Positions 1 to 64,000 are shown, counted from the first letter of the stretch. The stretch: DNA of 64,000 bases from an uncultured bacterium (GCA_963726455.1 CAVSCK010000004.1:544001-608000); one strand, 5' to 3'. Notes: generated by a model from the sequence alone, not told the origin. Program-made: numbers and translations.

Positions 1-1044
1 AAGGAGTCGCGGCCTCAGCTAGCCGAGGTCTATCGCCGACTTGCCGCCGTCGAAGAAAAACACGCTACCGTCTGGGAAGGCAAACTCAAAGCCGCTGGGG
101 CGGAACCCCCGAAACCACGGCGACGCTGGCGAGCACGCTTGCTGACGGTTGTCGCCAAATACTTCGGCTCACAATCGGTGTTGCCTTCGATTACAGCGCT
201 GGAACACGCCGACGGCCAGAGTTATACGACTCAACCCGAGGCAGCCGGAACCGACCTGCCCGCACAGGAACAATCTCACGCCAGATTGTTGCGTGTCATC
301 ACCGGCCCACTGCAAGGCGGACTGGAAGGCGGAGCGCTGGCGCAGTTTGAGGGACGACATCGCGCAGCCGGAGGCAACGCATTACGGGCGGCCGTTCTCG
401 GAGCGAACGACGGTTTGACATCGAATCTTAGTTTGATCATGGGAGTTGCCGGCGCCAACCTCGCGGAGAACACTATCATCCTCACCGGTTTCGCCGGATT
501 GTTGGCGGGCGCAATATCGATGGCGCTTGGTGAGTGGTTGTCGGTACAGAGTTCGCGCGAGTTATATTTGCGACAAATCTCGATCGAAGAACGCGAGCTG
601 GCAGAGGTACCCGATGAGGAGGAAGAGGAACTCGCTTTGATCTATCAGGCGAAAGGCGTGCCTGAGAATGTAGCACGTGAAATGGCTTCGCATCTGATCT
701 CAAATCCCGAAACGGCGTTGTCGACGCTGGCACGCGAGGAACTCGGGATCGATCCGGAGGAATTGGGCGGATCCGCCTGGGAAGCTGCCGGGACGTCGTT
801 CATATTATTTGCGATGGGCGCAATCATTCCAGTGCTGCCGTTTATCCTTTTCAAATCAATGACAGCGGTGGTCGCAAGCATTGCCCTGAGCACCTGCGGC
901 CTGTTCCTGATCGGCGCCGCAGTGACCATGCTTACCGGAAGAGGCGTGATGCGATCCGGATTACGTATGGTGATATTCGGGCTCTCTGCAGCAGCGCTAA
1001 CGTTTACTATTGGACGGTTGATCGGGGTCTCCTTAGCAGGATAA
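1..1044 (+). CDS. VIT1/CCC1 family iron/manganese exporter with N-terminal ferritin/rubrerythrin-like segment (5' end outside window)
   Basis: Frame 1 is open from base 1 (KESRPQLAEVYRRLAAVEEKH, ExxH motif). VIT1 motifs LRAAVLGANDGL, AGAISMALGEWLSV and REELGIDP, followed by C-terminal TM helices. Confidence 0.9.
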   Translation, partial: KESRPQLAEVYRRLAAVEEKHATVWEGKLKAAGAEPPKPRRRWRARLLTVVAKYFGSQSVLPSITALEHADGQSYTTQPEAAGTDLPAQEQSHARLLRVITGPLQGGLEGGALAQFEGRHRAAGGNALRAAVLGANDGLTSNLSLIMGVAGANLAENTIILTGFAGLLAGAISMALGEWLSVQSSRELYLRQISIEERELAEVPDEEEEELALIYQAKGVPENVAREMASHLISNPETALSTLAREELGIDPEELGGSAWEAAGTSFILFAMGAIIPVLPFILFKSMTAVVASIALSTCGLFLIGAAVTMLTGRGVMRSGLRMVIFGLSAAALTFTIGRLIGVSLAG

Positions 1045-1145
1045 CAATCTTAGCTTAACAGTAAGGGTGAGTCGAATAATCTGAGGCAACCGGGCGGTTG
1101 CCTCATTCCACTAACATTTCTATTCACCGCACTTTGGACAATTAC

Positions 1146-1382
1146 TTACTTGTCCGCCCAGATCGGCATGGACCGCATGTAAAAGTCGGCGCGGCGCATC
1201 GCCTTTACGTTGTCCACTTCTGGCATCCACGTCTTCATCCATTCGGCGATTCCTCGTTGTACTTCAGAACGGGGCTTAAGATTGCCTTTCTCATCAGTGC
1301 AGTGCTTACAAAGGTTCTCTGTAACGCCCTTGAACATCGGGTTGTCAAGCGGCGCGGCACAGGAATGACACATCATGGGCAT
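1146..1382 (-). CDS. small zinc-ribbon protein (Zn_ribbon_2-like)
   Basis: CHSC...LCKHC pairs and C-terminal 'MRSMPIW'; GGAG RBS upstream on the minus strand. Confidence 0.75.
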   Translation of the reverse strand: MPMMCHSCAAPLDNPMFKGVTENLCKHCTDEKGNLKPRSEVQRGIAEWMKTWMPEVDNVKAMRRADFYMRSMPIWADK

Positions 1383-1424
1383 GGATCTCTCCTTAACATA
1401 CCAGCAACTATGCTACGGAGCGTG

Positions 1425-2246
1425 TCAGCGTGAAAGTTTGACAGCTTTTACAGAAAATGTTAACGGAATGGTCTGTTTGTTTCCCGGCAATCGCCACCAG
1501 CCGTCGGCGCCGCGCTCCATAAATGGAAACTGATCCTCAACCATGTAGGGAAACTCGTGGAGAAACTCTATTGTGAGTCCGGCGGCGATCAGAGCGTTTA
1601 CGATCTCACTCATGCTGTGTGTCCATTCGAAAGATGGGTGCGTAATGTTCGCGTCCTTGTCGGCGTAACATCCGTCCGGTTCCCATCTCGTCGGAACTGT
1701 CCGCGGAAAATAATCGAAAGATACTTTGAGATCGGTGGTCGTGCGTTCGTTCTCAAATACGTGAGTGAACGGATGAGATTCTACAATATACAAAAACCCA
1801 CCCGGTTTGAGGAAGCGAGCGACTATCCTCGCCCATTCAGGAACGTCACGCAGCCAGCAGAGGAAACCGTACGACGAAAACACGACATCAAATTGATCGT
1901 TGAGCTTTCCGGGCAAATCGTAGACGTCACTCAGGATAAACCGCGCCGGTATTTTCAATTCTTCACTAAGTGAGCGTGCCAGCGTGATGGCCTTCTCGGA
2001 AAAGTCAACGCCGGTCACGGATGCACCGAGTCGGGCGAAGGAAATGGTGTCCATCCCGAAGTGACACTGCAAATGCAGTATTGATTTGCCGGAGACATCT
2101 CCCAGCTCGTTTAGTTCAATCGATTTTAGCGTCGACTTCCCCACTTTGAAACCGGGCATGTCATACGATGCGGAATTGGAAGTGAACTGCGTCAGCTCAT
2201 TCCAGAGATCGAGATTGGCTTTGGTGTATTCATCCAAGTTGGTCAA
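1425..2246 (-). CDS. class I SAM-dependent methyltransferase
   Basis: ILHLQCHFGMDT motif I variant, VTGVDFSE, FDVVFSS, LKPGG. Confidence 0.9.
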   Translation of the reverse strand: MTNLDEYTKANLDLWNELTQFTSNSASYDMPGFKVGKSTLKSIELNELGDVSGKSILHLQCHFGMDTISFARLGASVTGVDFSEKAITLARSLSEELKIPARFILSDVYDLPGKLNDQFDVVFSSYGFLCWLRDVPEWARIVARFLKPGGFLYIVESHPFTHVFENERTTTDLKVSFDYFPRTVPTRWEPDGCYADKDANITHPSFEWTHSMSEIVNALIAAGLTIEFLHEFPYMVEDQFPFMERGADGWWRLPGNKQTIPLTFSVKAVKLSR

Positions 2247-2415
2247 TCCTTCAGGTGACTGCCTCTACGGATGAAACTTATGTTGAGTCAATTTGTCAAC
2301 AAGATTATCGAGCGTATTATCGCATCACTCCCGGGAAATCAGAGTGCAATACCGCAACTCTGGAGCCGTGGCGCCGTAATCACGACTGTAACTACGAATC
2401 ACTCTGGAGGACGAA

Positions 2416-3117
2416 ATGAAAGCAAGCACTCTAACCATTTGCGTCATGTTGTGGGCACTCCTGTCGGCCCCGATCGTCGAACCGACTCTGGCAGCCGGTC
2501 ACCGGCACGGCATGACGTTGAAGGGAGGGACGGAAATGACCAAGGGTTCAGGCCAGCTCACCACGGAGCAAAGGGAAGTAGCGCCATTCACCCGGATCGA
2601 GTCCAATGTCAGCGCTGACATCGAGGTCGTCATCGGCAAACCGCAACGCGTCGATTTGACATTCGACGATAATCTGCTGGAGTTCATCTCGACGAAAGTA
2701 GAAGGCAAAACGCTGGTGATCGAATCTGAGCATTCGTTTTCGTCGCTGGAGGGTTGTCAGCTCAAAATCGTCGTCCCGCAACTTGACGCCGCCGTGATCG
2801 GCGGATCGGGCAATATCACTGTCGAAGGCCTGGATGCAAATCGATTTGCCGTTGAGATCAACGGTTCGGGTGGCGTCTCCGCGAGCGGGAAGGCATCAGA
2901 ACTCTCAATCGAGGTCAATGGCTCAGGCAATGTCGAGGCCCAGGAACTGACCGCCAGTGAAGCATCGGTCGAAATCAACGGCTCGGGCAACGTCGGCGTG
3001 ATGGCGCGCGATTACTTGACCGCCACGATCAATGGCAGCGGCGACATTACCTACACCGGTAACCCGGGGCAGGTATCCAAGAGTGTCGCCGGTTCGGGAA
3101 GGATCAGGAAAAGATAG
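2416..3117 (+). CDS. secreted GIN/DUF2807 (adhesin head-like) beta-helix protein
   Basis: Signal peptide, repeated 'INGSGNV/ISGSG' units, terminal 'YTGNP..VSKSVAGSGRIRK'; GGAGG RBS. Confidence 0.85.
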   Translation: MKASTLTICVMLWALLSAPIVEPTLAAGHRHGMTLKGGTEMTKGSGQLTTEQREVAPFTRIESNVSADIEVVIGKPQRVDLTFDDNLLEFISTKVEGKTLVIESEHSFSSLEGCQLKIVVPQLDAAVIGGSGNITVEGLDANRFAVEINGSGGVSASGKASELSIEVNGSGNVEAQELTASEASVEINGSGNVGVMARDYLTATINGSGDITYTGNPGQVSKSVAGSGRIRKR

Positions 3118-3125
3118 ACTAAATC

Positions 3126-3314
3126 TCACCAGATGACGTCGCTGGTCCATTCGGTGCTGTGCTGTTTGATAATGTCTGACGTTTCCTTGTCGTCAATTTC
3201 CAGGCACCGTGGACAGATCTTATTCGTGAGCCGCGCCGAATAGCAGTTGTCGTCGCACGACCATACGTCTTCGCAGTATGGACACAGGTGGTGGTGTCGC
3301 TCTTCTAGTGTCAT
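3126..3314 (-). CDS. small Cys-rich, putative metal-binding protein (62 aa)
   Basis: HHHLCPYC...WSCDDNC...ICPRC; GAAAGG RBS-like sequence upstream. Confidence 0.5.
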   Translation of the reverse strand: MTLEERHHHLCPYCEDVWSCDDNCYSARLTNKICPRCLEIDDKETSDIIKQHSTEWTSDVIW

Positions 3315-3365
3315 AATCCATACCTTTCTCTAGGGCAAACCGCATACGGGCCTGCCATAAACTTA

Positions 3366-3461
3366 GGTCAGGCGCCCTGTCTCGCCGTTCTCTCTGCCCG
3401 AAAGCAGATTTGGACCTTTAGCGCTTACTCCCCCGTAAGACGGCGAATCTGAGCCCTGACC
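3366..3461 (-). ncRNA. candidate structured cis-regulatory RNA, family not identified
   Basis: Nested stems on the minus strand: GGUCAGG/CCUGACC, GCUC/GGGC, UCGCCGU/ACGGCGA, enclosing hairpins CUUAC-GGGGGA-GUAAG and UCUGCU-UUCG-GGCAGA. Confidence 0.35.
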
Positions 3462-3800
3462 GAGATATCTACGTGTGCGCGAGCCGGTTTGTGGGCGCAA
3501 TAAACGTTGAGAAGACTTTCCACGTCCGCAGCGATGGATTAGCAAATACCCATTACTGTCGCGGATTTCTGGGGCCTGTGCAACTCATGCACAGCGTAAA
3601 CAACAAACCACTGACAGGTTCTGACAGTGACTTTGCCGAAGAAAAACAAGAACAGCGGCAACCGGTAGGTTCGTTTTTTCGCAGGGTTGGCGTCGAACAC
3701 AGGAATCGCGTCTGTCTGAACTACACCGTCAGGCACAATAGCAACAGCGGACAGATGTCGGCCCGGCGAACCAGATGCCGTCACAGAAAGCGGGGTTATC

Positions 3801-4646
3801 GTGCGAACGGTTTTGTTGCAGCATGTCACTGAGCATTGCGAAGAATTGAAAGAGATTCTTGAGAAGTACGACATGGAAGTCATCATCGGTACTTCGTGTC
3901 GGAAAACTATGACGAGAGCGGAAGTCGACGGAGAACTCGATCTCGTAATTTGCGACGTCGGCATTCCTGACTGCGGCGCCATGCACTTGCTTCAGTGTAT
4001 CCGATCCGCGCCTCAATTCCGATGGCTCCCCGTGATCGTGACCGGAGATGAATTCCAGAAAGAAATCATGGGGGAGTGTATCGCGCAGGGCGCCTGTGAT
4101 TCGGCGGTATTGCCGGCGCCGGAGTCGGCGTTCATGGCGAAAGTGACCCGGGCGCTGGCTTTGGGAAAGCGGACGATCCTGCTGGTCACGTGCGAACCGT
4201 CGATAGCGGAATCGCTTGGCAGCTCGCTGCAAATGGATCGTTTCCGAATACTGATAGCCGGTTCCGCCGGCGAAGCGCTGGAAATGCTGCGTACCGAGCG
4301 AGTGCAGGTGATTGTGACCGATATCGTATTGCCGGGAATGTTCGGCCTCAACCTACCGACGACGCCACAGGAGTATTCCGAAACGATTCCCGTGATATTG
4401 ATCACCGGACAGGATGCTTCGTCCCAACTGTACGAGTCTTTGACACACGGAATCGGAAGTTACCTGGCAATCTCCGGCGATGACTTGCCCACCGTCTGCG
4501 CCCTAAACAGAGCGGCCAACCGGGGAGCGGAATCGATGCGGAATTTCGCTCATCACGTTGTAACGCACATGTGGTCTCCGTATCGCGACAAGAGAAGCGG
4601 CGAGATTCAGCCGCAAGTGTCTAGCGATCTCAGGTGCCGAAGGTGA
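3801..4646 (+). CDS. tandem receiver-domain protein (degenerate response regulator)
   Basis: Two REC-like segments (DLVICDVGIPD..PVIVTG; VIVTDIVLPGM..PVILITG). The conserved Lys of the K-P motif is not evident. Confidence 0.7.
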   Translation: MRTVLLQHVTEHCEELKEILEKYDMEVIIGTSCRKTMTRAEVDGELDLVICDVGIPDCGAMHLLQCIRSAPQFRWLPVIVTGDEFQKEIMGECIAQGACDSAVLPAPESAFMAKVTRALALGKRTILLVTCEPSIAESLGSSLQMDRFRILIAGSAGEALEMLRTERVQVIVTDIVLPGMFGLNLPTTPQEYSETIPVILITGQDASSQLYESLTHGIGSYLAISGDDLPTVCALNRAANRGAESMRNFAHHVVTHMWSPYRDKRSGEIQPQVSSDLRCRR

Positions 4647-4699
4647 ACAGACCTCTTCGCAGTTACGAGTGCCGGAATGCGCGCCGAGAACGTAGCGGA

Positions 4700-5725
4700 T
4701 TAATCGGTGCCGTTGACATGGCACTTGTAACAGAGCTTTCTTTGAAGGGGATCGGCGTAAGGGTTGGGAATCGGGTAGGAGCCAGATACAACACCGTCGT
4801 TGGCCAATAACGAAACATTGAAATCCCAGCGTCCGGCATGCGGCGCCGAAGTTGCGTGCGCACGATGGCAGGTCAGGCACATGACTTTGCTGGAAGAAGT
4901 CGGACCTGTCGTCGATGTCGTCGTGACTGCCGCGTCCTCAAACGGCAAAGCCGCCAGATACGCCGTCGCGTGTGTCCCCGAAGTGGGATTACTGGTGCCA
5001 TTGTAACGATCGTACTGCTGAATGATGCTGCCATCCAGGTTCTCGCCTGCGGGATGTTCGAACCGGCTGTTGTGTGACGACTCATGGAAGTTGCCGTGAC
5101 AATTGCCGCACCATTCGCTGATGCCGCTCTGGTAGGCCGTGTGGTTGCTGTTCGTCTCGGCTGGTCCATCGAGCGCGATTCCTTGTGCAATCGGTGCGGG
5201 CGCTGTGAAGGTGTACAGTCCTCCCTGGACGGGGCCGGCGCCGTTAAGAATTCGGAAGCTCTTCTTTTCATGCGGGTTGTGGCAACTGGTACAGGCCATC
5301 TGATTCGACGGAAACGTTCCACCCGGCGCGACCGCATAGGTGGCGTCAGGTGCCAGGCCATAGGCAGGCGCGTTGAGATTGTGGCCGGCGGCACTGCCGG
5401 GAATCGGATTGGTCGCCCCGTTGGCGGCATCGTTGAGGTTAGATGACAACAGGAAGACGAAGTTGCCGGCTCCCAATTCAGGTGGTGGCGCCAATGGATT
5501 GGTACCTAGAACGGCCCCGAATCTCGTGGCATGGCAAGACAGGCAGAGGTCGGTCGCCGATCCGAACCGCAGCAGGTAAACGTTGCCGTTCGGATTTGCC
5601 GGATCGACCGGCTGGCCATTCTGGCTGTTATGGATCGTATGGCAATCGGTACACTGGTCGTGCACTGCCAGAGCCGTACCAGTGAGAAGGTATATGAGAA
5701 TGGGGATAAGAGTTAGATATCGCAT
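4700..5725 (-). CDS. secreted hexaheme c-type cytochrome, OmcS-like
   Basis: Signal peptide MRYLTLIP...ALA; six CxxCH motifs (CTDCH, CLSCH, CTSCH, CGNCH, CLTCH, CYKCH); inter-heme blocks resemble OmcS as recalled. Confidence 0.9.
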   Translation of the reverse strand: MRYLTLIPILIYLLTGTALAVHDQCTDCHTIHNSQNGQPVDPANPNGNVYLLRFGSATDLCLSCHATRFGAVLGTNPLAPPPELGAGNFVFLLSSNLNDAANGATNPIPGSAAGHNLNAPAYGLAPDATYAVAPGGTFPSNQMACTSCHNPHEKKSFRILNGAGPVQGGLYTFTAPAPIAQGIALDGPAETNSNHTAYQSGISEWCGNCHGNFHESSHNSRFEHPAGENLDGSIIQQYDRYNGTSNPTSGTHATAYLAALPFEDAAVTTTSTTGPTSSSKVMCLTCHRAHATSAPHAGRWDFNVSLLANDGVVSGSYPIPNPYADPLQRKLCYKCHVNGTD

Positions 5726-6145
5726 CCGAATCCAATAGTCGTCGTTCCAGTGGTAAAAGAGCCGTATTCGACAGGGCAAGGAGACTTCATGGGTAGAATA
5801 TCATCCAAACTGCTGAATTGTCAAGCACTTGCCGACAGTTTTGACCTCATTTTAAGAGGATCGGCTTAGTCGGCAAAACCTTTATCTCCTATTCTCTTAC
5901 AACGACTAAGCCCCTCGCGTTGCTTAATCGAGAGGAGCGCTATTTCGTGCTGAGGCCAAGAAACAATCGGGATTAGCGGATTTATTTGCTCGGTGGCGTT
6001 AGGACGACTTCGCCGCGAACGTGACGAGACTGGCTCATTTCATGGGGAGGCGCAGATCGGATGCAATGATCCGACCAACAGGCCATTGCGCGAGCTAGTT
6101 GAACCCGATGAAAACAGGTGCGCTCTTAGCCCGGCGAATGCCGCC

Positions 6146-6703
6146 CTACGATTCTATTCTTCCGGCAAGCCGGAGCAGTGCCACAAGCTTAGTGAGGACT
6201 TCGTTAATCTCGTCAGCGGCGAGGGATCCGTGGTGATGAATCTCCCTGGCGATCAGTATCCCCTTGTGGTGCACTCTCAGGTAGACGAACGGCTCCAGAC
6301 TGGTGATCAATTGCTGGACGTCCTGGTCTTTCAGAATTGTTGCGTGATCCTGAAATAGCAAATCGGTGGTGAACCGGCGGTCAAATTCGGTAGAGCCAGA
6401 CACCGCTCTTTTGCCCAGGCCGAGATGCCACAGCAGGCGGTCGGAGATACCGGCGGGCCAGATTTCGAAATAGGAAGGCATGCTACCGAGAACATGGATG
6501 TGCAGTTTGTGCTCGGTGAGAAGTTCAATCTCGATCGGGACGCCCTGAAAGGTGCTGCGCAAAATGGGGCAGGGATGCATCATCGTATCTCTGTCGCCCG
6601 ACGAATCCTCCGCAGGCCAGACTATTTCGCCGTCGAAACGTTGCTGGAATTCCTCAAGCAGTTTTTCCAGCGGCTGCATCCAGTGCGGCTTTGTGGAAAT
6701 CAT
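6146..6703 (-). CDS. hypothetical protein, paralog of 8267..8818
   Basis: Shares LHIH..MP..FEI.P.GI.DRL...G.G...SG..EFDR.F.T with the ORF at 8267; GGAGG RBS. Confidence 0.7.
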   Translation of the reverse strand: MISTKPHWMQPLEKLLEEFQQRFDGEIVWPAEDSSGDRDTMMHPCPILRSTFQGVPIEIELLTEHKLHIHVLGSMPSYFEIWPAGISDRLLWHLGLGKRAVSGSTEFDRRFTTDLLFQDHATILKDQDVQQLITSLEPFVYLRVHHKGILIAREIHHHGSLAADEINEVLTKLVALLRLAGRIES

Positions 6704-6783
6704 AACTACCCTCCTTCAAGCAGATGCTTCCAGCATGAATACGAGGGCCAGGATGTCGAAGTTGCGGGGAAATGGGATGTGCC

Positions 6784-6936
6784 GTCAGGTCACACGCCGC
6801 GAGGTCATGTGCTACACGATGACGGAGGTAACACCGCGGCGCAGGACCTGACGGAACCCTGCTTCCGTCGGTCTTGTTGTGTCAGGTCCTGCGGCGGGTG
6901 GTGTATGGAAATGGTGGGGAAGCCGTGTGACCTGAC
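6784..6936. repeat. inverted pair of REP-like elements (GTCAGGTCACAC...GCAGGACCTGAC family)
   Basis: Unit at 6784-6852 and inverted unit at 6881-6936; the same termini recur at 11847-11887. Confidence 0.7.
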
Positions 6937-7014
6937 ACCCGTAAAAGACCTCCCGAATTGTGACGACCGGACGTTGGTCGTTTGCGTAGCATTTGGTAAG
7001 AAAGGAGACTGAGT

Positions 7015-7473
7015 ATGACGGAAGTCGAAAGAATAGTCGATCAGATAACGCGCGGTTTCCATAAGGACGCGTGGCACGGGCTATCGGTGTCGGAGACGCT
7101 GGAGGGCGTGACCGCTGAGCAGGCGGCGAAACGTCCGATTGCCGCTGCGCATACGATCTGGGAACTTGTGCATCATGTGACGGCATGGAACAATATCGTC
7201 AATCGACGGCTGCACGGGGATGCATCGACACCCACAGATGAAGATGATTGGCCACCGGTGAAGGACACCAGCGCCGCCGCCTGGGACGCCGATTTGCGTG
7301 CGCTCAAAGCCGCTCATGATGACTTGACGAAAGTGGTCAAGGCAATGACCGATGCGCAATTGACCCCGCCGCTACCCGGCCGCGACACGAGCGCCTATTT
7401 CCAGTTGATGGGCGTGCTCCAGCATGACGCGTATCACACGGGGCAGATTGTGATGCTGAAGAAGATGATGTAG
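7015..7473 (+). CDS. DinB/YfiT family metal-binding four-helix protein
   Basis: AWHG, HTIWELVHH and QHDAYHTGQI motifs; AAGGAG RBS. Confidence 0.9.
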   Translation: MTEVERIVDQITRGFHKDAWHGLSVSETLEGVTAEQAAKRPIAAAHTIWELVHHVTAWNNIVNRRLHGDASTPTDEDDWPPVKDTSAAAWDADLRALKAAHDDLTKVVKAMTDAQLTPPLPGRDTSAYFQLMGVLQHDAYHTGQIVMLKKMM

Positions 7474-7554
7474 AGGGGATGGAAGCTGTCAGTACTGAAG
7501 TGATAATAATCTACGAAGAACGTGAGCGCCGACTTAAGCCAAGCGAGCAATTTG

Positions 7555-7582
7555 CCTGGATTCCCGCCTTCGCGGGAATGAC
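7555..7582. repeat. solo palindromic REP/dRS3-like repeat (GGATTCCC-N8-GGGAATGAC)
   Basis: cctggattcccgccttcgcgggaatgac. Confidence 0.85.
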
Positions 7583-7721
7583 ACCGCCGGCTGAGTTCTT
7601 GTCTTTCATAAAATGAGACCATTAGTCGAGCGTTTCATTTGCTCGAACAACGAATTGCTTCCTTTGGCAGTGCCAACTGACGGCCTGACCGTACGTGATA
7701 TGCCCGCCTTGGCCTGTGGCT

Positions 7722-8073
7722 GTCATTCCCACGAAAGTGGGAATCCAGGCTTATTTGTAGGATGGTGACAAATCTTTCCAAGTCGGATTGAAGTTCTCGA
7801 TGAGTTTCAGTTTCCACTGGCGATTCCATTTCTTCAGTTGCTTCTCCCGCACAATTGCCTGATAGGCATCTTCGCAAGTCTCATAGTAAACGAGCAAGTG
7901 TGCCTGATACTTCTTGGTGAAGCCGTCGATGAGATCGTTCTTGTGTTCATAGACGCGGCGATTCAGGTCGCTGGTGACGCCGATATAGAGTGTGCCGTTA
8001 CGTCTGCTGGCCATGATGTAGACGAAATATTGTTTCATTAGTCAGCCTGGATTCCCACTTTCGTGGGAATGAC
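7722..8073 (-). mobile_element. GIY-YIG mini-element copy 1 bounded by 28-bp perfect inverted palindromic repeats
   Basis: 7722-7749 gtcattcccacgaaagtgggaatccagg; 8046-8073 is its exact reverse complement; a near-identical unit lies at 10054-10405. Confidence 0.7.
7751..8038 (-). CDS. small GIY-YIG nuclease (UPF0213/YhbQ-like), copy 1
   Basis: [41 protein letters not shown]. Confidence 0.95.
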
Positions 8074-8266
8074 AACTTTAAGTCGCCGACATTATCGATA
8101 AGGAACGATAGGATGGCAATACCCTTTTGCCTTATCGCATCACGAAGTATGCCGGGATTCTCGCTGCCGATTTTGACGGAGAGATTCCAGTTGAGTGAGC
8201 GTTGAGAAACAGATTTCAGTCGCACTACGGCCAACCTCTCGGAGGTCGACGTACTGAGCCCTAAGA

Positions 8267-8818
8267 TCAACCGGCGTGGCGGGCGGCGATGGCGAGAAGG
8301 GAAATCAGCTTGGTGATGACTTCACCGATGGCATCGGCGGTGATGTATTCCTCGTGTTCGCAGTCACGTTCCAGCATGACGCCGCCCCGATTCACCTTGA
8401 TGCACGCGAACGGTGCGAGTGATCGGATCAGATGATAGACCTCGGGGAGTTGGAGAAATCGCGATTTGTCGACAGCGTCGGTGTTGGTGGCGAAATGACG
8501 GTCGAACTCACGATTTCCCGATTTGACTGCGCCGCCCATGCCGAACAAACCAAACAACCGATCCGCAATTCCTTTGGGATGTATCTCGAACTCGGCCGGC
8601 ATCGGGCAAGAGTAAGCGTGAATGTGCAGCCGGTTGCCGGACATCGGCTCGACGCGAACCTTGGTGCCCTGAATTGTCGATTCGTAGGCAGGATATACCG
8701 TTTCCCAGGATTCGACGCCGATTGATTCCGTGTTATCATTCGGCAAGGTGATCTTGCCTCCGTGCCGCGCTTGAAGTTGCTGCAGGAGATTGTCGAAGGT
8801 GAGGTGGTAGGTGGTCAT
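8267..8818 (-). CDS. hypothetical protein, paralog of 6146..6703
   Basis: Shares motifs with the ORF at 6146; 4-bp overlap with the upstream gene. Confidence 0.7.
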   Translation of the reverse strand: MTTYHLTFDNLLQQLQARHGGKITLPNDNTESIGVESWETVYPAYESTIQGTKVRVEPMSGNRLHIHAYSCPMPAEFEIHPKGIADRLFGLFGMGGAVKSGNREFDRHFATNTDAVDKSRFLQLPEVYHLIRSLAPFACIKVNRGGVMLERDCEHEEYITADAIGEVITKLISLLAIAARHAG

Positions 8819-9495
8819 GGTGCGCTCACTTGCTGCGAGGCGCGTTCAGGCGGAAACTCGTCGGGGAAAGTTGCGCGGACACGTTGTGAACTATGCAAGT
8901 AGAGCAGGAGCAATAGTACTGGTGTCACAAACCACGCCAGTCCAAAGAAGAAGCTAAATATGGTAAACCCGAGAGAAGATTGTGAATGTGCGCCTGCGTT
9001 GAGGATTCGGACGAACAGAATATCCTCAACGATGGCATAGACGACGGCAAGGTGTAGAAATCTTCTGGCCTTGTGCACGGCGAGCGGCTGCATTCTCCAG
9101 AGACGGTAACCGGCGCGGAAACTTTGTACTCCCCAAAGAAGGAAGACCACTGCCTGAATCGCATGAAGCAAAGTTTCTACCATACGCTCCTGCAAATGCG
9201 GATTGCTCGACGTGTGTGGCAAAACTGCGGACAGGGTCGACACAAGCGCAAACACAAAGCTGAAGAAGGGACCCAGGATGCATAAGAAGAAGCAAACGAA
9301 CGAAAGGGAGCCGCCCATTTGGGTAGGAGCAAAATAGGAGGTATCCGTTGGTACCTCTGACGTAACTTGACTCTCGTCTTCTGGGACCGAGATCGTGGCG
9401 TAACAGTACGGGCACTCAGCATCGCGGCCGGCGAAGCTCTGTTTGAAAGTCAGTTGCTCGCCGCAGGAAGGGCAGGGGAAGTGGAGATCGGTCAT
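8815..9495 (-). CDS. N-terminal zinc-ribbon membrane protein
   Basis: CPSC...CPYC followed by about 4 hydrophobic helices ending in 'YLHSSQRVRATF'; ATGA overlaps with neighbours. Confidence 0.7.
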   Translation of the reverse strand: MTDLHFPCPSCGEQLTFKQSFAGRDAECPYCYATISVPEDESQVTSEVPTDTSYFAPTQMGGSLSFVCFFLCILGPFFSFVFALVSTLSAVLPHTSSNPHLQERMVETLLHAIQAVVFLLWGVQSFRAGYRLWRMQPLAVHKARRFLHLAVVYAIVEDILFVRILNAGAHSQSSLGFTIFSFFFGLAWFVTPVLLLLLYLHSSQRVRATFPDEFPPERASQQVSAP

Positions 9496-9860
9496 GGATC
9501 TTCTCTCGAATCACTGTACTTTGCGCCGCAGTACGGGCAGAATGTGAACTGTCTGAATGGAGAACGTTGGATTACTGAGCGGTTACAGGTATCACAGAAA
9601 TGTGTCATCCTGAATTGCAGAAAAGCAATTAAGATTAATGAGGGAACAAACAACACAAAGGCGACCGCAGGCGCATGAAACAGAGCCAAGAACAAAACAA
9701 GAACAGCCGCCCCAACCACGTACGACAACGCTAGCAGGCGCTTCTTGAATTGGGTATTCCTGGCGAAGCGATACGCAAATGTACCCGCGATGATGGCTGC
9801 CGCAACAAGAAGCAGCAGAATCGTAAGTAGCTGGTCAGACGGAAACGAAGTGTTCGCCAT
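9492..9860 (-). CDS. small membrane protein with C-terminal zinc ribbon
   Basis: Three TM segments, then CDTC...CPYC; start chosen at MANTSF (GGAG upstream). Confidence 0.65.
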   Translation of the reverse strand: MANTSFPSDQLLTILLLLVAAAIIAGTFAYRFARNTQFKKRLLALSYVVGAAVLVLFLALFHAPAVAFVLFVPSLILIAFLQFRMTHFCDTCNRSVIQRSPFRQFTFCPYCGAKYSDSREDP

Positions 9861-10053
9861 CAAGGTTCTCCGATGCTGAGATTCGTTTCCACTAAGATAA
9901 CCGCCGATAGTTGATAATACAAGCGATTTGCCGGTCACCGCCTGAGGCCTACGGCGCGTGAGTGGCGGCGCTAGGCAGAAAGGGCTGCCAGACGATTGTC
10001 AAGACCGAAGCGGTTTTTGCCTACAGAACTTCTGGACGTGGCTGCGCGGCGAA

Positions 10054-10405
10054 GTCATTCCCACGAAAGTGGGAATCCAGGCTTATTTGTAGGATGGTGA
10101 CAAATCTTTCCAAGTCGGATTGAAGTCCTCGATGAGTTCCAGTTTCCACTGGCGATTCCATTTCTTCAGTTGTTTCTCCCGCACAATTGCCTGATAGGCA
10201 TCTTCGCAAGTCTCATAGTAAACGAGCAAGTGTGCCTGATACCTCTTCGTGAAGCCGTCGATGAGATCGTTCTTGTGTTCATAGACGCGGCGATTCAGGT
10301 CGCTGGTGACGCCGATATAGAGTGTGCCGTTACGTCTGCTGGCCATGATGTATACGAAGTATTGTTTCATTAGTCAGCCTGGATTCCCACTTTCGTGGGA
10401 ATGAC
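10054..10405 (-). mobile_element. GIY-YIG mini-element copy 2
   Basis: Same 28-bp inverted repeats (10054-10081, 10378-10405); homology to copy 1 ends at the repeat ends. Confidence 0.7.
10083..10370 (-). CDS. small GIY-YIG nuclease, copy 2
   Basis: 7 nt and 3 aa differences from copy 1 by manual count. Confidence 0.95.
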   Translation of the reverse strand: MKQYFVYIMASRRNGTLYIGVTSDLNRRVYEHKNDLIDGFTKRYQAHLLVYYETCEDAYQAIVREKQLKKWNRQWKLELIEDFNPTWKDLSPSYK

Positions 10406-10610
10406 AACCCCGCCGAACACTGGATTCCCGCCTGCGCGGGAATGACACGAAGCGCGAGCACTGGATTCCCACTTTCGTGGGAATGACAACCCCGCCGAAC
10501 ACTGGATTCCCGCCTGCGCGGGAATGACACGAAGCGCGAGCACTGGATTCCCACTTTCGTGGGAATGACAACCCCGCCGAAAACTGGGTTCCCACTTTCA
10601 TGGGAATGAC
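10380..10610. repeat. tandem array of six 26-bp palindromes with alternating 15-bp linkers (41-bp period)
   Basis: Units start at 10380, 10421, 10462, 10503, 10544, 10585; linkers aaccccgccgaacac and acgaagcgcgagcac alternate. Confidence 0.95.
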
Positions 10611-10617
10611 GCGAGGC

Positions 10618-11748
10618 TCACCCTCCCAGCGCTTTCCTGGTGAACTTGCCGCGCAACTCGGGGATGACGAATTCGCCGTCCTTGCGGATGAGACGATTGT
10701 CGAACCAGATTTCGCCGCCGCCGTAATCCTTGCGCTGGATCAATACCAAGTCCCAGTGGATCGCCGACTTGTTGCCGTTGGGGGCTTCGTCGTAGCACTG
10801 GCCGGGTGTCAGGTGAATCGAGCCGTCGATCTTTTCGTCGAACAGCGTGTCCTTCATCGGTTCCTTGACCATCGGGTTGACGCCGATCGCAAATTCGCCG
10901 ATATAGCGCGCGCCGGCATCGGTGTCGAGAAGTTGGTTCATCTTCTTGTTGTCAACGGAATTGGTGGCCTTGACGATCTTGCCGTTCTTGAATTCGAAGC
11001 GGATGTTCTCGAAAACGGTGCCTTCTTCGAGCGAGGGCGTGTTGTAATGAATGACGCCGTTGATCGAATCGCGCACGGGCGCAGTGTAGACCTCGCCGTC
11101 GGGAATGTTGCGGTGGCCGTCACACTTGACGGGCGGGATGCCTTTGATCGAGAAAGTCAGGTCGGTGTCGCCGGGACCCTTGATATGGACTTTGTTGGTG
11201 CGCTTCATCAGTTTGATCAGCGGGTCCATCGCGCGGGACATTTTGGCATAGTCGATGTTGCAGACGTCGTAGTAATATTTCTCGAACACTTCCTGCGGCT
11301 GCTGAGCGAGTTGCGCCATAGCGTCATTGGGATAGCGGAGCACGACCCAGCGGGAACGCTTGACGCGCTGATAGAGATGCACCGGTTTGTAATAGAGGGA
11401 GTTCCAAAGCTTCATCTTGGCGCCGGAGACATCGTTCAGGTCGAACGGATTGCTGGAGCCACGGATGCCGATGTAGCATTGCGCCTGCTTCATTATAGAT
11501 AGATGGAATTTGGCGAACTGCCGGATTTGCGTTTCGTTGTTGCCGAGCAGAAACTGACGGATGATGGATTCGTCATTATAGTACCAGAAGGGGACGCCGC
11601 CGGCTTTGGTGACTCTGCGAATGACGCTTTTGCCCAACTCCATGGTGGGGACGCCTTTCATTTCGACATAAACAAGCTCGCCTTTCTTGACCTGGCAGGA
11701 ATAGTTGACGAGGATATCGGCGAGTTTGTCATTGCGGGGATCGATCAC
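10618..11748 (-). CDS. aminopeptidase, M29 (AmpS/PepS-type)
   Basis: NIPDGEVYTAP, GARYIGEFAIGVN, LFDEKIDGSIHLTPG, NKSAIHWD. Confidence 0.95.
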   Translation of the reverse strand: MIDPRNDKLADILVNYSCQVKKGELVYVEMKGVPTMELGKSVIRRVTKAGGVPFWYYNDESIIRQFLLGNNETQIRQFAKFHLSIMKQAQCYIGIRGSSNPFDLNDVSGAKMKLWNSLYYKPVHLYQRVKRSRWVVLRYPNDAMAQLAQQPQEVFEKYYYDVCNIDYAKMSRAMDPLIKLMKRTNKVHIKGPGDTDLTFSIKGIPPVKCDGHRNIPDGEVYTAPVRDSINGVIHYNTPSLEEGTVFENIRFEFKNGKIVKATNSVDNKKMNQLLDTDAGARYIGEFAIGVNPMVKEPMKDTLFDEKIDGSIHLTPGQCYDEAPNGNKSAIHWDLVLIQRKDYGGGEIWFDNRLIRKDGEFVIPELRGKFTRKALGG

Positions 11749-11846
11749 GGATTACCTCCTGAAGTAGTTGTGAATCTCTTTGGCAGTAAATAATTGCGGC
11801 GAGAGGCAAAAATCAATTATAATCGCTGGAGAAAGGTTGGAGGGGC

Positions 11847-12136
11847 GTCAGGTCACACCAATCGCGGGGCGATTGGCAGGACCTGACGCAACGAAGAATG
11901 AAGCAGTCAGGTCAATTGCGCAAGACACACCCCTTGATCCCCTCTCAAGAGGGGAAAGAACGATTGTACACCAATCGCGGGGTGATTGGCAGGACCTGAC
12001 GCAACAGGGACAATACATGATGGTTGCGGGCGTGGTGAGAAGAAGACGGCGCAAGACACACCCCTTGATCCCCTCTCAAGAGGGGAAAGAACGATTGTAG
12101 ACCAATCGCGGGGCGATTGGCAGGACCTGACGCAAC
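11847..12136. repeat. composite intergenic repeat cluster (131-bp period) built from two palindromic families
   Basis: Three copies of ccaatcgcgggg(c/t)gattggcaggacctgacgcaac alternate with two copies of gcgcaagacacaccccttgatcccctctcaagaggggaaagaacgattgta (11918, 12049). Confidence 0.9.
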
Positions 12137-12150
12137 GCTGAGCGAGGAGA

Positions 12151-13833
12151 ATGGTGCGAAGAAGACGCCCACAAGGGGCTAGACTACAAGCGTTGATTGC
12201 GGCAACGATATTGATGTTGCTCGTGGGATGTGCGAAGGAATTGCCGCCACCGGGCGGGCCGCCGGATGTGACGCCGCCGTCCATATTGACGACGGTGCCT
12301 GCGGAGGGCGACACGATGGTACCGCTGGATGCGAAGATCAGGGTCAAGTTTTCGGAGCGGGTGGCGCAGAAGTCGGTGCTGAATGCGTTTTCGATTTCGC
12401 CGCCGTTGAAGACCGAACCGCGCGTGAAAGTGCGCAGCGACGAATTGCAGATCAGTCCGGCAGCGAATCTGGAACCGGATCGGACGTACGTGGTGAGCAT
12501 CGGGTCATCGCTGACTGATTTGAACGGCAACAAGCTAGCGAGTTCGCTGGCGTTTGCGTTTTCGACAGGGCATCGGATAGATTCGGCATCGGTGATGGGG
12601 ATTGTCTATAATCAGCAGAGGCCGGAGCCGAATTTCCGGGTGTTCGCGTACGAGATGAAACCGTGGCTGTTCGATTCGCTGTTTGCGGTGATGCCGGAGT
12701 ATATCACCGAAACCGGCAGGGATGGGAAGTTCAATTTGCAGTACATGCGCGCCGGCGAGTACCTGGTGCTGGGTGTCGAGGACAAGGACCGTGACAACAA
12801 GATAAATGGACAGTCGGAGCGGCTGGCGTTTCCGATTCGACCGGCGGTGGCTTCGCAAGTTGTGGATAGCTTGAATCTGTATCCTTTATATATGACGCGT
12901 TTCGATTCGCTCAACTTCGCGCTGATCAATTGCCGGGGAACAGCCGGCGCCGTGACGATGCAATTTTCGGGCGGCAAGTTGGACGCGAGCAGAGTTAGCC
13001 GGGATTCGATCTCGATTCGCTCGTCGACGGGCGCGACCTTTGCGCCGTTGACGGTGATGAATTTCGTGCCGGAGACCGACAAACTGCACCTGTGGAGCGA
13101 CAGTCTGCTGCCGGATTCGTCGTATCATATCACGATAATAGGAATGGTCAGTCTGGAGGGTCGGCATCTGGCGGGTGATACCGCATCATGCGACGTCAGA
13201 CTGCGCGAACTCGACAAGGAGAAACCGTCGATCATTTCGCGCACACCGCCCGACACCCGGTCGATCATCCTGCCGGCGGAGACATTGGCGGTTGTCTTCT
13301 CCGAGCCGATGACGATTCAACCGAACGCGGCAAGTATCATTGTCGACACCGCGTTGACGCTCTCGCTGCGGAGTGTGTTGCACGAGGGAACGGAATATCA
13401 GTTCATACCGGCGGATACGCTGCCGCAAAATCGCAAATTGAAATTCGTGCTTCATAACAGAATGGTGGCTGATCTTTACGGGAATTCGCCGGCGGACTCA
13501 TTATATATGTTTGAGTTCACGGTTGGCAGTCCGGACTCGCTGGGGACGTTGACCGGCACGATCGAAAGTGATGATACCGTCACGATCATTCTGAACGGAA
13601 TTGTGCGGAAATTACAGTATACATTCCTGCACCAGGGAACAGCTCCATATCGGTGGGAACTGTATCCCGATAGCTACACACTGTACAGCTATGCCGACAA
13701 GAATCACAACCACAGGTGGGATTTGGGATCGTTGATTCCGTTCACGTACGCCGAGCCGGCCTGGATTGAGGCCGACACGATCAAGATCAGAGCGCGTTTC
13801 GAACGCGAGGGCTTTGACTTGAAGATAAAGTAG
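12151..13833 (+). CDS. Ig-like (Big_5-type) domain lipoprotein
   Basis: Lipobox LLVGC, 'PPGGPPDVTPP', two Big_5-like units; exact start uncertain. Confidence 0.85.
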   Translation: MVRRRRPQGARLQALIAATILMLLVGCAKELPPPGGPPDVTPPSILTTVPAEGDTMVPLDAKIRVKFSERVAQKSVLNAFSISPPLKTEPRVKVRSDELQISPAANLEPDRTYVVSIGSSLTDLNGNKLASSLAFAFSTGHRIDSASVMGIVYNQQRPEPNFRVFAYEMKPWLFDSLFAVMPEYITETGRDGKFNLQYMRAGEYLVLGVEDKDRDNKINGQSERLAFPIRPAVASQVVDSLNLYPLYMTRFDSLNFALINCRGTAGAVTMQFSGGKLDASRVSRDSISIRSSTGATFAPLTVMNFVPETDKLHLWSDSLLPDSSYHITIIGMVSLEGRHLAGDTASCDVRLRELDKEKPSIISRTPPDTRSIILPAETLAVVFSEPMTIQPNAASIIVDTALTLSLRSVLHEGTEYQFIPADTLPQNRKLKFVLHNRMVADLYGNSPADSLYMFEFTVGSPDSLGTLTGTIESDDTVTIILNGIVRKLQYTFLHQGTAPYRWELYPDSYTLYSYADKNHNHRWDLGSLIPFTYAEPAWIEADTIKIRARFEREGFDLKIK

Positions 13834-13846
13834 CAGGAGTTGAGAT

Positions 13847-14914
13847 ATGTTTGAAGGATTTGGTTTGCCTGCCTGGCTGGTGGAAATATTTAACGGCGCG
13901 GCGATGATCGTTGCGGCGGTGTTCATCGCCGGCTTGCTGGTGGTAATACTCAATTTCGTCAAGAAACATCTGATCAAAGCAACGACGCGCGAGCTCAACA
14001 GCCAGGTACTGGATGCGATCAAGCGGCCGGCTTTGTGGCTTTTGGTATTCGGCGCGCTGGCGATTATCGCGCACCGGCTGGAGGCGCGTTTCCCGGAAGA
14101 GAACAAGCTGCTGTTCAGAATACTGGGCAGTGTGATTTTTGTCGGGACGGCGACGGTCGTCACCTTCCTGCTGCTGCGGCTGGTGCGGATATTCACAACC
14201 TGGTATGCGCGCTCAGTCGCCGCGCGCACGGAAAGCAAGATCGACGATCATCTACTGCCAATCGCGCATCGGGTGATGAAGATCGTGATTTTCGTGATAG
14301 CCGCGGTGACGATTCTCGATCATTTCAAGGTCGATGTCAAAGGATTGCTGGCGGTACTCGGTGTCGGGTCATTGGCGATTGCTCTGGCGGCTCAGGACAC
14401 GATAGCGAACATGATCTCGGGCTTCATTATAATGTTGGACCGACCGTTCCGCGAGGGTGACCGGGTGGTATTGCCGTCGGGGGAGACGGTGGACGTGTAC
14501 GACATCGGCATTCGTTCCAGCAAGTTTCTGACCTTCGACAATACGCTGATCGTGGTTCCGAATAACGATCTGGTGAAGTCAAAGATTACGAACATGTCGT
14601 ATCCAGACGAACCGGTGCAGGTCAAAATCGACCTGGGGGTGGCGTACGGCAGTGACATCGAGAAGGTAAAGGCGGTACTTGTCAAAGCCGCGAGTGAACA
14701 TCGGGCGGTGTCAGCAGAGCCAAAACCGGTGGCATCGTTCGTGAGTTTCGGCGATTCGGCCCTGAAATTCCAGTTGGCGTGTCGGGTGGCGAAGCTCTCG
14801 GATCAGGCCGCAGCGGGCGAGGACCTTCGGTGTCGGATTTATCGGGATCTGGCGGAGGCAGGGATCGAAATACCATTCCCGCGCCGGGTTGTATATTTGC
14901 GTAAGGATGAATAG
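13847..14914 (+). CDS. MscS family mechanosensitive channel
   Basis: ALAAQDTIANMISG...DRPFREGDRV...IGIRSS...VPN; IEIPFP. Confidence 0.95.
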   Translation: MFEGFGLPAWLVEIFNGAAMIVAAVFIAGLLVVILNFVKKHLIKATTRELNSQVLDAIKRPALWLLVFGALAIIAHRLEARFPEENKLLFRILGSVIFVGTATVVTFLLLRLVRIFTTWYARSVAARTESKIDDHLLPIAHRVMKIVIFVIAAVTILDHFKVDVKGLLAVLGVGSLAIALAAQDTIANMISGFIIMLDRPFREGDRVVLPSGETVDVYDIGIRSSKFLTFDNTLIVVPNNDLVKSKITNMSYPDEPVQVKIDLGVAYGSDIEKVKAVLVKAASEHRAVSAEPKPVASFVSFGDSALKFQLACRVAKLSDQAAAGEDLRCRIYRDLAEAGIEIPFPRRVVYLRKDE

Positions 14915-15054
14915 CTCAGAGTCAGCTTCACGGGAGGGCCTAGGAAACTTTGAACATATTGAATCTGCGACATTGCATTGACAATGGCGTTTAACGCTAT
15001 ATATTTTCGTACGTCTTTGTGATATTGATTGTTATTGACACTCATTAACTTGCG

Positions 15055-18000
15055 GTGAAATTGAAAAGATTGATTCTGTCAGCAATGCTGGCAATGTCCC
15101 TGTCCTCGGCCACATGGGCGCAGGACAAAAGCTGGCCTGACCTGCAATCTCTGGAGCAGTTGTCTCCGGCGACTGGAACGGTGAGCCAGTTGACGGTGAT
15201 TGCGCAACCCGATACAGCGGGCGCAACGTCGGTCTATTCGGTCAACTTCGTAGTGAACGGCGACACGCTGCAGCCCGCTGCGAATGTGTTGGTCTTCTTT
15301 CCGGCCGGGTTTGGACTGAATCAGATTGACTCGGCCACGTTCATCGACGATGACCTGAACACAGAAAACTATTCAATAGATAGCGTCGTGGTTTCCGGCC
15401 AGCAGGTGAGAGCCAAGCTGTCGGCTTACGGTATTGCGCCGGCGATGGGAAGCAGAATCACGATCAAGTTTTACGGCATCACTAACAATACGCTGGCAGG
15501 AAACTATCAGGTCTCGCTTGCCATTCTGGACAAAGAGGGGGATTTGATTGCGGCGCCGACCTGGTCGTCGACCTTCACGATTCGCGCCGCTGACTTGTAT
15601 TTATTTGACTTGTTTCCACACGGTATTCAACAGGTGCACGCCGGCACGACACTACTTTATTATGTCGTGACCCAGGACAAATTCGGGAACGCGGTGACCG
15701 CGCAGCCGATTGTCTGGAGTGTGTTAGGAGTGCCGACGCAGACCGGAACCATCGTCGACGGGAGTTTCCAGGCGAAGTTTACCGGAGCGTCGAAGATCAT
15801 TGCGACATACCAAACTTTCGCGGACACCAGCAGTCTGGTTTACGTTCTGCCGGGAGTGTTTGCGCATTTCGAATTCAGCGGCGGTCCGGATTCAATCATA
15901 GCCGGACAGCACTGGGCCAACGGAACTCAGGACGTTACTGCAATTGCCCGCGATCTGTTTGAAAATGTGAATTACGACTATGCCGGGCAGGTCTATTTCG
16001 AATCGACTGACCCGCAGGCACTGCTGCCGTATACCGTGGCGTCGAAGTATCAATTCATTCCGGCGGATCAGGGACGGCATGTGTTTCCGGGTTCGGGATT
16101 TGCGCTCTATACCGCCGGACGGCAGGATCTCCGATTGGTCAAAGCTGACACGGTGATGGGAACGATCCGCGCGATCACAGTGTTGCCGGCGGCTCCGGCG
16201 ACTTACAATTTCTCGGCGCCGGACACAGTAGTGGCAGGGCATTCATTTACGGTGTCAGTCAGCGGAGCGGCAGACACCTGGGGTAACGCCGTATCGGGCC
16301 AGGCGGACATTAATCTGGCTACGGGCAACGGCGCCGCGCCATCGGGAGCATTGCCGTCATTGCCATCGTTCTTTGTGGGAAACGGCTCTGGTTCGGGCTC
16401 GGTCATGCTGGTCAAGGCAGGGAGCGCGTCGATTCAGTTACATCTCGGCGGAGTGACATCGACGAAAGCGGTGTATGCACGACCGGATACGTTGGCGCGA
16501 TTCGATTTTGCGCTTGATGGAACACAGACGACCGGTCGTCCGTTCATCGGAACGGCTCAACTGACCGCCTACGATCAATTTGACAACAAAGTCGACTGGT
16601 TCAACGCCGCACAGGATACCGTAACTATTCATTGCAGCGGTTCGGGGTCTGTTATCAACGGGCGCATCGTCACGGCGGCAGCGTTCGTCAAGGGCGTTTG
16701 CGATCTCAAGACTATCGGTACCGGCTATTCGGGCACCGACTTCTTTGCGATATTCTATGCAACGTCGCAGTCGGGCAAGCAGAGCAATTCGCAGGGCGTG
16801 GAATTCTCATTTCTCAAGATTACCGGCGGCAATCTCACGGAACCCACGAGGTATGTGGGAGACACCTTCAATTTTCGGCTGACGATCTCTGATTTTGGCA
16901 GCCAGCCGGGTATGATCGATTCGCTGCGGTTGTATGTGGGTGGAACGAGAACCACGTACTCGACATTGGACAGGAATCTTCCTGACACGATACCGGCATT
17001 ATCAAATCATGTGTTCACTTTCACCGGAGTAGTGCCCAATCGTCCCAATGAAGCTCTGGCAATTGCTGCGAAGTTTTTCGGGCATGCCGCCGGAGCGAGC
17101 GTAACGGATTCAGTTGGAAATCTGGCAACGTTAACAGTGTTGCCACTGACCGGGATCGGAGTGACGTCGTCGACGTTGGCGCCGCTGCAAGTGACACGTG
17201 ACCGGGAATATGCATTCAGCGTTAGCGTGTTCAATAATAGCGGGGATGACCTGCATCTGACGACAGTAACGAAACTGATTTTGCCGGAAGCTGCCACGTA
17301 TCTGTTGGCCAGCCCAATCGTCGTCGCCGCAAACGGTGGCACGGCGCAGGTGGATTTCGTGAAAGCAGTGGTACCTGACAGTTCGCCGAGTTTAATCTCG
17401 GAAATCAGCGTGGAACTGGTCGGAACTCTCGGGAGTGTGACATACGATCAGGTATTCCCAATTGCGGCCATAGTCGTTACGCAATCCGCTCCGTCGCTTA
17501 CATACAACGGGGGGACACTGACGCCGACGACGCTATTCAGAGGCCGGAATGTCGCGATTGCCCTGGGTGTGATCAATAGCGGGCAGGCGACGCTGGCTGT
17601 CAATGTCGCGACGGCGGAACTGTCGCTGTTGGCGGGAAGCCGCGTGGTATCGACGCTCGTGGATACGAATCAACTCAGTCTTGCAAGCGGCGGCACTAAT
17701 CTAAGATTCAGGCCGGTATTTGTTCCGGCAGATTTTCCGACCACGGTTGACTCGATCACGGTTGATATTGCCGGAACTGCCAACGGCTACGATGAGGTCT
17801 TTCACATTAAGATACAGGGGAACACGGTCACGATACCGGGTGGCGCCGCAGTGCAACTCATGGGGACGGAAATTATCGCTCATAATGCGCCGTACGTCGA
17901 TGTCGACCAAGCGTTCCTGTTCCATGCCACTGTTCGCAATCAGGGTGACGAACCGCTGCAACATGTGTCGATCAACCTGACCAGCGACGGATCCTCGGGA

Positions 18001-19317
18001 TTCGCGGGAACGATCAACATTGAACTACTGCCAGTCGAGGCCGAGTCGACCGTCACATTTGCAGTGACGGCTTCACAGACGCCGCAATCCTCGGAGTTGT
18101 TCAGCGCGCAGATCGTTTCGGCTACCGGCTCCAACTCGGGATTGGCGGGGCAAGTGCTGCCGGGTCTCAATGCAACGCAGGCAGTGGTGATTCAGTCGCC
18201 GGCGCTGTTGCGTCTGGTGTCAACCATTGCCTCGCCACCTGATGCGCAGATTGGCACAGTCGGTCCATCGACGGCGTTCGCCTTTGGCGCAGTGGTGTTG
18301 AACAACGGTCAGGCAGGTGCAGGCAGCGGTGAGGTGACGCTGCGGCAGTTGAAAGGTTCGTTCACATTGCCGGCGCAGTTGACTCAAACATTCGCGATTG
18401 ACCAAAACGTCACCTGGAATCTTACATCACCGGCGACGCCGGATACGGGAATATTCGAGATTGCGATAACCAGCATTCCGCAGGATAACAACACCGGCGC
18501 TGGGGCATTGGTAGCCCGGAGTGCAGACACAATAACGGTTGCCGTTGCGGAGCAGCAGGTGGTCATCGGTGTTGATTATTCGCCGGCAGCGTCAACATTG
18601 TATCTGACCGGCGCGACGGTCAACATTCTGAGCTTCGCATTTGATGTGGTCGGGGCGTCACGAAATCCATATTTGAAATACATCGAATTTGCATTGCGTG
18701 ACCGCAACGACCAGGAAATCAGTCCTGCGTCCGTGTTGTCGAGCGCATACCTTGACTACAACGGGCAGTACAACCTCACGGCGCAACCGGTCGGAAATCA
18801 TTTGCGGTTCACTATGCAGCCAACGTTCGGACTGCCGGAAACTGCAATCCTGCAGATTATTGTCCGGGTGGATCCGTCGGTGTTCGATGCTGCGATCTAT
18901 CTCGATTCAAATTCGTTTGCTGCGGAATATGCCACGGCCGGAACCCCGCTACCGGTACCGGTCATACCGAGGTTTGCGTCGAAGTTGGTGATCCACCAGC
19001 CGTTTACGCTGGTGCAATCATCGTTGGAGCAGTCGTTCTTCTCATATCCGAATCCGTTCTCGCCGTTGACGGGTAAAGCGACGTTCGTCTACAGTCCGTC
19101 GGCGGACAAGCCGGCGACACTGAAGATCTACACATTGACCGGCGAAGAGGTCTGGAGTCAGTCTATCCCAGCTCCCGTATCTCTGAATGATCCGGTGACT
19201 GTCGAATGGGATGGCCGGAACAAAGACAATATCGTTGTGCTGAACGGCGTCTATATCGCGGTGTTAACTGTCGAAAGTGCGGTTGAACTTCGAACGAAAG
19301 TTGCAGTGGTGAAGTGA
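15055..19317 (+). CDS. large secreted beta-sandwich repeat protein with FlgD-Ig/T9SS-like C-terminal domain
   Basis: Signal peptide; C-terminus 'YPNPFSP...LKIYTLTGEEV...WDGRN...NGVYI...KVAVVK'; TTGACA promoter near 14978. Confidence 0.85.
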   Translation: MKLKRLILSAMLAMSLSSATWAQDKSWPDLQSLEQLSPATGTVSQLTVIAQPDTAGATSVYSVNFVVNGDTLQPAANVLVFFPAGFGLNQIDSATFIDDDLNTENYSIDSVVVSGQQVRAKLSAYGIAPAMGSRITIKFYGITNNTLAGNYQVSLAILDKEGDLIAAPTWSSTFTIRAADLYLFDLFPHGIQQVHAGTTLLYYVVTQDKFGNAVTAQPIVWSVLGVPTQTGTIVDGSFQAKFTGASKIIATYQTFADTSSLVYVLPGVFAHFEFSGGPDSIIAGQHWANGTQDVTAIARDLFENVNYDYAGQVYFESTDPQALLPYTVASKYQFIPADQGRHVFPGSGFALYTAGRQDLRLVKADTVMGTIRAITVLPAAPATYNFSAPDTVVAGHSFTVSVSGAADTWGNAVSGQADINLATGNGAAPSGALPSLPSFFVGNGSGSGSVMLVKAGSASIQLHLGGVTSTKAVYARPDTLARFDFALDGTQTTGRPFIGTAQLTAYDQFDNKVDWFNAAQDTVTIHCSGSGSVINGRIVTAAAFVKGVCDLKTIGTGYSGTDFFAIFYATSQSGKQSNSQGVEFSFLKITGGNLTEPTRYVGDTFNFRLTISDFGSQPGMIDSLRLYVGGTRTTYSTLDRNLPDTIPALSNHVFTFTGVVPNRPNEALAIAAKFFGHAAGASVTDSVGNLATLTVLPLTGIGVTSSTLAPLQVTRDREYAFSVSVFNNSGDDLHLTTVTKLILPEAATYLLASPIVVAANGGTAQVDFVKAVVPDSSPSLISEISVELVGTLGSVTYDQVFPIAAIVVTQSAPSLTYNGGTLTPTTLFRGRNVAIALGVINSGQATLAVNVATAELSLLAGSRVVSTLVDTNQLSLASGGTNLRFRPVFVPADFPTTVDSITVDIAGTANGYDEVFHIKIQGNTVTIPGGAAVQLMGTEIIAHNAPYVDVDQAFLFHATVRNQGDEPLQHVSINLTSDGSSGFAGTINIELLPVEAESTVTFAVTASQTPQSSELFSAQIVSATGSNSGLAGQVLPGLNATQAVVIQSPALLRLVSTIASPPDAQIGTVGPSTAFAFGAVVLNNGQAGAGSGEVTLRQLKGSFTLPAQLTQTFAIDQNVTWNLTSPATPDTGIFEIAITSIPQDNNTGAGALVARSADTITVAVAEQQVVIGVDYSPAASTLYLTGATVNILSFAFDVVGASRNPYLKYIEFALRDRNDQEISPASVLSSAYLDYNGQYNLTAQPVGNHLRFTMQPTFGLPETAILQIIVRVDPSVFDAAIYLDSNSFAAEYATAGTPLPVPVIPRFASKLVIHQPFTLVQSSLEQSFFSYPNPFSPLTGKATFVYSPSADKPATLKIYTLTGEEVWSQSIPAPVSLNDPVTVEWDGRNKDNIVVLNGVYIAVLTVESAVELRTKVAVVK

Positions 19318-21152
19318 TGAGGCGGCTTGTCGGAACGATACTGCTGATCGCGGCGCTTGCAAGTGCCACTGCTTTTGCGGGCAAAGGTGAAGGACTGCTA
19401 CCGCTGTTCTCTCGCGGCGCCGGCGGACGGGCACTCGGAATGGGAGGAGCAAACGTCGCGCTGGCGAATGATGCCTCCGGAATATTCTGGAATCCGGCCA
19501 CTCTGACAATGTTGCCCGACAGGACAGTGTCGTTGATGTACCTGCCGCTGCCCGAAGGCACCAGTTACAGTTTTGCGGCACTGGGAATACCGACCGTCGA
19601 CTATGGCAGTTTCGCTCTGGGAGCGTTTCTGCTCTCAACCGGAAGCATTCAGAGACGCGATGATCAGGGGAGACTGACCGGCGAATTCAGTTCGAGTCAA
19701 CAGATGTTCATGCTTGGTTATGGAAAGACTCTGGGACGCCATCTCGCGATCGGCGGCACGATCAAGTTGTTCGGTGAAAGTTTCGATAACGCGTCGTCGT
19801 TCGGCGCCGGTGGTGACCTTGGTATCAAGTTCATTGTGTCTGACCACCTGGCGCTCGGGTTCAACGCACAAAATCTCATCGCTCCGAGCATCAGGTTGGA
19901 GCGCGACAAAGAGACTCTGCCGCGCAACTTCAAGGGTGGACTTGGTGTGGCGATTCCGTTCTCCGACGGGCGGAATCAGTTGGCAATCGAAGTCGATGTC
20001 GACAAGGCCGACAAGGTTGATCCGGCGATTCATGCCGGCGCGGAGTTGGGATTTAGGCACACCTATTTCTTGCGCGGTGGGTACGATGTCGATCAAATAA
20101 ATTTCGGCGCCGGGGTGCATCTCGGTTTCGCGACGTTTGGTTACACGTTCCGCACGCAAAGTTTCTTCTCGCCGCAGCATCAGATCACGCTCGACCTGGC
20201 ATTCGGCGGTTCGATCGCAAAGACGCTCGCCAAGCGTCAGGAGGAAAAGCGCAAGGCGGAAGAGGAATTTGCTAAACGGCAACGCGAACAGGAACTGACG
20301 GTATCAGTAACGCAGGCGCGCAAATTCTATGACAGCGGCACGCTGGATTCGGCGCGGACGTACTATCAGAAAGTTGCAGCGCTTACCGACGGCGGCAATG
20401 CCGAGGCGACCGAACGACTGGCGGAAATCAGCCGCAAGGATTCGGAGCAATTGACGGCAACCGTGCGCGCGGGCGTGGTGGCAGAAGCGGATTCGCTCAA
20501 GGCGACAGAGTTGTTCGGGGATTTGTCGGATGCGATCAAAGTCAAGGATGTCGAGTCAGCTTCATTGTTATTGGATCGGTTGCGGCCGGCTTTCGGAAGT
20601 GACAAGCGCTTTATACAGGAAGAAGCCAGCTACCGCACACTGGTAAACGACCGCGTGGGCCAGCTTGATTTGGAGGCAGCGCGGCTGACCAGAGACAGTC
20701 GGTTGGCAGATGCGGCGTTGCGGTATGACCAGATCTTGCGTTACGATTCTACTAATACCGTGGCGCGACGCAGCTTGAAGGCAATAACTGACAGAGTCGG
20801 CGCGCTCGGACTGCTGCGCTCGGGAGTGAATGCTTATTACGCCGGTGATACCGCGACTGCCCGGCAGAATCTCGAGCAGTTGTTGGCCGCCAGCCCCAAT
20901 GACTCGGCGGCGATCGGGCTGCTGCAACTCCTGAAGGCGCCATCGCCAAGTTCATCGCTGGCTGAGATTCAGAAGAATGAGGCCGTTTGGAAGGTGTATT
21001 TGGATGGTATTGAGAAGTTCCGGCTGGGGGACTACCAGGGAGCAATCCAGTCGTGGCAGCAAGTTTTGACGGCGTATCCACGCAACAGCGAGACGGAAAA
21101 GAACATCGAGCAAGCTAAATTAAGACTTCAACAAGGCGGCAAGACTAATTGA
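19314..21152 (+). CDS. PorV/PorQ-like beta-barrel protein fused to C-terminal TPR repeats
   Basis: GAGGRALGMGGA..A.ANDASGIFWNPA signature, LRGGY strand, then coiled coil and TPR-like helices. Confidence 0.85.
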   Translation: MMRRLVGTILLIAALASATAFAGKGEGLLPLFSRGAGGRALGMGGANVALANDASGIFWNPATLTMLPDRTVSLMYLPLPEGTSYSFAALGIPTVDYGSFALGAFLLSTGSIQRRDDQGRLTGEFSSSQQMFMLGYGKTLGRHLAIGGTIKLFGESFDNASSFGAGGDLGIKFIVSDHLALGFNAQNLIAPSIRLERDKETLPRNFKGGLGVAIPFSDGRNQLAIEVDVDKADKVDPAIHAGAELGFRHTYFLRGGYDVDQINFGAGVHLGFATFGYTFRTQSFFSPQHQITLDLAFGGSIAKTLAKRQEEKRKAEEEFAKRQREQELTVSVTQARKFYDSGTLDSARTYYQKVAALTDGGNAEATERLAEISRKDSEQLTATVRAGVVAEADSLKATELFGDLSDAIKVKDVESASLLLDRLRPAFGSDKRFIQEEASYRTLVNDRVGQLDLEAARLTRDSRLADAALRYDQILRYDSTNTVARRSLKAITDRVGALGLLRSGVNAYYAGDTATARQNLEQLLAASPNDSAAIGLLQLLKAPSPSSSLAEIQKNEAVWKVYLDGIEKFRLGDYQGAIQSWQQVLTAYPRNSETEKNIEQAKLRLQQGGKTN

Positions 21153-21230
21153 GAGACAACATCTTGCGTATGCCTGGTGACGTCGCGTTGTGGACTGTGT
21201 CCCGCGTGAGTCTGAGGCCCGCAGCATAAA

Positions 21231-24065
21231 ATGAGATTATTCAATCGCCCAATCAGAGAGATATTTGCGGAGTTCCCGGCGGCCGAATCGAGGTTGCCGG
21301 AGATTCGGAATTTCATCGAGTCGGTGCTGTCGGACACGCCGTTCCGGCGCAAGGATGTCACTGCCGTCATGCTGGCGATTGAGGAGGCCTGTACCAACGT
21401 AATCCGGCATGCCTATCTCTATGGGGAAGGTACTCTCAAGCTCAGGATTTCGCTGTATAACGACCGCCTGGCCTTGTCGATCTTCGATACGGGCCGAAGC
21501 TTTGACTTCGAGAAATCGTCGGATCCAGACTTAAACCATTACATCAAGACGGGCCGCAAAGGTGGTCTGGGCGTGTACCTTATACGCAAGATCACTGACG
21601 AAGTAAACTACCACTCCTCCGGTGGCGTGAACGAGCTGCGGATGGTCAAACGCTATCCGAAGACGCGTCTTCCGGAAGCAGTCACACCGGAGGGGATGTC
21701 GATACGGTTCAAGTTCTCGCTGTGGACGTCGCTGGTGATGACGCTGGTTATCGTGGCGGTATATTTCTTCTGGGAGAGCAAGGCGGTTAACTCGCGGGAA
21801 AAACAATTCTATCAAAACATCACGGAATACAGCAATACGATCGCGACGCAGGCGTCGGGTTACTTCATTAATAGCAGTTCCGACGTCGAGTTTGACGAGT
21901 TCGTGAGGAACTTCGCCAAGCAGAACCCCGACCTCCGATACATCTACCTTGTCGATGACAGCAACGATGTCGTGGCATCAACCGGCTCGCCGCTCGAGTT
22001 GCACAATCCCTACCGCGCGCCGGGACCCGTCGACGACAAGTTGATCGACCAGCCGCAACGGATCGTTGGTGAAAGCAGAAAACAAGACATTTACTACATA
22101 GTTCAGAACATCAAGTATCAGAATCGGCCGTTCGGCTCGCTGCATGCCGGATTCAGCGGTGAACGATTGCAGAGCGACATCACCTCCACGCGCCGCAGCA
22201 TTTTCCTGGTGACCGGGCTGGCGTTCCTGTTCGCGATCGCGGCTGTGTACCTGCTGTCGAACTACTTCGTCAAGCCGATTCAGAAACTCGTCGACGCGGT
22301 TAAGCGCTTTGGTCGTGGCGACCTGGAGGGCAAGATCACGCTCACGGGCGCCGGCGAGTTCGACGCCATTGCGCAAGCATTCAATGAAATGACGGTGAAG
22401 TTCAAAGAGGCGCAGGCGAATATCGTCGAGCAGGAGCGCATGCGCAAAGAAATGCAAGTCGCCCAGGACATTCAGCACACGCTGTTGCCGAAGCATTTCC
22501 CGGATATCGAAGGATTTGATATTGCCACGATTTATCGCGCGGCCAAGGATGTCGGCGGTGACTATTACGACTTTGTCTGGATCGACGAAAACACTCTGGG
22601 AATCGTGGTGGCGGACGTTTCGGGTAAGGGCGTGCCCGGATCGCTGGTAATGACCATGATCAGAACCGCCATCCGGTTGGAGTCGCGCGGCAACCGTTCG
22701 CCAGTAGATATTCTTACCAAGGTGAATGAGTTCGTGACCGAGGACGTTCGCAAGGGAATGTTCATCACGATCTTCCTGGTGGTGCTGGACACCCGCAATC
22801 GCAAAATTTCGTTCTCATCGGCGGGTCACAATCCAATGGTGCTTTATCGCAAGGACGAGGACAAGACGTTCTTCCTCAATCCGAAAGGCATACCGCTGGG
22901 AATCACCTTGCCGGAGGGAGTCAGTTTCGAGGAGAATCTGAGCAGCGAGAACGTGCGGCTGAAGAAGGGCGACATGCTGGTGATTTACACCGACGGTATC
23001 ACCGAGGCGATGAATCAGCAAAAGCAGCAGTTTGGCATCAACCGCTATCTCGAATTTATCCGCGATAACAGCGACCTTTCGCCGGAGGAATTTGTCGAGA
23101 AATTCAACGACGAGTTGCAGGGGTTCACGGCGGGGGCGGAACAGAACGATGATATCACGATGGTGGTGATCAAGGAGAAGATCGAAGCCGATCAGTACAT
23201 CTTCGCGCGCCGCAAGAAGCTGCTCGATCTCGTGGATATCGAGCAAAGGTCGGTAGCGGAGGCCTGCCGGTTGATGAATCTGTCGACGTCAACGTACTAT
23301 AGATATAAGAAGCGCTACGAACTGTACGGTGATGAAGGCCTGCTGAACAAGACATTGCGGATTGACGATTCGCCGGCGCAGTTGACTTACAAGCAGCGCA
23401 ACGATATGCTCGAGGTCATCAAGCGGAATCCCGATTACGGCGCCACACGCATCCGCAAGGAGCTGGAAACGCTGGGTCATCAGGGGCCGGAGCTCGATGA
23501 CAAGATAATCTACGGCGAATTAGTGCGTTTGCGCCTGAACACGCGGCGTCAGAGATATGAATTTGCGATGCGTGCGGGAGCGGCGCTTACGCCACAGCAA
23601 CAGGAAGATTTTGTCAACTTATCGAAGTCGGAGCCGATCGCGCCTGTTGCAAATACGGATCGAACTGCGTATCTTGGAAAGATCAAGGATTCGCTCCAGC
23701 GCCAGGAGGATGCCCGGGTCGCGGCATGGCGCGCCAAGTTGCTGGAAATGGGCATGACCGACGAGCGTAGCGACGTCCTGACCGCCATGTTCGAAGAGAT
23801 GGAAGGCCAGGTGTCTGCCGAGCAGCTCAAACTTCTTTTTGAACGAGTTGCCGGCAGAGTGCGTAAAATGGATCATGAGGAAGAAAAGGGGAACGTATTG
23901 TCAACTGCCCGCCTGGAAGAGGTGGACAGTACCAAGTGGCAGGAACGCGCCGACGAAGGAATCAGTCTAGAGGTAATCGAATTTCCCGAGACGAAGTCAG
24001 AGATTAAGTTCGAGGACTACGAGCAGAAGCTGGAGCGGCGTCACCGCAAGAGCCAGGACGAATGA
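21231..24065 (+). CDS. membrane partner-switching protein: RsbW-like kinase + TM/sensor/TM + HAMP + SpoIIE PP2C phosphatase + IS481-like HTH
   Basis: LAIEEACTNVIRHAY, DTGRSFD, GGLGVYLI (HATPase_c_2); two TMs; VKPIQKL..GEF (HAMP); GGDYYD, ADVSGKG, YTDGITE, NDDIT (PP2C); SVAEACRLMNLSTSTYYRYKKRY...G..GL...NPDYGATRI (HTH). Confidence 0.9.
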   Translation: MRLFNRPIREIFAEFPAAESRLPEIRNFIESVLSDTPFRRKDVTAVMLAIEEACTNVIRHAYLYGEGTLKLRISLYNDRLALSIFDTGRSFDFEKSSDPDLNHYIKTGRKGGLGVYLIRKITDEVNYHSSGGVNELRMVKRYPKTRLPEAVTPEGMSIRFKFSLWTSLVMTLVIVAVYFFWESKAVNSREKQFYQNITEYSNTIATQASGYFINSSSDVEFDEFVRNFAKQNPDLRYIYLVDDSNDVVASTGSPLELHNPYRAPGPVDDKLIDQPQRIVGESRKQDIYYIVQNIKYQNRPFGSLHAGFSGERLQSDITSTRRSIFLVTGLAFLFAIAAVYLLSNYFVKPIQKLVDAVKRFGRGDLEGKITLTGAGEFDAIAQAFNEMTVKFKEAQANIVEQERMRKEMQVAQDIQHTLLPKHFPDIEGFDIATIYRAAKDVGGDYYDFVWIDENTLGIVVADVSGKGVPGSLVMTMIRTAIRLESRGNRSPVDILTKVNEFVTEDVRKGMFITIFLVVLDTRNRKISFSSAGHNPMVLYRKDEDKTFFLNPKGIPLGITLPEGVSFEENLSSENVRLKKGDMLVIYTDGITEAMNQQKQQFGINRYLEFIRDNSDLSPEEFVEKFNDELQGFTAGAEQNDDITMVVIKEKIEADQYIFARRKKLLDLVDIEQRSVAEACRLMNLSTSTYYRYKKRYELYGDEGLLNKTLRIDDSPAQLTYKQRNDMLEVIKRNPDYGATRIRKELETLGHQGPELDDKIIYGELVRLRLNTRRQRYEFAMRAGAALTPQQQEDFVNLSKSEPIAPVANTDRTAYLGKIKDSLQRQEDARVAAWRAKLLEMGMTDERSDVLTAMFEEMEGQVSAEQLKLLFERVAGRVRKMDHEEEKGNVLSTARLEEVDSTKWQERADEGISLEVIEFPETKSEIKFEDYEQKLERRHRKSQDE

Positions 24066-24850
24066 AGAAAATAGCCATCATGACCTGCAAAGGTGGAACC
24101 GGCAAAACCACCACTGCCATTAATCTGGGACATTGTCTCGCGATGTCGGGTAAGCGGGTGTTGCTGATGGACTGCGACTCGCAGGGCAACGTCGGCATGG
24201 CGTTCGCCAAGCAGCCGGAGAAGGGTTTGTCGGAATTGTTGACGACAGGTGATGTGGATATTGTCAATCTGCGGCCGAATCTGTATCTCATTGACTCCGG
24301 CGGTATTCGCATTGTCGAAACCGAGCTGTTTCTTGCCAGACAGCCGGAGCGTGAACTGCGTTTGAAGCAGGTTTTGACGAAGTTGCATGGCTGCGATTAC
24401 GTGATTTGCGACTGCCCGCCGGCAATAAATTTGATAAATGTCAATGTTCTGAACTATGTCGACAGCGTGGTGATTCCGGTTTCGATGGATTTTTTTGCTT
24501 GTGAAGGAGCGAAAAAGACCTTAAAGTTACTGGACGGGGTGTACGAACGGATCGGCCACAAGGTCGAGCTGATGGGAATACTGGCCACTTTCTACGATGT
24601 GAGAACGCGCGTGTCCAAGACGATTTATAATCAGTTGCTAACTGAATTTGGCGAAAAGTTGTTCACGACGCGTATCAGAATCAATACGCAGCTCAAGGAA
24701 GCACAGATGTTGTACAAGACGATCTTTGAGCATGCTCCATACTCGAACGGTGCCCTCGACTATTTCCTGTTTGCCAAGGAGATCGCCGGTTCAAAAGTCG
24801 CGGTAGAATCGGAAATCGAAGCTCCGCAAGGAGAAGCATGGACGACATAA
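24062..24850 (+). CDS. ParA/Soj family ATPase (orphan)
   Basis: KGGTGKTT deviant Walker A, DCDSQGN, DCPP; overlaps both neighbouring genes. Confidence 0.95.
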   Translation: MKKIAIMTCKGGTGKTTTAINLGHCLAMSGKRVLLMDCDSQGNVGMAFAKQPEKGLSELLTTGDVDIVNLRPNLYLIDSGGIRIVETELFLARQPERELRLKQVLTKLHGCDYVICDCPPAINLINVNVLNYVDSVVIPVSMDFFACEGAKKTLKLLDGVYERIGHKVELMGILATFYDVRTRVSKTIYNQLLTEFGEKLFTTRIRINTQLKEAQMLYKTIFEHAPYSNGALDYFLFAKEIAGSKVAVESEIEAPQGEAWTT

Positions 24851-25548
24851 GAATCTCGCTCGATACTACCGGCCGCACTTCCGATGTGACGATGGTGCGG
24901 GTTGACGGCGTCATTGATACCATGACCGCCAGTGAACTTGAGCGGGTGATGAACACACTCCTGGAGCAACGAAAGTATAAGATCATAGTGGATCTCGCCG
25001 GCGTGGACTATATTTCGTCTGCGGGTTGGGGCATTTTTATCAGCAATATCCGTGAAATCAAATCGCATGAGGGGGATATCAAACTCGCGCGAATGACGCC
25101 CAGTGTCTACGAGATATTTGAATTGCTGGAATTTGACTCGATCCTGAAGGCCTATGATAATATCGAAAAGGCCAGAACAGATTTCCGGCCCCCGGGATCA
25201 GCGCCGGAGCCAATAGCACCCAAGGCAGCGGTCGCAGTGGCTGAGGAACCGGTAGAAGTCGAGTCCCAGCAGGAAGTGACTACTGAGGAATATCATATCC
25301 AGCCGAGCACAGCGCCAACTGCCGAACCGCGTGCTTCGCTGGAAAGCGCCAAACCAACCAACTTCGAGGATGAATTGCTGGCATTAGTGCGGACTGATCC
25401 ATTCTATTCGATAGGGGAGATGGCAAAGCTGATGTGCAATTCCGCCAACGGTGCACAGCACGTCGGTTGGTGGAAGGTTTGGGGCACGCTCCGCCGGCAC
25501 TCCCTGTTATCGAAGAAGAGCCGCTTTCGCTACAGTCGTCGCGGGTGA
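24838..25548 (+). CDS. STAS anti-sigma antagonist with acidic linker and C-terminal HTH-like domain
   Basis: IVDLAGVDYISSAGWG (phosphoacceptor Ser motif); C-terminal 'RTDPFYSIGEMAKLM...VWGTLRRHSL..KKSRF'. Confidence 0.9.
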   Translation: MDDIRISLDTTGRTSDVTMVRVDGVIDTMTASELERVMNTLLEQRKYKIIVDLAGVDYISSAGWGIFISNIREIKSHEGDIKLARMTPSVYEIFELLEFDSILKAYDNIEKARTDFRPPGSAPEPIAPKAAVAVAEEPVEVESQQEVTTEEYHIQPSTAPTAEPRASLESAKPTNFEDELLALVRTDPFYSIGEMAKLMCNSANGAQHVGWWKVWGTLRRHSLLSKKSRFRYSRRG

Positions 25549-25793
25549 GCAGGCCTCACTCTTTCACAATTCACAAAATATCATCGGGACATCGCAGGGA
25601 ACAAACAGGAATGTTTATCCTACCGACGCGTTGCAGTAGGTCAGTGAGCACTTTGTCTTGATGGCAAGGCGCGGGGTTTCGTGGACGTTCGTCCTCTGAG
25701 CAGGCGTGACACAGGAATCGAAAACGGGCTCCTGACCTACTTTCTAGTGTTCCGCGAGTCTGGGCATGGCGACCGGCATGGTCGCCTTTCTGC

Positions 25794-25822
25794 TTGCGGA
25801 AAGCGTTGTGGCGGTCTATAAT
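25794..25822 (+). promoter_or_regulatory. sigma70-type promoter for the diguanylate cyclase/EPS operon
   Basis: TTGCGG-N17-TATAAT. Confidence 0.6.
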
Positions 25823-25837
25823 TATGTGAAAGACTGT

Positions 25838-27613
25838 ATGTCATTGCCGCTCATCGTCTATGTAGCACTGCTGGCGCTGCTCCTGTTGGCCTGCGCGATC
25901 TTCCCCGGATTCGCCAGAATGGGAATCATTGTCTCATTCGTGGTCGCGGCTGTCGGCGGCGCGATCGTTCTTTACCTGCAAAACCGAAAATCAGAGGGAA
26001 GACTGCGGCAAGTCGTGAAGTTGTATCTGCAACGGCTCGAACAGGCGCATGGCGATTTTGTCTCCCGGCGTCAGTTGGAGCGGCAGATTGCCGATCTGGC
26101 GTCCTTCGTTCATTCGGATATGCAGGTGTCTACCGTGGCGTTGTGCAGCCGGAAGAAACTGGGATTTGCAGTGGTGGAGTCGCACGGAATCCAGCCGGAG
26201 AATTTGCGGCAACTGCGAATCGGGCATCGAGACGAATTAGTTAAGGCGTTGGAAGCGCGTCGGGCGGTCGTATCCATTCGGAAGGTTTATGCCTCCGGAA
26301 ATGCGGGAAAGCAATTCGACGGCCTGCCGTTTGTGGAAGCACTGCCGGTCATCACCGGCGGCAAATGCTCGCACTTCATTCTGCTGTCACACTCGCCGGT
26401 GTTCCCGATGCGGCTGATTCGTCCATTTCTGCTGTCGCTGTCCGATCAGATCGCCAATTCACGGGTGGTTGAGGAGTTGTTAAACAAACACAATCAACAG
26501 GTTGGCAAGCTGCGTAAAGAGATGGATTCGTTGATTCGGGAACGGGAGCAAAGGTCGGCGCCACCGATTATGGATGTCAAGAGCATGATCAACGCCCAGG
26601 ATCGACTGTTGCGAATCAGGAGCCGCGAGCAACTGTTCGGCTCGCTTCTGCATCTGGTCGAAGAGCAGTTCAAAGTGGATTTTGCATTTATTTTGATGCG
26701 TCAAGCGAACCAGCCCGGATATGAAATGAAATACAGTCTAAACGTTGGCACCGATCCCGCCGCTAATTTGGCGGTTGCTGATGTTGAGGCATTTATCACT
26801 GAGGCCAGGAGCCGTCCCGGCTGCAAGAAGCTGTCGCAACTTGCCGAGGTTACAAAGGACAATCCTGTTATTGAGGCGCTGCAGAACGCAGGTGTGGTGG
26901 CGCTGGGGATTCTCACGGACGCCGAAGGACGGGAAAGTATGATGGCGGTCGGGCGCGCCAAGAGCCCGTTTAGTGATGAGGAACTGGAAGCGGCCTACGC
27001 CTTCTGCCGGATGTTCAACCTGGTGCTGGAAAATCAGGCGCATTTCGAGCAAATCGAGCAAATGTCGTATACCGACAGCATGACCGGGTTGTACAATTAC
27101 CGGTATTTTTACAAGCGTTTGCAGGAGGAGATTCTGCGCGCCAAACGATTCAGCCGGCATCTGGCGCTGGTGATCTTTGATATTGACGAGTTTAAGGTTT
27201 TTAACGATACTTACGGTCACCAAGCGGGAGACTATCTGCTTGAACAACTGGGCGGTCTATTGGCAAAATCAGTTCGTTCTATCGATGTTGTCTCCCGGTA
27301 CGGCGGAGAGGAATTTTGCGTGATTATGCCCGAAACGTCAGCGGATGACTGCACCTACTTTATGGAACGAATGCGGGCAACGGTGCTGAACCATGAGTTC
27401 AAGGACCGGTTTACGAATGACCAGCACCGGGTAACGGTATCTCTGGGGGGAGCGATTTATCCTAATGACGCACAAAGGATTGACCGATTAATATACTGTG
27501 CGGACATGGCGCTTCTGCAGGCCAAGGCAGGCGGCAGAAACCGGTCCGTGATGTTTGACGAGAAACTTCTTAATTCGAGAAGCGATCTGTATGACAAAAA
27601 AAGTATTGATTAA
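25838..27613 (+). CDS. membrane-anchored GAF-like sensor diguanylate cyclase
   Basis: Two N-terminal TMs, TDSMTGLYN, DIDEFK..ND.YGH..GD, RSID I-site, RYGGEEF. Confidence 0.92.
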   Translation: MSLPLIVYVALLALLLLACAIFPGFARMGIIVSFVVAAVGGAIVLYLQNRKSEGRLRQVVKLYLQRLEQAHGDFVSRRQLERQIADLASFVHSDMQVSTVALCSRKKLGFAVVESHGIQPENLRQLRIGHRDELVKALEARRAVVSIRKVYASGNAGKQFDGLPFVEALPVITGGKCSHFILLSHSPVFPMRLIRPFLLSLSDQIANSRVVEELLNKHNQQVGKLRKEMDSLIREREQRSAPPIMDVKSMINAQDRLLRIRSREQLFGSLLHLVEEQFKVDFAFILMRQANQPGYEMKYSLNVGTDPAANLAVADVEAFITEARSRPGCKKLSQLAEVTKDNPVIEALQNAGVVALGILTDAEGRESMMAVGRAKSPFSDEELEAAYAFCRMFNLVLENQAHFEQIEQMSYTDSMTGLYNYRYFYKRLQEEILRAKRFSRHLALVIFDIDEFKVFNDTYGHQAGDYLLEQLGGLLAKSVRSIDVVSRYGGEEFCVIMPETSADDCTYFMERMRATVLNHEFKDRFTNDQHRVTVSLGGAIYPNDAQRIDRLIYCADMALLQAKAGGRNRSVMFDEKLLNSRSDLYDKKSID

Positions 27614-28562
27614 TCTTGGCGTGGCGCTTGCCCTCCTGTTGTCGCTGGCGCCGGCGGCGTATGCTGAATACACGATTGGCATCGATGATGTGCTGCAGAT
27701 CGTCTTCTGGCAGGCCGCGGATTTAAATCAGACCGTTACCGTTAACTCGGACGGCAAAATTACGCTGTCGGTTATCGGGGATATTACGGCGGCAGGTTTG
27801 ACACCCACGGCGCTGGGCCGCAAAATTGTCGAACAGGTTTCTCGGTTTAACCGCGATATCAGCCAGGCGACCGTGACGGTTGCGGCTTACAACTCGCAGG
27901 CGGTATACGTCGAAGGTGAAGTGATGGCGCCGGGTAAATACTCGCACGAAGTTATTCCCGATCTCTGGTCAATTATCAAGGAGATGGGTGGAGTGACCGC
28001 GTTCGGGGATTTGCGCAACGTCAAGATCGTTCGCGGCACCGGTCCGGATGTCGGCAAGATTATTGCGGTCGATGTCCAGACGGCGGTCTCCAATCGTAAT
28101 GTCGAGTCGCTTCCGAAAATCATGCCGCATGACGTTATCCAGGTGCCACGCACGATTTCCGGCGTAACGACAACGGGCATGCCGACGCAGGCCGAAACCA
28201 CCACGGGGCGCAACATATACTACGTGGTTGGCGCGGTAGCCAAACCGGGAGTGTACTCGTTGGAATCGGGATTGAGCGTCATCGAGGCGATCGCCATTGC
28301 GGGCGGCACATTGCCGACCGCGAATTTGAAGTCGGTCAAAATAAATTCGAAGATGGGCGAATTTTCCAATGTCTATACGATCAACATGGATAAGCAAATC
28401 AAGACCGGCAGCCCGCAGCGCTATTCACTGCGTCCGGAAGACGCGGTAGTCGTTCCTGAGAAAGGCGGTAATTTCTTTGGCAGTTTTGCGGCTTTCCGGG
28501 ATATTCTGGCGGTTTTCGCGACGGTTGTCTCGACGTACATCTTGATAAGGTACCATCCATGA
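27591..28562 (+). CDS. polysaccharide export protein (Wza/OPX, SLBB domains)
   Basis: YTIGIDDVLQI, VNSDGKITL..IG.I.AAGLT, VEGEV..PG.Y, EAIAIAGG. Confidence 0.9.
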   Translation: MTKKVLINLGVALALLLSLAPAAYAEYTIGIDDVLQIVFWQAADLNQTVTVNSDGKITLSVIGDITAAGLTPTALGRKIVEQVSRFNRDISQATVTVAAYNSQAVYVEGEVMAPGKYSHEVIPDLWSIIKEMGGVTAFGDLRNVKIVRGTGPDVGKIIAVDVQTAVSNRNVESLPKIMPHDVIQVPRTISGVTTTGMPTQAETTTGRNIYYVVGAVAKPGVYSLESGLSVIEAIAIAGGTLPTANLKSVKINSKMGEFSNVYTINMDKQIKTGSPQRYSLRPEDAVVVPEKGGNFFGSFAAFRDILAVFATVVSTYILIRYHP

Positions 28563-30073
28563 GCCAGAAGCAGATTACACTACACGATATCTGGCAGATC
28601 ATCTGGAAGCGCAAGTTCTGGTTGATACTGCCGCTGATAGTCGTGACCGGCGTGGCGTTCGGGGGGAGCTACCTGCTGCCGACAGTGTATTCATCGTCGA
28701 CCAAGATCGTGATTTCCTCGCAGAAGCTGGTTTCGCGCGAACTGCAAAATATGATTCCGACGGACATGGTTGATCTGCCTGATCCACGAACGGCGCAGCG
28801 TTGGCTGGCCTCGACGCGATCCGAGATTTTGTCCTCGGGATACATCAACACACTGATCACTGATCTGAAACTCGATCCCAAGGAAAGCATAATCAAAGCG
28901 GCAGCCCGCATGCAGGATCAATTTCCGCAGTACGCGTTGCAAGACATCGTGCGGAAACTGCAGATCGACGAGTTGCGCGACAACATCGACGTCGGCATGA
29001 TCGGCGACAACCAGATTGTCATAACGTGTTCATCCGACCAACCCAAGCTGGCAGTCGATATGGCCACCAAACTCGCTCAGATTTACAGCGAGAGGAAGAT
29101 CGCCGATGAGGTTGTAACTGCCCGCGGGAGCCAGGCGTTCACGGATCAGCAACTGGCCGTGGCCAAGAAAGAATTCGAAGATGCGGAAAAGGAACTGGCC
29201 GATTTCAAGAACAGTTATATCTCGTCCAATCTAGAGGCAGGAATCAGCTCGCAGACGAACGTCGCGGCCATTCAGTCAGAGGTGGACGCCACCAATTTGG
29301 AAGCCAATGAGGCAGTTGACCGGAAGAATTTCCTGGCCGGCAAAGTGCAACAGGTTGGTATCGACACGGCGATGGTGTTCCGTTCGGTGATCGGTATTCA
29401 GGATTACGTTGATAACGCGCTCAGTTCTGCCAAGGATATCAGTCGCCTGATGATGAAGTATCTGTGGAAGGACGCCAAAATTCAGATGCAGTTGCTCAAG
29501 GTGGCGAGCGCTTTCGACTCGATGCAGACCAGCTCCAATGCCCAGGCACAGAAGCTGTTCAGTGACCGCTCGCAGGCGTTGCAGGCAGATATCGGCGAAC
29601 TGGCGTATCGGCGCTATGAGATCATATATCTGAACGGCAAGAGCCAGATTCTGAAGTCGGCAGTCCAGCAGATTCGGGGAGTCGTGGCGGGCGCGCCGTA
29701 CTACGATCAAATGGTGGAGACGCTGACAAAGAAGGTCGAAGATCGGCGCTCGATTTTGGACAAATGGCAGACTCAGGCGACCGGCATCAATATCCAGCAG
29801 GCAACGACCTCGGCCGAGGCGGAAACCAAGTACCGGATATTAGAGCCGGCGACAATACCGCTGGAACCGTCGTCTCCGAACCGCGTCAAAATCAGTCTGA
29901 TGGGACTGGGACTGGGAATCTTATTGGGTGTTTGCGCCCTGATTTTGGCGGAAGTAGTTGATCATTCTGTGAAGAATATCGAAGATATCGAGGAATTGCT
30001 CGGCCTGGAAGTGCTGGGGACGATTCCGAAGATAGATGATGACACCAAGACCAAGAAAGTCCGGGCAGCCTAA
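28559..30073 (+). CDS. polysaccharide chain-length determinant (Wzz/GumC type)
   Basis: N-terminal TM after IWKRK, coiled coil, 'ILEPATIPLEPSSPNR' plus TM, 'LEVLGTIP'. Confidence 0.9.
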   Translation: MSQKQITLHDIWQIIWKRKFWLILPLIVVTGVAFGGSYLLPTVYSSSTKIVISSQKLVSRELQNMIPTDMVDLPDPRTAQRWLASTRSEILSSGYINTLITDLKLDPKESIIKAAARMQDQFPQYALQDIVRKLQIDELRDNIDVGMIGDNQIVITCSSDQPKLAVDMATKLAQIYSERKIADEVVTARGSQAFTDQQLAVAKKEFEDAEKELADFKNSYISSNLEAGISSQTNVAAIQSEVDATNLEANEAVDRKNFLAGKVQQVGIDTAMVFRSVIGIQDYVDNALSSAKDISRLMMKYLWKDAKIQMQLLKVASAFDSMQTSSNAQAQKLFSDRSQALQADIGELAYRRYEIIYLNGKSQILKSAVQQIRGVVAGAPYYDQMVETLTKKVEDRRSILDKWQTQATGINIQQATTSAEAETKYRILEPATIPLEPSSPNRVKISLMGLGLGILLGVCALILAEVVDHSVKNIEDIEELLGLEVLGTIPKIDDDTKTKKVRAA

Positions 30074-30083
30074 GGGGAAATTG

Positions 30084-31202
30084 ATGGAGAACTTTCGACT
30101 GAATTCGCGCGTGGCGTCCCCTGACAGGGAATATCTGATTCAGACCTTCAATGATTTGACACAGCATAGAATCCGTTCGTCGATCTTCACCAACGGCGTA
30201 TTGCTGGACACAGTCGAGGAAGAATTCGGCGCCAATACTCCCGAGCCGGAGCTGTTGGAACTGGTCAAGACTACCCATCGCGAGCGCAAAGAAGAAGTCG
30301 AACATCTACTGCAGAAATTTCACGACGCTATGCAGTCGGAAGAAATCGACCAGATTAATTGCCTGGGCCTGGCGATGATGTACAAGCGGATGTTTCCGGA
30401 GGCGGAATCGCTCTTCCGGCGCTCGACGACATTGAATGCGGACGGTCATGATTCCTTCAGCCACCTCGGCGCGGTGATGATGGCGCAAGGCAAGCCGCAG
30501 GAGGCAGTGCAGCCGTTCGAACGCTGTGTCCAACTGCAGCCGCAGTTCGCCGACTATCACAATAGTCTTGGCGAAGCATTCCTGGCGATTGGATCGTGCA
30601 AGCGGGCGATGATCGAATTCGACGAGGCAATTAGTCTGAATCTGTATTACGGCGACGCCTATTTCAATCGGGCGCTGACTTATATTTTCAATGCCATTCG
30701 CCGCGAGGATTTCAAGCTTTTTTCCGAGCATGCGGCCAAGACGATGGAAATGCTGGAACGCGCGGTGATTATCGCACCCGAACTACAGGTGCCGACTTTC
30801 ATCGAAGGCAAAGAGCTTTTCGAACAAGGGGATCTCGAAGCGGCGTTTCACAAGCTGCTTTATGTTCGCGAGCAGCGCAAGGAAAGACGCTACCGCGAGT
30901 TTTCCGACGTCTATCTGCGATTCCTGCTGAATGCCGACAAGGTCGATGACCGCGTGTTGGCGCGCCGGATCAAGCAGTTGAAGGACGCCATCAGCAAGAA
31001 CCCGCATTTCCCCGATCTGCACTATGAGCTGGGAGTGGCCTACACCTTACTCGGACGCTACACGCACGCCAAGGCGATTCAGGAATATCAGGAGGCGCTT
31101 AAGATCAACCCGAACTTCGAGCGCGCCAAGAAGAGTCTGAAACTTGCGGAAAACGAGTTTCGGGGTTTCGACGTCCTGATTAAAGTGATTATGAAAGGAT
31201 AA
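30084..31202 (+). CDS. TPR repeat protein
   Basis: Repeated 'P.FADYHNSLG', 'PHFPDLHYELG', 'ALKINPNF' TPR units. Confidence 0.85.
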   Translation: MENFRLNSRVASPDREYLIQTFNDLTQHRIRSSIFTNGVLLDTVEEEFGANTPEPELLELVKTTHRERKEEVEHLLQKFHDAMQSEEIDQINCLGLAMMYKRMFPEAESLFRRSTTLNADGHDSFSHLGAVMMAQGKPQEAVQPFERCVQLQPQFADYHNSLGEAFLAIGSCKRAMIEFDEAISLNLYYGDAYFNRALTYIFNAIRREDFKLFSEHAAKTMEMLERAVIIAPELQVPTFIEGKELFEQGDLEAAFHKLLYVREQRKERRYREFSDVYLRFLLNADKVDDRVLARRIKQLKDAISKNPHFPDLHYELGVAYTLLGRYTHAKAIQEYQEALKINPNFERAKKSLKLAENEFRGFDVLIKVIMKG

Positions 31203-31206
31203 GATA

Positions 31207-31911
31207 GTGGCCAAAGAGACACGGAAACCCATCTTTGATTATTACCATCCGGAGTCGGTGGTGGCCACGGAGTTTCGGCGGCTGTTGCATAATATCACCC
31301 GGCCGACGAACGGTGTCGAACACAAGTCGTTTCTGATAACTTCCGCCATGTTGTCCGAAGGCAAATCGACGGTGGCGGGCTACCTGGCAATCACCGCAGC
31401 AGCATACAAGAAACGCAAGACGATCCTGATCGATTGCGACCTCAGGCGTCCGACGATTCACAAGCTGTTCAATCTTCCGGTGGAAAACGGCGTAACCGAT
31501 CTCATCGACGGAACCATCAAGGTCGAGGACGCATTCAAGAGCACGCCGCTCAAACACCTTTGGGTTGTTACTGCGGGAAGGATGAAGGATAATCCCACCG
31601 AGTTGTTTGAAGGGGAATCGGTCAAACAGGTTATCGAGCAAATCAAGTTTTACTTCGATATGGTTTTCGTTGACTGCGCACCGGTGATACCGGTTTCCGA
31701 TCCGGTAGTTTTGGCGCCGGACCTGGATGGACTGCTGTTGGTGGTCAAAGCAGGCGCCACGCAGAAAGATGTGGTCAGGCGCGCGTGCGACATCATCTCC
31801 AAGTCAGATGCGAACATCCTGGGCGTGGTGCTGAACAACGTCGAAGGCGTGCTGCCATATCACTACAACCACCGTTACTACGGCTATCAGTACTCTGTCA
31901 AAAAGCGATAG
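31207..31911 (+). CDS. CpsD/CapB bacterial tyrosine kinase
   Basis: ITSAMLSEGKST, IDCDLRRP, VDCAP, C-terminal Tyr cluster YHYNHRYYGYQY. Confidence 0.93.
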   Translation: MAKETRKPIFDYYHPESVVATEFRRLLHNITRPTNGVEHKSFLITSAMLSEGKSTVAGYLAITAAAYKKRKTILIDCDLRRPTIHKLFNLPVENGVTDLIDGTIKVEDAFKSTPLKHLWVVTAGRMKDNPTELFEGESVKQVIEQIKFYFDMVFVDCAPVIPVSDPVVLAPDLDGLLLVVKAGATQKDVVRRACDIISKSDANILGVVLNNVEGVLPYHYNHRYYGYQYSVKKR

Positions 31912-31917
31912 GTCGCG

Positions 31918-32778
31918 ATGAAGAACATCCTGACATTCGATGTGGAAGAACACTTCCAGGTGGAAGCCTTTTACAGTGTAATTCCGCGTTCGAGCTGGGA
32001 TGATCGCCAAAGCCGGCTGACCATGAATGTCGTGAAGATTCTGGACATGCTCGACGAGTACGACACCAAGGCGACGTTCTTTGTGCTGGGTTGGGTGGCC
32101 GACAAGTATCCGGGCTTACTGGTCTTGATCAGGTCGCGTGGGCATGAATTGGCGACTCATGGCTACATGCATGAATCGATCAAGCGCCTCAGCGCGGAGG
32201 AGTTCAAGAGCGATCTGACTCGATCGATACAAGCCATCTACCGGGCCTCGGGTGTGCGCGTAAAAGGATTTCGCGCGCCGACGTTCTCAGCAGACCGCAA
32301 AGTGCCGTGGATCTGGGAAGCGCTGATTGCCAACGGGATAACCTACGATTCGAGTATCTTCCCAATCTACCATGATCTGTATGGCGACCCGAGCGCGCCG
32401 AGATTCCCGTACATCATGCACGCCAACAGCGGCTCGCTCTTGGAAATTCCGCCGACAACCTACTCGATTTTGGGACGGCTGATGCCGGCCTGCGGCGGTG
32501 GATCTTTCCGCATGTTTCCTTATTGGTACACCGAACGGGCGCTTAAAGCATATAACAATAGTGGGTATGCTGCGACGGTTTACTTGCATCCGTGGGAACT
32601 GGATCCCAATCAGCCGCGGGAAACGGCCGGCCTGAAGAGCCGGCTAAGGCATTACACCAACTTGCATACTGTAGAAAGAAAACTGCGTCGGTTGTTGGAC
32701 AAATATGAGTTCGGGCCCGTATGTGATATCTACCCGCAGACCGCCGACAGCGCCGTATCACTTGAGAACAGAGGATGA
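31918..32778 (+). CDS. polysaccharide deacetylase (DUF3473 type)
   Basis: TFDVEE, ATFFVLGW, GHELATHG..H, GFRAPTFS, YLHPWELD. Confidence 0.92.
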   Translation: MKNILTFDVEEHFQVEAFYSVIPRSSWDDRQSRLTMNVVKILDMLDEYDTKATFFVLGWVADKYPGLLVLIRSRGHELATHGYMHESIKRLSAEEFKSDLTRSIQAIYRASGVRVKGFRAPTFSADRKVPWIWEALIANGITYDSSIFPIYHDLYGDPSAPRFPYIMHANSGSLLEIPPTTYSILGRLMPACGGGSFRMFPYWYTERALKAYNNSGYAATVYLHPWELDPNQPRETAGLKSRLRHYTNLHTVERKLRRLLDKYEFGPVCDIYPQTADSAVSLENRG

Positions 32779-32782
32779 TTAA

Positions 32783-33898
32783 ATGAATAAATCGAAAGTT
32801 GCCATCCTGAAAACGACGCCGGAGACGGTAATTGCCGACTATGCGAGACTGATGGACCTGGCTGATTATTCGAAGCATGTCAGCCAGGCAAATGACCTCA
32901 TTCTCAAGCTGAATCTCTCCTGGACGAAATATTTCCCGGCGTGTTCGAGCCAGCCATGGCAGGTCGAGGGCGTGGTCTCGAAGCTGATGGCGGACGGTTT
33001 TTCGCCTACCAAAGTGATACCGGTTGAAAACAAGACCGTCGTAACCAATCCCCGCAAGGGAGCCGCCAATAACCTGTGGCTACCGATTCTGAATCAATAT
33101 CAGCTCGACTTCAAGCCGCTGCCTGAGCAGGAGTGGATTGTCTATAAGTTCAAATCGAAATTGCTGAAGCTGAACGACATCTTCCCCGAAGGGATTGAAA
33201 TTCCCAAGATGTATGTCGGACGGCAGATTCTGCATCTGCCGACCGTAAAGACGCACGGGCATGCGGTCACGACCGGGGCAATCAAGAATGCTTTTGGCGG
33301 GTTACTGAAAGAAGTACGGCACTACGCACACAAGTACATGCATGAGGTGCTGGTCGATCTGGTTCTGATGCAGCGGGAATTGCATCCCTCGGTGTTTGCC
33401 GTGATGGATGGCACCGTTGCCGGCAACGGCGCGGGGCCGCGCACGATGGACCCGGTAGTAGCGAACTACATTTTGGCGTCGGCAGATTCGGTGGCCATCG
33501 ATTCGGTCGCGGCAAAACTGATGGGATTTGACCCGTTGGCGATTCCGTATATCAAGATGTGTGACCAGATGCAACTTGGCAATGGCGATCCACGCAACAT
33601 CGAAGTCGTCGGGGCCGATGTCAGCGACGTGAACCTGCATTTTACCACCAAGAAGTCATTCGTTATTTGGGGCGACCAGTTGTTGCGCAAGGGGTCGCTG
33701 CGTTTTCTGGAGAAGATCGCACTGCATTCACCGCTCATGGTCTGGGCGCCGGCGGCATCGAATTTCTATCATGATGTACTGTGGTATCCGACGGTCGGGC
33801 AATCCAAGATCAACAAGTTCAATAATACTGAGTGGGGCAAGCTCTGGCGTGACTACAAAGAAGGCCGCCGGAGTCCGGCTCGACAGACAGTAGGGTAG
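32783..33898 (+). CDS. DUF362 family protein
   Basis: LKLNLSW, LPTVKTHGH..TTGAIKN.FG, D.VAID. Confidence 0.85.
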   Translation: MNKSKVAILKTTPETVIADYARLMDLADYSKHVSQANDLILKLNLSWTKYFPACSSQPWQVEGVVSKLMADGFSPTKVIPVENKTVVTNPRKGAANNLWLPILNQYQLDFKPLPEQEWIVYKFKSKLLKLNDIFPEGIEIPKMYVGRQILHLPTVKTHGHAVTTGAIKNAFGGLLKEVRHYAHKYMHEVLVDLVLMQRELHPSVFAVMDGTVAGNGAGPRTMDPVVANYILASADSVAIDSVAAKLMGFDPLAIPYIKMCDQMQLGNGDPRNIEVVGADVSDVNLHFTTKKSFVIWGDQLLRKGSLRFLEKIALHSPLMVWAPAASNFYHDVLWYPTVGQSKINKFNNTEWGKLWRDYKEGRRSPARQTVG

Positions 33899-34021
33899 CA
33901 GCCCCGCCGATCTCATAGCTTCCCAAGGGTTTACGCGAATCCCACACTACGCGAAAATTGCCTTGCGCCGAAACGACGCTCTGGCTATTTTATCGACAAT
34001 AAGTTTCATAATGGGGTTGGC

Positions 34022-35521
34022 TTGGCACTTCGCAATATCATTTTCATTCTACTATTAGCGTTCGCTTCGGCGGCGTTCGGGCAGGTTATCCCGGTTCCAT
34101 ACGCGATTGACTTTCAGCCCACCTGCGACGATTTTCTGTTGGTCTGGCATTATTGCGGTGTGAACATGATCACATACGGCGATAATGGAACCATTGCGCG
34201 AAACTACTATGTGGTGAATCGCCCGGGGGCTGTAACAAGGGCGGCCATTGCATTCGACAGCATCGATGCCGGAGCTGTGATCGACCAGGTCTCGATCTTC
34301 ATCTGGGGCAAAGATCCGTTTCCTTCGAATCAGGGCGGCCCACAGTCACCATTCATGCTCACAATATATGACCACCTGCCGGAAAATACGAACGAGGCAG
34401 CACTCTGGGGTCCGAACGTCGTGTTGCCCGAGTGCGTTCCTTCGACCGGCGCGTGGGTCACGTTTCCGGTGCATCATGCTGCTTCTGGAAACGGGCGGAT
34501 AGTAGTCGAATTTCGCTGGCTGCCTGCGACGCCTTTGGCGCCGCTTCCGGCGATTGATTATCTACCCGGACAAGTTCGAACTTACGCGGGCTATAATTCA
34601 GGTGATTATGTCATTTGGGCGCCGGAACTGACAGGCAATATGCTGGTTCTGCTGAGCTGCAATCTGACGGACACCATTACGTCGGCTGAGAATTATGGAA
34701 CCATGCCCGACTCATTTTCAGTGTACGTAAGCGCGGACAGCGCGACGATTGACGGTTCTGAGGCCTTGACGATAAATGATTCACTGCACACACGGCTTGC
34801 GAGATCATCGGCGGCGGGAAAATACGCGTCAGTTTCGGCCTGGAAGGGAGACCGCGCCAGCCAGCCGTCAAGAGCTATCTACCTGGATCCAACTCAACCG
34901 TTGCGATTTCCGCTGGAAGTAAGTCCCGAATCAGTTCTGGTGGAGACCGGAGTCTCTGACACGGCCTGGGTGGAAGTGCAGGTCACAAATCCCTCAGACC
35001 GCTCGTTTCGGTATGCCCTGCAAGCGCCGGCATGCGGATGGCTCACATGTGATGCCGCTGAGAGAATGGTATCGCCGAGCCAGACGGATACCGTTTCCAT
35101 CATGGTCTCACGCTATGGTCTCGATAACGGAACATACTGCGATACCGTGCGCCTTGAGTGCTTGAGTGACGGCTTGAAGTTTCTGCCCAAATCAATTACG
35201 GTCGTGAACAAGGTGGATCAGGTAACGGGAGTCGTTGACGAAACGCCGCCGCTAGTGCGGGAAGTTGTGCTAGGGCAGAATTACCCGAATCCTTGCAATG
35301 GTAGTACGGTCATTGTTTCGGCGTCGCCGGCGCCTGTAACGATCGTCAACGTTCTGGGGCGGGAGATTGTCGTGCTGAACGCGCTGGACGGTGGCGCCAG
35401 TCAGCTTCATAGGTTCTCGTGGGATGGCCGCGATTCACAAGGGCGTGAGGCAGCGAGCGGCGTGTACTTCTATCGTCAAATGGGGAGCACATCGATTCGT
35501 AAGTTGATCCTGCTCAAGTAG
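34022..35521 (+). CDS. secreted protein with BACON-like and FlgD/T9SS-like C-terminal domains
   Basis: Signal peptide; 'LGQNYPNPCN..NVLGREI..WDGRD..ASGVYFY..KLILLK'. Confidence 0.8.
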   Translation: MALRNIIFILLLAFASAAFGQVIPVPYAIDFQPTCDDFLLVWHYCGVNMITYGDNGTIARNYYVVNRPGAVTRAAIAFDSIDAGAVIDQVSIFIWGKDPFPSNQGGPQSPFMLTIYDHLPENTNEAALWGPNVVLPECVPSTGAWVTFPVHHAASGNGRIVVEFRWLPATPLAPLPAIDYLPGQVRTYAGYNSGDYVIWAPELTGNMLVLLSCNLTDTITSAENYGTMPDSFSVYVSADSATIDGSEALTINDSLHTRLARSSAAGKYASVSAWKGDRASQPSRAIYLDPTQPLRFPLEVSPESVLVETGVSDTAWVEVQVTNPSDRSFRYALQAPACGWLTCDAAERMVSPSQTDTVSIMVSRYGLDNGTYCDTVRLECLSDGLKFLPKSITVVNKVDQVTGVVDETPPLVREVVLGQNYPNPCNGSTVIVSASPAPVTIVNVLGREIVVLNALDGGASQLHRFSWDGRDSQGREAASGVYFYRQMGSTSIRKLILLK

Positions 35522-35579
35522 GGGACAGCCCCTCCCTGTTTCAGTTTGAAATACGGGCAAAACTCCATTCAAATTGTCT

Positions 35580-35607
35580 TAAACGCCTAAGCAATTACTG
35601 CCGATCA
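35580..35607 (+). promoter_or_regulatory. putative sigma28-type promoter
   Basis: TAAA-N16-GCCGATCA ending 8 nt before the ATG at 35616. Confidence 0.4.
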
Positions 35608-35615
35608 AATTAGAT

Positions 35616-37901
35616 ATGGAGACAACTTCCCAGCCGCAAGTGACAGCGGAGGCGCTGGCGTCATTTGTGCGCGAGGTCAACGCCTCGACCAAGAAACTTG
35701 CTATCTATCCTACCGGGCATCCGGCCTCGATCAAGGCGGCTGAGAAACCGTTTTCGATGCTCGAAGAAATTCTGCGTTCCGGCGGCCGGGTGATTCTTGC
35801 CGTCGCCGAAGGCAAACTGGTCGGCAACGGAATGCCACTCGATGACCGGCTGCTTATGGATGGATTGGGAAAAGCAATATATGAATCAGGCCTGGCGAGC
35901 ATCACCTTCGAACCGGGAGTTGAATTTGACGGTTTCGAGAAATTTCTCGCTCATTTGAACCTGAAAAAGGAGCAGCGCGACCTCCAGGGTTTGATTGACG
36001 CGGAGGGAATTGTCGGGATCGGAATCGGCAAAGTGCAATACCAACTAGTCAATGAAAATGAGCGCGTCGTTTCAGCCGACGCCGCGGAGAATCTGGGCGA
36101 TATGTCTGCTGGGTCAGTCCAATCGACCGTTGCCGAAGCACTGCGCAAACATCCGGCTCTTCTGTTGCAACTGCTTTCCCGAGGCCATTATGAAAGCGAA
36201 AAGACGGACGATGTTCAGGCAAAAACGACCGAAGGGAGCAAACCCTCATCTATCGCAGACACAGTCAACGCGCGCGCGATTCATTCGTTTGCCGCTGACG
36301 GCGATCTTGCGCCTGTGGTCCAGGAATTGTCAGGTTGCTCAAACGAAGAGTTGCTCGGCCTGCTGGTGACGGCCTTGCGGGAATCACTGGCTGATCGAAC
36401 CAACACGACGATGCTGCAGATGACGCAGACGCTGTTCACGTTGAGGGAAGTACTTGCCCAACGTGAAGCGCTCGACCTGCTGCCGAAATTGCAGCAGGCG
36501 CTAGCGGATCTGAACATAGCCGACCCAAGATATATCGAACTGATACTTGCCGCCGACTCGTCGCCGCGCAAGATCGCTTACACCCAGATTCAGAACATCA
36601 AGGAAGAATTCGCCAAGGGCACAATCGCTACCGAAAGACTGGACGAACTGCAAGGATGGTTGGAAACAATCAACGACGGTCAATATACAGACGACGTGAT
36701 CAAGGGCTTCTACCAGGACGCCGAGGCGCGCGACTACAAGCTGAGCGAATCGCAACTTTCGATGATGACGCGGCTGGCGATGATCGGCGCGCAGCAATTC
36801 GGAACGGCGCTGTCGGATTCGCAATTGCGACAAATCAAGGATCGCATTGCCGAACCCTCCGTAACGCAGGAAGCATTTGAATTGTTGGCCAATCAACTGG
36901 AGCAGTACTATCTCAAGTTTCTGGAGGCCGGCAACTATTCCGAGGCGCAGGAAATACTCGGACTGATCTGCCAGAAATTCGACACAGAACTTATCTACAC
37001 GGAAGGCGTAGCGGAATACGCCTCGCAGGTGCATCAGCGGATGACGTCGGCAAAGATTACTGAGTCGCTGGTGTACAAATTGAGCCGTCACTTTGACGCG
37101 GTCTCCAAGATGATGACACCGCTGCTGGAGATGTTCTTTAGCGTCGAGGCGATACTCGTATTTGCGTCCTACATTGCAAATGACAATCGCGGCGTTCGGG
37201 TCCTGCTTATCCGCCTGCTGTCGGGATTCGGGGTGCGCACCGTCAACGCTTTCCGGGTGTTGCTCTCGGATCGCACGTTGACCACGCGCGGAGCAGTTGG
37301 TAGCGGGCAGAATCAGGATACTTGGTATCGGCTGCGCAATATCATATTTGTCCTGGGCAATATTCCGCACCCGGACTCCGTGTCAATGGTCAAGCACTTC
37401 ACCGAGGATAAGGAAGCTAGAGTGGTGCTGGAGGCGACATCGGCGCTGGAAAGACTGGGGGGCGCCGAGGCAGCGACTACTTGCGCCCAGTTGCTTAGCC
37501 ATCCTGCAAAAGAGGTCCGGCAAAGGGCCTTGCACGCCCTGATGACAAACAATTCGACAGCGCAATACGAATATGTTGAGGAGTATTTCGTTCGCAACGT
37601 GGAGGAACGCTCGGCGTCGATGCCGGCCCTCATAAAGCTTGACAGCAAGCGCGCGTTCAGCTTTCTTGGTTCAGTTCTGTTAGGCGACTCGGAGATTTAC
37701 GCCAAATACCACGACAAACCGAACGAGGAGTTGAACGAGACGATCGTCAGCACGTTAATACAATTGAGGTCGACGGTATTTGACGAGGTTATGCGGAAAT
37801 ATGTTAGAGACCACACACGGACATTGTTAGGCCATTTCCGCAAGCCAGACTCGGTGAAGATAGCCGAGCGATACTTCAGGACGACCTCAAGTGGACTATG
37901 A
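35616..37901 (+). CDS. HEAT repeat protein
   Basis: N-terminal 'IYPTGHP' motif; C-terminal WY.LRNIIFVLG, D..ARVVLEA, H...VRQRAL repeats. Confidence 0.8.
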   Translation: METTSQPQVTAEALASFVREVNASTKKLAIYPTGHPASIKAAEKPFSMLEEILRSGGRVILAVAEGKLVGNGMPLDDRLLMDGLGKAIYESGLASITFEPGVEFDGFEKFLAHLNLKKEQRDLQGLIDAEGIVGIGIGKVQYQLVNENERVVSADAAENLGDMSAGSVQSTVAEALRKHPALLLQLLSRGHYESEKTDDVQAKTTEGSKPSSIADTVNARAIHSFAADGDLAPVVQELSGCSNEELLGLLVTALRESLADRTNTTMLQMTQTLFTLREVLAQREALDLLPKLQQALADLNIADPRYIELILAADSSPRKIAYTQIQNIKEEFAKGTIATERLDELQGWLETINDGQYTDDVIKGFYQDAEARDYKLSESQLSMMTRLAMIGAQQFGTALSDSQLRQIKDRIAEPSVTQEAFELLANQLEQYYLKFLEAGNYSEAQEILGLICQKFDTELIYTEGVAEYASQVHQRMTSAKITESLVYKLSRHFDAVSKMMTPLLEMFFSVEAILVFASYIANDNRGVRVLLIRLLSGFGVRTVNAFRVLLSDRTLTTRGAVGSGQNQDTWYRLRNIIFVLGNIPHPDSVSMVKHFTEDKEARVVLEATSALERLGGAEAATTCAQLLSHPAKEVRQRALHALMTNNSTAQYEYVEEYFVRNVEERSASMPALIKLDSKRAFSFLGSVLLGDSEIYAKYHDKPNEELNETIVSTLIQLRSTVFDEVMRKYVRDHTRTLLGHFRKPDSVKIAERYFRTTSSGL

Positions 37902-40654
37902 GAGTTAAATACGGCTGGATTGTCTTACTTCTCCTGTTATTGCCTGCTACCGGCACCGCCCAATTCTATTTTGGCAAGAACAAGATTCAGTATTCGACCT
38001 TCAAGTGGAAGGTATTGTCGACGCCGCACTTTCGCGTCTATTTTTATGAGGAAGAAAAGCCAATAGCCGAAATCGCTGCGGCGGCCGCCGAACAATCGTA
38101 CGACATTCTTTCGGACAAGTTTAACCACTACATTTTCAAGAAGATCCCGCTGATCATATACAGCGCGCCGACGTTCTTTGCCCAGACCAACGTAACACCG
38201 TCGCTGCTTCCAGAGAACGTCGCCGGTTTCACAGAGTTCTATAAGGGACGCATGGTGGTACCGTTCAACGGTTCGGTGGGCGATTTTCGGCGGGTGGTAA
38301 GACACGAGCTGGTGCACTCGTTCATGTACGACAAGATTCTGGCCAATATTTCCGAGCATCGAAAGACGAATTACTACGGCCCACCGCTCTGGTTTACGGA
38401 AGGCCTGGCTGAATGCTGGTCGCGTCCGTGGGATACCGAAGCGGATATGATAATGAGCGATATGGCCCTCTCGGGAAACATTCGCAACATCGACGATCTC
38501 GATGAACTGACCGGGAGTTTCTTTATGTACAAATACGGCGAATCGTTCTGCCACTTCGTCGAAGATCATTACGGACACGACAAGCTGGGTATGATGTTCA
38601 CCAACTGGTGGAAAGCGAAGAACTTCGAGGCCGTATTCAAGATGACGGTCGGCAAGAGTATTCGCGATGTCGGCGACGAATGGGTGTACGACCTCAAGAA
38701 GAAGCATTTCCCGAAACTGGAAAAGGGTGACCTGCCGTCAAGCGTCACCACACCTCTGGCGGAGAAGGAGTTTGCCGTCAAGCCGGTGGCACTGCCGATT
38801 TCGTATCGCGGCGCTGATGACTGGATTGTTTACAAGGCCAACAAGCTCGGCTACTCCGGAATCTACATGCGTTCGCCGTCGAAAGACGAGGAAGTCACCC
38901 TGGTCAAAGGCGAGCGCTCGTCGGCGTTCGAGTCGTTGCACTTGCTGCAAACCAGAATCAGTGTCGACTCCGGAGGCAGGATCGCGTTCGTGTCGAAGCG
39001 CTACGAGCGGGATGTCATCTACGTTTATGATGTGCTCGCCGGCAAGATTACGGCGACGTATGAGTTTCCGAAACTGTTCCAGATAACGTCACCATCTTGG
39101 TCTCCCGACGGCAAGGCGATCATCTTTTCCGGCGCTACCTTCAATGGCGTGTATGACATCTACACTTACTCGATCGCTGATTCGAAGCTGCGTCAACTGA
39201 CGAATGACATTTACTATGATACCGAACCCGTGTACACTTTCGACGGCGATGTGATATTTTCGTCCGATCGCGGCAGCTTCGGTTATGAGAGCTATCGTAA
39301 TTTGTTCCGGCTGGTATTGCCCGATAGTACGATCACGCCGTTGACGTACGGAAAATTCAACGACCTGTCGCCCCAGTTCGTGGGACGCAATTTGCTGTTC
39401 ACGTCTGACCGTGGGGGCAGCCCGAACGTGTACATGCTTGACACCAACGCCCAGGTGCTGCAACTGACAGACTTTGCCACCGGTGCGTTTGATCCCGTAG
39501 TCGGCCATAACAAGCTAATATTCAGTGCCTATCAGAACTTCAGCTTCAACATTCTCTCACAACCCTACGACAGCTCGCTATTCGTTCCGGTGCAGGTTAC
39601 GCCGCCGGCATTTACCGCGTGGAACCCCGAATACCTGTCCGGCAAACTGGAAGAGGGCGTACTGGACTACAAGAACGAATACTCGATTGACGTCGCCCAA
39701 TCGGCGATTGCCTACGACGCGGTGGTGGGCTCAATTGGCGGTTTCCAGACGGTATTTTCCGATATGTTGGGCAACCGCCTGTACTACGTCTTGATTTCCA
39801 ATTCGGCCACGACCAAGGATGAGCTGTTGAAGTCATTTAACCTTGGGATCACTTATGTCAACAAAACCCATCGCCTCAACTGGGGTGTCGGGGCATTCCA
39901 TCTGTATGACGAGCATTTCGATGATTATGAGGGTTATGTCTCCGAGCGCCAAACGGGAGCGGAGGGTTTGATATCCTATCCGCTTTCGACTTTCACGCGC
40001 GTTGAAACCTCGATCTTTCTGCGACATTCTTTTCGGAAGAAGTTACAGTTCGACACGCAGCGTAATGCAATCCTGTCGACCAACTACATTTCACTGGTAC
40101 ATGACAACTCGTTGTGGGACGTTTCCGGGCCGATCGACGGTATGCGATTCAATGCCACACTGGGGCTGACGACAGATTTCTATTCGGGCAGAATATTCAA
40201 TCGGTTGGCATTTGTGGATTTCCGCCACTACCTGCGGATAGGCAAGTACTCGGCGTTCGCGACGCGAGTTTTTGGATTTGGTTCCGATGGAAGCGAGCCG
40301 CAGCGAATTTACCTGGGCGGAAGCTGGTCGTTGCGTGGATATGATCGCAAAGCGTTTTATGCGCGCAAGGTGGCGTTGATATCGAATGAGTTGAGATTCC
40401 CGTTGATTGATGACCTTTACGTTGGCTTCCCATTCGGGAGAATTGGATTTCAAGCGATCAGAGGCGCAGTGTTTGTCGATGCCGGCAGCGGCTGGAATGA
40501 CAAATTTGACCGGCTGTCGGGATCATTCGGAACAGGCGCACGCGTTTCGCTGGGATATCTGATGGTGTTGCGTTTCGATTTCGTGCGCCGAACCGATTTC
40601 CGCAAGATCACTTCGCCGTGGGTGTTTGATTTCTTCTTTGGGTGGAATTTCTGA
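37898..40654 (+). CDS. Omp85/BamA-family barrel with N-terminal MA-clan metallopeptidase-like and PD40 propeller domains
   Basis: QFYFGKNKIQY; HELVH...WFTEGLAE; PSWSPDG repeats; LGGSWSLRGY; terminal FFGWNF. Confidence 0.9.
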   Translation: MRVKYGWIVLLLLLLPATGTAQFYFGKNKIQYSTFKWKVLSTPHFRVYFYEEEKPIAEIAAAAAEQSYDILSDKFNHYIFKKIPLIIYSAPTFFAQTNVTPSLLPENVAGFTEFYKGRMVVPFNGSVGDFRRVVRHELVHSFMYDKILANISEHRKTNYYGPPLWFTEGLAECWSRPWDTEADMIMSDMALSGNIRNIDDLDELTGSFFMYKYGESFCHFVEDHYGHDKLGMMFTNWWKAKNFEAVFKMTVGKSIRDVGDEWVYDLKKKHFPKLEKGDLPSSVTTPLAEKEFAVKPVALPISYRGADDWIVYKANKLGYSGIYMRSPSKDEEVTLVKGERSSAFESLHLLQTRISVDSGGRIAFVSKRYERDVIYVYDVLAGKITATYEFPKLFQITSPSWSPDGKAIIFSGATFNGVYDIYTYSIADSKLRQLTNDIYYDTEPVYTFDGDVIFSSDRGSFGYESYRNLFRLVLPDSTITPLTYGKFNDLSPQFVGRNLLFTSDRGGSPNVYMLDTNAQVLQLTDFATGAFDPVVGHNKLIFSAYQNFSFNILSQPYDSSLFVPVQVTPPAFTAWNPEYLSGKLEEGVLDYKNEYSIDVAQSAIAYDAVVGSIGGFQTVFSDMLGNRLYYVLISNSATTKDELLKSFNLGITYVNKTHRLNWGVGAFHLYDEHFDDYEGYVSERQTGAEGLISYPLSTFTRVETSIFLRHSFRKKLQFDTQRNAILSTNYISLVHDNSLWDVSGPIDGMRFNATLGLTTDFYSGRIFNRLAFVDFRHYLRIGKYSAFATRVFGFGSDGSEPQRIYLGGSWSLRGYDRKAFYARKVALISNELRFPLIDDLYVGFPFGRIGFQAIRGAVFVDAGSGWNDKFDRLSGSFGTGARVSLGYLMVLRFDFVRRTDFRKITSPWVFDFFFGWNF

Positions 40655-41808
40655 TGGGAAACTGGCGGATTCTGATACTCGGCGGATTGATTGCGGCAAT
40701 TATTTTGCAAAGCGGCTGTGCGTCACGTCCCAGACCGCTGGCGCCCTTTGATGTAACACCACGTCCATTGATGTACTATCAGACACCGGCCAATGCGAAT
40801 CTGATTACTCCGTCCGACGGCAGTGTCTTCGACACACTGCTCTGGAGCCGCAAACTGAATGGCGGTTTGACCGCGCAGGTAGTCGGAACGGACAGTTTTG
40901 TGGTGGTGCCGAGTTTCAATGAGCGAATCTATCTGCTGAATCCGGATGATGGCAAGCATTACTCAATGCTCGGCACCGAAGCCGCAGTTGGATCGCCGAC
41001 AGTGATTTCGGGGAACTTGCTTTACTTTGTTGAGGAAGCAGGGGGGGATTTGTTGACCTGCCTGAACCTTGCCACACGCAAAGCGGTGTTTCATACGAAA
41101 ATCGTCGACTCTCCGGGAGCGCCGATATTGGACGGGGGCGACGTGTATATCACTTCCAGGACGGGAAACGTCTATCGCATTAACGGCCGGGACGGCAAAG
41201 TGATCTGGACCTATGAGACGGGGGGGATTTCCTACAGCTCGCCGACGGTGGACAGCCAACATGTGTATGCCGGCACCGACCGGGGAGAGATTGTCTGCCT
41301 CGACAAGAACAAGGGCACGAAGATTTGGTCATTCAAGTGTGGCGGCGCAATCTACTCGCGACCGGTCGTCGGAACTATTCTCTATTGCACCTCGGGAGAC
41401 GGAATCCTGTACGCGCTGGAGCCGTCGAATGGGTCACTTCTCTGGAGCTTCACCACGCACGGTCCGATCCATACCACACCGGTTCTGGCCGATGACCGGC
41501 TTTTGTTCGGCTCGGATGATAAGAGCGTGTACTGCCTCGACGCGCATACCGGGAAGAGCATCTGGGCGCATGAAACGGACGCGATTGTTCAGTCGTCGCC
41601 TCTGGCAACAGATACGACTTTCATTGTCTGCAACAGTGCAGGCAATGTTCTTCAATTTGGCTATTCCGGAAACCTGCTAAGGACGCTGAAGGTTAAGGGT
41701 TCAATTGACGCCGCACCGTCGATTATCGACGGCAAGTTGTTCGTCGTGACTCGCCTGAGAATGCTATATTGTTACGGCATTTCGAAGCACCTTCCACCTG
41801 CCAACTAA
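40654..41808 (+). CDS. PQQ-like beta-propeller lipoprotein (BamB-like)
   Basis: Lipobox-like LQSGC; repeated 'YCLD..TG..IW' blades. Confidence 0.85.
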   Translation: MGNWRILILGGLIAAIILQSGCASRPRPLAPFDVTPRPLMYYQTPANANLITPSDGSVFDTLLWSRKLNGGLTAQVVGTDSFVVVPSFNERIYLLNPDDGKHYSMLGTEAAVGSPTVISGNLLYFVEEAGGDLLTCLNLATRKAVFHTKIVDSPGAPILDGGDVYITSRTGNVYRINGRDGKVIWTYETGGISYSSPTVDSQHVYAGTDRGEIVCLDKNKGTKIWSFKCGGAIYSRPVVGTILYCTSGDGILYALEPSNGSLLWSFTTHGPIHTTPVLADDRLLFGSDDKSVYCLDAHTGKSIWAHETDAIVQSSPLATDTTFIVCNSAGNVLQFGYSGNLLRTLKVKGSIDAAPSIIDGKLFVVTRLRMLYCYGISKHLPPAN

Positions 41809-41944
41809 CTCTGACAATTTGACAGCTTTCGTGCCAGCGTGACGCTGGCTCTGCCATTTTGGCATTTTCATCACTTAAAGCTATTCTCGACGCGTTCCCA
41901 CTAACTGTCTACGAATATGTCACTTAGGCCTCACAGGAAAAGGT

Positions 41945-41959
41945 TGGCACGGCATTTGT
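41945..41959 (+). promoter_or_regulatory. sigma54-like (-24/-12) promoter of hsp20-dnaK
   Basis: TGGCAC-N5-TTGT, one mismatch from TGGCAC-N5-TTGC. Confidence 0.55.
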
Positions 41960-42056
41960 TTTAAGTAGTGCCGGTTGGGACGAGGTGAAGTGGATGGAAA
42001 GGAAATAGAAGATGAGTTTGAGGCAACAACCATTCAGTCACGAAGGAGAAAGAAGT

Positions 42057-42497
42057 ATGTATCTCACAGTCAGCAAGCCCCGGATGCCGTTTGGAAGTAT
42101 GGCATGCAACATCGATCGTTGGTTCGAGGACATGGTCAGTGGGCGGCCGATGGGCGAAAACGAAATGGGCTGGGTTCCGAGAGCGGATATTCACGAAACC
42201 GAGGATAGTTTCGTCGTTCAGTTTGACCTGCCCGGCGTCGAGAAACAGGACGTCAAGGTGAAATTCGAAGACGACACTTTGATCGTGTCGGGCGAACGCA
42301 AGCACGAGTCGAAGGAAGACGACAAGAGCTTCCACCGGGTCGAACGGATCTACGGCAGTTTTACCAGATCGGTTGAGATGCCGAAAGCTGTTCAGGCCGA
42401 GAAGATCGACGCGACTTTCAAGAACGGTGTTCTCGAAGTCACGTTGCCGAAGGCCGAAGAGGTGAAGTCCAAGGAGATCGAGATAAAGGTCGGCTAA
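42057..42497 (+). CDS. small heat-shock protein Hsp20
   Basis: WVPRADIHET, DLPGV, ERIYGSFTRS, NGVLEVTLPK, IEI; AAGGAG RBS. Confidence 0.95.
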   Translation: MYLTVSKPRMPFGSMACNIDRWFEDMVSGRPMGENEMGWVPRADIHETEDSFVVQFDLPGVEKQDVKVKFEDDTLIVSGERKHESKEDDKSFHRVERIYGSFTRSVEMPKAVQAEKIDATFKNGVLEVTLPKAEEVKSKEIEIKVG

Positions 42498-42650
42498 GCC
42501 GGAAGCGAAGTCGACACTGGAAACGATCGACAGGTTAGCGCCGAAGAAGCAGAGCCCGTTTGCAGTCGCGAGCGGGCTTTGTTTCGGAAGTTGAAGAGTG
42601 GCGCCGGTCGTACCGGCGTAACAGAATGAGAACGAAGGAGAGAGAATAAT

Positions 42651-44576
42651 ATGACGGACAAGATCATTGGCATCGACCTCGGCACGACCAATTCCTGTGT
42701 CTCGGTGATGGAAGGGTCAGAGCCGGTGGTCATTCCCAATTCGGAAGGGGCACGCACGACCCCATCGGTGGTCGGATTTACGAAGACTGGCGAGCGGCTG
42801 GTAGGACAGATTGCCAAGAGACAGGCGATCACCAACCCGCTTAACACCGTGTTCTCGATCAAGCGCTTTATGGGAAGGCACTACGACGAAGTGACGCAAG
42901 AGATCAAGAATTTCCCATACAAGGTGAAGCGCGGCAGTAGCGGCCTGGCCGTGATTGAAATCGACGGCAAGGATTATTCGCCGCAGGAAATCTCCGCCAT
43001 GATTCTGGGCAAGATGAAGCAGGCGGCTGAGGATTTCCTGGGACAGAAAGTCACGAAGGCGGTAATCACCGTGCCGGCGTACTTTAATGACGCGCAAAGG
43101 CAGGCGACCAAGGACGCGGGCAGAATCGCCGGGCTGGAAGTCATGCGCATCATCAACGAGCCGACGGCGGCATCGCTGGCGTATGGACTCGACAAAAAGG
43201 CCAACAAGAAGATCGCCGTGTTCGACCTTGGCGGTGGAACGTTTGACATTTCGATTCTGGAAATCGGCGACGGCGTGTTTGAAGTGTTGTCAACCAACGG
43301 TGACACGCACCTTGGCGGTGATGATTTCGACAAGCGCGTGATCGACTGGCTCGCGGATGAATTCAAGAAGTCAGACGGCATCGATCTGTCGAAGGATCCG
43401 ATGGCGTTGCAGCGATTGAAAGAAGCTGCCGAAAAGGCAAAGATCGAATTGTCGTCCACGAAGGAGACAACGATCAATCTGCCGTTTATCTCGGCGGATG
43501 GGTCGGGACCGAGGCATTTGAACCTGACGTTAACCCGGTCACGGTTCGAGGGCATGGTCGACGATTTGATTCGGCGCGCCATGGAGCCGTGCCGCAAAGC
43601 ACTGGAAGATGCCAAGGTAGCGACCGGCGATATCGGAGAAGTAGTGCTGGTCGGCGGAATGACCCGGATGCCCAAGGTGGTCGAGGAAGTGGAGAAATTC
43701 TTCGGACGTGAGGCGCACAAGGGCGTCAACCCAGATGAAGTTGTCGCGGTCGGCGCTGCCATTCAGGGTGGCGTATTGGCAGGCGATGTCAAAGACGTGT
43801 TGTTGCTGGACGTGACGCCGCTGTCGCTCGGTATCGAGACGCTCGGCGGTGTGTTCACCAAGTTGATCGAGCGCAACACGACGATTCCGACCAAAAAGGC
43901 GCAGGTGTTCTCGACGGCTGCTGATAATCAGACGTCGGTTGAAGTGCACGTGCAGCAAGGCGAGCGGCCCATGGCACTCGATAACCGCACGATTGGCAGA
44001 TTCCATCTGGACGGTATTCCGTCCGCGCCTAGAGGTCTGCCACAGATTGAAGTGACATTTGATATCGACGCCAACGGTATTCTCAATGTCTCGGCGCGCG
44101 ATCTCGGCACCGGCAAGGAGCAGAAGATTCGCATCGAGTCATCCTCCGGTCTCTCCAAGCAGGAGATCGACAAGATGGTGCGCGATGCCGAAGCCAACGC
44201 GGCTGCCGACAGTAAGCGCAAGGAAGATGTCGAGGTCAAGAACCGGGCCGATCAGATGGCGTTCGAAGCGGAGAAGACTCTGCGCGACAACGCCGACAAG
44301 ATCGATGAGGCGACCAAGGCCGATATTCAGAAGTCGATCGATCGCATCAAGGAGTTGACGCGTGGCAGCGACTACGCAGCCATGAAGTCTGAGACCGAGC
44401 GCCTGCAGAATCTGTTGCACAAGGCGGCAGAGGAAATCTACCGTAAGTCATCGACTCAGGCGGGCGCGCAACAGCAGCAGACAGGCCCACAGAGCGAGAC
44501 GCAGGAGCCGTCCAGCCAATCGCAAGCCAATGCGAACGGGCAGGCAGTTGATGCTGATTATGAAGTGGTGAAGTAA
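42651..44576 (+). CDS. dnaK: chaperone DnaK
   Basis: [32 protein letters not shown], terminal DADYEVVK. Confidence 0.99.
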
Positions 44577-44618
44577 ACAATCGCATTTGGGCGATGTCGT
44601 GCGATCATGGAGCACAAA

Positions 44619-44663
44619 GAAACCCCGCCAGTAGATAGTGAACTCTGTCCATTGCGGGGTTTC
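44619..44663 (+). terminator. stem-loop after dnaK
   Basis: gaaaccccgc...gcggggtttc. Confidence 0.5.
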
Positions 44664-44728
44664 CGCTTTGAGTGTAAGAAGCGGATTCAATCCTTGACAT
44701 CCATAGCTGGTACAGCGTATCGTCGGAC

Positions 44729-45283
44729 ATGCTTACCGAACAATTGGAGTTCTTGAGGTCGCTTGCCGGCCGGTTAAATAGCGCCAGGATTCCATACATG
44801 CTGACGGGTTCATGGGCGATGACGCTCTATGGCCGCGGCCGAATGACCCGCGATATCGATCTCGTCGTTGAAGTTGACCAAGACGATGCTGACAAGATAG
44901 TTGAATTGTTTTCCAGCGATTGCTACGTGGATAGAGATGCCGTCCGAGATGCTGTCAAACGACGGTGGATGTTTAACATAATTCAGCAGCAATATTCGAT
45001 TAAGGCGGATTTTGTGATTAGAAAGGACGTCGAATTCCGTCGAGAGGAGTTCAAGCGGCGTCAATCAGTAGATATTGAGGGCACCCAAGTCTGGATCGCA
45101 ACTCCTGAAGATCTTATCTTGTCGAAGCTGTACTGGAGCAAGGACTCGCACTCGGAAACACAGTTTAAGGACGTCTGTGGCCTGATTTCAGGAATACAAG
45201 AGCTCGATTGGACGTATCTTAGAAAGTGGGCCAAGGAATTAGGTGTCGGCCAAACTCTTGAGGAAGCTAAAGCGAATGCATGA
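44729..45283 (+). CDS. nucleotidyltransferase, AbiEii/DUF1814-like (putative TA toxin)
   Basis: YMLTGSWA..YG..RMTRDIDL, ATPEDLILSKL; TTGACA promoter at 44694. Confidence 0.8.
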   Translation: MLTEQLEFLRSLAGRLNSARIPYMLTGSWAMTLYGRGRMTRDIDLVVEVDQDDADKIVELFSSDCYVDRDAVRDAVKRRWMFNIIQQQYSIKADFVIRKDVEFRREEFKRRQSVDIEGTQVWIATPEDLILSKLYWSKDSHSETQFKDVCGLISGIQELDWTYLRKWAKELGVGQTLEEAKANA

Positions 45284-45539
45284 CACAACGCCGGAAGTCG
45301 AGCGAATCTACAGCGAAATGCTGCGGTCGCGCACACCGCTGGAACGATTCCAAATGGTGAGCGAAATGTTCGATACGGCCCGGACACTCATGGCGGCAGG
45401 AATCCTGCGAGAGAATCCCAATCTATCTGAGCTTGAAGTGAAGCGGGAAGTATTCCGACGAATGTACCGCGAAGACTTCACGCCGGAGCAGATGGAGAAG
45501 ATCCTACAGCATATACTTCAGCCCGAGCCGGGGAAGTAG
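45276..45539 (+). CDS. small helical protein, putative antitoxin partner
   Basis: MHDTTPEV...TPLERF..SEM...AGI...P.LS..E; overlaps the NTase stop codon. Confidence 0.7.
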   Translation: MHDTTPEVERIYSEMLRSRTPLERFQMVSEMFDTARTLMAAGILRENPNLSELEVKREVFRRMYREDFTPEQMEKILQHILQPEPGK

Positions 45540-45662
45540 TTCACCAGTAGAAACAGTGCCGCACGCCGATTGTATTTCACGACAGCGATAGAATGATTCC
45601 GTCAGGAAAGGGTTCCCGACGGCGCAAGTGGCAACCGTACCGCACGGCTCCGACTGATTGTG

Positions 45663-46439
45663 CTACTTGTTCAGTTCGCGCTTAAGCGGACCCTCTCGAT
45701 AGGCAGGAACCCAGTAGTTGCCCCCGTCCTTGGCGAATCGCACCAAAGAAGAATCATCGATCGCATAGAAAATGATCTTTGCCGTACAAACCGCCAGAGC
45801 TGCCGCCTGCGCGGCGCCGAGTGCTTTTAGCGCCCACAACTCAAGTGAATTGCCCCCATAGTTTGCGAGCCGTTTCGCCTGATTAAGAGTCAAACTATCA
45901 ACGGAGTTAAGTTCCAGTGTTGTGGTATAGGAGTTGCCTAGAGCTTTGGCAACTTCGTCAGTTAGCGAAGTCAAGCCGTTAAGAGACAATATTCCAATTG
46001 ATGCCCAGGCCTTTCCGCCGGGATCTTTCTGAGTGAGATTCTTGATTTCTCCAGGTTTGAACAAGCTTAGTGCCTTTGCCTGAGCGGCAGAGAGACTGTC
46101 AAGACCATTCAGAAACAAGAAGTGACCGTTGAACCGTCCGAACATTTGCGCCTGCTTATCGGTGAGCTGCTTCAAACCATTCAACCACTATCCTCTTAAT
46201 TCGGCGCCGCTACTGCGAGTATAGAAGCCATTCGACTTGGCCAGCGTCTGCGCCTGCTCGTCCGTAAGAGTCTGAATCCTTGCCCACTGCAGAGTGTCGC
46301 CACTCGTGATTACCGCCGCAAATTCCTCGGCGGTTAGAGGCTGAATCGTGTTCTGGCCGAAAACATCTGAAGACAATGCTACTATGAAAACAAAGATAAG
46401 TATTCGAGCGGTTCGGAGAGGTATATTGCTTGTTGTCAT
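45663..46439 (-). pseudogene. secreted leucine-rich-repeat-like protein interrupted by one in-frame TAG (46188-46190)
   Basis: The two ORFs are in frame; repeat 'L.LNGL.SLT..QA..L' predicts Leu (TTG) where the TAG stands. Confidence 0.65.
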
Positions 46440-46578
46440 TTTGCGCCTCCTGACTTCTCGATCTGTGACTGATACAAAGTAGACGCGCAGGAAAGAGAAA
46501 GTCAACAAAAGATTAGACTAACCATAAGGCTTATTTCGGGACTGCCTGTCGACAGCATTTGGCAAAAGCGTCGCGCAG

Positions 46579-49500
46579 CTATTTTCCCGCGCAGGGCGCA
46601 GCGCCACCCGAGAAGATGTAGACGATCAGATAGACAACGTCCGAGATGTCAATTGCCTGATCGCAGTTGGCATCGCCTGCCAATAGCGGCACGGGCGCCG
46701 GGCCGCCGGAAAAGATGTAACCGATGAGATAGACAGCATCTGAGATGTCGATTGAGCCGTCGTGGTTGGCGTCACCGAAGACATACTGCTGGGTGACTTT
46801 GATCTGATCATAATAAGTGGGCGACCAGCCGAACAGACTGTCGCCGGCCTTGATCTGCAAGAAACGCGGTTGCGGAAACCGGCGGGAAAGTGATGTTGTC
46901 CAATGTCACCTTCAGCCGCGTCGTCATTATCGAATCGGGAATCTGATAATTCGGAATTGAGAAACCATACCAGTAGATGCTGGTGTCGGTGGCGGTAGCA
47001 TTCAGATTATTGCGAACCTGAGTGTCGGCGCTGAATTGCCTGATTACGGCTCCAGTGCAATTCTGGCCGCCGTGCGCGTAGGACGGCAGCGAATCGACGA
47101 TCATCGTTCCTGCGGTAACCAACGACTTGGGGATGCCGATTCCCAGCCAGTATTTGTCCGTCTGTGGCGGCCAGGAAGTTCCGCGCCACCACCAGGGCAC
47201 TTCAACCGTGGAATAGGTCTTGCTGGAAGCCTTGCTGGGAGCAGACAGCCGGATAGTTGTATGGCGGCCAGGGTTGACCGGGATGATTATACTGGAAATC
47301 ATAACCGAAATGCCAGCCGCGCGAAGTATCGGCAACACAGCCCCAACAGACTTGAGGATCAAGGTTGTCCGGCGAGGAATAGGTTCTATCATTGAGCACG
47401 TCGGCGCACAGGTAGAACATGCCGACATAAGGGCAGGTATCAACCGGTGACGTGAGCGCGTGGCCGGCATCATCTACGGCGAATATGCTGTTGTGAATCA
47501 GCGGGTCGCCGTCGTGCTTGCTCGGACACCCCGCGCCGTGCTCGGCGTTGTAAGTCGAACCTGCGTGGAAGGTGCGAGTTTCGCTGACGCCCTCCCAGTC
47601 GACGACATAAATGACTTCACCAACAGAGTATGTGGATTTGTTCGTGCGAATCTGAATGTGGCCGCTGGTGTTGTCGAACTGGCAGGTCTCTCCCGATTCG
47701 GGATTTCGCCCGTTGCCGTTGACATCCTCGCCGCCGTCGAAGAGACCGTCGTTATCCGAATCGCAGTCGTGCTCGGCGCGGAGGCCGTCGCTGTCAATAT
47801 CGGCGAAGTTGAGCGCATCGTTATTGTGTCCGGGATGGAAGCCGGGCTGGTCATGAAATGTGTAATTCCTGATCTCATTGAAATCCGAAACCTGATCGCT
47901 GTCGGAATCCGCCGAGCGGGCATAGCATTGGAATTTGCGCGGATTGTCGCTCCCATACGCAGGCGGTCCCAGGCCTTCGTCAAAGTCAACTATGCTGTCG
48001 AGGTCGGTGTCCGAAGTGAGCGAGGCCGCTTCTGCTTTGCCGGTGATCGTACCCGCCGGAAGTTTGTAGTAGTGGGTAATCTCGATGCTGCCATAGTCCC
48101 ACCATCCGGTTCGAAAACCAGCACCGACCTGCTTCTTCGAAGGCCAGGGATCGACCAGGTGAATCTGTTGCTGGCCAGCGGCGGTGCGTTCACCATTAAG
48201 AACCATCGTTTGACCGGGGGTGCAAATTAGAAGTGGGTGATGATTGACCGAAATTTCGGTGACAATCTCCGTCCAGGTCGGCTTGCCGGCAAGAGAGGAG
48301 GCCGTCAAATTGAGTTCCCAGTTCAGAGTTGATCCAATCTCATCTGCGGGAGACCACCACAAAAATCGCTGATGGCCAAGATCACCCTCCGGAGCGTTCG
48401 GATGGATGTGTTCACAGGCGGTATACGAAATGTGATCCTGCTTCAGCGTGCCGCCAAAGAAGTTATTGACCATGTCCAGTGAGGCGCGCGCAGAATACCG
48501 CGAGCAATGTTCACAGTGGACGATGTGATCGAAAGTAGCAGAGTGCTCGCGATTCCAGGGGCCGTTTGTTCCCGGCGATTCGGAACAACCCGGGCGCTTG
48601 CAGACAGGGGAATAGCCGTTGTCGTTGGTGATGCAAAGTAGCCGCGTGTCTTTGTGTTGCAGTTTTTGCGCGACGCTCAAATATACACTGTCAGGTCCGG
48701 TCGTATTGGGATTGTAGTAGAACTTCCAGTCCTCATGTTCGGTGAGCAATCGGTTCGAGTCAAAGACACGCACCCGCCAGTAGTACACACCTTCCGCCAG
48801 CCCATTCAAAGTGTAATTTGTGCCGATAGTATAGAAAGCGATCGCCGGATTTCCGAAGAGGGAGTCCTGGTCAACTTCGAGATAATACTGGACAGCGCCA
48901 TAGACCGATGCCCACTCCAATCGCGATCCCTTGCCGAGACTGCCGCCGTTCGGCGGGAAAGTTTGGATCGGGTTGCCGATCCGTTGGTAGCCACAGGAGT
49001 AATAGGTACCCCAATCGTACTCGCGCCAATCGATGGGATTGTTGTGGTCGAACCCGCTGGGACAGAGTCCGAAGCTGCTAAATGAACCATGGCTTGAAGC
49101 ATTGACGAACTCGCCTGCTCTCCAGATACTTTTCGCAGTGGCGTGCGAATACGGGATTCCGCCGACAAAACTACCGGTGCTTGACCAGCCGACAAAATCG
49201 ACGATCGTTTGCGGACCTGCGGCAGCCTTGTACATCCCGATTTCGTCCTCGGCGGAAGAGAATATTCCCACACTATCGCCCTGCGTGTAATATGTACCTT
49301 TGCCGTCAACAAAGTTTCCGTCGTTGGGGCCCTTACTAAAATTGACGCGCAGATAAGTCCTGGGTGGGAGAGTATAGTTCGGAAGAGTCGCTATGACTGA
49401 ACCTGACCGCCCGACAAGCTGGAAGCCGTTTACCGTGAGACTGACAGCACCGGAGTTAAATAGTTCAACCCAACTGGGAGTCCACGTACCGGAACCAAAT

Positions 49501-50285
49501 TCGCCGGCGTAAGGGCTGATCTCGTTGATTTTCATTTTACTGGAATCGGGTGAGCAATTGGTTACGGCGCCCGGCTCGCCGGTCACCCAAAACAATGGGT
49601 AGCCGGGAATCGGCGGAGTCCAGAAGTCGGCCCAGCGAATCCATTGACCGTTATCGTATTGCCAATTATCACAGACGCGAGGCGTCGAAAAGTCAAATGC
49701 GACCGAAGGATAGGGCGGCAGACCATTCGGCTGGCTTGCATATTCCACCCCAATATAGAATGGGCCGTTTACGCACAGAGGAATAGGCAGCCAAGCCGTA
49801 CCAACGTGCGGATCGCGGAATGTCGCCGAATCACAGCGGACGGGAAAACGATACAGTTCCTGGCTGGGGCCAAGGCAGGTGTCAGTCGACGAGGCGTAGA
49901 TCACAACTTGAAGCTTCAGTGGCCACGGGCGGCTACCGGCGTCGTAGAGCGTGAACTGAAGATTGAGAATGCTGAATGGATAGGAGGCGCGTTCGCAGGC
50001 AGTCGGGTCGAAATAAGTGACCGTCCTCATGCCGGGTCCGTAGCGGTCGGAATAGAACGAAAGAGTACCGTTGTGCTTGGACAGAGTGCAGTTGGCCTTG
50101 CTGGCCGACGAGTCGAACAAGGGAGTGCTTGCGGGAGAAATCGAAATCGCTCGGTCAAATTCGGCGGCATCGACAACTACAGGAAGAAGCAGAAAGAGTG
50201 CGAGCTGAAGAAGAAGCTGTATCAGTAACAATCTGGCCTTCAAGTGTGGTCGTCCTTTCTGGCGGAACAAATATCCGTCGGGCAC
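46579..50285 (-). CDS. large secreted modular protein (lamin-tail-like, Fn3-like, C39-like, Ca-binding DxD repeats, C-terminal dockerin-like); two +1 frameshifts near 47238 and 46862
   Basis: KINEI..WVELFN (LTD); YYWRVR; DTDLD/DSDSD/DSDND; removing one C from TCCC and one T from TTTC joins the three ORFs to the double GDAN dockerin repeat. Confidence 0.75.
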
Positions 50286-50621
50286 GTCGAACTGTCAGAA
50301 AGCGCGAGCGAGAGAACCGGTCAGTATTAACAGGTCAGTTTTCCGAACAAGTATATTCGGAGCACATTATAACGCCAAAGCGCCGAAAAGTCAAGAGGAT
50401 AACGGGGTTGCGGGAGGTCGTGGCGTGCGTTGGGATGCCTGCAAAACGATAAGCCGAACTGCGAAAGTCGTTTCGGACAAAGAAGCTGGAGCAGGCAGTC
50501 GTAAGAGTAGGAAGCCATCGCGGGCGTCGGAGAACAAAAAAAGTCCTTTGAAGTACTTGACATTCGGTGAGTTGTTCCTATTTTAATAAGTTTCTAGAGG
50601 AATCCTTTTGAGGAGATGTGA

Positions 50622-51056
50622 GTGAAAACATTTATTCCGAAAGTCGGCAGCGTAGAGCAGAAGTGGTTTGTTGTCGACGTCAGCGGCAAAATTCTTGGTC
50701 GGCAGGCGGCTAAAGTTGCGCGCATTCTGATGGGCAAGACCAAGCCGGAATACACACCGTTTCTGGATTTTGGCGATTTCGTGATCGTGGTTAACGCGGC
50801 CAAGGTACGGTTGTCGACGCCCAAGAAAGAATCAATCAAGACTTATCATTGGAATACGTTATACCCCGGCGGCCATCGGCAGACCACGTTTGCCAAAGCG
50901 GTCAAGGCCAAGCCGGAAGAGTTATTCCGTGATGCGGTGTGGGGAATGCTCCCCAAAGGTCCGCTGGGTCGCAAGATGCTCACCAAGCTTAAGGTTTACG
51001 GCGGCACTGTGCATCCGCACAAGGCCCAGAAGCCCGAAGCGCTGGAAGTGAAATAA
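50622..51056 (+). CDS. rplM: 50S ribosomal protein L13
   Basis: WFVVD..LGR.A, KPEYTP.LD.GD, GMLPK, HPHKAQKP. Confidence 0.99.
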   Translation: MKTFIPKVGSVEQKWFVVDVSGKILGRQAAKVARILMGKTKPEYTPFLDFGDFVIVVNAAKVRLSTPKKESIKTYHWNTLYPGGHRQTTFAKAVKAKPEELFRDAVWGMLPKGPLGRKMLTKLKVYGGTVHPHKAQKPEALEVK

Positions 51057-51123
51057 TTGATTTGTAGTGACATCAGCGAGGGTCTTTGTGCGGCTCAGCG
51101 GTGTCGATATTGGAAGGTAGTTG

Positions 51124-51517
51124 ATGGCACAAAATAAGATTCATACTTCTGGAAGACGCAAGAATGCGGTCGCCAGTCTGTGGCTGACCGCCGGCACGGG
51201 TCAAGTGGACGATCAACGGAAAAGATCTGTTGCCGTATCTTACCCGTGAATCGCTGGTAGCGATCGCGACTGAACCGGTCCGAGTGGTGAGCCTGGAAGG
51301 TAAGCTGGACGTGGTTTGCAAGACGCGCGGCGGTGGCCTGTCGGGCCAGGCCGGTGCGATTCGTCTGGCAATTGCCCGGGCGCTCACAGCGTTTAATCCG
51401 GAATTGCGCAAACCGCTCAAAAGCGCCGGCATGCTGACGCGCGATCCCCGCATGGTGGAACGCAAGAAGTACGGCATGGTCAAAGCCCGCAAGCGGTTCC
51501 AGTTCTCGAAGAGATAA
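51124..51517 (+). CDS. rpsI: 30S ribosomal protein S9 (apparent +1 frameshift near 51201)
   Basis: N-terminal SGRRKNAVA in one frame; GGGLSGQAGA...RDPRMVERKK...QFSKR in the next. Confidence 0.95.
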
Positions 51518-51525
51518 TTTTATCG

Positions 51526-51558
51526 GATGGTCGGCGGAGTGCAACTCCGCCGACCGTC
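51526..51558 (+). terminator. strong hairpin after rpsI
   Basis: gatggtcggcggagt-gca-actccgccgaccgtc, then actttct. Confidence 0.65.
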
Positions 51559-51717
51559 AGACTTTCTGCCTGAGTCGGATTGCCTCGCAGTCTGACTTTT
51601 CGCACGAAGTAACTAATGACGCACATTCGGGGATCCAGGCGGGTGGTCGAGTTACGGCTCGCCCCGCGCGAGGAGATGAACCGGATGGAGGAACAACCAA
51701 CCAATCAGGAGTCAGTA

Positions 51718-52491
51718 ATGACCGAAATCCAAATTCGCGACCTTTTGGAAGCGGGCGTACATTTTGGGCACCAGACACGGCGCTGGAACCCGAAAATGAA
51801 GCGCTTTATTTTTGCCGAGAAGAACGGCGTCTACATCATCGATCTCAACAAAACCTTAAACTCGCTCAAGACCGCTTGCCAGAAAGTGCGCGAAGTCATC
51901 TCCAAGAATCAGCCAATTCTGTTTGTCGGCACCAAGAAGCAGGCGCAGGATGTGGTCAAGGCCGAGGCCATTCGTTGCCAGCAATACTTTGTGACCGAAC
52001 GCTGGCTGGGCGGCATGATGACCAATTTCCCGACGATCCGCAAGAGCATCAAGCGACTCAAAGATATCGAGAGGATGCAGGAAGACGGCACCTTCGAAAA
52101 ACTGACGAAGAAAGAAATCGCCGGCCTGTCAAAAGAAAAAGAGAAACTCGACAAGGTCCTGGGCGGAATCCGCGAAATGAATCGGTTGCCCGGACTGCTC
52201 TTTGTCGTCGACTGCAAGAAAGAGCGCATCGCGGTCGCCGAAGCGAAGAAGCTCGGAATTCCGATCATTGGTATCGTCGATACCAACTCCGATCCTGATC
52301 CGATCGATTTTCCGATAGCCGGCAATGACGACGCCATCAAGTCGATTCGCGTCATCACGCGTCAGGTGGTTGATTCGGCCATCGACGCCCGGTCGCTCGT
52401 GCTTGACAAAGAAGGCGCGCTGGCGAAGGCGGAGGCATTGGCTGAAGTGGCAGCGCCGGCCGGTGACACCAGAGAACAGAAAGGTAATTGA
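51718..52491 (+). CDS. rpsB: 30S ribosomal protein S2
   Basis: [10 protein letters not shown]...[20 protein letters not shown]. Confidence 0.99.
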
Positions 52492-52494
52492 CGA

Positions 52495-53088
52495 ATGGAA
52501 ATAAATGCTGAACAAGTAAGACTACTGCGTGAGCGTTCCGGCGCCGGTATGATGGATTGTAAGAAGGCGCTGACGGAAGCTAACGGCGATATGGATAAAG
52601 CGATGACGGTCCTGCGCGAGAAAGGCATTAGCAAAGCCGCCAGCAAGGCCGGACGCGAGACCAAAGAAGGCGGGATCGGCAGTTATGTACACCCCGGCGA
52701 CAAGCTGGCGGTGCTGGTTGAGGTGACGTGCGAGACCGACTTTGTGGCCCGCACGGATCAATTCAAAGAGTTGACCAGAAACCTGGCGATGCATGTCGCG
52801 GCCGCCAATCCGATAGTCGTGCGGCGCGAAGAACTCGCAGATGACCAGATCAAGGCGGAACGCGAGATCTATCGCACACAGGCGCTCAATGAGGGCAAAC
52901 CGGAGAAGATAGTTGATAAGATCGTTGACGGTAAGATAGAGAAGTACTACGCCGAAGTCTGTTTGATGGAACAGGCGTATGTCAAGGATCCGGATAAGAC
53001 CATTTCCGACTTGATGAGCGAGACAATTGGAAAGATCGGCGAGAATATGTCCGTTCGCCGTTTTATCCGATTCCGTCTCGGCGAGTAG
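52495..53088 (+). CDS. tsf: elongation factor Ts (short form)
   Basis: LRERSGAGMMDCKKAL, CETDFVA. Confidence 0.99.
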   Translation: MEINAEQVRLLRERSGAGMMDCKKALTEANGDMDKAMTVLREKGISKAASKAGRETKEGGIGSYVHPGDKLAVLVEVTCETDFVARTDQFKELTRNLAMHVAAANPIVVRREELADDQIKAEREIYRTQALNEGKPEKIVDKIVDGKIEKYYAEVCLMEQAYVKDPDKTISDLMSETIGKIGENMSVRRFIRFRLGE

Positions 53089-53090
53089 CC

Positions 53091-53813
53091 ATGATGTCGG
53101 ACGGCCCGATATACAAACGAATATTACTGAAACTATCAGGTGAACAACTGGCAGGGGATCGAAGCTTCGGCATCGACCCCGCCCAGTTGGAATATGTTGC
53201 CACGGAAATCGAAAGCGTTTTCAAGCTCGGGGTGCAAGTCGGTATCGTCGTAGGCGGCGGCAATTTCCATCGCGGCGTTCCAGGAATCGCCATGGGAATC
53301 GGAAGAGCCACGGGCGATTACATGGGTATGCTGGCGACGGTGATTAACGCCATGGCACTGCAGGCGATCCTGGAGAGGCATAACATGTATACCCGCGTAC
53401 TCAGCGCGATTCGAATCGAGGCCGTCGCGGAGTCATATATTCGCCGCCGCGCCATTCGCCATATGGAGAAAGGGCGCGTAGTAATAATGGCGGCCGGCAC
53501 GGGCAATCCGTATTTCACGACCGATACGGCGGCGGTGTTGCGCGGTGTGGAGACCGAGGTTGATGCCGTGCTGAAGGCGACGAAAGTAGACGGTGTGTAC
53601 AATTGCGACCCGATGCTTGACAAGAATGCAGTACTATACAAGACAATCACTTACGACGACGCCTTGCAGCAACAGTTGAAGGTCATGGATGGCACGGCGT
53701 TTACGCTTTGCCGCGAGAACAAGTTGCCGCTAATCGTTTTTAAGTTGACCGTCCCCGGAAATCTCTATAGAGTCGTCATGGGTGAACGCATAGGCACTTT
53801 GGTGACAATTTAA
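53091..53813 (+). CDS. pyrH: UMP kinase
   Basis: LLKLSGE, GGGNF.RG, GTGNPYFTTD. Confidence 0.99.
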   Translation: MMSDGPIYKRILLKLSGEQLAGDRSFGIDPAQLEYVATEIESVFKLGVQVGIVVGGGNFHRGVPGIAMGIGRATGDYMGMLATVINAMALQAILERHNMYTRVLSAIRIEAVAESYIRRRAIRHMEKGRVVIMAAGTGNPYFTTDTAAVLRGVETEVDAVLKATKVDGVYNCDPMLDKNAVLYKTITYDDALQQQLKVMDGTAFTLCRENKLPLIVFKLTVPGNLYRVVMGERIGTLVTI

Positions 53814-53829
53814 TCGGGAGTATTGTTCC

Positions 53830-54387
53830 ATGGTAAAGCAGATATTGGCAGACGCTGAGAATAAGATGAAGAAGTCAATCGCCGCGCTGAAGCATCACTA
53901 CTCGACGGTGCGTTCCGGCAAGGCGAACGTTCAGATGCTTGACGACATCAAAGTTGACTACTATGGCACGCCCACGCCTCTCAAGCAAGTCAGTTCCATT
54001 TCGACGCCTGAGGCGCAGTTGATCGTAGTTCAGCCGTGGGAGAAGACCTTGATCGGCGAAATCATCAAGGCGATTCAGAAATCCAATCTGGGGCTGAATC
54101 CGCAGGCGGATCCGCAAGTGGTCAGAATTCCGGTGCCGCCGCTCTCTGAAGAGAGAAGAAAAGACCTCGTCAAGGTCGTTAAGAAGATGGCAGAAGAAAA
54201 CAAGATCGCCGTCCGCAATATTCGCCGCGAAGGCATCGAGCAGCTCAAGAAGGAAGAAAAGGACCACAAGATTTCCGAAGACGAGTTGAAGGACGGCGAA
54301 GAAAAGATGCAAAATCTTACCAACAAATTCATCGAAGAGACCGACGCGCTCGCTGAGTCCAAAGAAGCTGAGGTGATGGCGGTCTGA
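53830..54387 (+). CDS. frr: ribosome recycling factor
   Basis: VDYYG..TPL, LGLNP, PPLSEERRK, RNIRR. Confidence 0.99.
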   Translation: MVKQILADAENKMKKSIAALKHHYSTVRSGKANVQMLDDIKVDYYGTPTPLKQVSSISTPEAQLIVVQPWEKTLIGEIIKAIQKSNLGLNPQADPQVVRIPVPPLSEERRKDLVKVVKKMAEENKIAVRNIRREGIEQLKKEEKDHKISEDELKDGEEKMQNLTNKFIEETDALAESKEAEVMAV

Positions 54388-54449
54388 GCGAGAAGCTCAG
54401 TGCTGAGCTGTCGGCACTCGCGGAGAAGCTGTCTCCTGCGAAACTGCCG

Positions 54450-55136
54450 GTGCATGTTGCCATCATTATGGACGGCAACGGCCGCTGGGCTGAAAAGCGC
54501 GGCCTCGACCGTTCGGCGGGGCACCGAGCAGGCGTCGACGCCGTACGGCGTATCGTCGAAATCAGCGGCGACGTCAACATAAAGTATCTAACCCTCTACA
54601 CATTCTCCGTCGAAAACTGGAATCGCCCCAAATCGGAAGTTGACTTTCTCTTCAAGCTGCTCAACGACACCGCCCGCTCGCAACTGGGCGACCTGATCAG
54701 GAACAACGTGCGGCTGATCGCCACCGGGCAGATTGAGCAGTTGCCGCTGGTGCGCAGAAAGGCACTGTTGCACGCGATCGCCAAGACATCCAAGAATACC
54801 GGGCTGGTGCTTAACCTGGCTTTGAACTACGGCGGACGGATGGAAATCCTGGAGGCGGTCAAACGCATTGCCAAGGAATACAAAGCCAATCGACTCAAGC
54901 TGCCGGAAATAGATGAGGAGAAGTTCGCGACTTATCTGTTTACGCATCCGCTGCCCGATCCGGATTTGTTGATTCGTACTTCGGGCGAGTTTCGGCTGTC
55001 GAATTTTCTCTTGTGGCAAACGTCGTATACGGAACTATTTATCACCAACACCCTCTGGCCTGATTTCAGCCAGAAGGAGTTTCTCGAAATCATCCTCGAT
55101 TACCAGAAACGGGAGCGGCGGTTCGGCAAGTTATGA
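54450..55136 (+). CDS. uppS: isoprenyl transferase (undecaprenyl diphosphate synthase); true start probably about 20 codons upstream
   Basis: HVAIIMDGNGRWA, FSVENWNRP, IRTSGEFRLSNFLLWQ. Confidence 0.97.
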   Translation: MHVAIIMDGNGRWAEKRGLDRSAGHRAGVDAVRRIVEISGDVNIKYLTLYTFSVENWNRPKSEVDFLFKLLNDTARSQLGDLIRNNVRLIATGQIEQLPLVRRKALLHAIAKTSKNTGLVLNLALNYGGRMEILEAVKRIAKEYKANRLKLPEIDEEKFATYLFTHPLPDPDLLIRTSGEFRLSNFLLWQTSYTELFITNTLWPDFSQKEFLEIILDYQKRERRFGKL

Positions 55137-55951
55137 TATCGCGCAATTTGGCGCTGCGACTGCTGATCGCAGCCATCTTCATTCCACTCCTACTGTATGT
55201 CTTCCATCTTGGCGGCGTAGTATTCCTGGCATTGGTTGAACTGCTGATTATTCTGTCACTGTGGGAGCTATTCACTCTTACAGGTATCAGATTATATCTC
55301 TGGCAGAAGCTGGCACTGATATTGGTCGGCGCGTTTCCCGCGATTTCGGTGCAATACCTGCAGAGCCGTTTCCTGTTTGAGACGGTGGCGGCGCTGATCT
55401 TTCTGGTATCGCTGCCGCACGTATTCACGCGCAAGCTGGGAGATATCGGACGGTCGATGGGTATTTCCGCGTTCGGCGTGATTTATCTCGCGGCTGGATT
55501 CACGAGTTTGATTTTGATTCGTAGCGGCAATGTTGTGGACGCCAAGCTGGCTGCGGGTTGGGTGACATTCCTGTTTGCAGCAATCTGGATTATTGACACG
55601 GCGGCGTATTTCTTCGGCTGGAAATTCGGCAAGACTAAGCTGTCGCCGGCGATCAGTCCGCACAAAACTGTCGCCGGATTTGCCGGTGGATTTGTCGGCG
55701 GTATTCTGACAGCGGTGATGTTCAATTTCATCTTTCTGGCGGAGATCGGATTTGTGAAGTTGATTCTGCCCGCGATTATCATTGCGTTTTTCGGGCAGCT
55801 CGGTGATCTGGCGGAGTCAGTTTTCAAGCGAGAGGCCGGAGTCAAGGATTCGTCCAACCTGATACCGGGGCATGGCGGCATTCTCGACCGCTTCGATTCA
55901 CTCGTGTTCGCGGCGCCCGCGCTGTACATCTACTTGCGTTTGGTCTCCTGA
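55133..55951 (+). CDS. cdsA: phosphatidate cytidylyltransferase
   Basis: ISPHKT, GDLAESVFKR..GVKDS..IPGHGGILDRFDS. Confidence 0.97.
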   Translation: MISRNLALRLLIAAIFIPLLLYVFHLGGVVFLALVELLIILSLWELFTLTGIRLYLWQKLALILVGAFPAISVQYLQSRFLFETVAALIFLVSLPHVFTRKLGDIGRSMGISAFGVIYLAAGFTSLILIRSGNVVDAKLAAGWVTFLFAAIWIIDTAAYFFGWKFGKTKLSPAISPHKTVAGFAGGFVGGILTAVMFNFIFLAEIGFVKLILPAIIIAFFGQLGDLAESVFKREAGVKDSSNLIPGHGGILDRFDSLVFAAPALYIYLRLVS

Positions 55952-55988
55952 ATTGCCGTCTAAGTGTGGAACAATTGCTCGATTGGTT

Positions 55989-56810
55989 GTGGGAAAGGTT
56001 GCTAGACTCTTGGTAACAGTCTTCGTGATCATTATTGGCGTCTACGTGGTAGTGTGCGCGGCAGCGTTCCTCATGCAACGCCAACTGATTTACCATCCGT
56101 TCAAGCACATCATCTCCACCCCCGAGGCAGTTGGCCTAGATTATGAGGAACTGAAGTTGCAGTCGCCGGATGGTGTTAACTTCATAGTCTGGAGCATCCC
56201 GAACGATTCGGCGAAAATCAACGTCGTCTATTTCCACGGCAACGCGGAGAACGTATCGAACAATGTCAATACCTATAAGCTGTTTCATGATCTGGGCGTC
56301 AACGTGTATGCCTTCGAGTATCGCGGCTATGCAGATGCTGAGGGATCGCCTTCGGAGGATCTCGTGGCTGCCGATCTTGCGACCTTCGCAGACTATCTGC
56401 GCGCGCATCTCAACTCGGGTTCGCATGTGGTGGCATTGGGTCGTTCTCTCGGCGGGGGAGTGGCTGTCAAGTTCACGAATTGTTATCCGGTCGACGGGTT
56501 GATATTGGAATCAACGTTCAGCTCGTTGGCTGATGTGGGCAAGGCCGCGTTTCCATACCTGCCGGTTTCTCTGTTACTACGGGAGAAATACAACAGCGCG
56601 GAGATCATCAGGACATTCGACAAACCATTGCTGTCGATTCATAGTCCGGACGACGAAGTGATACCCTACGCGCTCGGCAGAAAGCTGTACGACGCCGCGA
56701 TAGGGGAGAAGCGTTTCGTCGAGATCACCGGCTCCCACAATTCCGGATTTCTCGAATGCGATAGCATCCTCCGTGACGCCTACGGGACTTTTCTCGCCCG
56801 TTTTCGCTAG
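55989..56810 (+). CDS. membrane-anchored alpha/beta hydrolase
   Basis: YFHGNAEN, GRSLGG nucleophile elbow, D.VIP, GSHN; start approximate. Confidence 0.9.
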   Translation: MGKVARLLVTVFVIIIGVYVVVCAAAFLMQRQLIYHPFKHIISTPEAVGLDYEELKLQSPDGVNFIVWSIPNDSAKINVVYFHGNAENVSNNVNTYKLFHDLGVNVYAFEYRGYADAEGSPSEDLVAADLATFADYLRAHLNSGSHVVALGRSLGGGVAVKFTNCYPVDGLILESTFSSLADVGKAAFPYLPVSLLLREKYNSAEIIRTFDKPLLSIHSPDDEVIPYALGRKLYDAAIGEKRFVEITGSHNSGFLECDSILRDAYGTFLARFR

Positions 56811-56887
56811 ATAAATTTCCGACAAAAATAAAAGCGCCGATCTCGCAACCGACGCTTTGACAATTGTATCAGTCGAGTAATTCGGTC

Positions 56888-57685
56888 TTACTTGCTTGCC
56901 TTGGACGTGGTGTCAGCCGGAGTTCCGGGCGCCGGTTTGTTGGCTGGCGCGGCCTGAATCTGCGGCATAATCACTTGCTTGGCGAGGCCGGTCGGAATTG
57001 TGTAACGGGTACCGGCCGCATCATTCAACTGGAATGTAAAAGACTTCTTGAATTCCTGGTCCGTAACCGACGCCTGAATCCTAACCTTGATCTCTTTATC
57101 CTTGCCCGGCTTGATTTCCGAATCGGGGAGGTCGATCTTGAGGTAACCATAGGGCTGGCTGACTAGCTTCAGACGCACGGTGTTCTTGGAGACGTTCTTG
57201 ACGACAACTTTCATCTCTTTGTCGCGGTTCTTGTCGTCCCACCTGATCGTGCTCGCTGAGAGAGCAAGAGGCAAAAGAGAATCAGGTTTCTCATAAGTTG
57301 TCCCTTTGAACGTCAGCTGAAATGATGAGCGGTCGGGATCGTTACTGGTGACTGCGGCCGACTTGGTCACCGGCCCGTGGCTGCCGCGGGAGGCGGTGAA
57401 AATCAACTCCACTTCGGCGCTATCACCGGCGGCGACTACGTCTTTCTTGAGGGGCGCCTTGGTGCAACCGCATCCGGGTTGGACTTTGAGGATCTTCAGC
57501 GAATCGATTCCCTTGTTCAGAAAGAAGTAGGAGTGACTGACGGCCTCACCTGCAGGAATGTAGCCGAAGTCGAATGAAGTTTGATCGATATACAATTTAG
57601 CTCCGATCGAAGGGCTTGCCTGAGCCAGGGCGGAGCCGCCGGCGAGGAGCAAAATGGCCATAGTGATAGGACGAAGGTAGTACAT
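56888..57685 (-). CDS. secreted DUF1573-like Ig-fold protein, Cys form (QPGCGCT)
   Basis: Signal peptide, FDFGYI, N.G...L.I..V.PGCGCT; GGAGG precedes the ATG at 57685. Confidence 0.85.
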   Translation of the reverse strand: MYYLRPITMAILLLAGGSALAQASPSIGAKLYIDQTSFDFGYIPAGEAVSHSYFFLNKGIDSLKILKVQPGCGCTKAPLKKDVVAAGDSAEVELIFTASRGSHGPVTKSAAVTSNDPDRSSFQLTFKGTTYEKPDSLLPLALSASTIRWDDKNRDKEMKVVVKNVSKNTVRLKLVSQPYGYLKIDLPDSEIKPGKDKEIKVRIQASVTDQEFKKSFTFQLNDAAGTRYTIPTGLAKQVIMPQIQAAPANKPAPGTPADTTSKASK

Positions 57686-57738
57686 GGTATCCTCCATTTC
57701 GTGGATATTTATATTGGTTCGGTTAACTTGCTACAGGA

Positions 57739-58443
57739 CTACGATAGCAACTTCCTCGCAGCCAGCCGCAGGAGACTGGTTGATTCGTTGCGGAAGATCG
57801 GAGCAATGTCGTCAATCTGGCAACAACCCAGTTTGAGAATGGCCTCGACGACAACTCGCGCGTCCTGCTCCGTCTTCAGGTCGGATATCGTCAGACGACA
57901 GGTTTCGCGACATTCACCAACAGAGAGACGGATTTCATTTGTTTCCAGAGTGTCCAGCAACGTGGAAGCTTTATCTCTTTCCATTCCCAGCGCACTCAGA
58001 AGGGAAGTAATTTTCGGATTCTCTTCCGCGATACTCTTCTCCACGCCGGCGATGGCAACCTGATATCCAACCACCTGCCTGACGTTAAATGGCACCAAGG
58101 CGGCAATGAGGAAGACCAAGGCCACGGAACCAACGGCTACCAGGTAACGAACTCTGGGGAGACTACCGGAGGCCCGTTCCCAAATCGACCACAGAACGCC
58201 GGGGCGAGTCTCGGCTGCAGCCGCTTTCAACGCGACGCTCCGAACAACCTCCAACGGCAAATCATACGGCGGTTCGATATTGCTCACCGTGGCCAGATCA
58301 TCGATCAGGTTCTCTTCGGCCTGAACCAGCAAGCGGCAGTCGGCGCAGTTGCGGAGATGTTTCATCAACGCCTGGTCTTCAGCGCACTCGCTACGGCGCC
58401 ATTGGTGCAGTGCTAGTCGCTTTCTGGCGTGGCGGCACAACAT
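57739..58443 (-). CDS. zinc-finger (ZAS/zf-HC2-like) transmembrane anti-sigma factor
   Basis: HLRNCADC motif, single TM, Cys-containing periplasmic tail; follows the ECF sigma gene. Confidence 0.8.
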   Translation of the reverse strand: MLCRHARKRLALHQWRRSECAEDQALMKHLRNCADCRLLVQAEENLIDDLATVSNIEPPYDLPLEVVRSVALKAAAAETRPGVLWSIWERASGSLPRVRYLVAVGSVALVFLIAALVPFNVRQVVGYQVAIAGVEKSIAEENPKITSLLSALGMERDKASTLLDTLETNEIRLSVGECRETCRLTISDLKTEQDARVVVEAILKLGCCQIDDIAPIFRNESTSLLRLAARKLLS

Positions 58444-58982
58444 GTGCGTTCATCTCCTCGATCAGAGTTACGATTGTCAGTCCGGCAAAAGGCACCGGCC
58501 AATTTCTTTCTCATCTTGTCGCGCGCGCGTGACAGGCGCATCTTTATTGCCCCTTGAGACTGGCCCACCAATTCCGCGAGTTCAGCAATCCGCCATCCCT
58601 CCAGTTCAGCCAGCGTCACCAGAATGCGATCATCGGGCGAGAGAGCGGACAAGGCAATATCCAGTCTTCTTCTCGCAGCATACTGTCGCGCAGGATTTTC
58701 AGAACCGATCCGGGTATCACTTTCTGACGACACCGGTATCAATTTTTTCCACCAAGCGCTCCGAAAGCGGGCCTTGAATGAATGGTTGATGATCTGATAG
58801 AACCAGGGCCGGAAGGAGTCGATCTGTCTGAGCCCGGCGTAACCCCGATAGGCCGCAATCACGGAATCCTGGTACAAGTCATCTCCTTCTTCGCAGTTGC
58901 CCACGAGGCGACTGCAGTAAGCTCTGGCTTTCCGATGTTCGGTTTCGATCAGCTGCCAGAATGTGGTGCTCTGTCGTTCCAC
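58413..58982 (-). CDS. ECF RNA polymerase sigma factor
   Basis: DDLYQD, FRPWFYQI, ALS...R..VTL...EG..IAELA, IKMRLSRAR; GTG start. Confidence 0.92.
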   Translation of the reverse strand: MERQSTTFWQLIETEHRKARAYCSRLVGNCEEGDDLYQDSVIAAYRGYAGLRQIDSFRPWFYQIINHSFKARFRSAWWKKLIPVSSESDTRIGSENPARQYAARRRLDIALSALSPDDRILVTLAELEGWRIAELAELVGQSQGAIKMRLSRARDKMRKKLAGAFCRTDNRNSDRGDERTCCAATPESD

Positions 58983-58992
58983 TTGCTTATAA

Positions 58993-59020
58993 AGATGCTT
59001 TGTAGCGCCAAAAGGTAACA
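58993..59020 (-). promoter_or_regulatory. putative autoregulatory ECF promoter
   Basis: TGTTACC-N16-CATCT about 10 nt upstream of the GTG, with no RBS. Confidence 0.45.
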
Positions 59021-59115
59021 ATATTTCGCATGGATGTCCGAATTGCCTCCGAATATGGTACAACCGCCGGGTATCCAGCGATTAGGGAATTGAAATCATG
59101 GAGTTAGCGGATAAG

Positions 59116-59143
59116 AAAAGCGCCGATCTTGCGATCGGCGCTT
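59116..59143 (-). terminator. intrinsic terminator of the DUF1573-like gene
   Basis: aagcgccgatc-GCAA-gatcggcgctt followed by a U-rich tail; degenerate copy at about 56831-56858. Confidence 0.75.
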
Positions 59144-59173
59144 GGATAATCAGGTCAGGCAAATAGATCTGTG

Positions 59174-59974
59174 CTACTTGCTCGTCTTGGCCGAGGTGTC
59201 AGCCGGAGTGCTGGGCGCCGGCTTCTTGGCGGGCGCGGCCTGAATCTGCGGCATAATCACTTGCTTGGCGAGGACGGTCGGAATCGTGTAACGACTTCCG
59301 GTCGAATCATTCACCTGGAAGGTGAAAGACTTCTTGAATTCCTGGTCCGTAACCGACGGCTGAATCTTAACCTTGATCTCTTTATCCTTGCCCGCCTTGA
59401 TTTCCGCATCGGGAAGGTCGATCTTGAGGTAGCCATAGGGCTGGCTGACAAGATTCAAGCGCACAGAGTTCTTGGAGACGTTCTTAACGACGACTTTCAT
59501 CTCTTTGTCGCGATTTTTCTCGTCCCACTTGATCGTTGCTGCAGACAAGGTCAGCGGCGACAGTGAATCGGGGCTGTCATAAGTCTTGGCTTTCAGCGAA
59601 AGCTGGAAATTGCCGCGATCATTGTCGTTGCACGTCACGGTCGCACTCTTGGTGACCGGTCCGGCATGTCCTCCCTTAGTGGAGGTAAAAATCAGTTCAA
59701 CTTCAGCGCTGTCACCGACAGCGACCACTTCTTTCTTAAGTGGAGCTTTGGTGCAGCCTCAGCCAGGCTGGACTTTCAGAATCTTGAGAGAGTCCGTGCC
59801 CTTGCTGAGGAAGAAGAACGAATGACTGACTGTTTCGCCACCGGGGATGTACCCGAAATCGAAACTAGTCTGGTCGATATAGAGTTTGGCGCCCTGACCC
59901 TTGGTCTCCTGTGCCAACGCGACGGCTGCGACCATAAGCAGAACGGACAAACCTATAAGAGCTAGTTTCCTCAA
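59174..59974 (-). CDS. DUF1573-like protein with in-frame UGA at the first Cys of CGC (candidate selenoprotein)
   Basis: KVQPG-TGA-GCTKAP versus paralog KVQPGCGCTKAP; both flanks in frame; TTGACA-N17-TAAATT promoter upstream. Confidence 0.8.
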
Positions 59975-60098
59975 CTTGTCCTCCATAGGTTCATAGGTAT
60001 TTTCATGTGTCTAATTTACTCATTTCCATGTCGACTGTCAACTTCTAACCTCATTATACCCGCGTACAATGAGTGTACGTCGAGTATTTGCGTAATTC

Positions 60099-60836
60099 TT
60101 AGCTCTTCTTTTCGCTCGCCTTGAGCGCGGGTTGCGACTCCGCCACGTGAATCGGGAATGTATAGCGGGACTTCGCGGCGTCCGACATCTCAATGGTGAA
60201 TGACTTATTGTAATACTTCTCCTTCAGGCCGGTTTTCAGGTGGATGACCACATCGGCTTTGGCGCCGGGTGCGATTGGTTCCTGTGGCAGGTCAATCGAA
60301 ACCAGGTCTTCCGGAGATACAACCAGTCTTGCCGTGAGCGGCTCTTTCGAGACATTCTTCAGAACCACGGAAACGGATTTCCCTTTATCCGTCGACGACA
60401 ATCGCACTCTTCTGTTTTTCAATACTGCGATCGGGCCGGTCGACTCATCGGTGGTATAGATGTAGGTGCGGAATGATACTTCGTACTGGCTGGCGGCCGG
60501 GTCGTTGCAGTAAATCGTTGCCGTGCGCGTCTGCTTCTTTTCACGTTTGTTGTTGTCGAAGATGATCTCAAGAGGCAGACTATCATTAACGGCAATCACG
60601 CCCTCGCTGATTGGCGCCTTCGTACATCCGCAAGTTAGCTTCACGCGAAAGATTCGCAGGGAATCGGTACCGATGTTATTTACCCAATAGGTGTGCGAAA
60701 CGATGCTGGAATCCGGCATGAAGCCCATCTCGAACGACGGTTCGACCACTAGTAAGCGCGGGCCTCGCTGCTGGCCAAACACTACGCCGCTTAAAATCAA
60801 GGAAACGATCAAACCGAACTTTGTAACCAGCCGCAT
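60099..60836 (-). CDS. DUF1573-like protein (LTCGCT)
   Basis: Signal peptide; N.G.DSLRI..V..TCGCTKAP; KSFT...RYT.P shared with paralogs. Confidence 0.85.
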   Translation of the reverse strand: MRLVTKFGLIVSLILSGVVFGQQRGPRLLVVEPSFEMGFMPDSSIVSHTYWVNNIGTDSLRIFRVKLTCGCTKAPISEGVIAVNDSLPLEIIFDNNKREKKQTRTATIYCNDPAASQYEVSFRTYIYTTDESTGPIAVLKNRRVRLSSTDKGKSVSVVLKNVSKEPLTARLVVSPEDLVSIDLPQEPIAPGAKADVVIHLKTGLKEKYYNKSFTIEMSDAAKSRYTFPIHVAESQPALKASEKKS

Positions 60837-60882
60837 AATTCTTCTTCTGTTAAGATAACCGATAATTCCTACCTGGATCGAC

Positions 60883-61623
60883 TCACTCCACCAAACTGAT
60901 TGGCACTGTAAAACGCGTCATTTTGTTATCTGTGACGGCAAAAGTCAAGTACTCTTGAAACTTTGACACGGGGCAGGCCGGATTAAACTTGATCCTGATC
61001 TTGTCGCTGCCGCCCTTCGGGATCGGCTTGCCCGGCAGTTCAACGCTGCAGAATGATCTGTTAGGCATTGTGACCAGGCGCGCTTGTATGGCTACGCCGG
61101 CGAGATTGCGAATCTCAATTTCGGCTTCGGTGGCGCCTTTCTTCTTGAATACAACGCTGTCCGGTACGACCCGAACCGCCGCTGCAATATCACCCGGCCG
61201 ATAGCTGAATCCGCGCAGTTGAATGGTGACTTTGCCGATGTTGGTATCATTGAGGAGTAGTGAGGGGGTCTTGATGAACTGGCCGCTACTGGTCGCAGCC
61301 AGATTCAGAGTGATGTTTACCGTGAGTGTCTCTCCGGGCGCCGCCACGCGATCGGGAACCGGGATTTTGGTGCAACCACAGCCGGCCGCAGTTCTGATCA
61401 CGCGCAAGGTGGAGTCGGAATGGTTCACAATTTGGACCTGATGCTTAAGTAGCGTGCCAAAGGGTACATAACCGTAGTCAAAATCTGCACCAATGATCTG
61501 CACCGGTGAACTAGCGGCACTGGCGGATGCGAATAATGCCAGCAGCGCAAGAATCGACAATGCGGAGCTACAAACGGCGCGACTCCACTTTCGGTAACTT
61601 ACGAATGATCTTAAACTTAGCAT
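60883..61623 (-). CDS. DUF1573-like protein (AGCGCT)
   Basis: FDYGYV..N.S...L.V...AGCGCTKIP; start uncertain. Confidence 0.8.
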   Translation of the reverse strand: MLSLRSFVSYRKWSRAVCSSALSILALLALFASASAASSPVQIIGADFDYGYVPFGTLLKHQVQIVNHSDSTLRVIRTAAGCGCTKIPVPDRVAAPGETLTVNITLNLAATSSGQFIKTPSLLLNDTNIGKVTIQLRGFSYRPGDIAAAVRVVPDSVVFKKKGATEAEIEIRNLAGVAIQARLVTMPNRSFCSVELPGKPIPKGGSDKIRIKFNPACPVSKFQEYLTFAVTDNKMTRFTVPISLVE

Positions 61624-61728
61624 TATCGAACGCAACTGACGAGCATACCTCTGCTTCGCATTTTTCCTTTTATACAAGGATCGGCAGAAGCGGTCCAAAC
61701 ATTTTTGGCCAAAACTCGATAAAAATGA

Positions 61729-61758
61729 TTGACACCCTGCACATCAGTGCAGTATCAT
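61729..61758 (+). promoter_or_regulatory. lexA promoter with embedded palindromic operator candidate
   Basis: TTGACA-cc-CTGCAC-atca-GTGCAG-TATCAT. Confidence 0.7.
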
Positions 61759-61796
61759 GGTTGAAGGGCAGGGAATCAGTTTGACAGGAGGTTGGA

Positions 61797-62411
61797 ATGG
61801 TTCCTTACGAAGACCTTACAGACCGACAGCGGGCGATTTACGCCTACATCGAGGAGCGGATCAACCGGGACGGCCAGCCGCCTACGATTCGCGAAATCGG
61901 CCAGAAGTTCGGGATTTCGTCGACCAACGGCGTGCGCTCGTTTCTCAATGCGCTGATCAAGAAAGGCTACATCTCAAAGTCCTCGGCCGTGGCGCGCGGA
62001 ATTCGGCTGGTCAAGGAAAACGCCGAGGCCATGATGATACCGCTGGTTGGCCAGGTGGCAGCCGGCATGCCGCTGACGGCGGAGGAGAATATCTCCGAAC
62101 GGATCGTTGTCGATCGCTCGTTTGCGCCGTCGGGGGATTTGTTCACGCTCAGGGTCAAGGGCGACAGCATGAAGAACGCCGGTATTTTCAACGGCGACTT
62201 TGTGCTGGTTCGCAAGCAGCCGTCGGCGAGTGCGGGCGATATTGTTGTGGCGGTGATCGGGGATGAGGCGACGGTCAAGCGCTACTTTCCCGAACGCAAA
62301 CATGTGCGGCTGCAACCGGAGAACGAGGCGTTCGGACCGATCATTATCGAACGCAGCGCGCCGGGATTCTATCTCGCGGGCAAAGTTGTCGGCTTGATGC
62401 GCCGGATGTGA
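61797..62411 (+). CDS. lexA: SOS repressor LexA
   Basis: LTDRQ, PPTIREI, VAAG cleavage site, GDSM (Ser), ATVK (Lys). Confidence 0.98.
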   Translation: MVPYEDLTDRQRAIYAYIEERINRDGQPPTIREIGQKFGISSTNGVRSFLNALIKKGYISKSSAVARGIRLVKENAEAMMIPLVGQVAAGMPLTAEENISERIVVDRSFAPSGDLFTLRVKGDSMKNAGIFNGDFVLVRKQPSASAGDIVVAVIGDEATVKRYFPERKHVRLQPENEAFGPIIIERSAPGFYLAGKVVGLMRRM

Positions 62412-62450
62412 GAAATGGCGTTAGGTGGTTCACGCTTGATTGCCTGGTTT

Positions 62451-62519
62451 GTCATTCCCGCGCAAGCGGGAATCCAGATATTGACTGACCGTGTCATTCC
62501 CGCGCAGGCGGGAATCCAG
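62451..62519. repeat. two tandem copies of the GTCATTCCC-N8-GGGAATCCAG palindrome
   Basis: 62451-62477 and 62493-62519; same family as the GIY-YIG flanks. Confidence 0.9.
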
Positions 62520-62536
62520 TATTAGAATGACGTACT

Positions 62537-62785
62537 ATGTACCAAGACCTTGACGACGACATCGAAGTGATCGCGCTGTTCGAGCGCAACAAGCTGAAGC
62601 CATGCCGTTTTCGCTGGCGCGGCAAGGTCTACAAAGTCACGCGCATCACCGGCGACTGGGCCAGTGATGTCGGTCAGTCCAAGCTTCGTTATTATGCCGT
62701 TGTCGATTCCTCATCCAATTTCTTCCAACTCTGCTATGACGAACGCCTGATCAGTTGGAAGGTCGCCAAGGTGTGGGTGGAGTAA
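62537..62785 (+). CDS. small DUF6504-like protein downstream of lexA
   Basis: P.RF.WRG..Y.V..I...W...YY.V......F.L.YD....W pattern. Confidence 0.65.
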   Translation: MYQDLDDDIEVIALFERNKLKPCRFRWRGKVYKVTRITGDWASDVGQSKLRYYAVVDSSSNFFQLCYDERLISWKVAKVWVE

Positions 62786-62881
62786 GTTGAATTCCCGCCA
62801 AAGAAGTCTTGACATCAAATTAGATTAAACGATCTTGTATGTGATACGTTCTTGATTGTGCGGATGGGAGGCATCCTCTGA

Positions 62882-64000
62882 GTACTCAAGACGAACATCT
62901 TACGGACCCTGACGATTCTGGGAGTGTGCGCGTTTGCGACGTTGCACGGTGCGACGCGGTATGTTTCGCATTCAGGGAGTAACGAAGCGCCGTATACGTC
63001 GTGGGAAACGGCAGCCAATACGATAGAAGCCGCTAATCTCTCGATGCTGTCCGGTGACACAATGTATGTCGATACGGGGAGTTTCCAACTTACGCAGACT
63101 ATAGTCCTGCCCTCCAAGATCACTCTGCGCGGCAAGGGGATGGATTCGACAACGATTCTCGGCGACACGACGTTTTATGACATGTTCAAACCGGGAGATT
63201 CTACTTATGTCGAGGACATTTATTTTCGGGGCAACAAGTGTTTCCGGGGACTCAGCAAATACGCTTACGAAGGGCTTTGGAATTGGTGGGTGAACAGGTG
63301 CAGGTTCTCCCAATTCTCTTCGGAATCAATCTTATGCGACGAAACGGGGTATCTGCAAATCACACTTTGCCGCTTTGAAGATTGGGGTGGTTGGGGGGGG
63401 GCTTTTTCCGTCAGAGATGCCGGTGATTGCCGCATCACAAATTGCACCTTCTATGACCCTTCCGGAAGACTTCCGCTCGGCGATTTCACCTTCAATACGA
63501 ACAGTCAAATCGTGTTCGACAGCAATGTCGTTGTTGGTTGTGGCGGACCAGCCATCGCTGGCGTCGTTGGAGGCGGTGGATTCATCATGAAGTACAATTT
63601 GTTCTACGGTAAATCGGGCCTATTCGGCGTCGTGGGAGGAAGAGGCGACCTTGACATACAATTCAACAGCTTCTATGTGGACGTCCCCTCACAGTTTATA
63701 CCCGATGTCACCGTGATTTTTGTTCACGGATACGGATTACGCCATTGCTTTATCTATAACAATATAGTTGCCGGCGCGAATGTGAGGGTCGTACTTCCCG
63801 ACGAGATTCCTGACACTGCGGACGTTCGGGTGGCCTACAACGACTTCTACTCGACCGTGCAGACCGACAGATGGCTCGTTGGGTTAGTCTCTGGATCTGG
63901 CCCGCTCGACTCGGTTAATAGCAACGTCTTCGCCGATCCGATGTATGTCGATCCCGACAATGGTGATCTCCGTTTGCAGAAAGGTTCGCCCTGCATTGAT
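62882..64000 (+). CDS. secreted right-handed beta-helix protein (3' truncated by window; start codon unclear)
   Basis: Signal-like KTNILRTLTILGVCAFATLHG, ATRYVSHSGSN..PY.SWETAA, ITNCTF, DPMYVD..NGDLRLQKGSPCID. Confidence 0.75.

Follow-up and report, generated by a model that had tools for sequence, protein, structure and literature searches.

The 64,000-nucleotide stretch of DNA from an uncultured bacterium analysed here (the window; GCA_963726455.1, CAVSCK010000004.1:544001-608000) encodes a partner-switching module in which the genes of a membrane kinase/phosphatase, an orphan ParA and a STAS protein overlap. In our preferred reading, to which we give an even chance, this is a partner switch like SypE/SypA and HsbR/HsbA/HsbD that would drive a diguanylate cyclase, with an HTH/ParA add-on on the sensor and a separate, older tail on the STAS protein. 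Partner switches are textbook controls of sigma factors, and to our knowledge only a few drive biofilm formation or c-di-GMP instead (SypE/SypA, HsbA/HsbD and SiaABCD). We consider the core switch to be of this known biofilm-control kind and the HTH/ParA add-on to be undescribed. Among the literature matches listed, none described a transposase-derived sensor HTH, an invariably linked orphan ParA with a predicted docking peptide or an HTH-like STAS tail, and the terms "helix-turn-helix" and "DNA-binding" do not occur in a review of STAS-only proteins.

The membrane sensor and its transposase-type HTH region

Three ORFs were read on the plus strand, at 21231-24065 (944 aa), 24062-24850 (262 aa) and 24838-25548 (236 aa). 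The sensor and ParA ORFs share 4 nt (ATGA) and the ParA and STAS ORFs share 13 nt, and the overlapping start and stop codons reported by a first-pass annotation of this DNA are present. The product of the first ORF (21231..24065) is a bifunctional Zixibacteria sensor with the following parts according to Pfam, NCBIfam and hydrophobic windows: an RsbW-type serine kinase domain (residues 15-140, 21273..21650; HATPase_c_2, PF13581, 1e-25), a periplasmic domain (182-321) between TM1 (162-181) and TM2 (322-344; together 21714..22262), HAMP (341-388, 22251..22394; PF00672, 5e-11), a PP2C/SpoIIE phosphatase (453-648, 22587..23174; PF07228, 4e-50), an HTH pair and a C-terminal extension. The translation shows the N and G boxes of the kinase as well as the Asp motifs of PP2C, and the single chain from kinase to phosphatase described in the first-pass annotation is borne out by these matches, segments and motifs. 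The NCBIfam RsbW models matched the kinase at 3e-20, under their equivalog cut-offs. Orthologues of the sensor align full-length at 45-81% identity and have sCache_3_2 annotated; the window's own protein gave no such Pfam match. Pfam also found no Response_reg (REC) domain in the sensor, where TM-periplasmic-TM-HAMP occupies that place.

Residues 660-782 (23208..23576, plus strand) form a bipartite HTH of the transposase type with a net charge of +7, in which Pfam placed HTH_28 at 660-707 (1.4e-8) and HTH_32 at 688-747. Positions 2-112 of 284 in the NCBIfam IS481 transposase model aligned with residues 661-774 (E 2e-12), in agreement with the resemblance to an IS481-family N-terminal region noted earlier; IS3 models matched too. 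The IS481 alignment ends at position 112, and no match to the rve (DDE) catalytic core was found in the sensor. A search of the source genome found no paralogue of this tail, which is conserved full-length in 44 of 201 Zixibacteria genomes and also occurs in other phyla. Because it is single-copy and conserved, the region is, judged by its sequence, a domesticated transposase domain, neither an IS remnant nor a mobile element. Domestication had been proposed in the first-pass annotation, and the lack of a core, the single copy and the retention in 44 genomes support it; the refuting case named there was a one-off remnant with orthologues lacking the tail.

The orphan ParA and the tail of the STAS protein

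The second gene (24062..24850, plus strand), translationally coupled on both sides, encodes a Soj-like ParA ATPase of 262 aa (AAA_31/CbiA Pfam matches). Among solved structures, T. thermophilus Soj is the closest to it (1wcv, E 3e-39), and its deviant Walker A KGGTGKTT (K10-T18) is invariant in 18 sequences. This ParA is 35% identical to that of the genome's canonical parAB pair, which is located elsewhere: the single ParB_N match of the genome adjoins the other parA on contig 5. It is thus Soj-like and an orphan, as had been claimed. Orthologues were found in 44 of 201 genomes, which represent six families and possibly one clade and are therefore not independent, and in 44 of 44 the gene lies directly after the sensor tail (coordinates compared by eye), so that the expected synteny of parA with the sensor holds in relatives. 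A comparison of 99 loci in several phyla gave 49 in which ParA comes next, each of them with a sensor that bears the HTH; ParA accompanies none of the 18 HTH-less sensors. Since 32 HTH-bearing sensors have no adjoining ParA, the sensor HTH should also have a ParA-independent role.

An acidic, helical extension at the sensor C-terminus (residues 783-944, 23577..24062, plus strand) is seen in ParA-linked sensors only. The predicted ParA contact lies at residues 887-938 (23889-24044, plus strand) and includes a terminal F-x-x-Y-x-x-K-L motif. The model of ParA with the sensor C-terminus, which was run with alignments built for it and an ATP rider and so lies outside the calibration of the tool, scored 0.64 (best control 0.03) and passed a mark that 116 of 157 solved complexes attain, as do 2 of 215 mismatched pairs. 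Its runs share at least 81% of contacts, with a partner pLDDT of at least 65, and the model supports binding of ParA to the C-terminal motif. The aromatic-Tyr-Lys/Arg-Leu motif was counted in 46 of 49 ParA-linked sensors versus 1 of 50 others, a partly circular comparison because the pattern was derived from the ParA-linked set and relaxed after the first count. Complexes of ParA with partner peptides have already been solved, so that this pass may reflect likeness to them.

The third gene (plus strand) encodes a STAS domain (residues 1-117, 24838..25188; PF01740, 1e-17), in which D57-Y-I-S-S-A-G63 is invariant in 29 sequences and contains the candidate phospho-serine S60/S61 (25015-25020). 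A disordered acidic linker, variable in the alignment (118-175, 25189..25362; pLDDT 41-47), leads to a strongly basic, HTH_32-like tail (176-236, 25363..25545). Residues 178-236 of this tail align with sensor residues 724-782 by BLASTP (E 0.005), and hhalign matched the tail to the second half of the sensor HTH (91.1%, E 1e-6; profiles of 127 and 58 sequences). No direct Pfam match for the tail was obtained even at E up to 10; in the whole library its profile matched HTH_32 parts of other proteins (E 1e-9 to 1e-5), and outside STAS proteins its nearest relatives are HTH pairs joined to glycosyltransferases rather than to DNA enzymes. AF2 predicted four helices (pLDDT 85.5). The top fold matches were HTH/winged-helix domains, nearly all DNA-binding, but they were weak (VIA Z at most 6.1, below the tool's caution line; Foldseek E at least 2.6, with no match at E of 0.001 or less). 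The net charge is +6, and +5 to +13 across 127 homologues, and in one family the tail lies in a separate frame, reachable only if the reading frame slips by -1 on a conserved A9-11 tract. The sequence evidence therefore supports a single HTH-like domain that shares ancestry with the second half of the sensor HTH, and the similarity of pattern noted in the first-pass annotation is real. Of the HHpred/Foldseek check suggested there, the sensor part was positive with Pfam and NCBIfam HTH models, while for the STAS tail profiles matched the sensor HTH and other HTH_32 parts but no Pfam model directly, and the fold matches were weak.

The two tails had also been interpreted as one joint device, which the distribution contradicts: the STAS tail was found in 170 of 201 genomes, and HTH-bearing sensors of other phyla accompany plain STAS domains without a tail. 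Because the STAS tail is nearly phylum-wide and usually found with HTH-less sensors, the two are not a coupled innovation. Both HTH regions keep a positive charge within otherwise acidic proteins, and fold, homology and charge point to possible binding to DNA or the nucleoid. No conserved repeat, palindrome or DNA motif near the genes was seen in two intergenic alignments.

Conserved gene cluster and proposed mechanism

The gene order in Zixibacteria is cargo, PorV/TPR, sensor, (ParA), STAS, GGDEF and Wza, and most sensors there are without HTH, with the same cluster retained. The cluster opens with a giant surface protein of 1420 aa (15055..19317, plus strand; CARDB domain), a likely type IX secretion cargo with a weak match to the T9SS C-terminal sorting domain model (TIGR04183, 20.2 bits, under the cut-off of 23), whose synteny is kept in Zixibacteria and other FCB phyla. 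A PorV/PorQ-family outer-membrane barrel with C-terminal TPR (19314..21152, plus strand; NF033709, 116 bits against a cut-off of 90, and TPR matches) is encoded immediately 5' of the sensor gene in almost every related locus, other phyla included. Related loci were found in Krumholzibacteriota and Latescibacterota, and simpler forms in Bacteroidota, Calditrichota, KSB1 and FCPU426 MAGs; the synteny survey across FCB genomes proposed earlier thus gave a gene order conserved in Zixibacteria, with related loci in other FCB phyla.

Profile searches (Pfam/NCBIfam) of the cluster's ORFs matched neither ParB nor a sigma factor, as had been reported, and across the whole window the sole sigma-70 family match belongs to an ECF sigma factor on the minus strand (58413-59063), ~33 kb off. 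The first-pass account left out the probable, ordinary non-sigma output directly downstream, a GGDEF cyclase and EPS export genes. The cyclase, a membrane protein of 615 aa (25766..27613, plus strand; GGDEF 2.6e-44; SiaD model 4.6e-45, under its cut-off), is the probable output, and its translation has GGEEF with RxxD five residues upstream. The export genes, assigned by profile matches, span 27555..31911 on the plus strand and encode Wza (27555-28562), a Wzz-like protein (28559-30073), a TPR protein (30036-31202) and a P-loop kinase-like protein (31207-31911). In 28 of 34 Zixibacteria loci a GGDEF gene is the one that follows STAS, and it stays beside STAS where the sensor is encoded elsewhere (loci L049, L050 and L051). 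Because it is absent there in 6 of 34, and no link of GGDEF to STAS was found in the examined loci outside Zixibacteria, the cyclase is not a universal output of the family.

From the domain content, the sensor would read a periplasmic signal through a Cache-like domain and HAMP, and would toggle between phosphorylation of STAS S60/S61 by its RsbW-type kinase and dephosphorylation by PP2C. The gene order suggests that STAS, in one of its phospho-states, acts on the adjoining membrane cyclase, which would set c-di-GMP for the flanking polysaccharide export and type IX surface-protein genes. The cytoplasmic end of the sensor may follow a lineage-specific ParB-type adaptor plan consisting of the basic bipartite HTH, a helical spacer and the C-terminal peptide; a dimer of the co-translated ParA would bind this peptide, as the complex model supports, after which it would place, cluster or gate the sensor with respect to the nucleoid. 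The older STAS tail may separately hold its protein on DNA, on some other anionic partner or on a protein, with its dosage possibly set by poly-A slippage in one family. More tentatively, and with clear doubt, the sensor could be a bifunctional kinase/phosphatase on which a ParB-like adaptor (transposase HTH pair plus ParA-binding peptide) has been grafted, letting the nucleoid and the orphan ParA decide where or whether the switch and its c-di-GMP, exopolysaccharide and type IX output act; STAS would then have its own DNA-binding HTH, dosed in one family by programmed poly-A slippage.

Alternatively, the HTH pair could be a transcriptional output, with the sensor as a membrane-tethered ToxR-like regulator, STAS and its tail as a co-regulator on specific operators, and ParA as an anti-activator rather than a positioning factor, as FleN is for FleQ. 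Specific DNA is what transposase-type HTHs bind, both regions are basic, the cluster is without a sigma factor, and the ancestral output could have been the HTH, as HTH-bearing sensors in Bacteroidota, Calditrichota and FCPU426 MAGs have neither ParA nor GGDEF. We consider this unlikely, however, in view of the intergenic alignments without a conserved repeat or palindrome, the unchanged cluster around the HTH-less majority of Zixibacteria sensors, and a 300-aa spacer and membrane anchor that would be an odd geometry for a specific regulator. It also seems rather improbable that the HTH-like domains have lost nucleic-acid binding and serve as protein-docking or membrane-binding modules (bringing STAS, for example, to the sensor, to the cyclase or to anionic lipid), with ParA merely a regulatory ATPase on the sensor. 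Retention of the STAS tail where the sensor is HTH-less and ParA absent, its constant place between STAS and the cyclase gene, its occasional separate frame, its glycosyltransferase-fused relatives and its Trp-rich basic helices, which could also bind membranes, would fit such modules, but the clear homology to DNA-binding HTH families, the compact fold with nearly all best matches DNA-binding and the conserved positive charge do not.

That the sensor carries a one-off IS remnant or an artefact of assembly, beside an unrelated partition gene there by chance, is extremely improbable. The IS481 and IS3 matches would agree with it, as would true transposases in related genomes with N-termini ~25-30% identical, but the missing core and second copy, the overlapping codons, the invariable ParA adjacency and the canonical parAB pair elsewhere argue otherwise, and the conservation data already contradict it.

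The sensor tail is a clean example of transposase-domain domestication, and in uncultivated FCB phyla the conserved cluster ties a partner switch to a type IX component resembling PorV/PorQ. If ParA positions the sensor, the module would be a compact case in which the nucleoid guides where an envelope signalling protein is placed; if the adaptor reading is true, it would be a new coupling of chromosome-based positioning to envelope signalling, across several FCB phyla.

Comparison with known systems

The module shares all three catalytic and substrate domains, as well as the serine motif, with RsbU/RsbV/RsbW and SpoIIE/SpoIIAA/SpoIIAB; in contrast to these, its cluster is without a cognate sigma factor, and a single membrane protein carries both kinase and phosphatase. 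The sensor HTH has the HTH_28 and HTH_32 arrangement of the IS481 transposase N-terminal region, whereas it is single-copy, in a fixed genomic context and without a DDE core. ParA-like ATPases are known to place signalling arrays, as in ParC-ParP and PpfA-TlpT. As in ParA/Soj-ParB, a deviant Walker A ATPase is combined with a partner that has an HTH region and a short terminal peptide predicted across the ParA dimer; unlike there, the ParB_N domain and parS are missing, and the place of the adaptor is taken by a membrane kinase/phosphatase tail with a transposase-type HTH.

In HsbR-HsbA-HsbD of Pseudomonas aeruginosa, according to the available part of the source, biofilm formation is controlled through the interaction of a switch protein of the anti-sigma-antagonist type with a diguanylate cyclase whose gene lies nearby, and the localisation of HsbD is dynamic and polar (PMC5085249). 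SiaABCD, in the corresponding part of its source, likewise combines a switch protein and a diguanylate cyclase in biofilm control (PMC8457831). The window proteins scored far under the equivalog cut-offs of the SiaA and SiaD NCBIfam models. The linkage of cyclase and switch-protein genes in the Zixibacteria loci resembles HsbA-HsbD and SiaC-SiaD, whose cyclase partner was demonstrated experimentally while ours is inferred from gene order; as far as those parts describe them, the Hsb and Sia systems are without a membrane-integral bifunctional sensor, HTH or ParA.

In the part of the report available for SypE of Vibrio fischeri, a serine kinase and a PP2C domain flank an input (REC) domain and control the STAS protein SypA via a conserved serine, both proteins are encoded within a polysaccharide/biofilm locus, and the output is not a sigma factor (PMC10120452). 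To that extent, the module shares with SypE-SypA the kinase and PP2C placed around an input in one chain, the single STAS protein with a conserved serine, the polysaccharide locus and the non-sigma output. It differs in having TM-periplasmic-TM-HAMP as its input in place of REC, and in the sensor HTH, the ParA-linked extension, the HTH-like STAS tail and the parA located between the two genes.

Gene Organization and Conservation of the Module

Translation confirmed the three overlapping genes described in the first-pass annotation: a 944-aa sensor (21231-24065), a ParA (24062-24850) overlapping the sensor stop by 4 nt, and a STAS protein (24838-25548) overlapping ParA by 13 nt. Domains of the sensor found by Pfam were HATPase_c_2 (residues 15-140), HAMP (341-388), SpoIIE/PP2C (453-648), HTH_28 (660-707), and HTH_32 (688-747). 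The transposase-like nature of the HTH region was borne out also by NCBIfam, in which residues 661-774 match an IS481 transposase model over model positions 2-112 of 284 only, and the rve core was not found in the sensor by the Pfam and NCBIfam domain searches. The periplasmic stretch is flanked by hydrophobic segments 162-181 and 322-344; a single-Cache match was obtained there in sensor orthologues, and in the window's own sensor a Cache domain was below the Pfam threshold.

Full-length sensor orthologues with 45-81% identity are present in related genomes. The long sensor tail, composed of the HTH region and a C-terminal extension, was found in 44 of the 201 Zixibacteria genomes sampled, and a partial tail in 2 more. 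The tail of the STAS protein was found in 170 of the 201, almost always as a single copy, and most sensors of these genomes end right after PP2C. The two tails do not form a coupled pair, as the STAS tail mostly occurs beside HTH-less sensors. No second copy of either tail was found in the 3.64-Mb genome. The phylum-wide gene order is cargo (a giant, likely type IX surface protein), PorV/PorQ-TPR (a barrel gene), sensor, ParA where present, STAS, GGDEF, and Wza. In two same-family genomes (G016:C2:306789-309600 and G019:C3:16408-19222), the sensor was matched as two adjoining pieces corresponding to query residues 1-260/271 and 257/283-940, which may reflect a split or frameshift separating the kinase part from the remainder.

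The sensor-HTH architecture was detected also in other FCB phyla by a region search and in fetched loci. Krumholzibacteriota/Latescibacterota (loci L055-L097, e.g., L058:5989-13199) have a 1350-1480-aa sensor-HTH-STAS fusion with kinase, Cache, HAMP, PP2C, HTH, and three STAS domains, and the gene order is PorV/PorQ-TPR, fusion, ParA, TPR protein, and two STAS genes. In MAG loci from Bacteroidota and Calditrichota, PorV/PorQ-TPR is accompanied by sensor-HTH (with an additional TPR in the Calditrichota protein), and neither ParA nor STAS was matched there within 6 kb. FCPU426 has a sensor-HTH followed by a plain STAS, and a KSB1 locus has a sensor-HTH-TPR followed by a 237-aa STAS protein, whose tail matches the sensor HTH directly with 33% identity. 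GGDEF had no match in the loci outside Zixibacteria.

The STAS Tail and Its Encoding in a Second Frame in One Family

The STAS tail, a 60-aa domain, matched no Pfam family even at E≤10. Its proposed resemblance to the second half of the sensor HTH was supported by a profile alignment: the profile of 127 STAS tails aligned with that of 58 sensor HTH regions with a probability of 91.1% (E 1e-6), and STAS residues 178-235 fall on sensor residues 724-781, corresponding to the HTH_32 half. AlphaFold2 predicted four helices (pLDDT approximately 90) downstream of a disordered linker, and the tail modelled on its own had a mean pLDDT of 85.5. Foldseek gave nothing at E≤0.001 for this model and the ESM Atlas no usable match; the best VIA-align Z was 6.1 (ArgR N-domain), below the tool's own caution line. 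The top rows of the fold search were, with weak scores, nearly all HTH/winged-helix DNA-binding domains, transposase HTHs among them. A search of the sensor tail sequence against solved structures gave a single chance match (E 0.94). Both domains are basic within acidic proteins, with a median net charge of +7 for the sensor HTH region and +8 for the STAS tail, the latter being at least +5 in all 127 sequences.

The STAS-tail profile found 206 proteins at E≤0.001 among 1.84 billion representatives. Pfam was checked for 18 of the 150 matches listed. Some of these were small proteins standing alone, others combined STAS with the tail, and others were long GT2 fusions, in which the profile falls on the HTH_32 portion of tandem HTH_28/HTH_32 pairs. 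P0259, P0274, P0238, P0269, P0298, P0319, and P0305 have two such tandem transposase-type pairs fused to a family-2 glycosyltransferase, and represent a further case of this HTH type joined to polysaccharide machinery without a transposase core. One protein listed with them, P0322, is named Patescibacteria. A search for STAS proteins lengthened by fusion found none at E≤1e-10, an outcome that the search tool itself rates as weak evidence, and none of 15 fused Krumholzibacteria-type proteins was matched by the tail profile in hmmsearch at E≤10.

In the Zixibacteria family f7, STAS is encoded by a short ORF of 128-133 aa, and the tail is encoded in another frame. Twenty-six f7 loci were fetched (L028, L041-L044, L053, and L134-L153; the site is at L028:10112-10133 and L041:7404-7449 in the first two), and both parts are present in 24. 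All 24 encode the tail in the -1 frame relative to STAS; the frame overlap contains an A-run (A10 in 19 loci, A9 in 4, and A11 in 1), which is directly followed by G in 23 of the 24, and the frame-0 stop appears 2-8 codons past the run. The tail frames of L041 and L044 have no ATG, GTG, or TTG upstream of the domain. Among 29 in-frame STAS genes, the window's included (longest A-run, 4), 26 are without an A-run longer than 8 and 3 also have A10. In contigs of three DNA runs from a single study, the A-run of L134 recurs without indel; one of these runs may represent the sample from which the MAG itself was derived. Judging from sequence, the frame pattern is probably due to programmed slippage, either transcriptional or ribosomal, for which dnaX and IS3 are parallels, or to phase variation; in each case two STAS forms would result, a short one and a long one that includes the tail.

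ParA and the C-Terminal Region of the Sensor

The operon ParA is Soj-like (solved relative 1wcv, E 3e-39) with an invariant deviant Walker A, and its description as lacking parB was upheld: the genome's only ParB_N gene is on another contig, where it adjoins a canonical parA with 35% identity to the operon ParA. Orthologues of the operon ParA (E≤1e-45) were found in 44 of the 201 genomes, exactly those with the long sensor tail, and each is directly downstream of that tail on the same strand, as judged by comparing printed coordinates by eye. Loss of synteny between parA and the sensor had been set beforehand as a ground for refutation; synteny was kept in 44/44 genomes. A candidate ParA-STAS fusion in locus L040 was rejected, since a stop codon separates the two genes in translation.

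Neighbours were counted in 99 loci in which the sensor ORF is complete and 400 nt or more of downstream sequence is present; L117 and L039 are one record. ParA directly follows the sensor in 49 of the loci, and the sensor is HTH-bearing in all of these; ParA follows none of the 18 HTH-less sensors, and 32 HTH-bearing sensors are without ParA as the next gene. ParA-linked sensors have a common C-terminal extension ending in an aromatic-x-x-Tyr-x-x-Lys/Arg-Leu motif, and the two Krumholzibacteriota/Latescibacterota-type fusions inspected end in the same motif, as Trp-x-x-Tyr-Gly-Lys/Arg-Lys-Leu. A loosened motif was found in 46 of the 49 ParA-linked sensors vs. 1 of the 50 others, a split that is partly circular because the pattern was drawn from the ParA-linked set and relaxed after a first count of 29/49.

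A complex of two ParA, two ATP, and sensor residues 880-944 was modelled and scored 0.64 (runs 0.64, 0.70, and 0.55), while the best control scored 0.03. Among 157 solved complexes, 116 attain this mark, and among 215 mismatched pairs, 2 do; our model, made with own alignments and an ATP rider, is outside this calibration. At least 81% of contacts were common to the runs, the partner pLDDT was at least 65, and the contacts (sensor residues 887-899, 902-914, and 926-938) span both ParA copies. The model supports a predicted binding of ParA to the sensor C-terminal region. ParA-peptide complexes have already been solved structurally, and the pass may therefore partly reflect likeness to these.

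Putative Output Genes, Possible Mechanism and Known Systems

The first-pass annotation missed the genes after STAS, which begin with a membrane GGDEF protein (25766-27613, Pfam; its translation shows GGEEF and an RxxD site), followed by Wza, a Wzz-like protein, a TPR protein, a P-loop kinase-like protein, and a polysaccharide deacetylase. The last of these, with DUF3473, and a DUF362 protein (31918-33898), located 3' of the Wza/Wzz/P-loop genes, lengthen the exopolysaccharide locus that follows the switch. In the 34 Zixibacteria loci whose sequence reaches 1.5 kb or more past STAS, the cyclase directly follows STAS in 28 (3 of which were counted despite apparent overlaps due to start-codon choice), is 1.5 or 4 kb off in 2, and was not found in 4; the adjacency is kept in L049-L051, where the sensor is encoded elsewhere. 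The STAS-cyclase gap is 217 nt in the window (25549-25765), approximately 90-135 nt in four same-family loci, and <30 nt in two loci from a different family; either the longest-ORF rule may have placed the cyclase start wrongly, or the window may contain an additional untranslated stretch. As had been stated, the cluster has no sigma factor, and an ECF sigma factor is 33 kb away. Its gene (58413-59063) is in a minus-strand group with four DUF1573/HYDIN-like Ig proteins (56888-61698) and adjoins a 234-aa ORF (57739-58443); this DUF1573 cluster is unrelated to the switch.

Judging from its domains, the core would be a switch similar to SypE/SypA or HsbR/HsbA/HsbD, and gene order points to the cyclase and envelope loci as its putative target. 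The sensor tail, on the basis of the complex model, may be a ParB-like adaptor recruiting the orphan ParA, and homology, fold, and charge suggest that the HTH domains contact DNA. We give about an even chance to this reading as a whole. ParC-ParP and PpfA-TlpT, in which ParA-like ATPases place signalling arrays, are parallels. That the HTH serves as a transcriptional output with ParA as anti-activator, in parallel to FleN-FleQ, appears unlikely. When the STAS-GGDEF (7 loci) and PorV-sensor (10 loci) intergenic regions were aligned, no block, repeat, or palindrome was conserved outside coding sequence, a result compatible with an operator being present or absent. We consider it similarly improbable that the HTH-like domains are docking or membrane modules no longer binding DNA, a view that fits less readily with the basic charge. 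An IS remnant beside a chance parA, which the partial IS481 match might recall, is contradicted by the conservation and can practically be set aside.

Among the 10 to 15 best-ranked matches of each full-text literature search, no paper linked a partner switch with ParA or with a STAS protein or sensor that bears an HTH, and the terms "helix-turn-helix" and "DNA-binding" are absent from a review of STAS-only proteins. The closest known systems are the classical RsbU/V/W switch, SypE/SypA (PMC10120452), HsbR/HsbA/HsbD (PMC5085249), and SiaABCD (PMC8457831).
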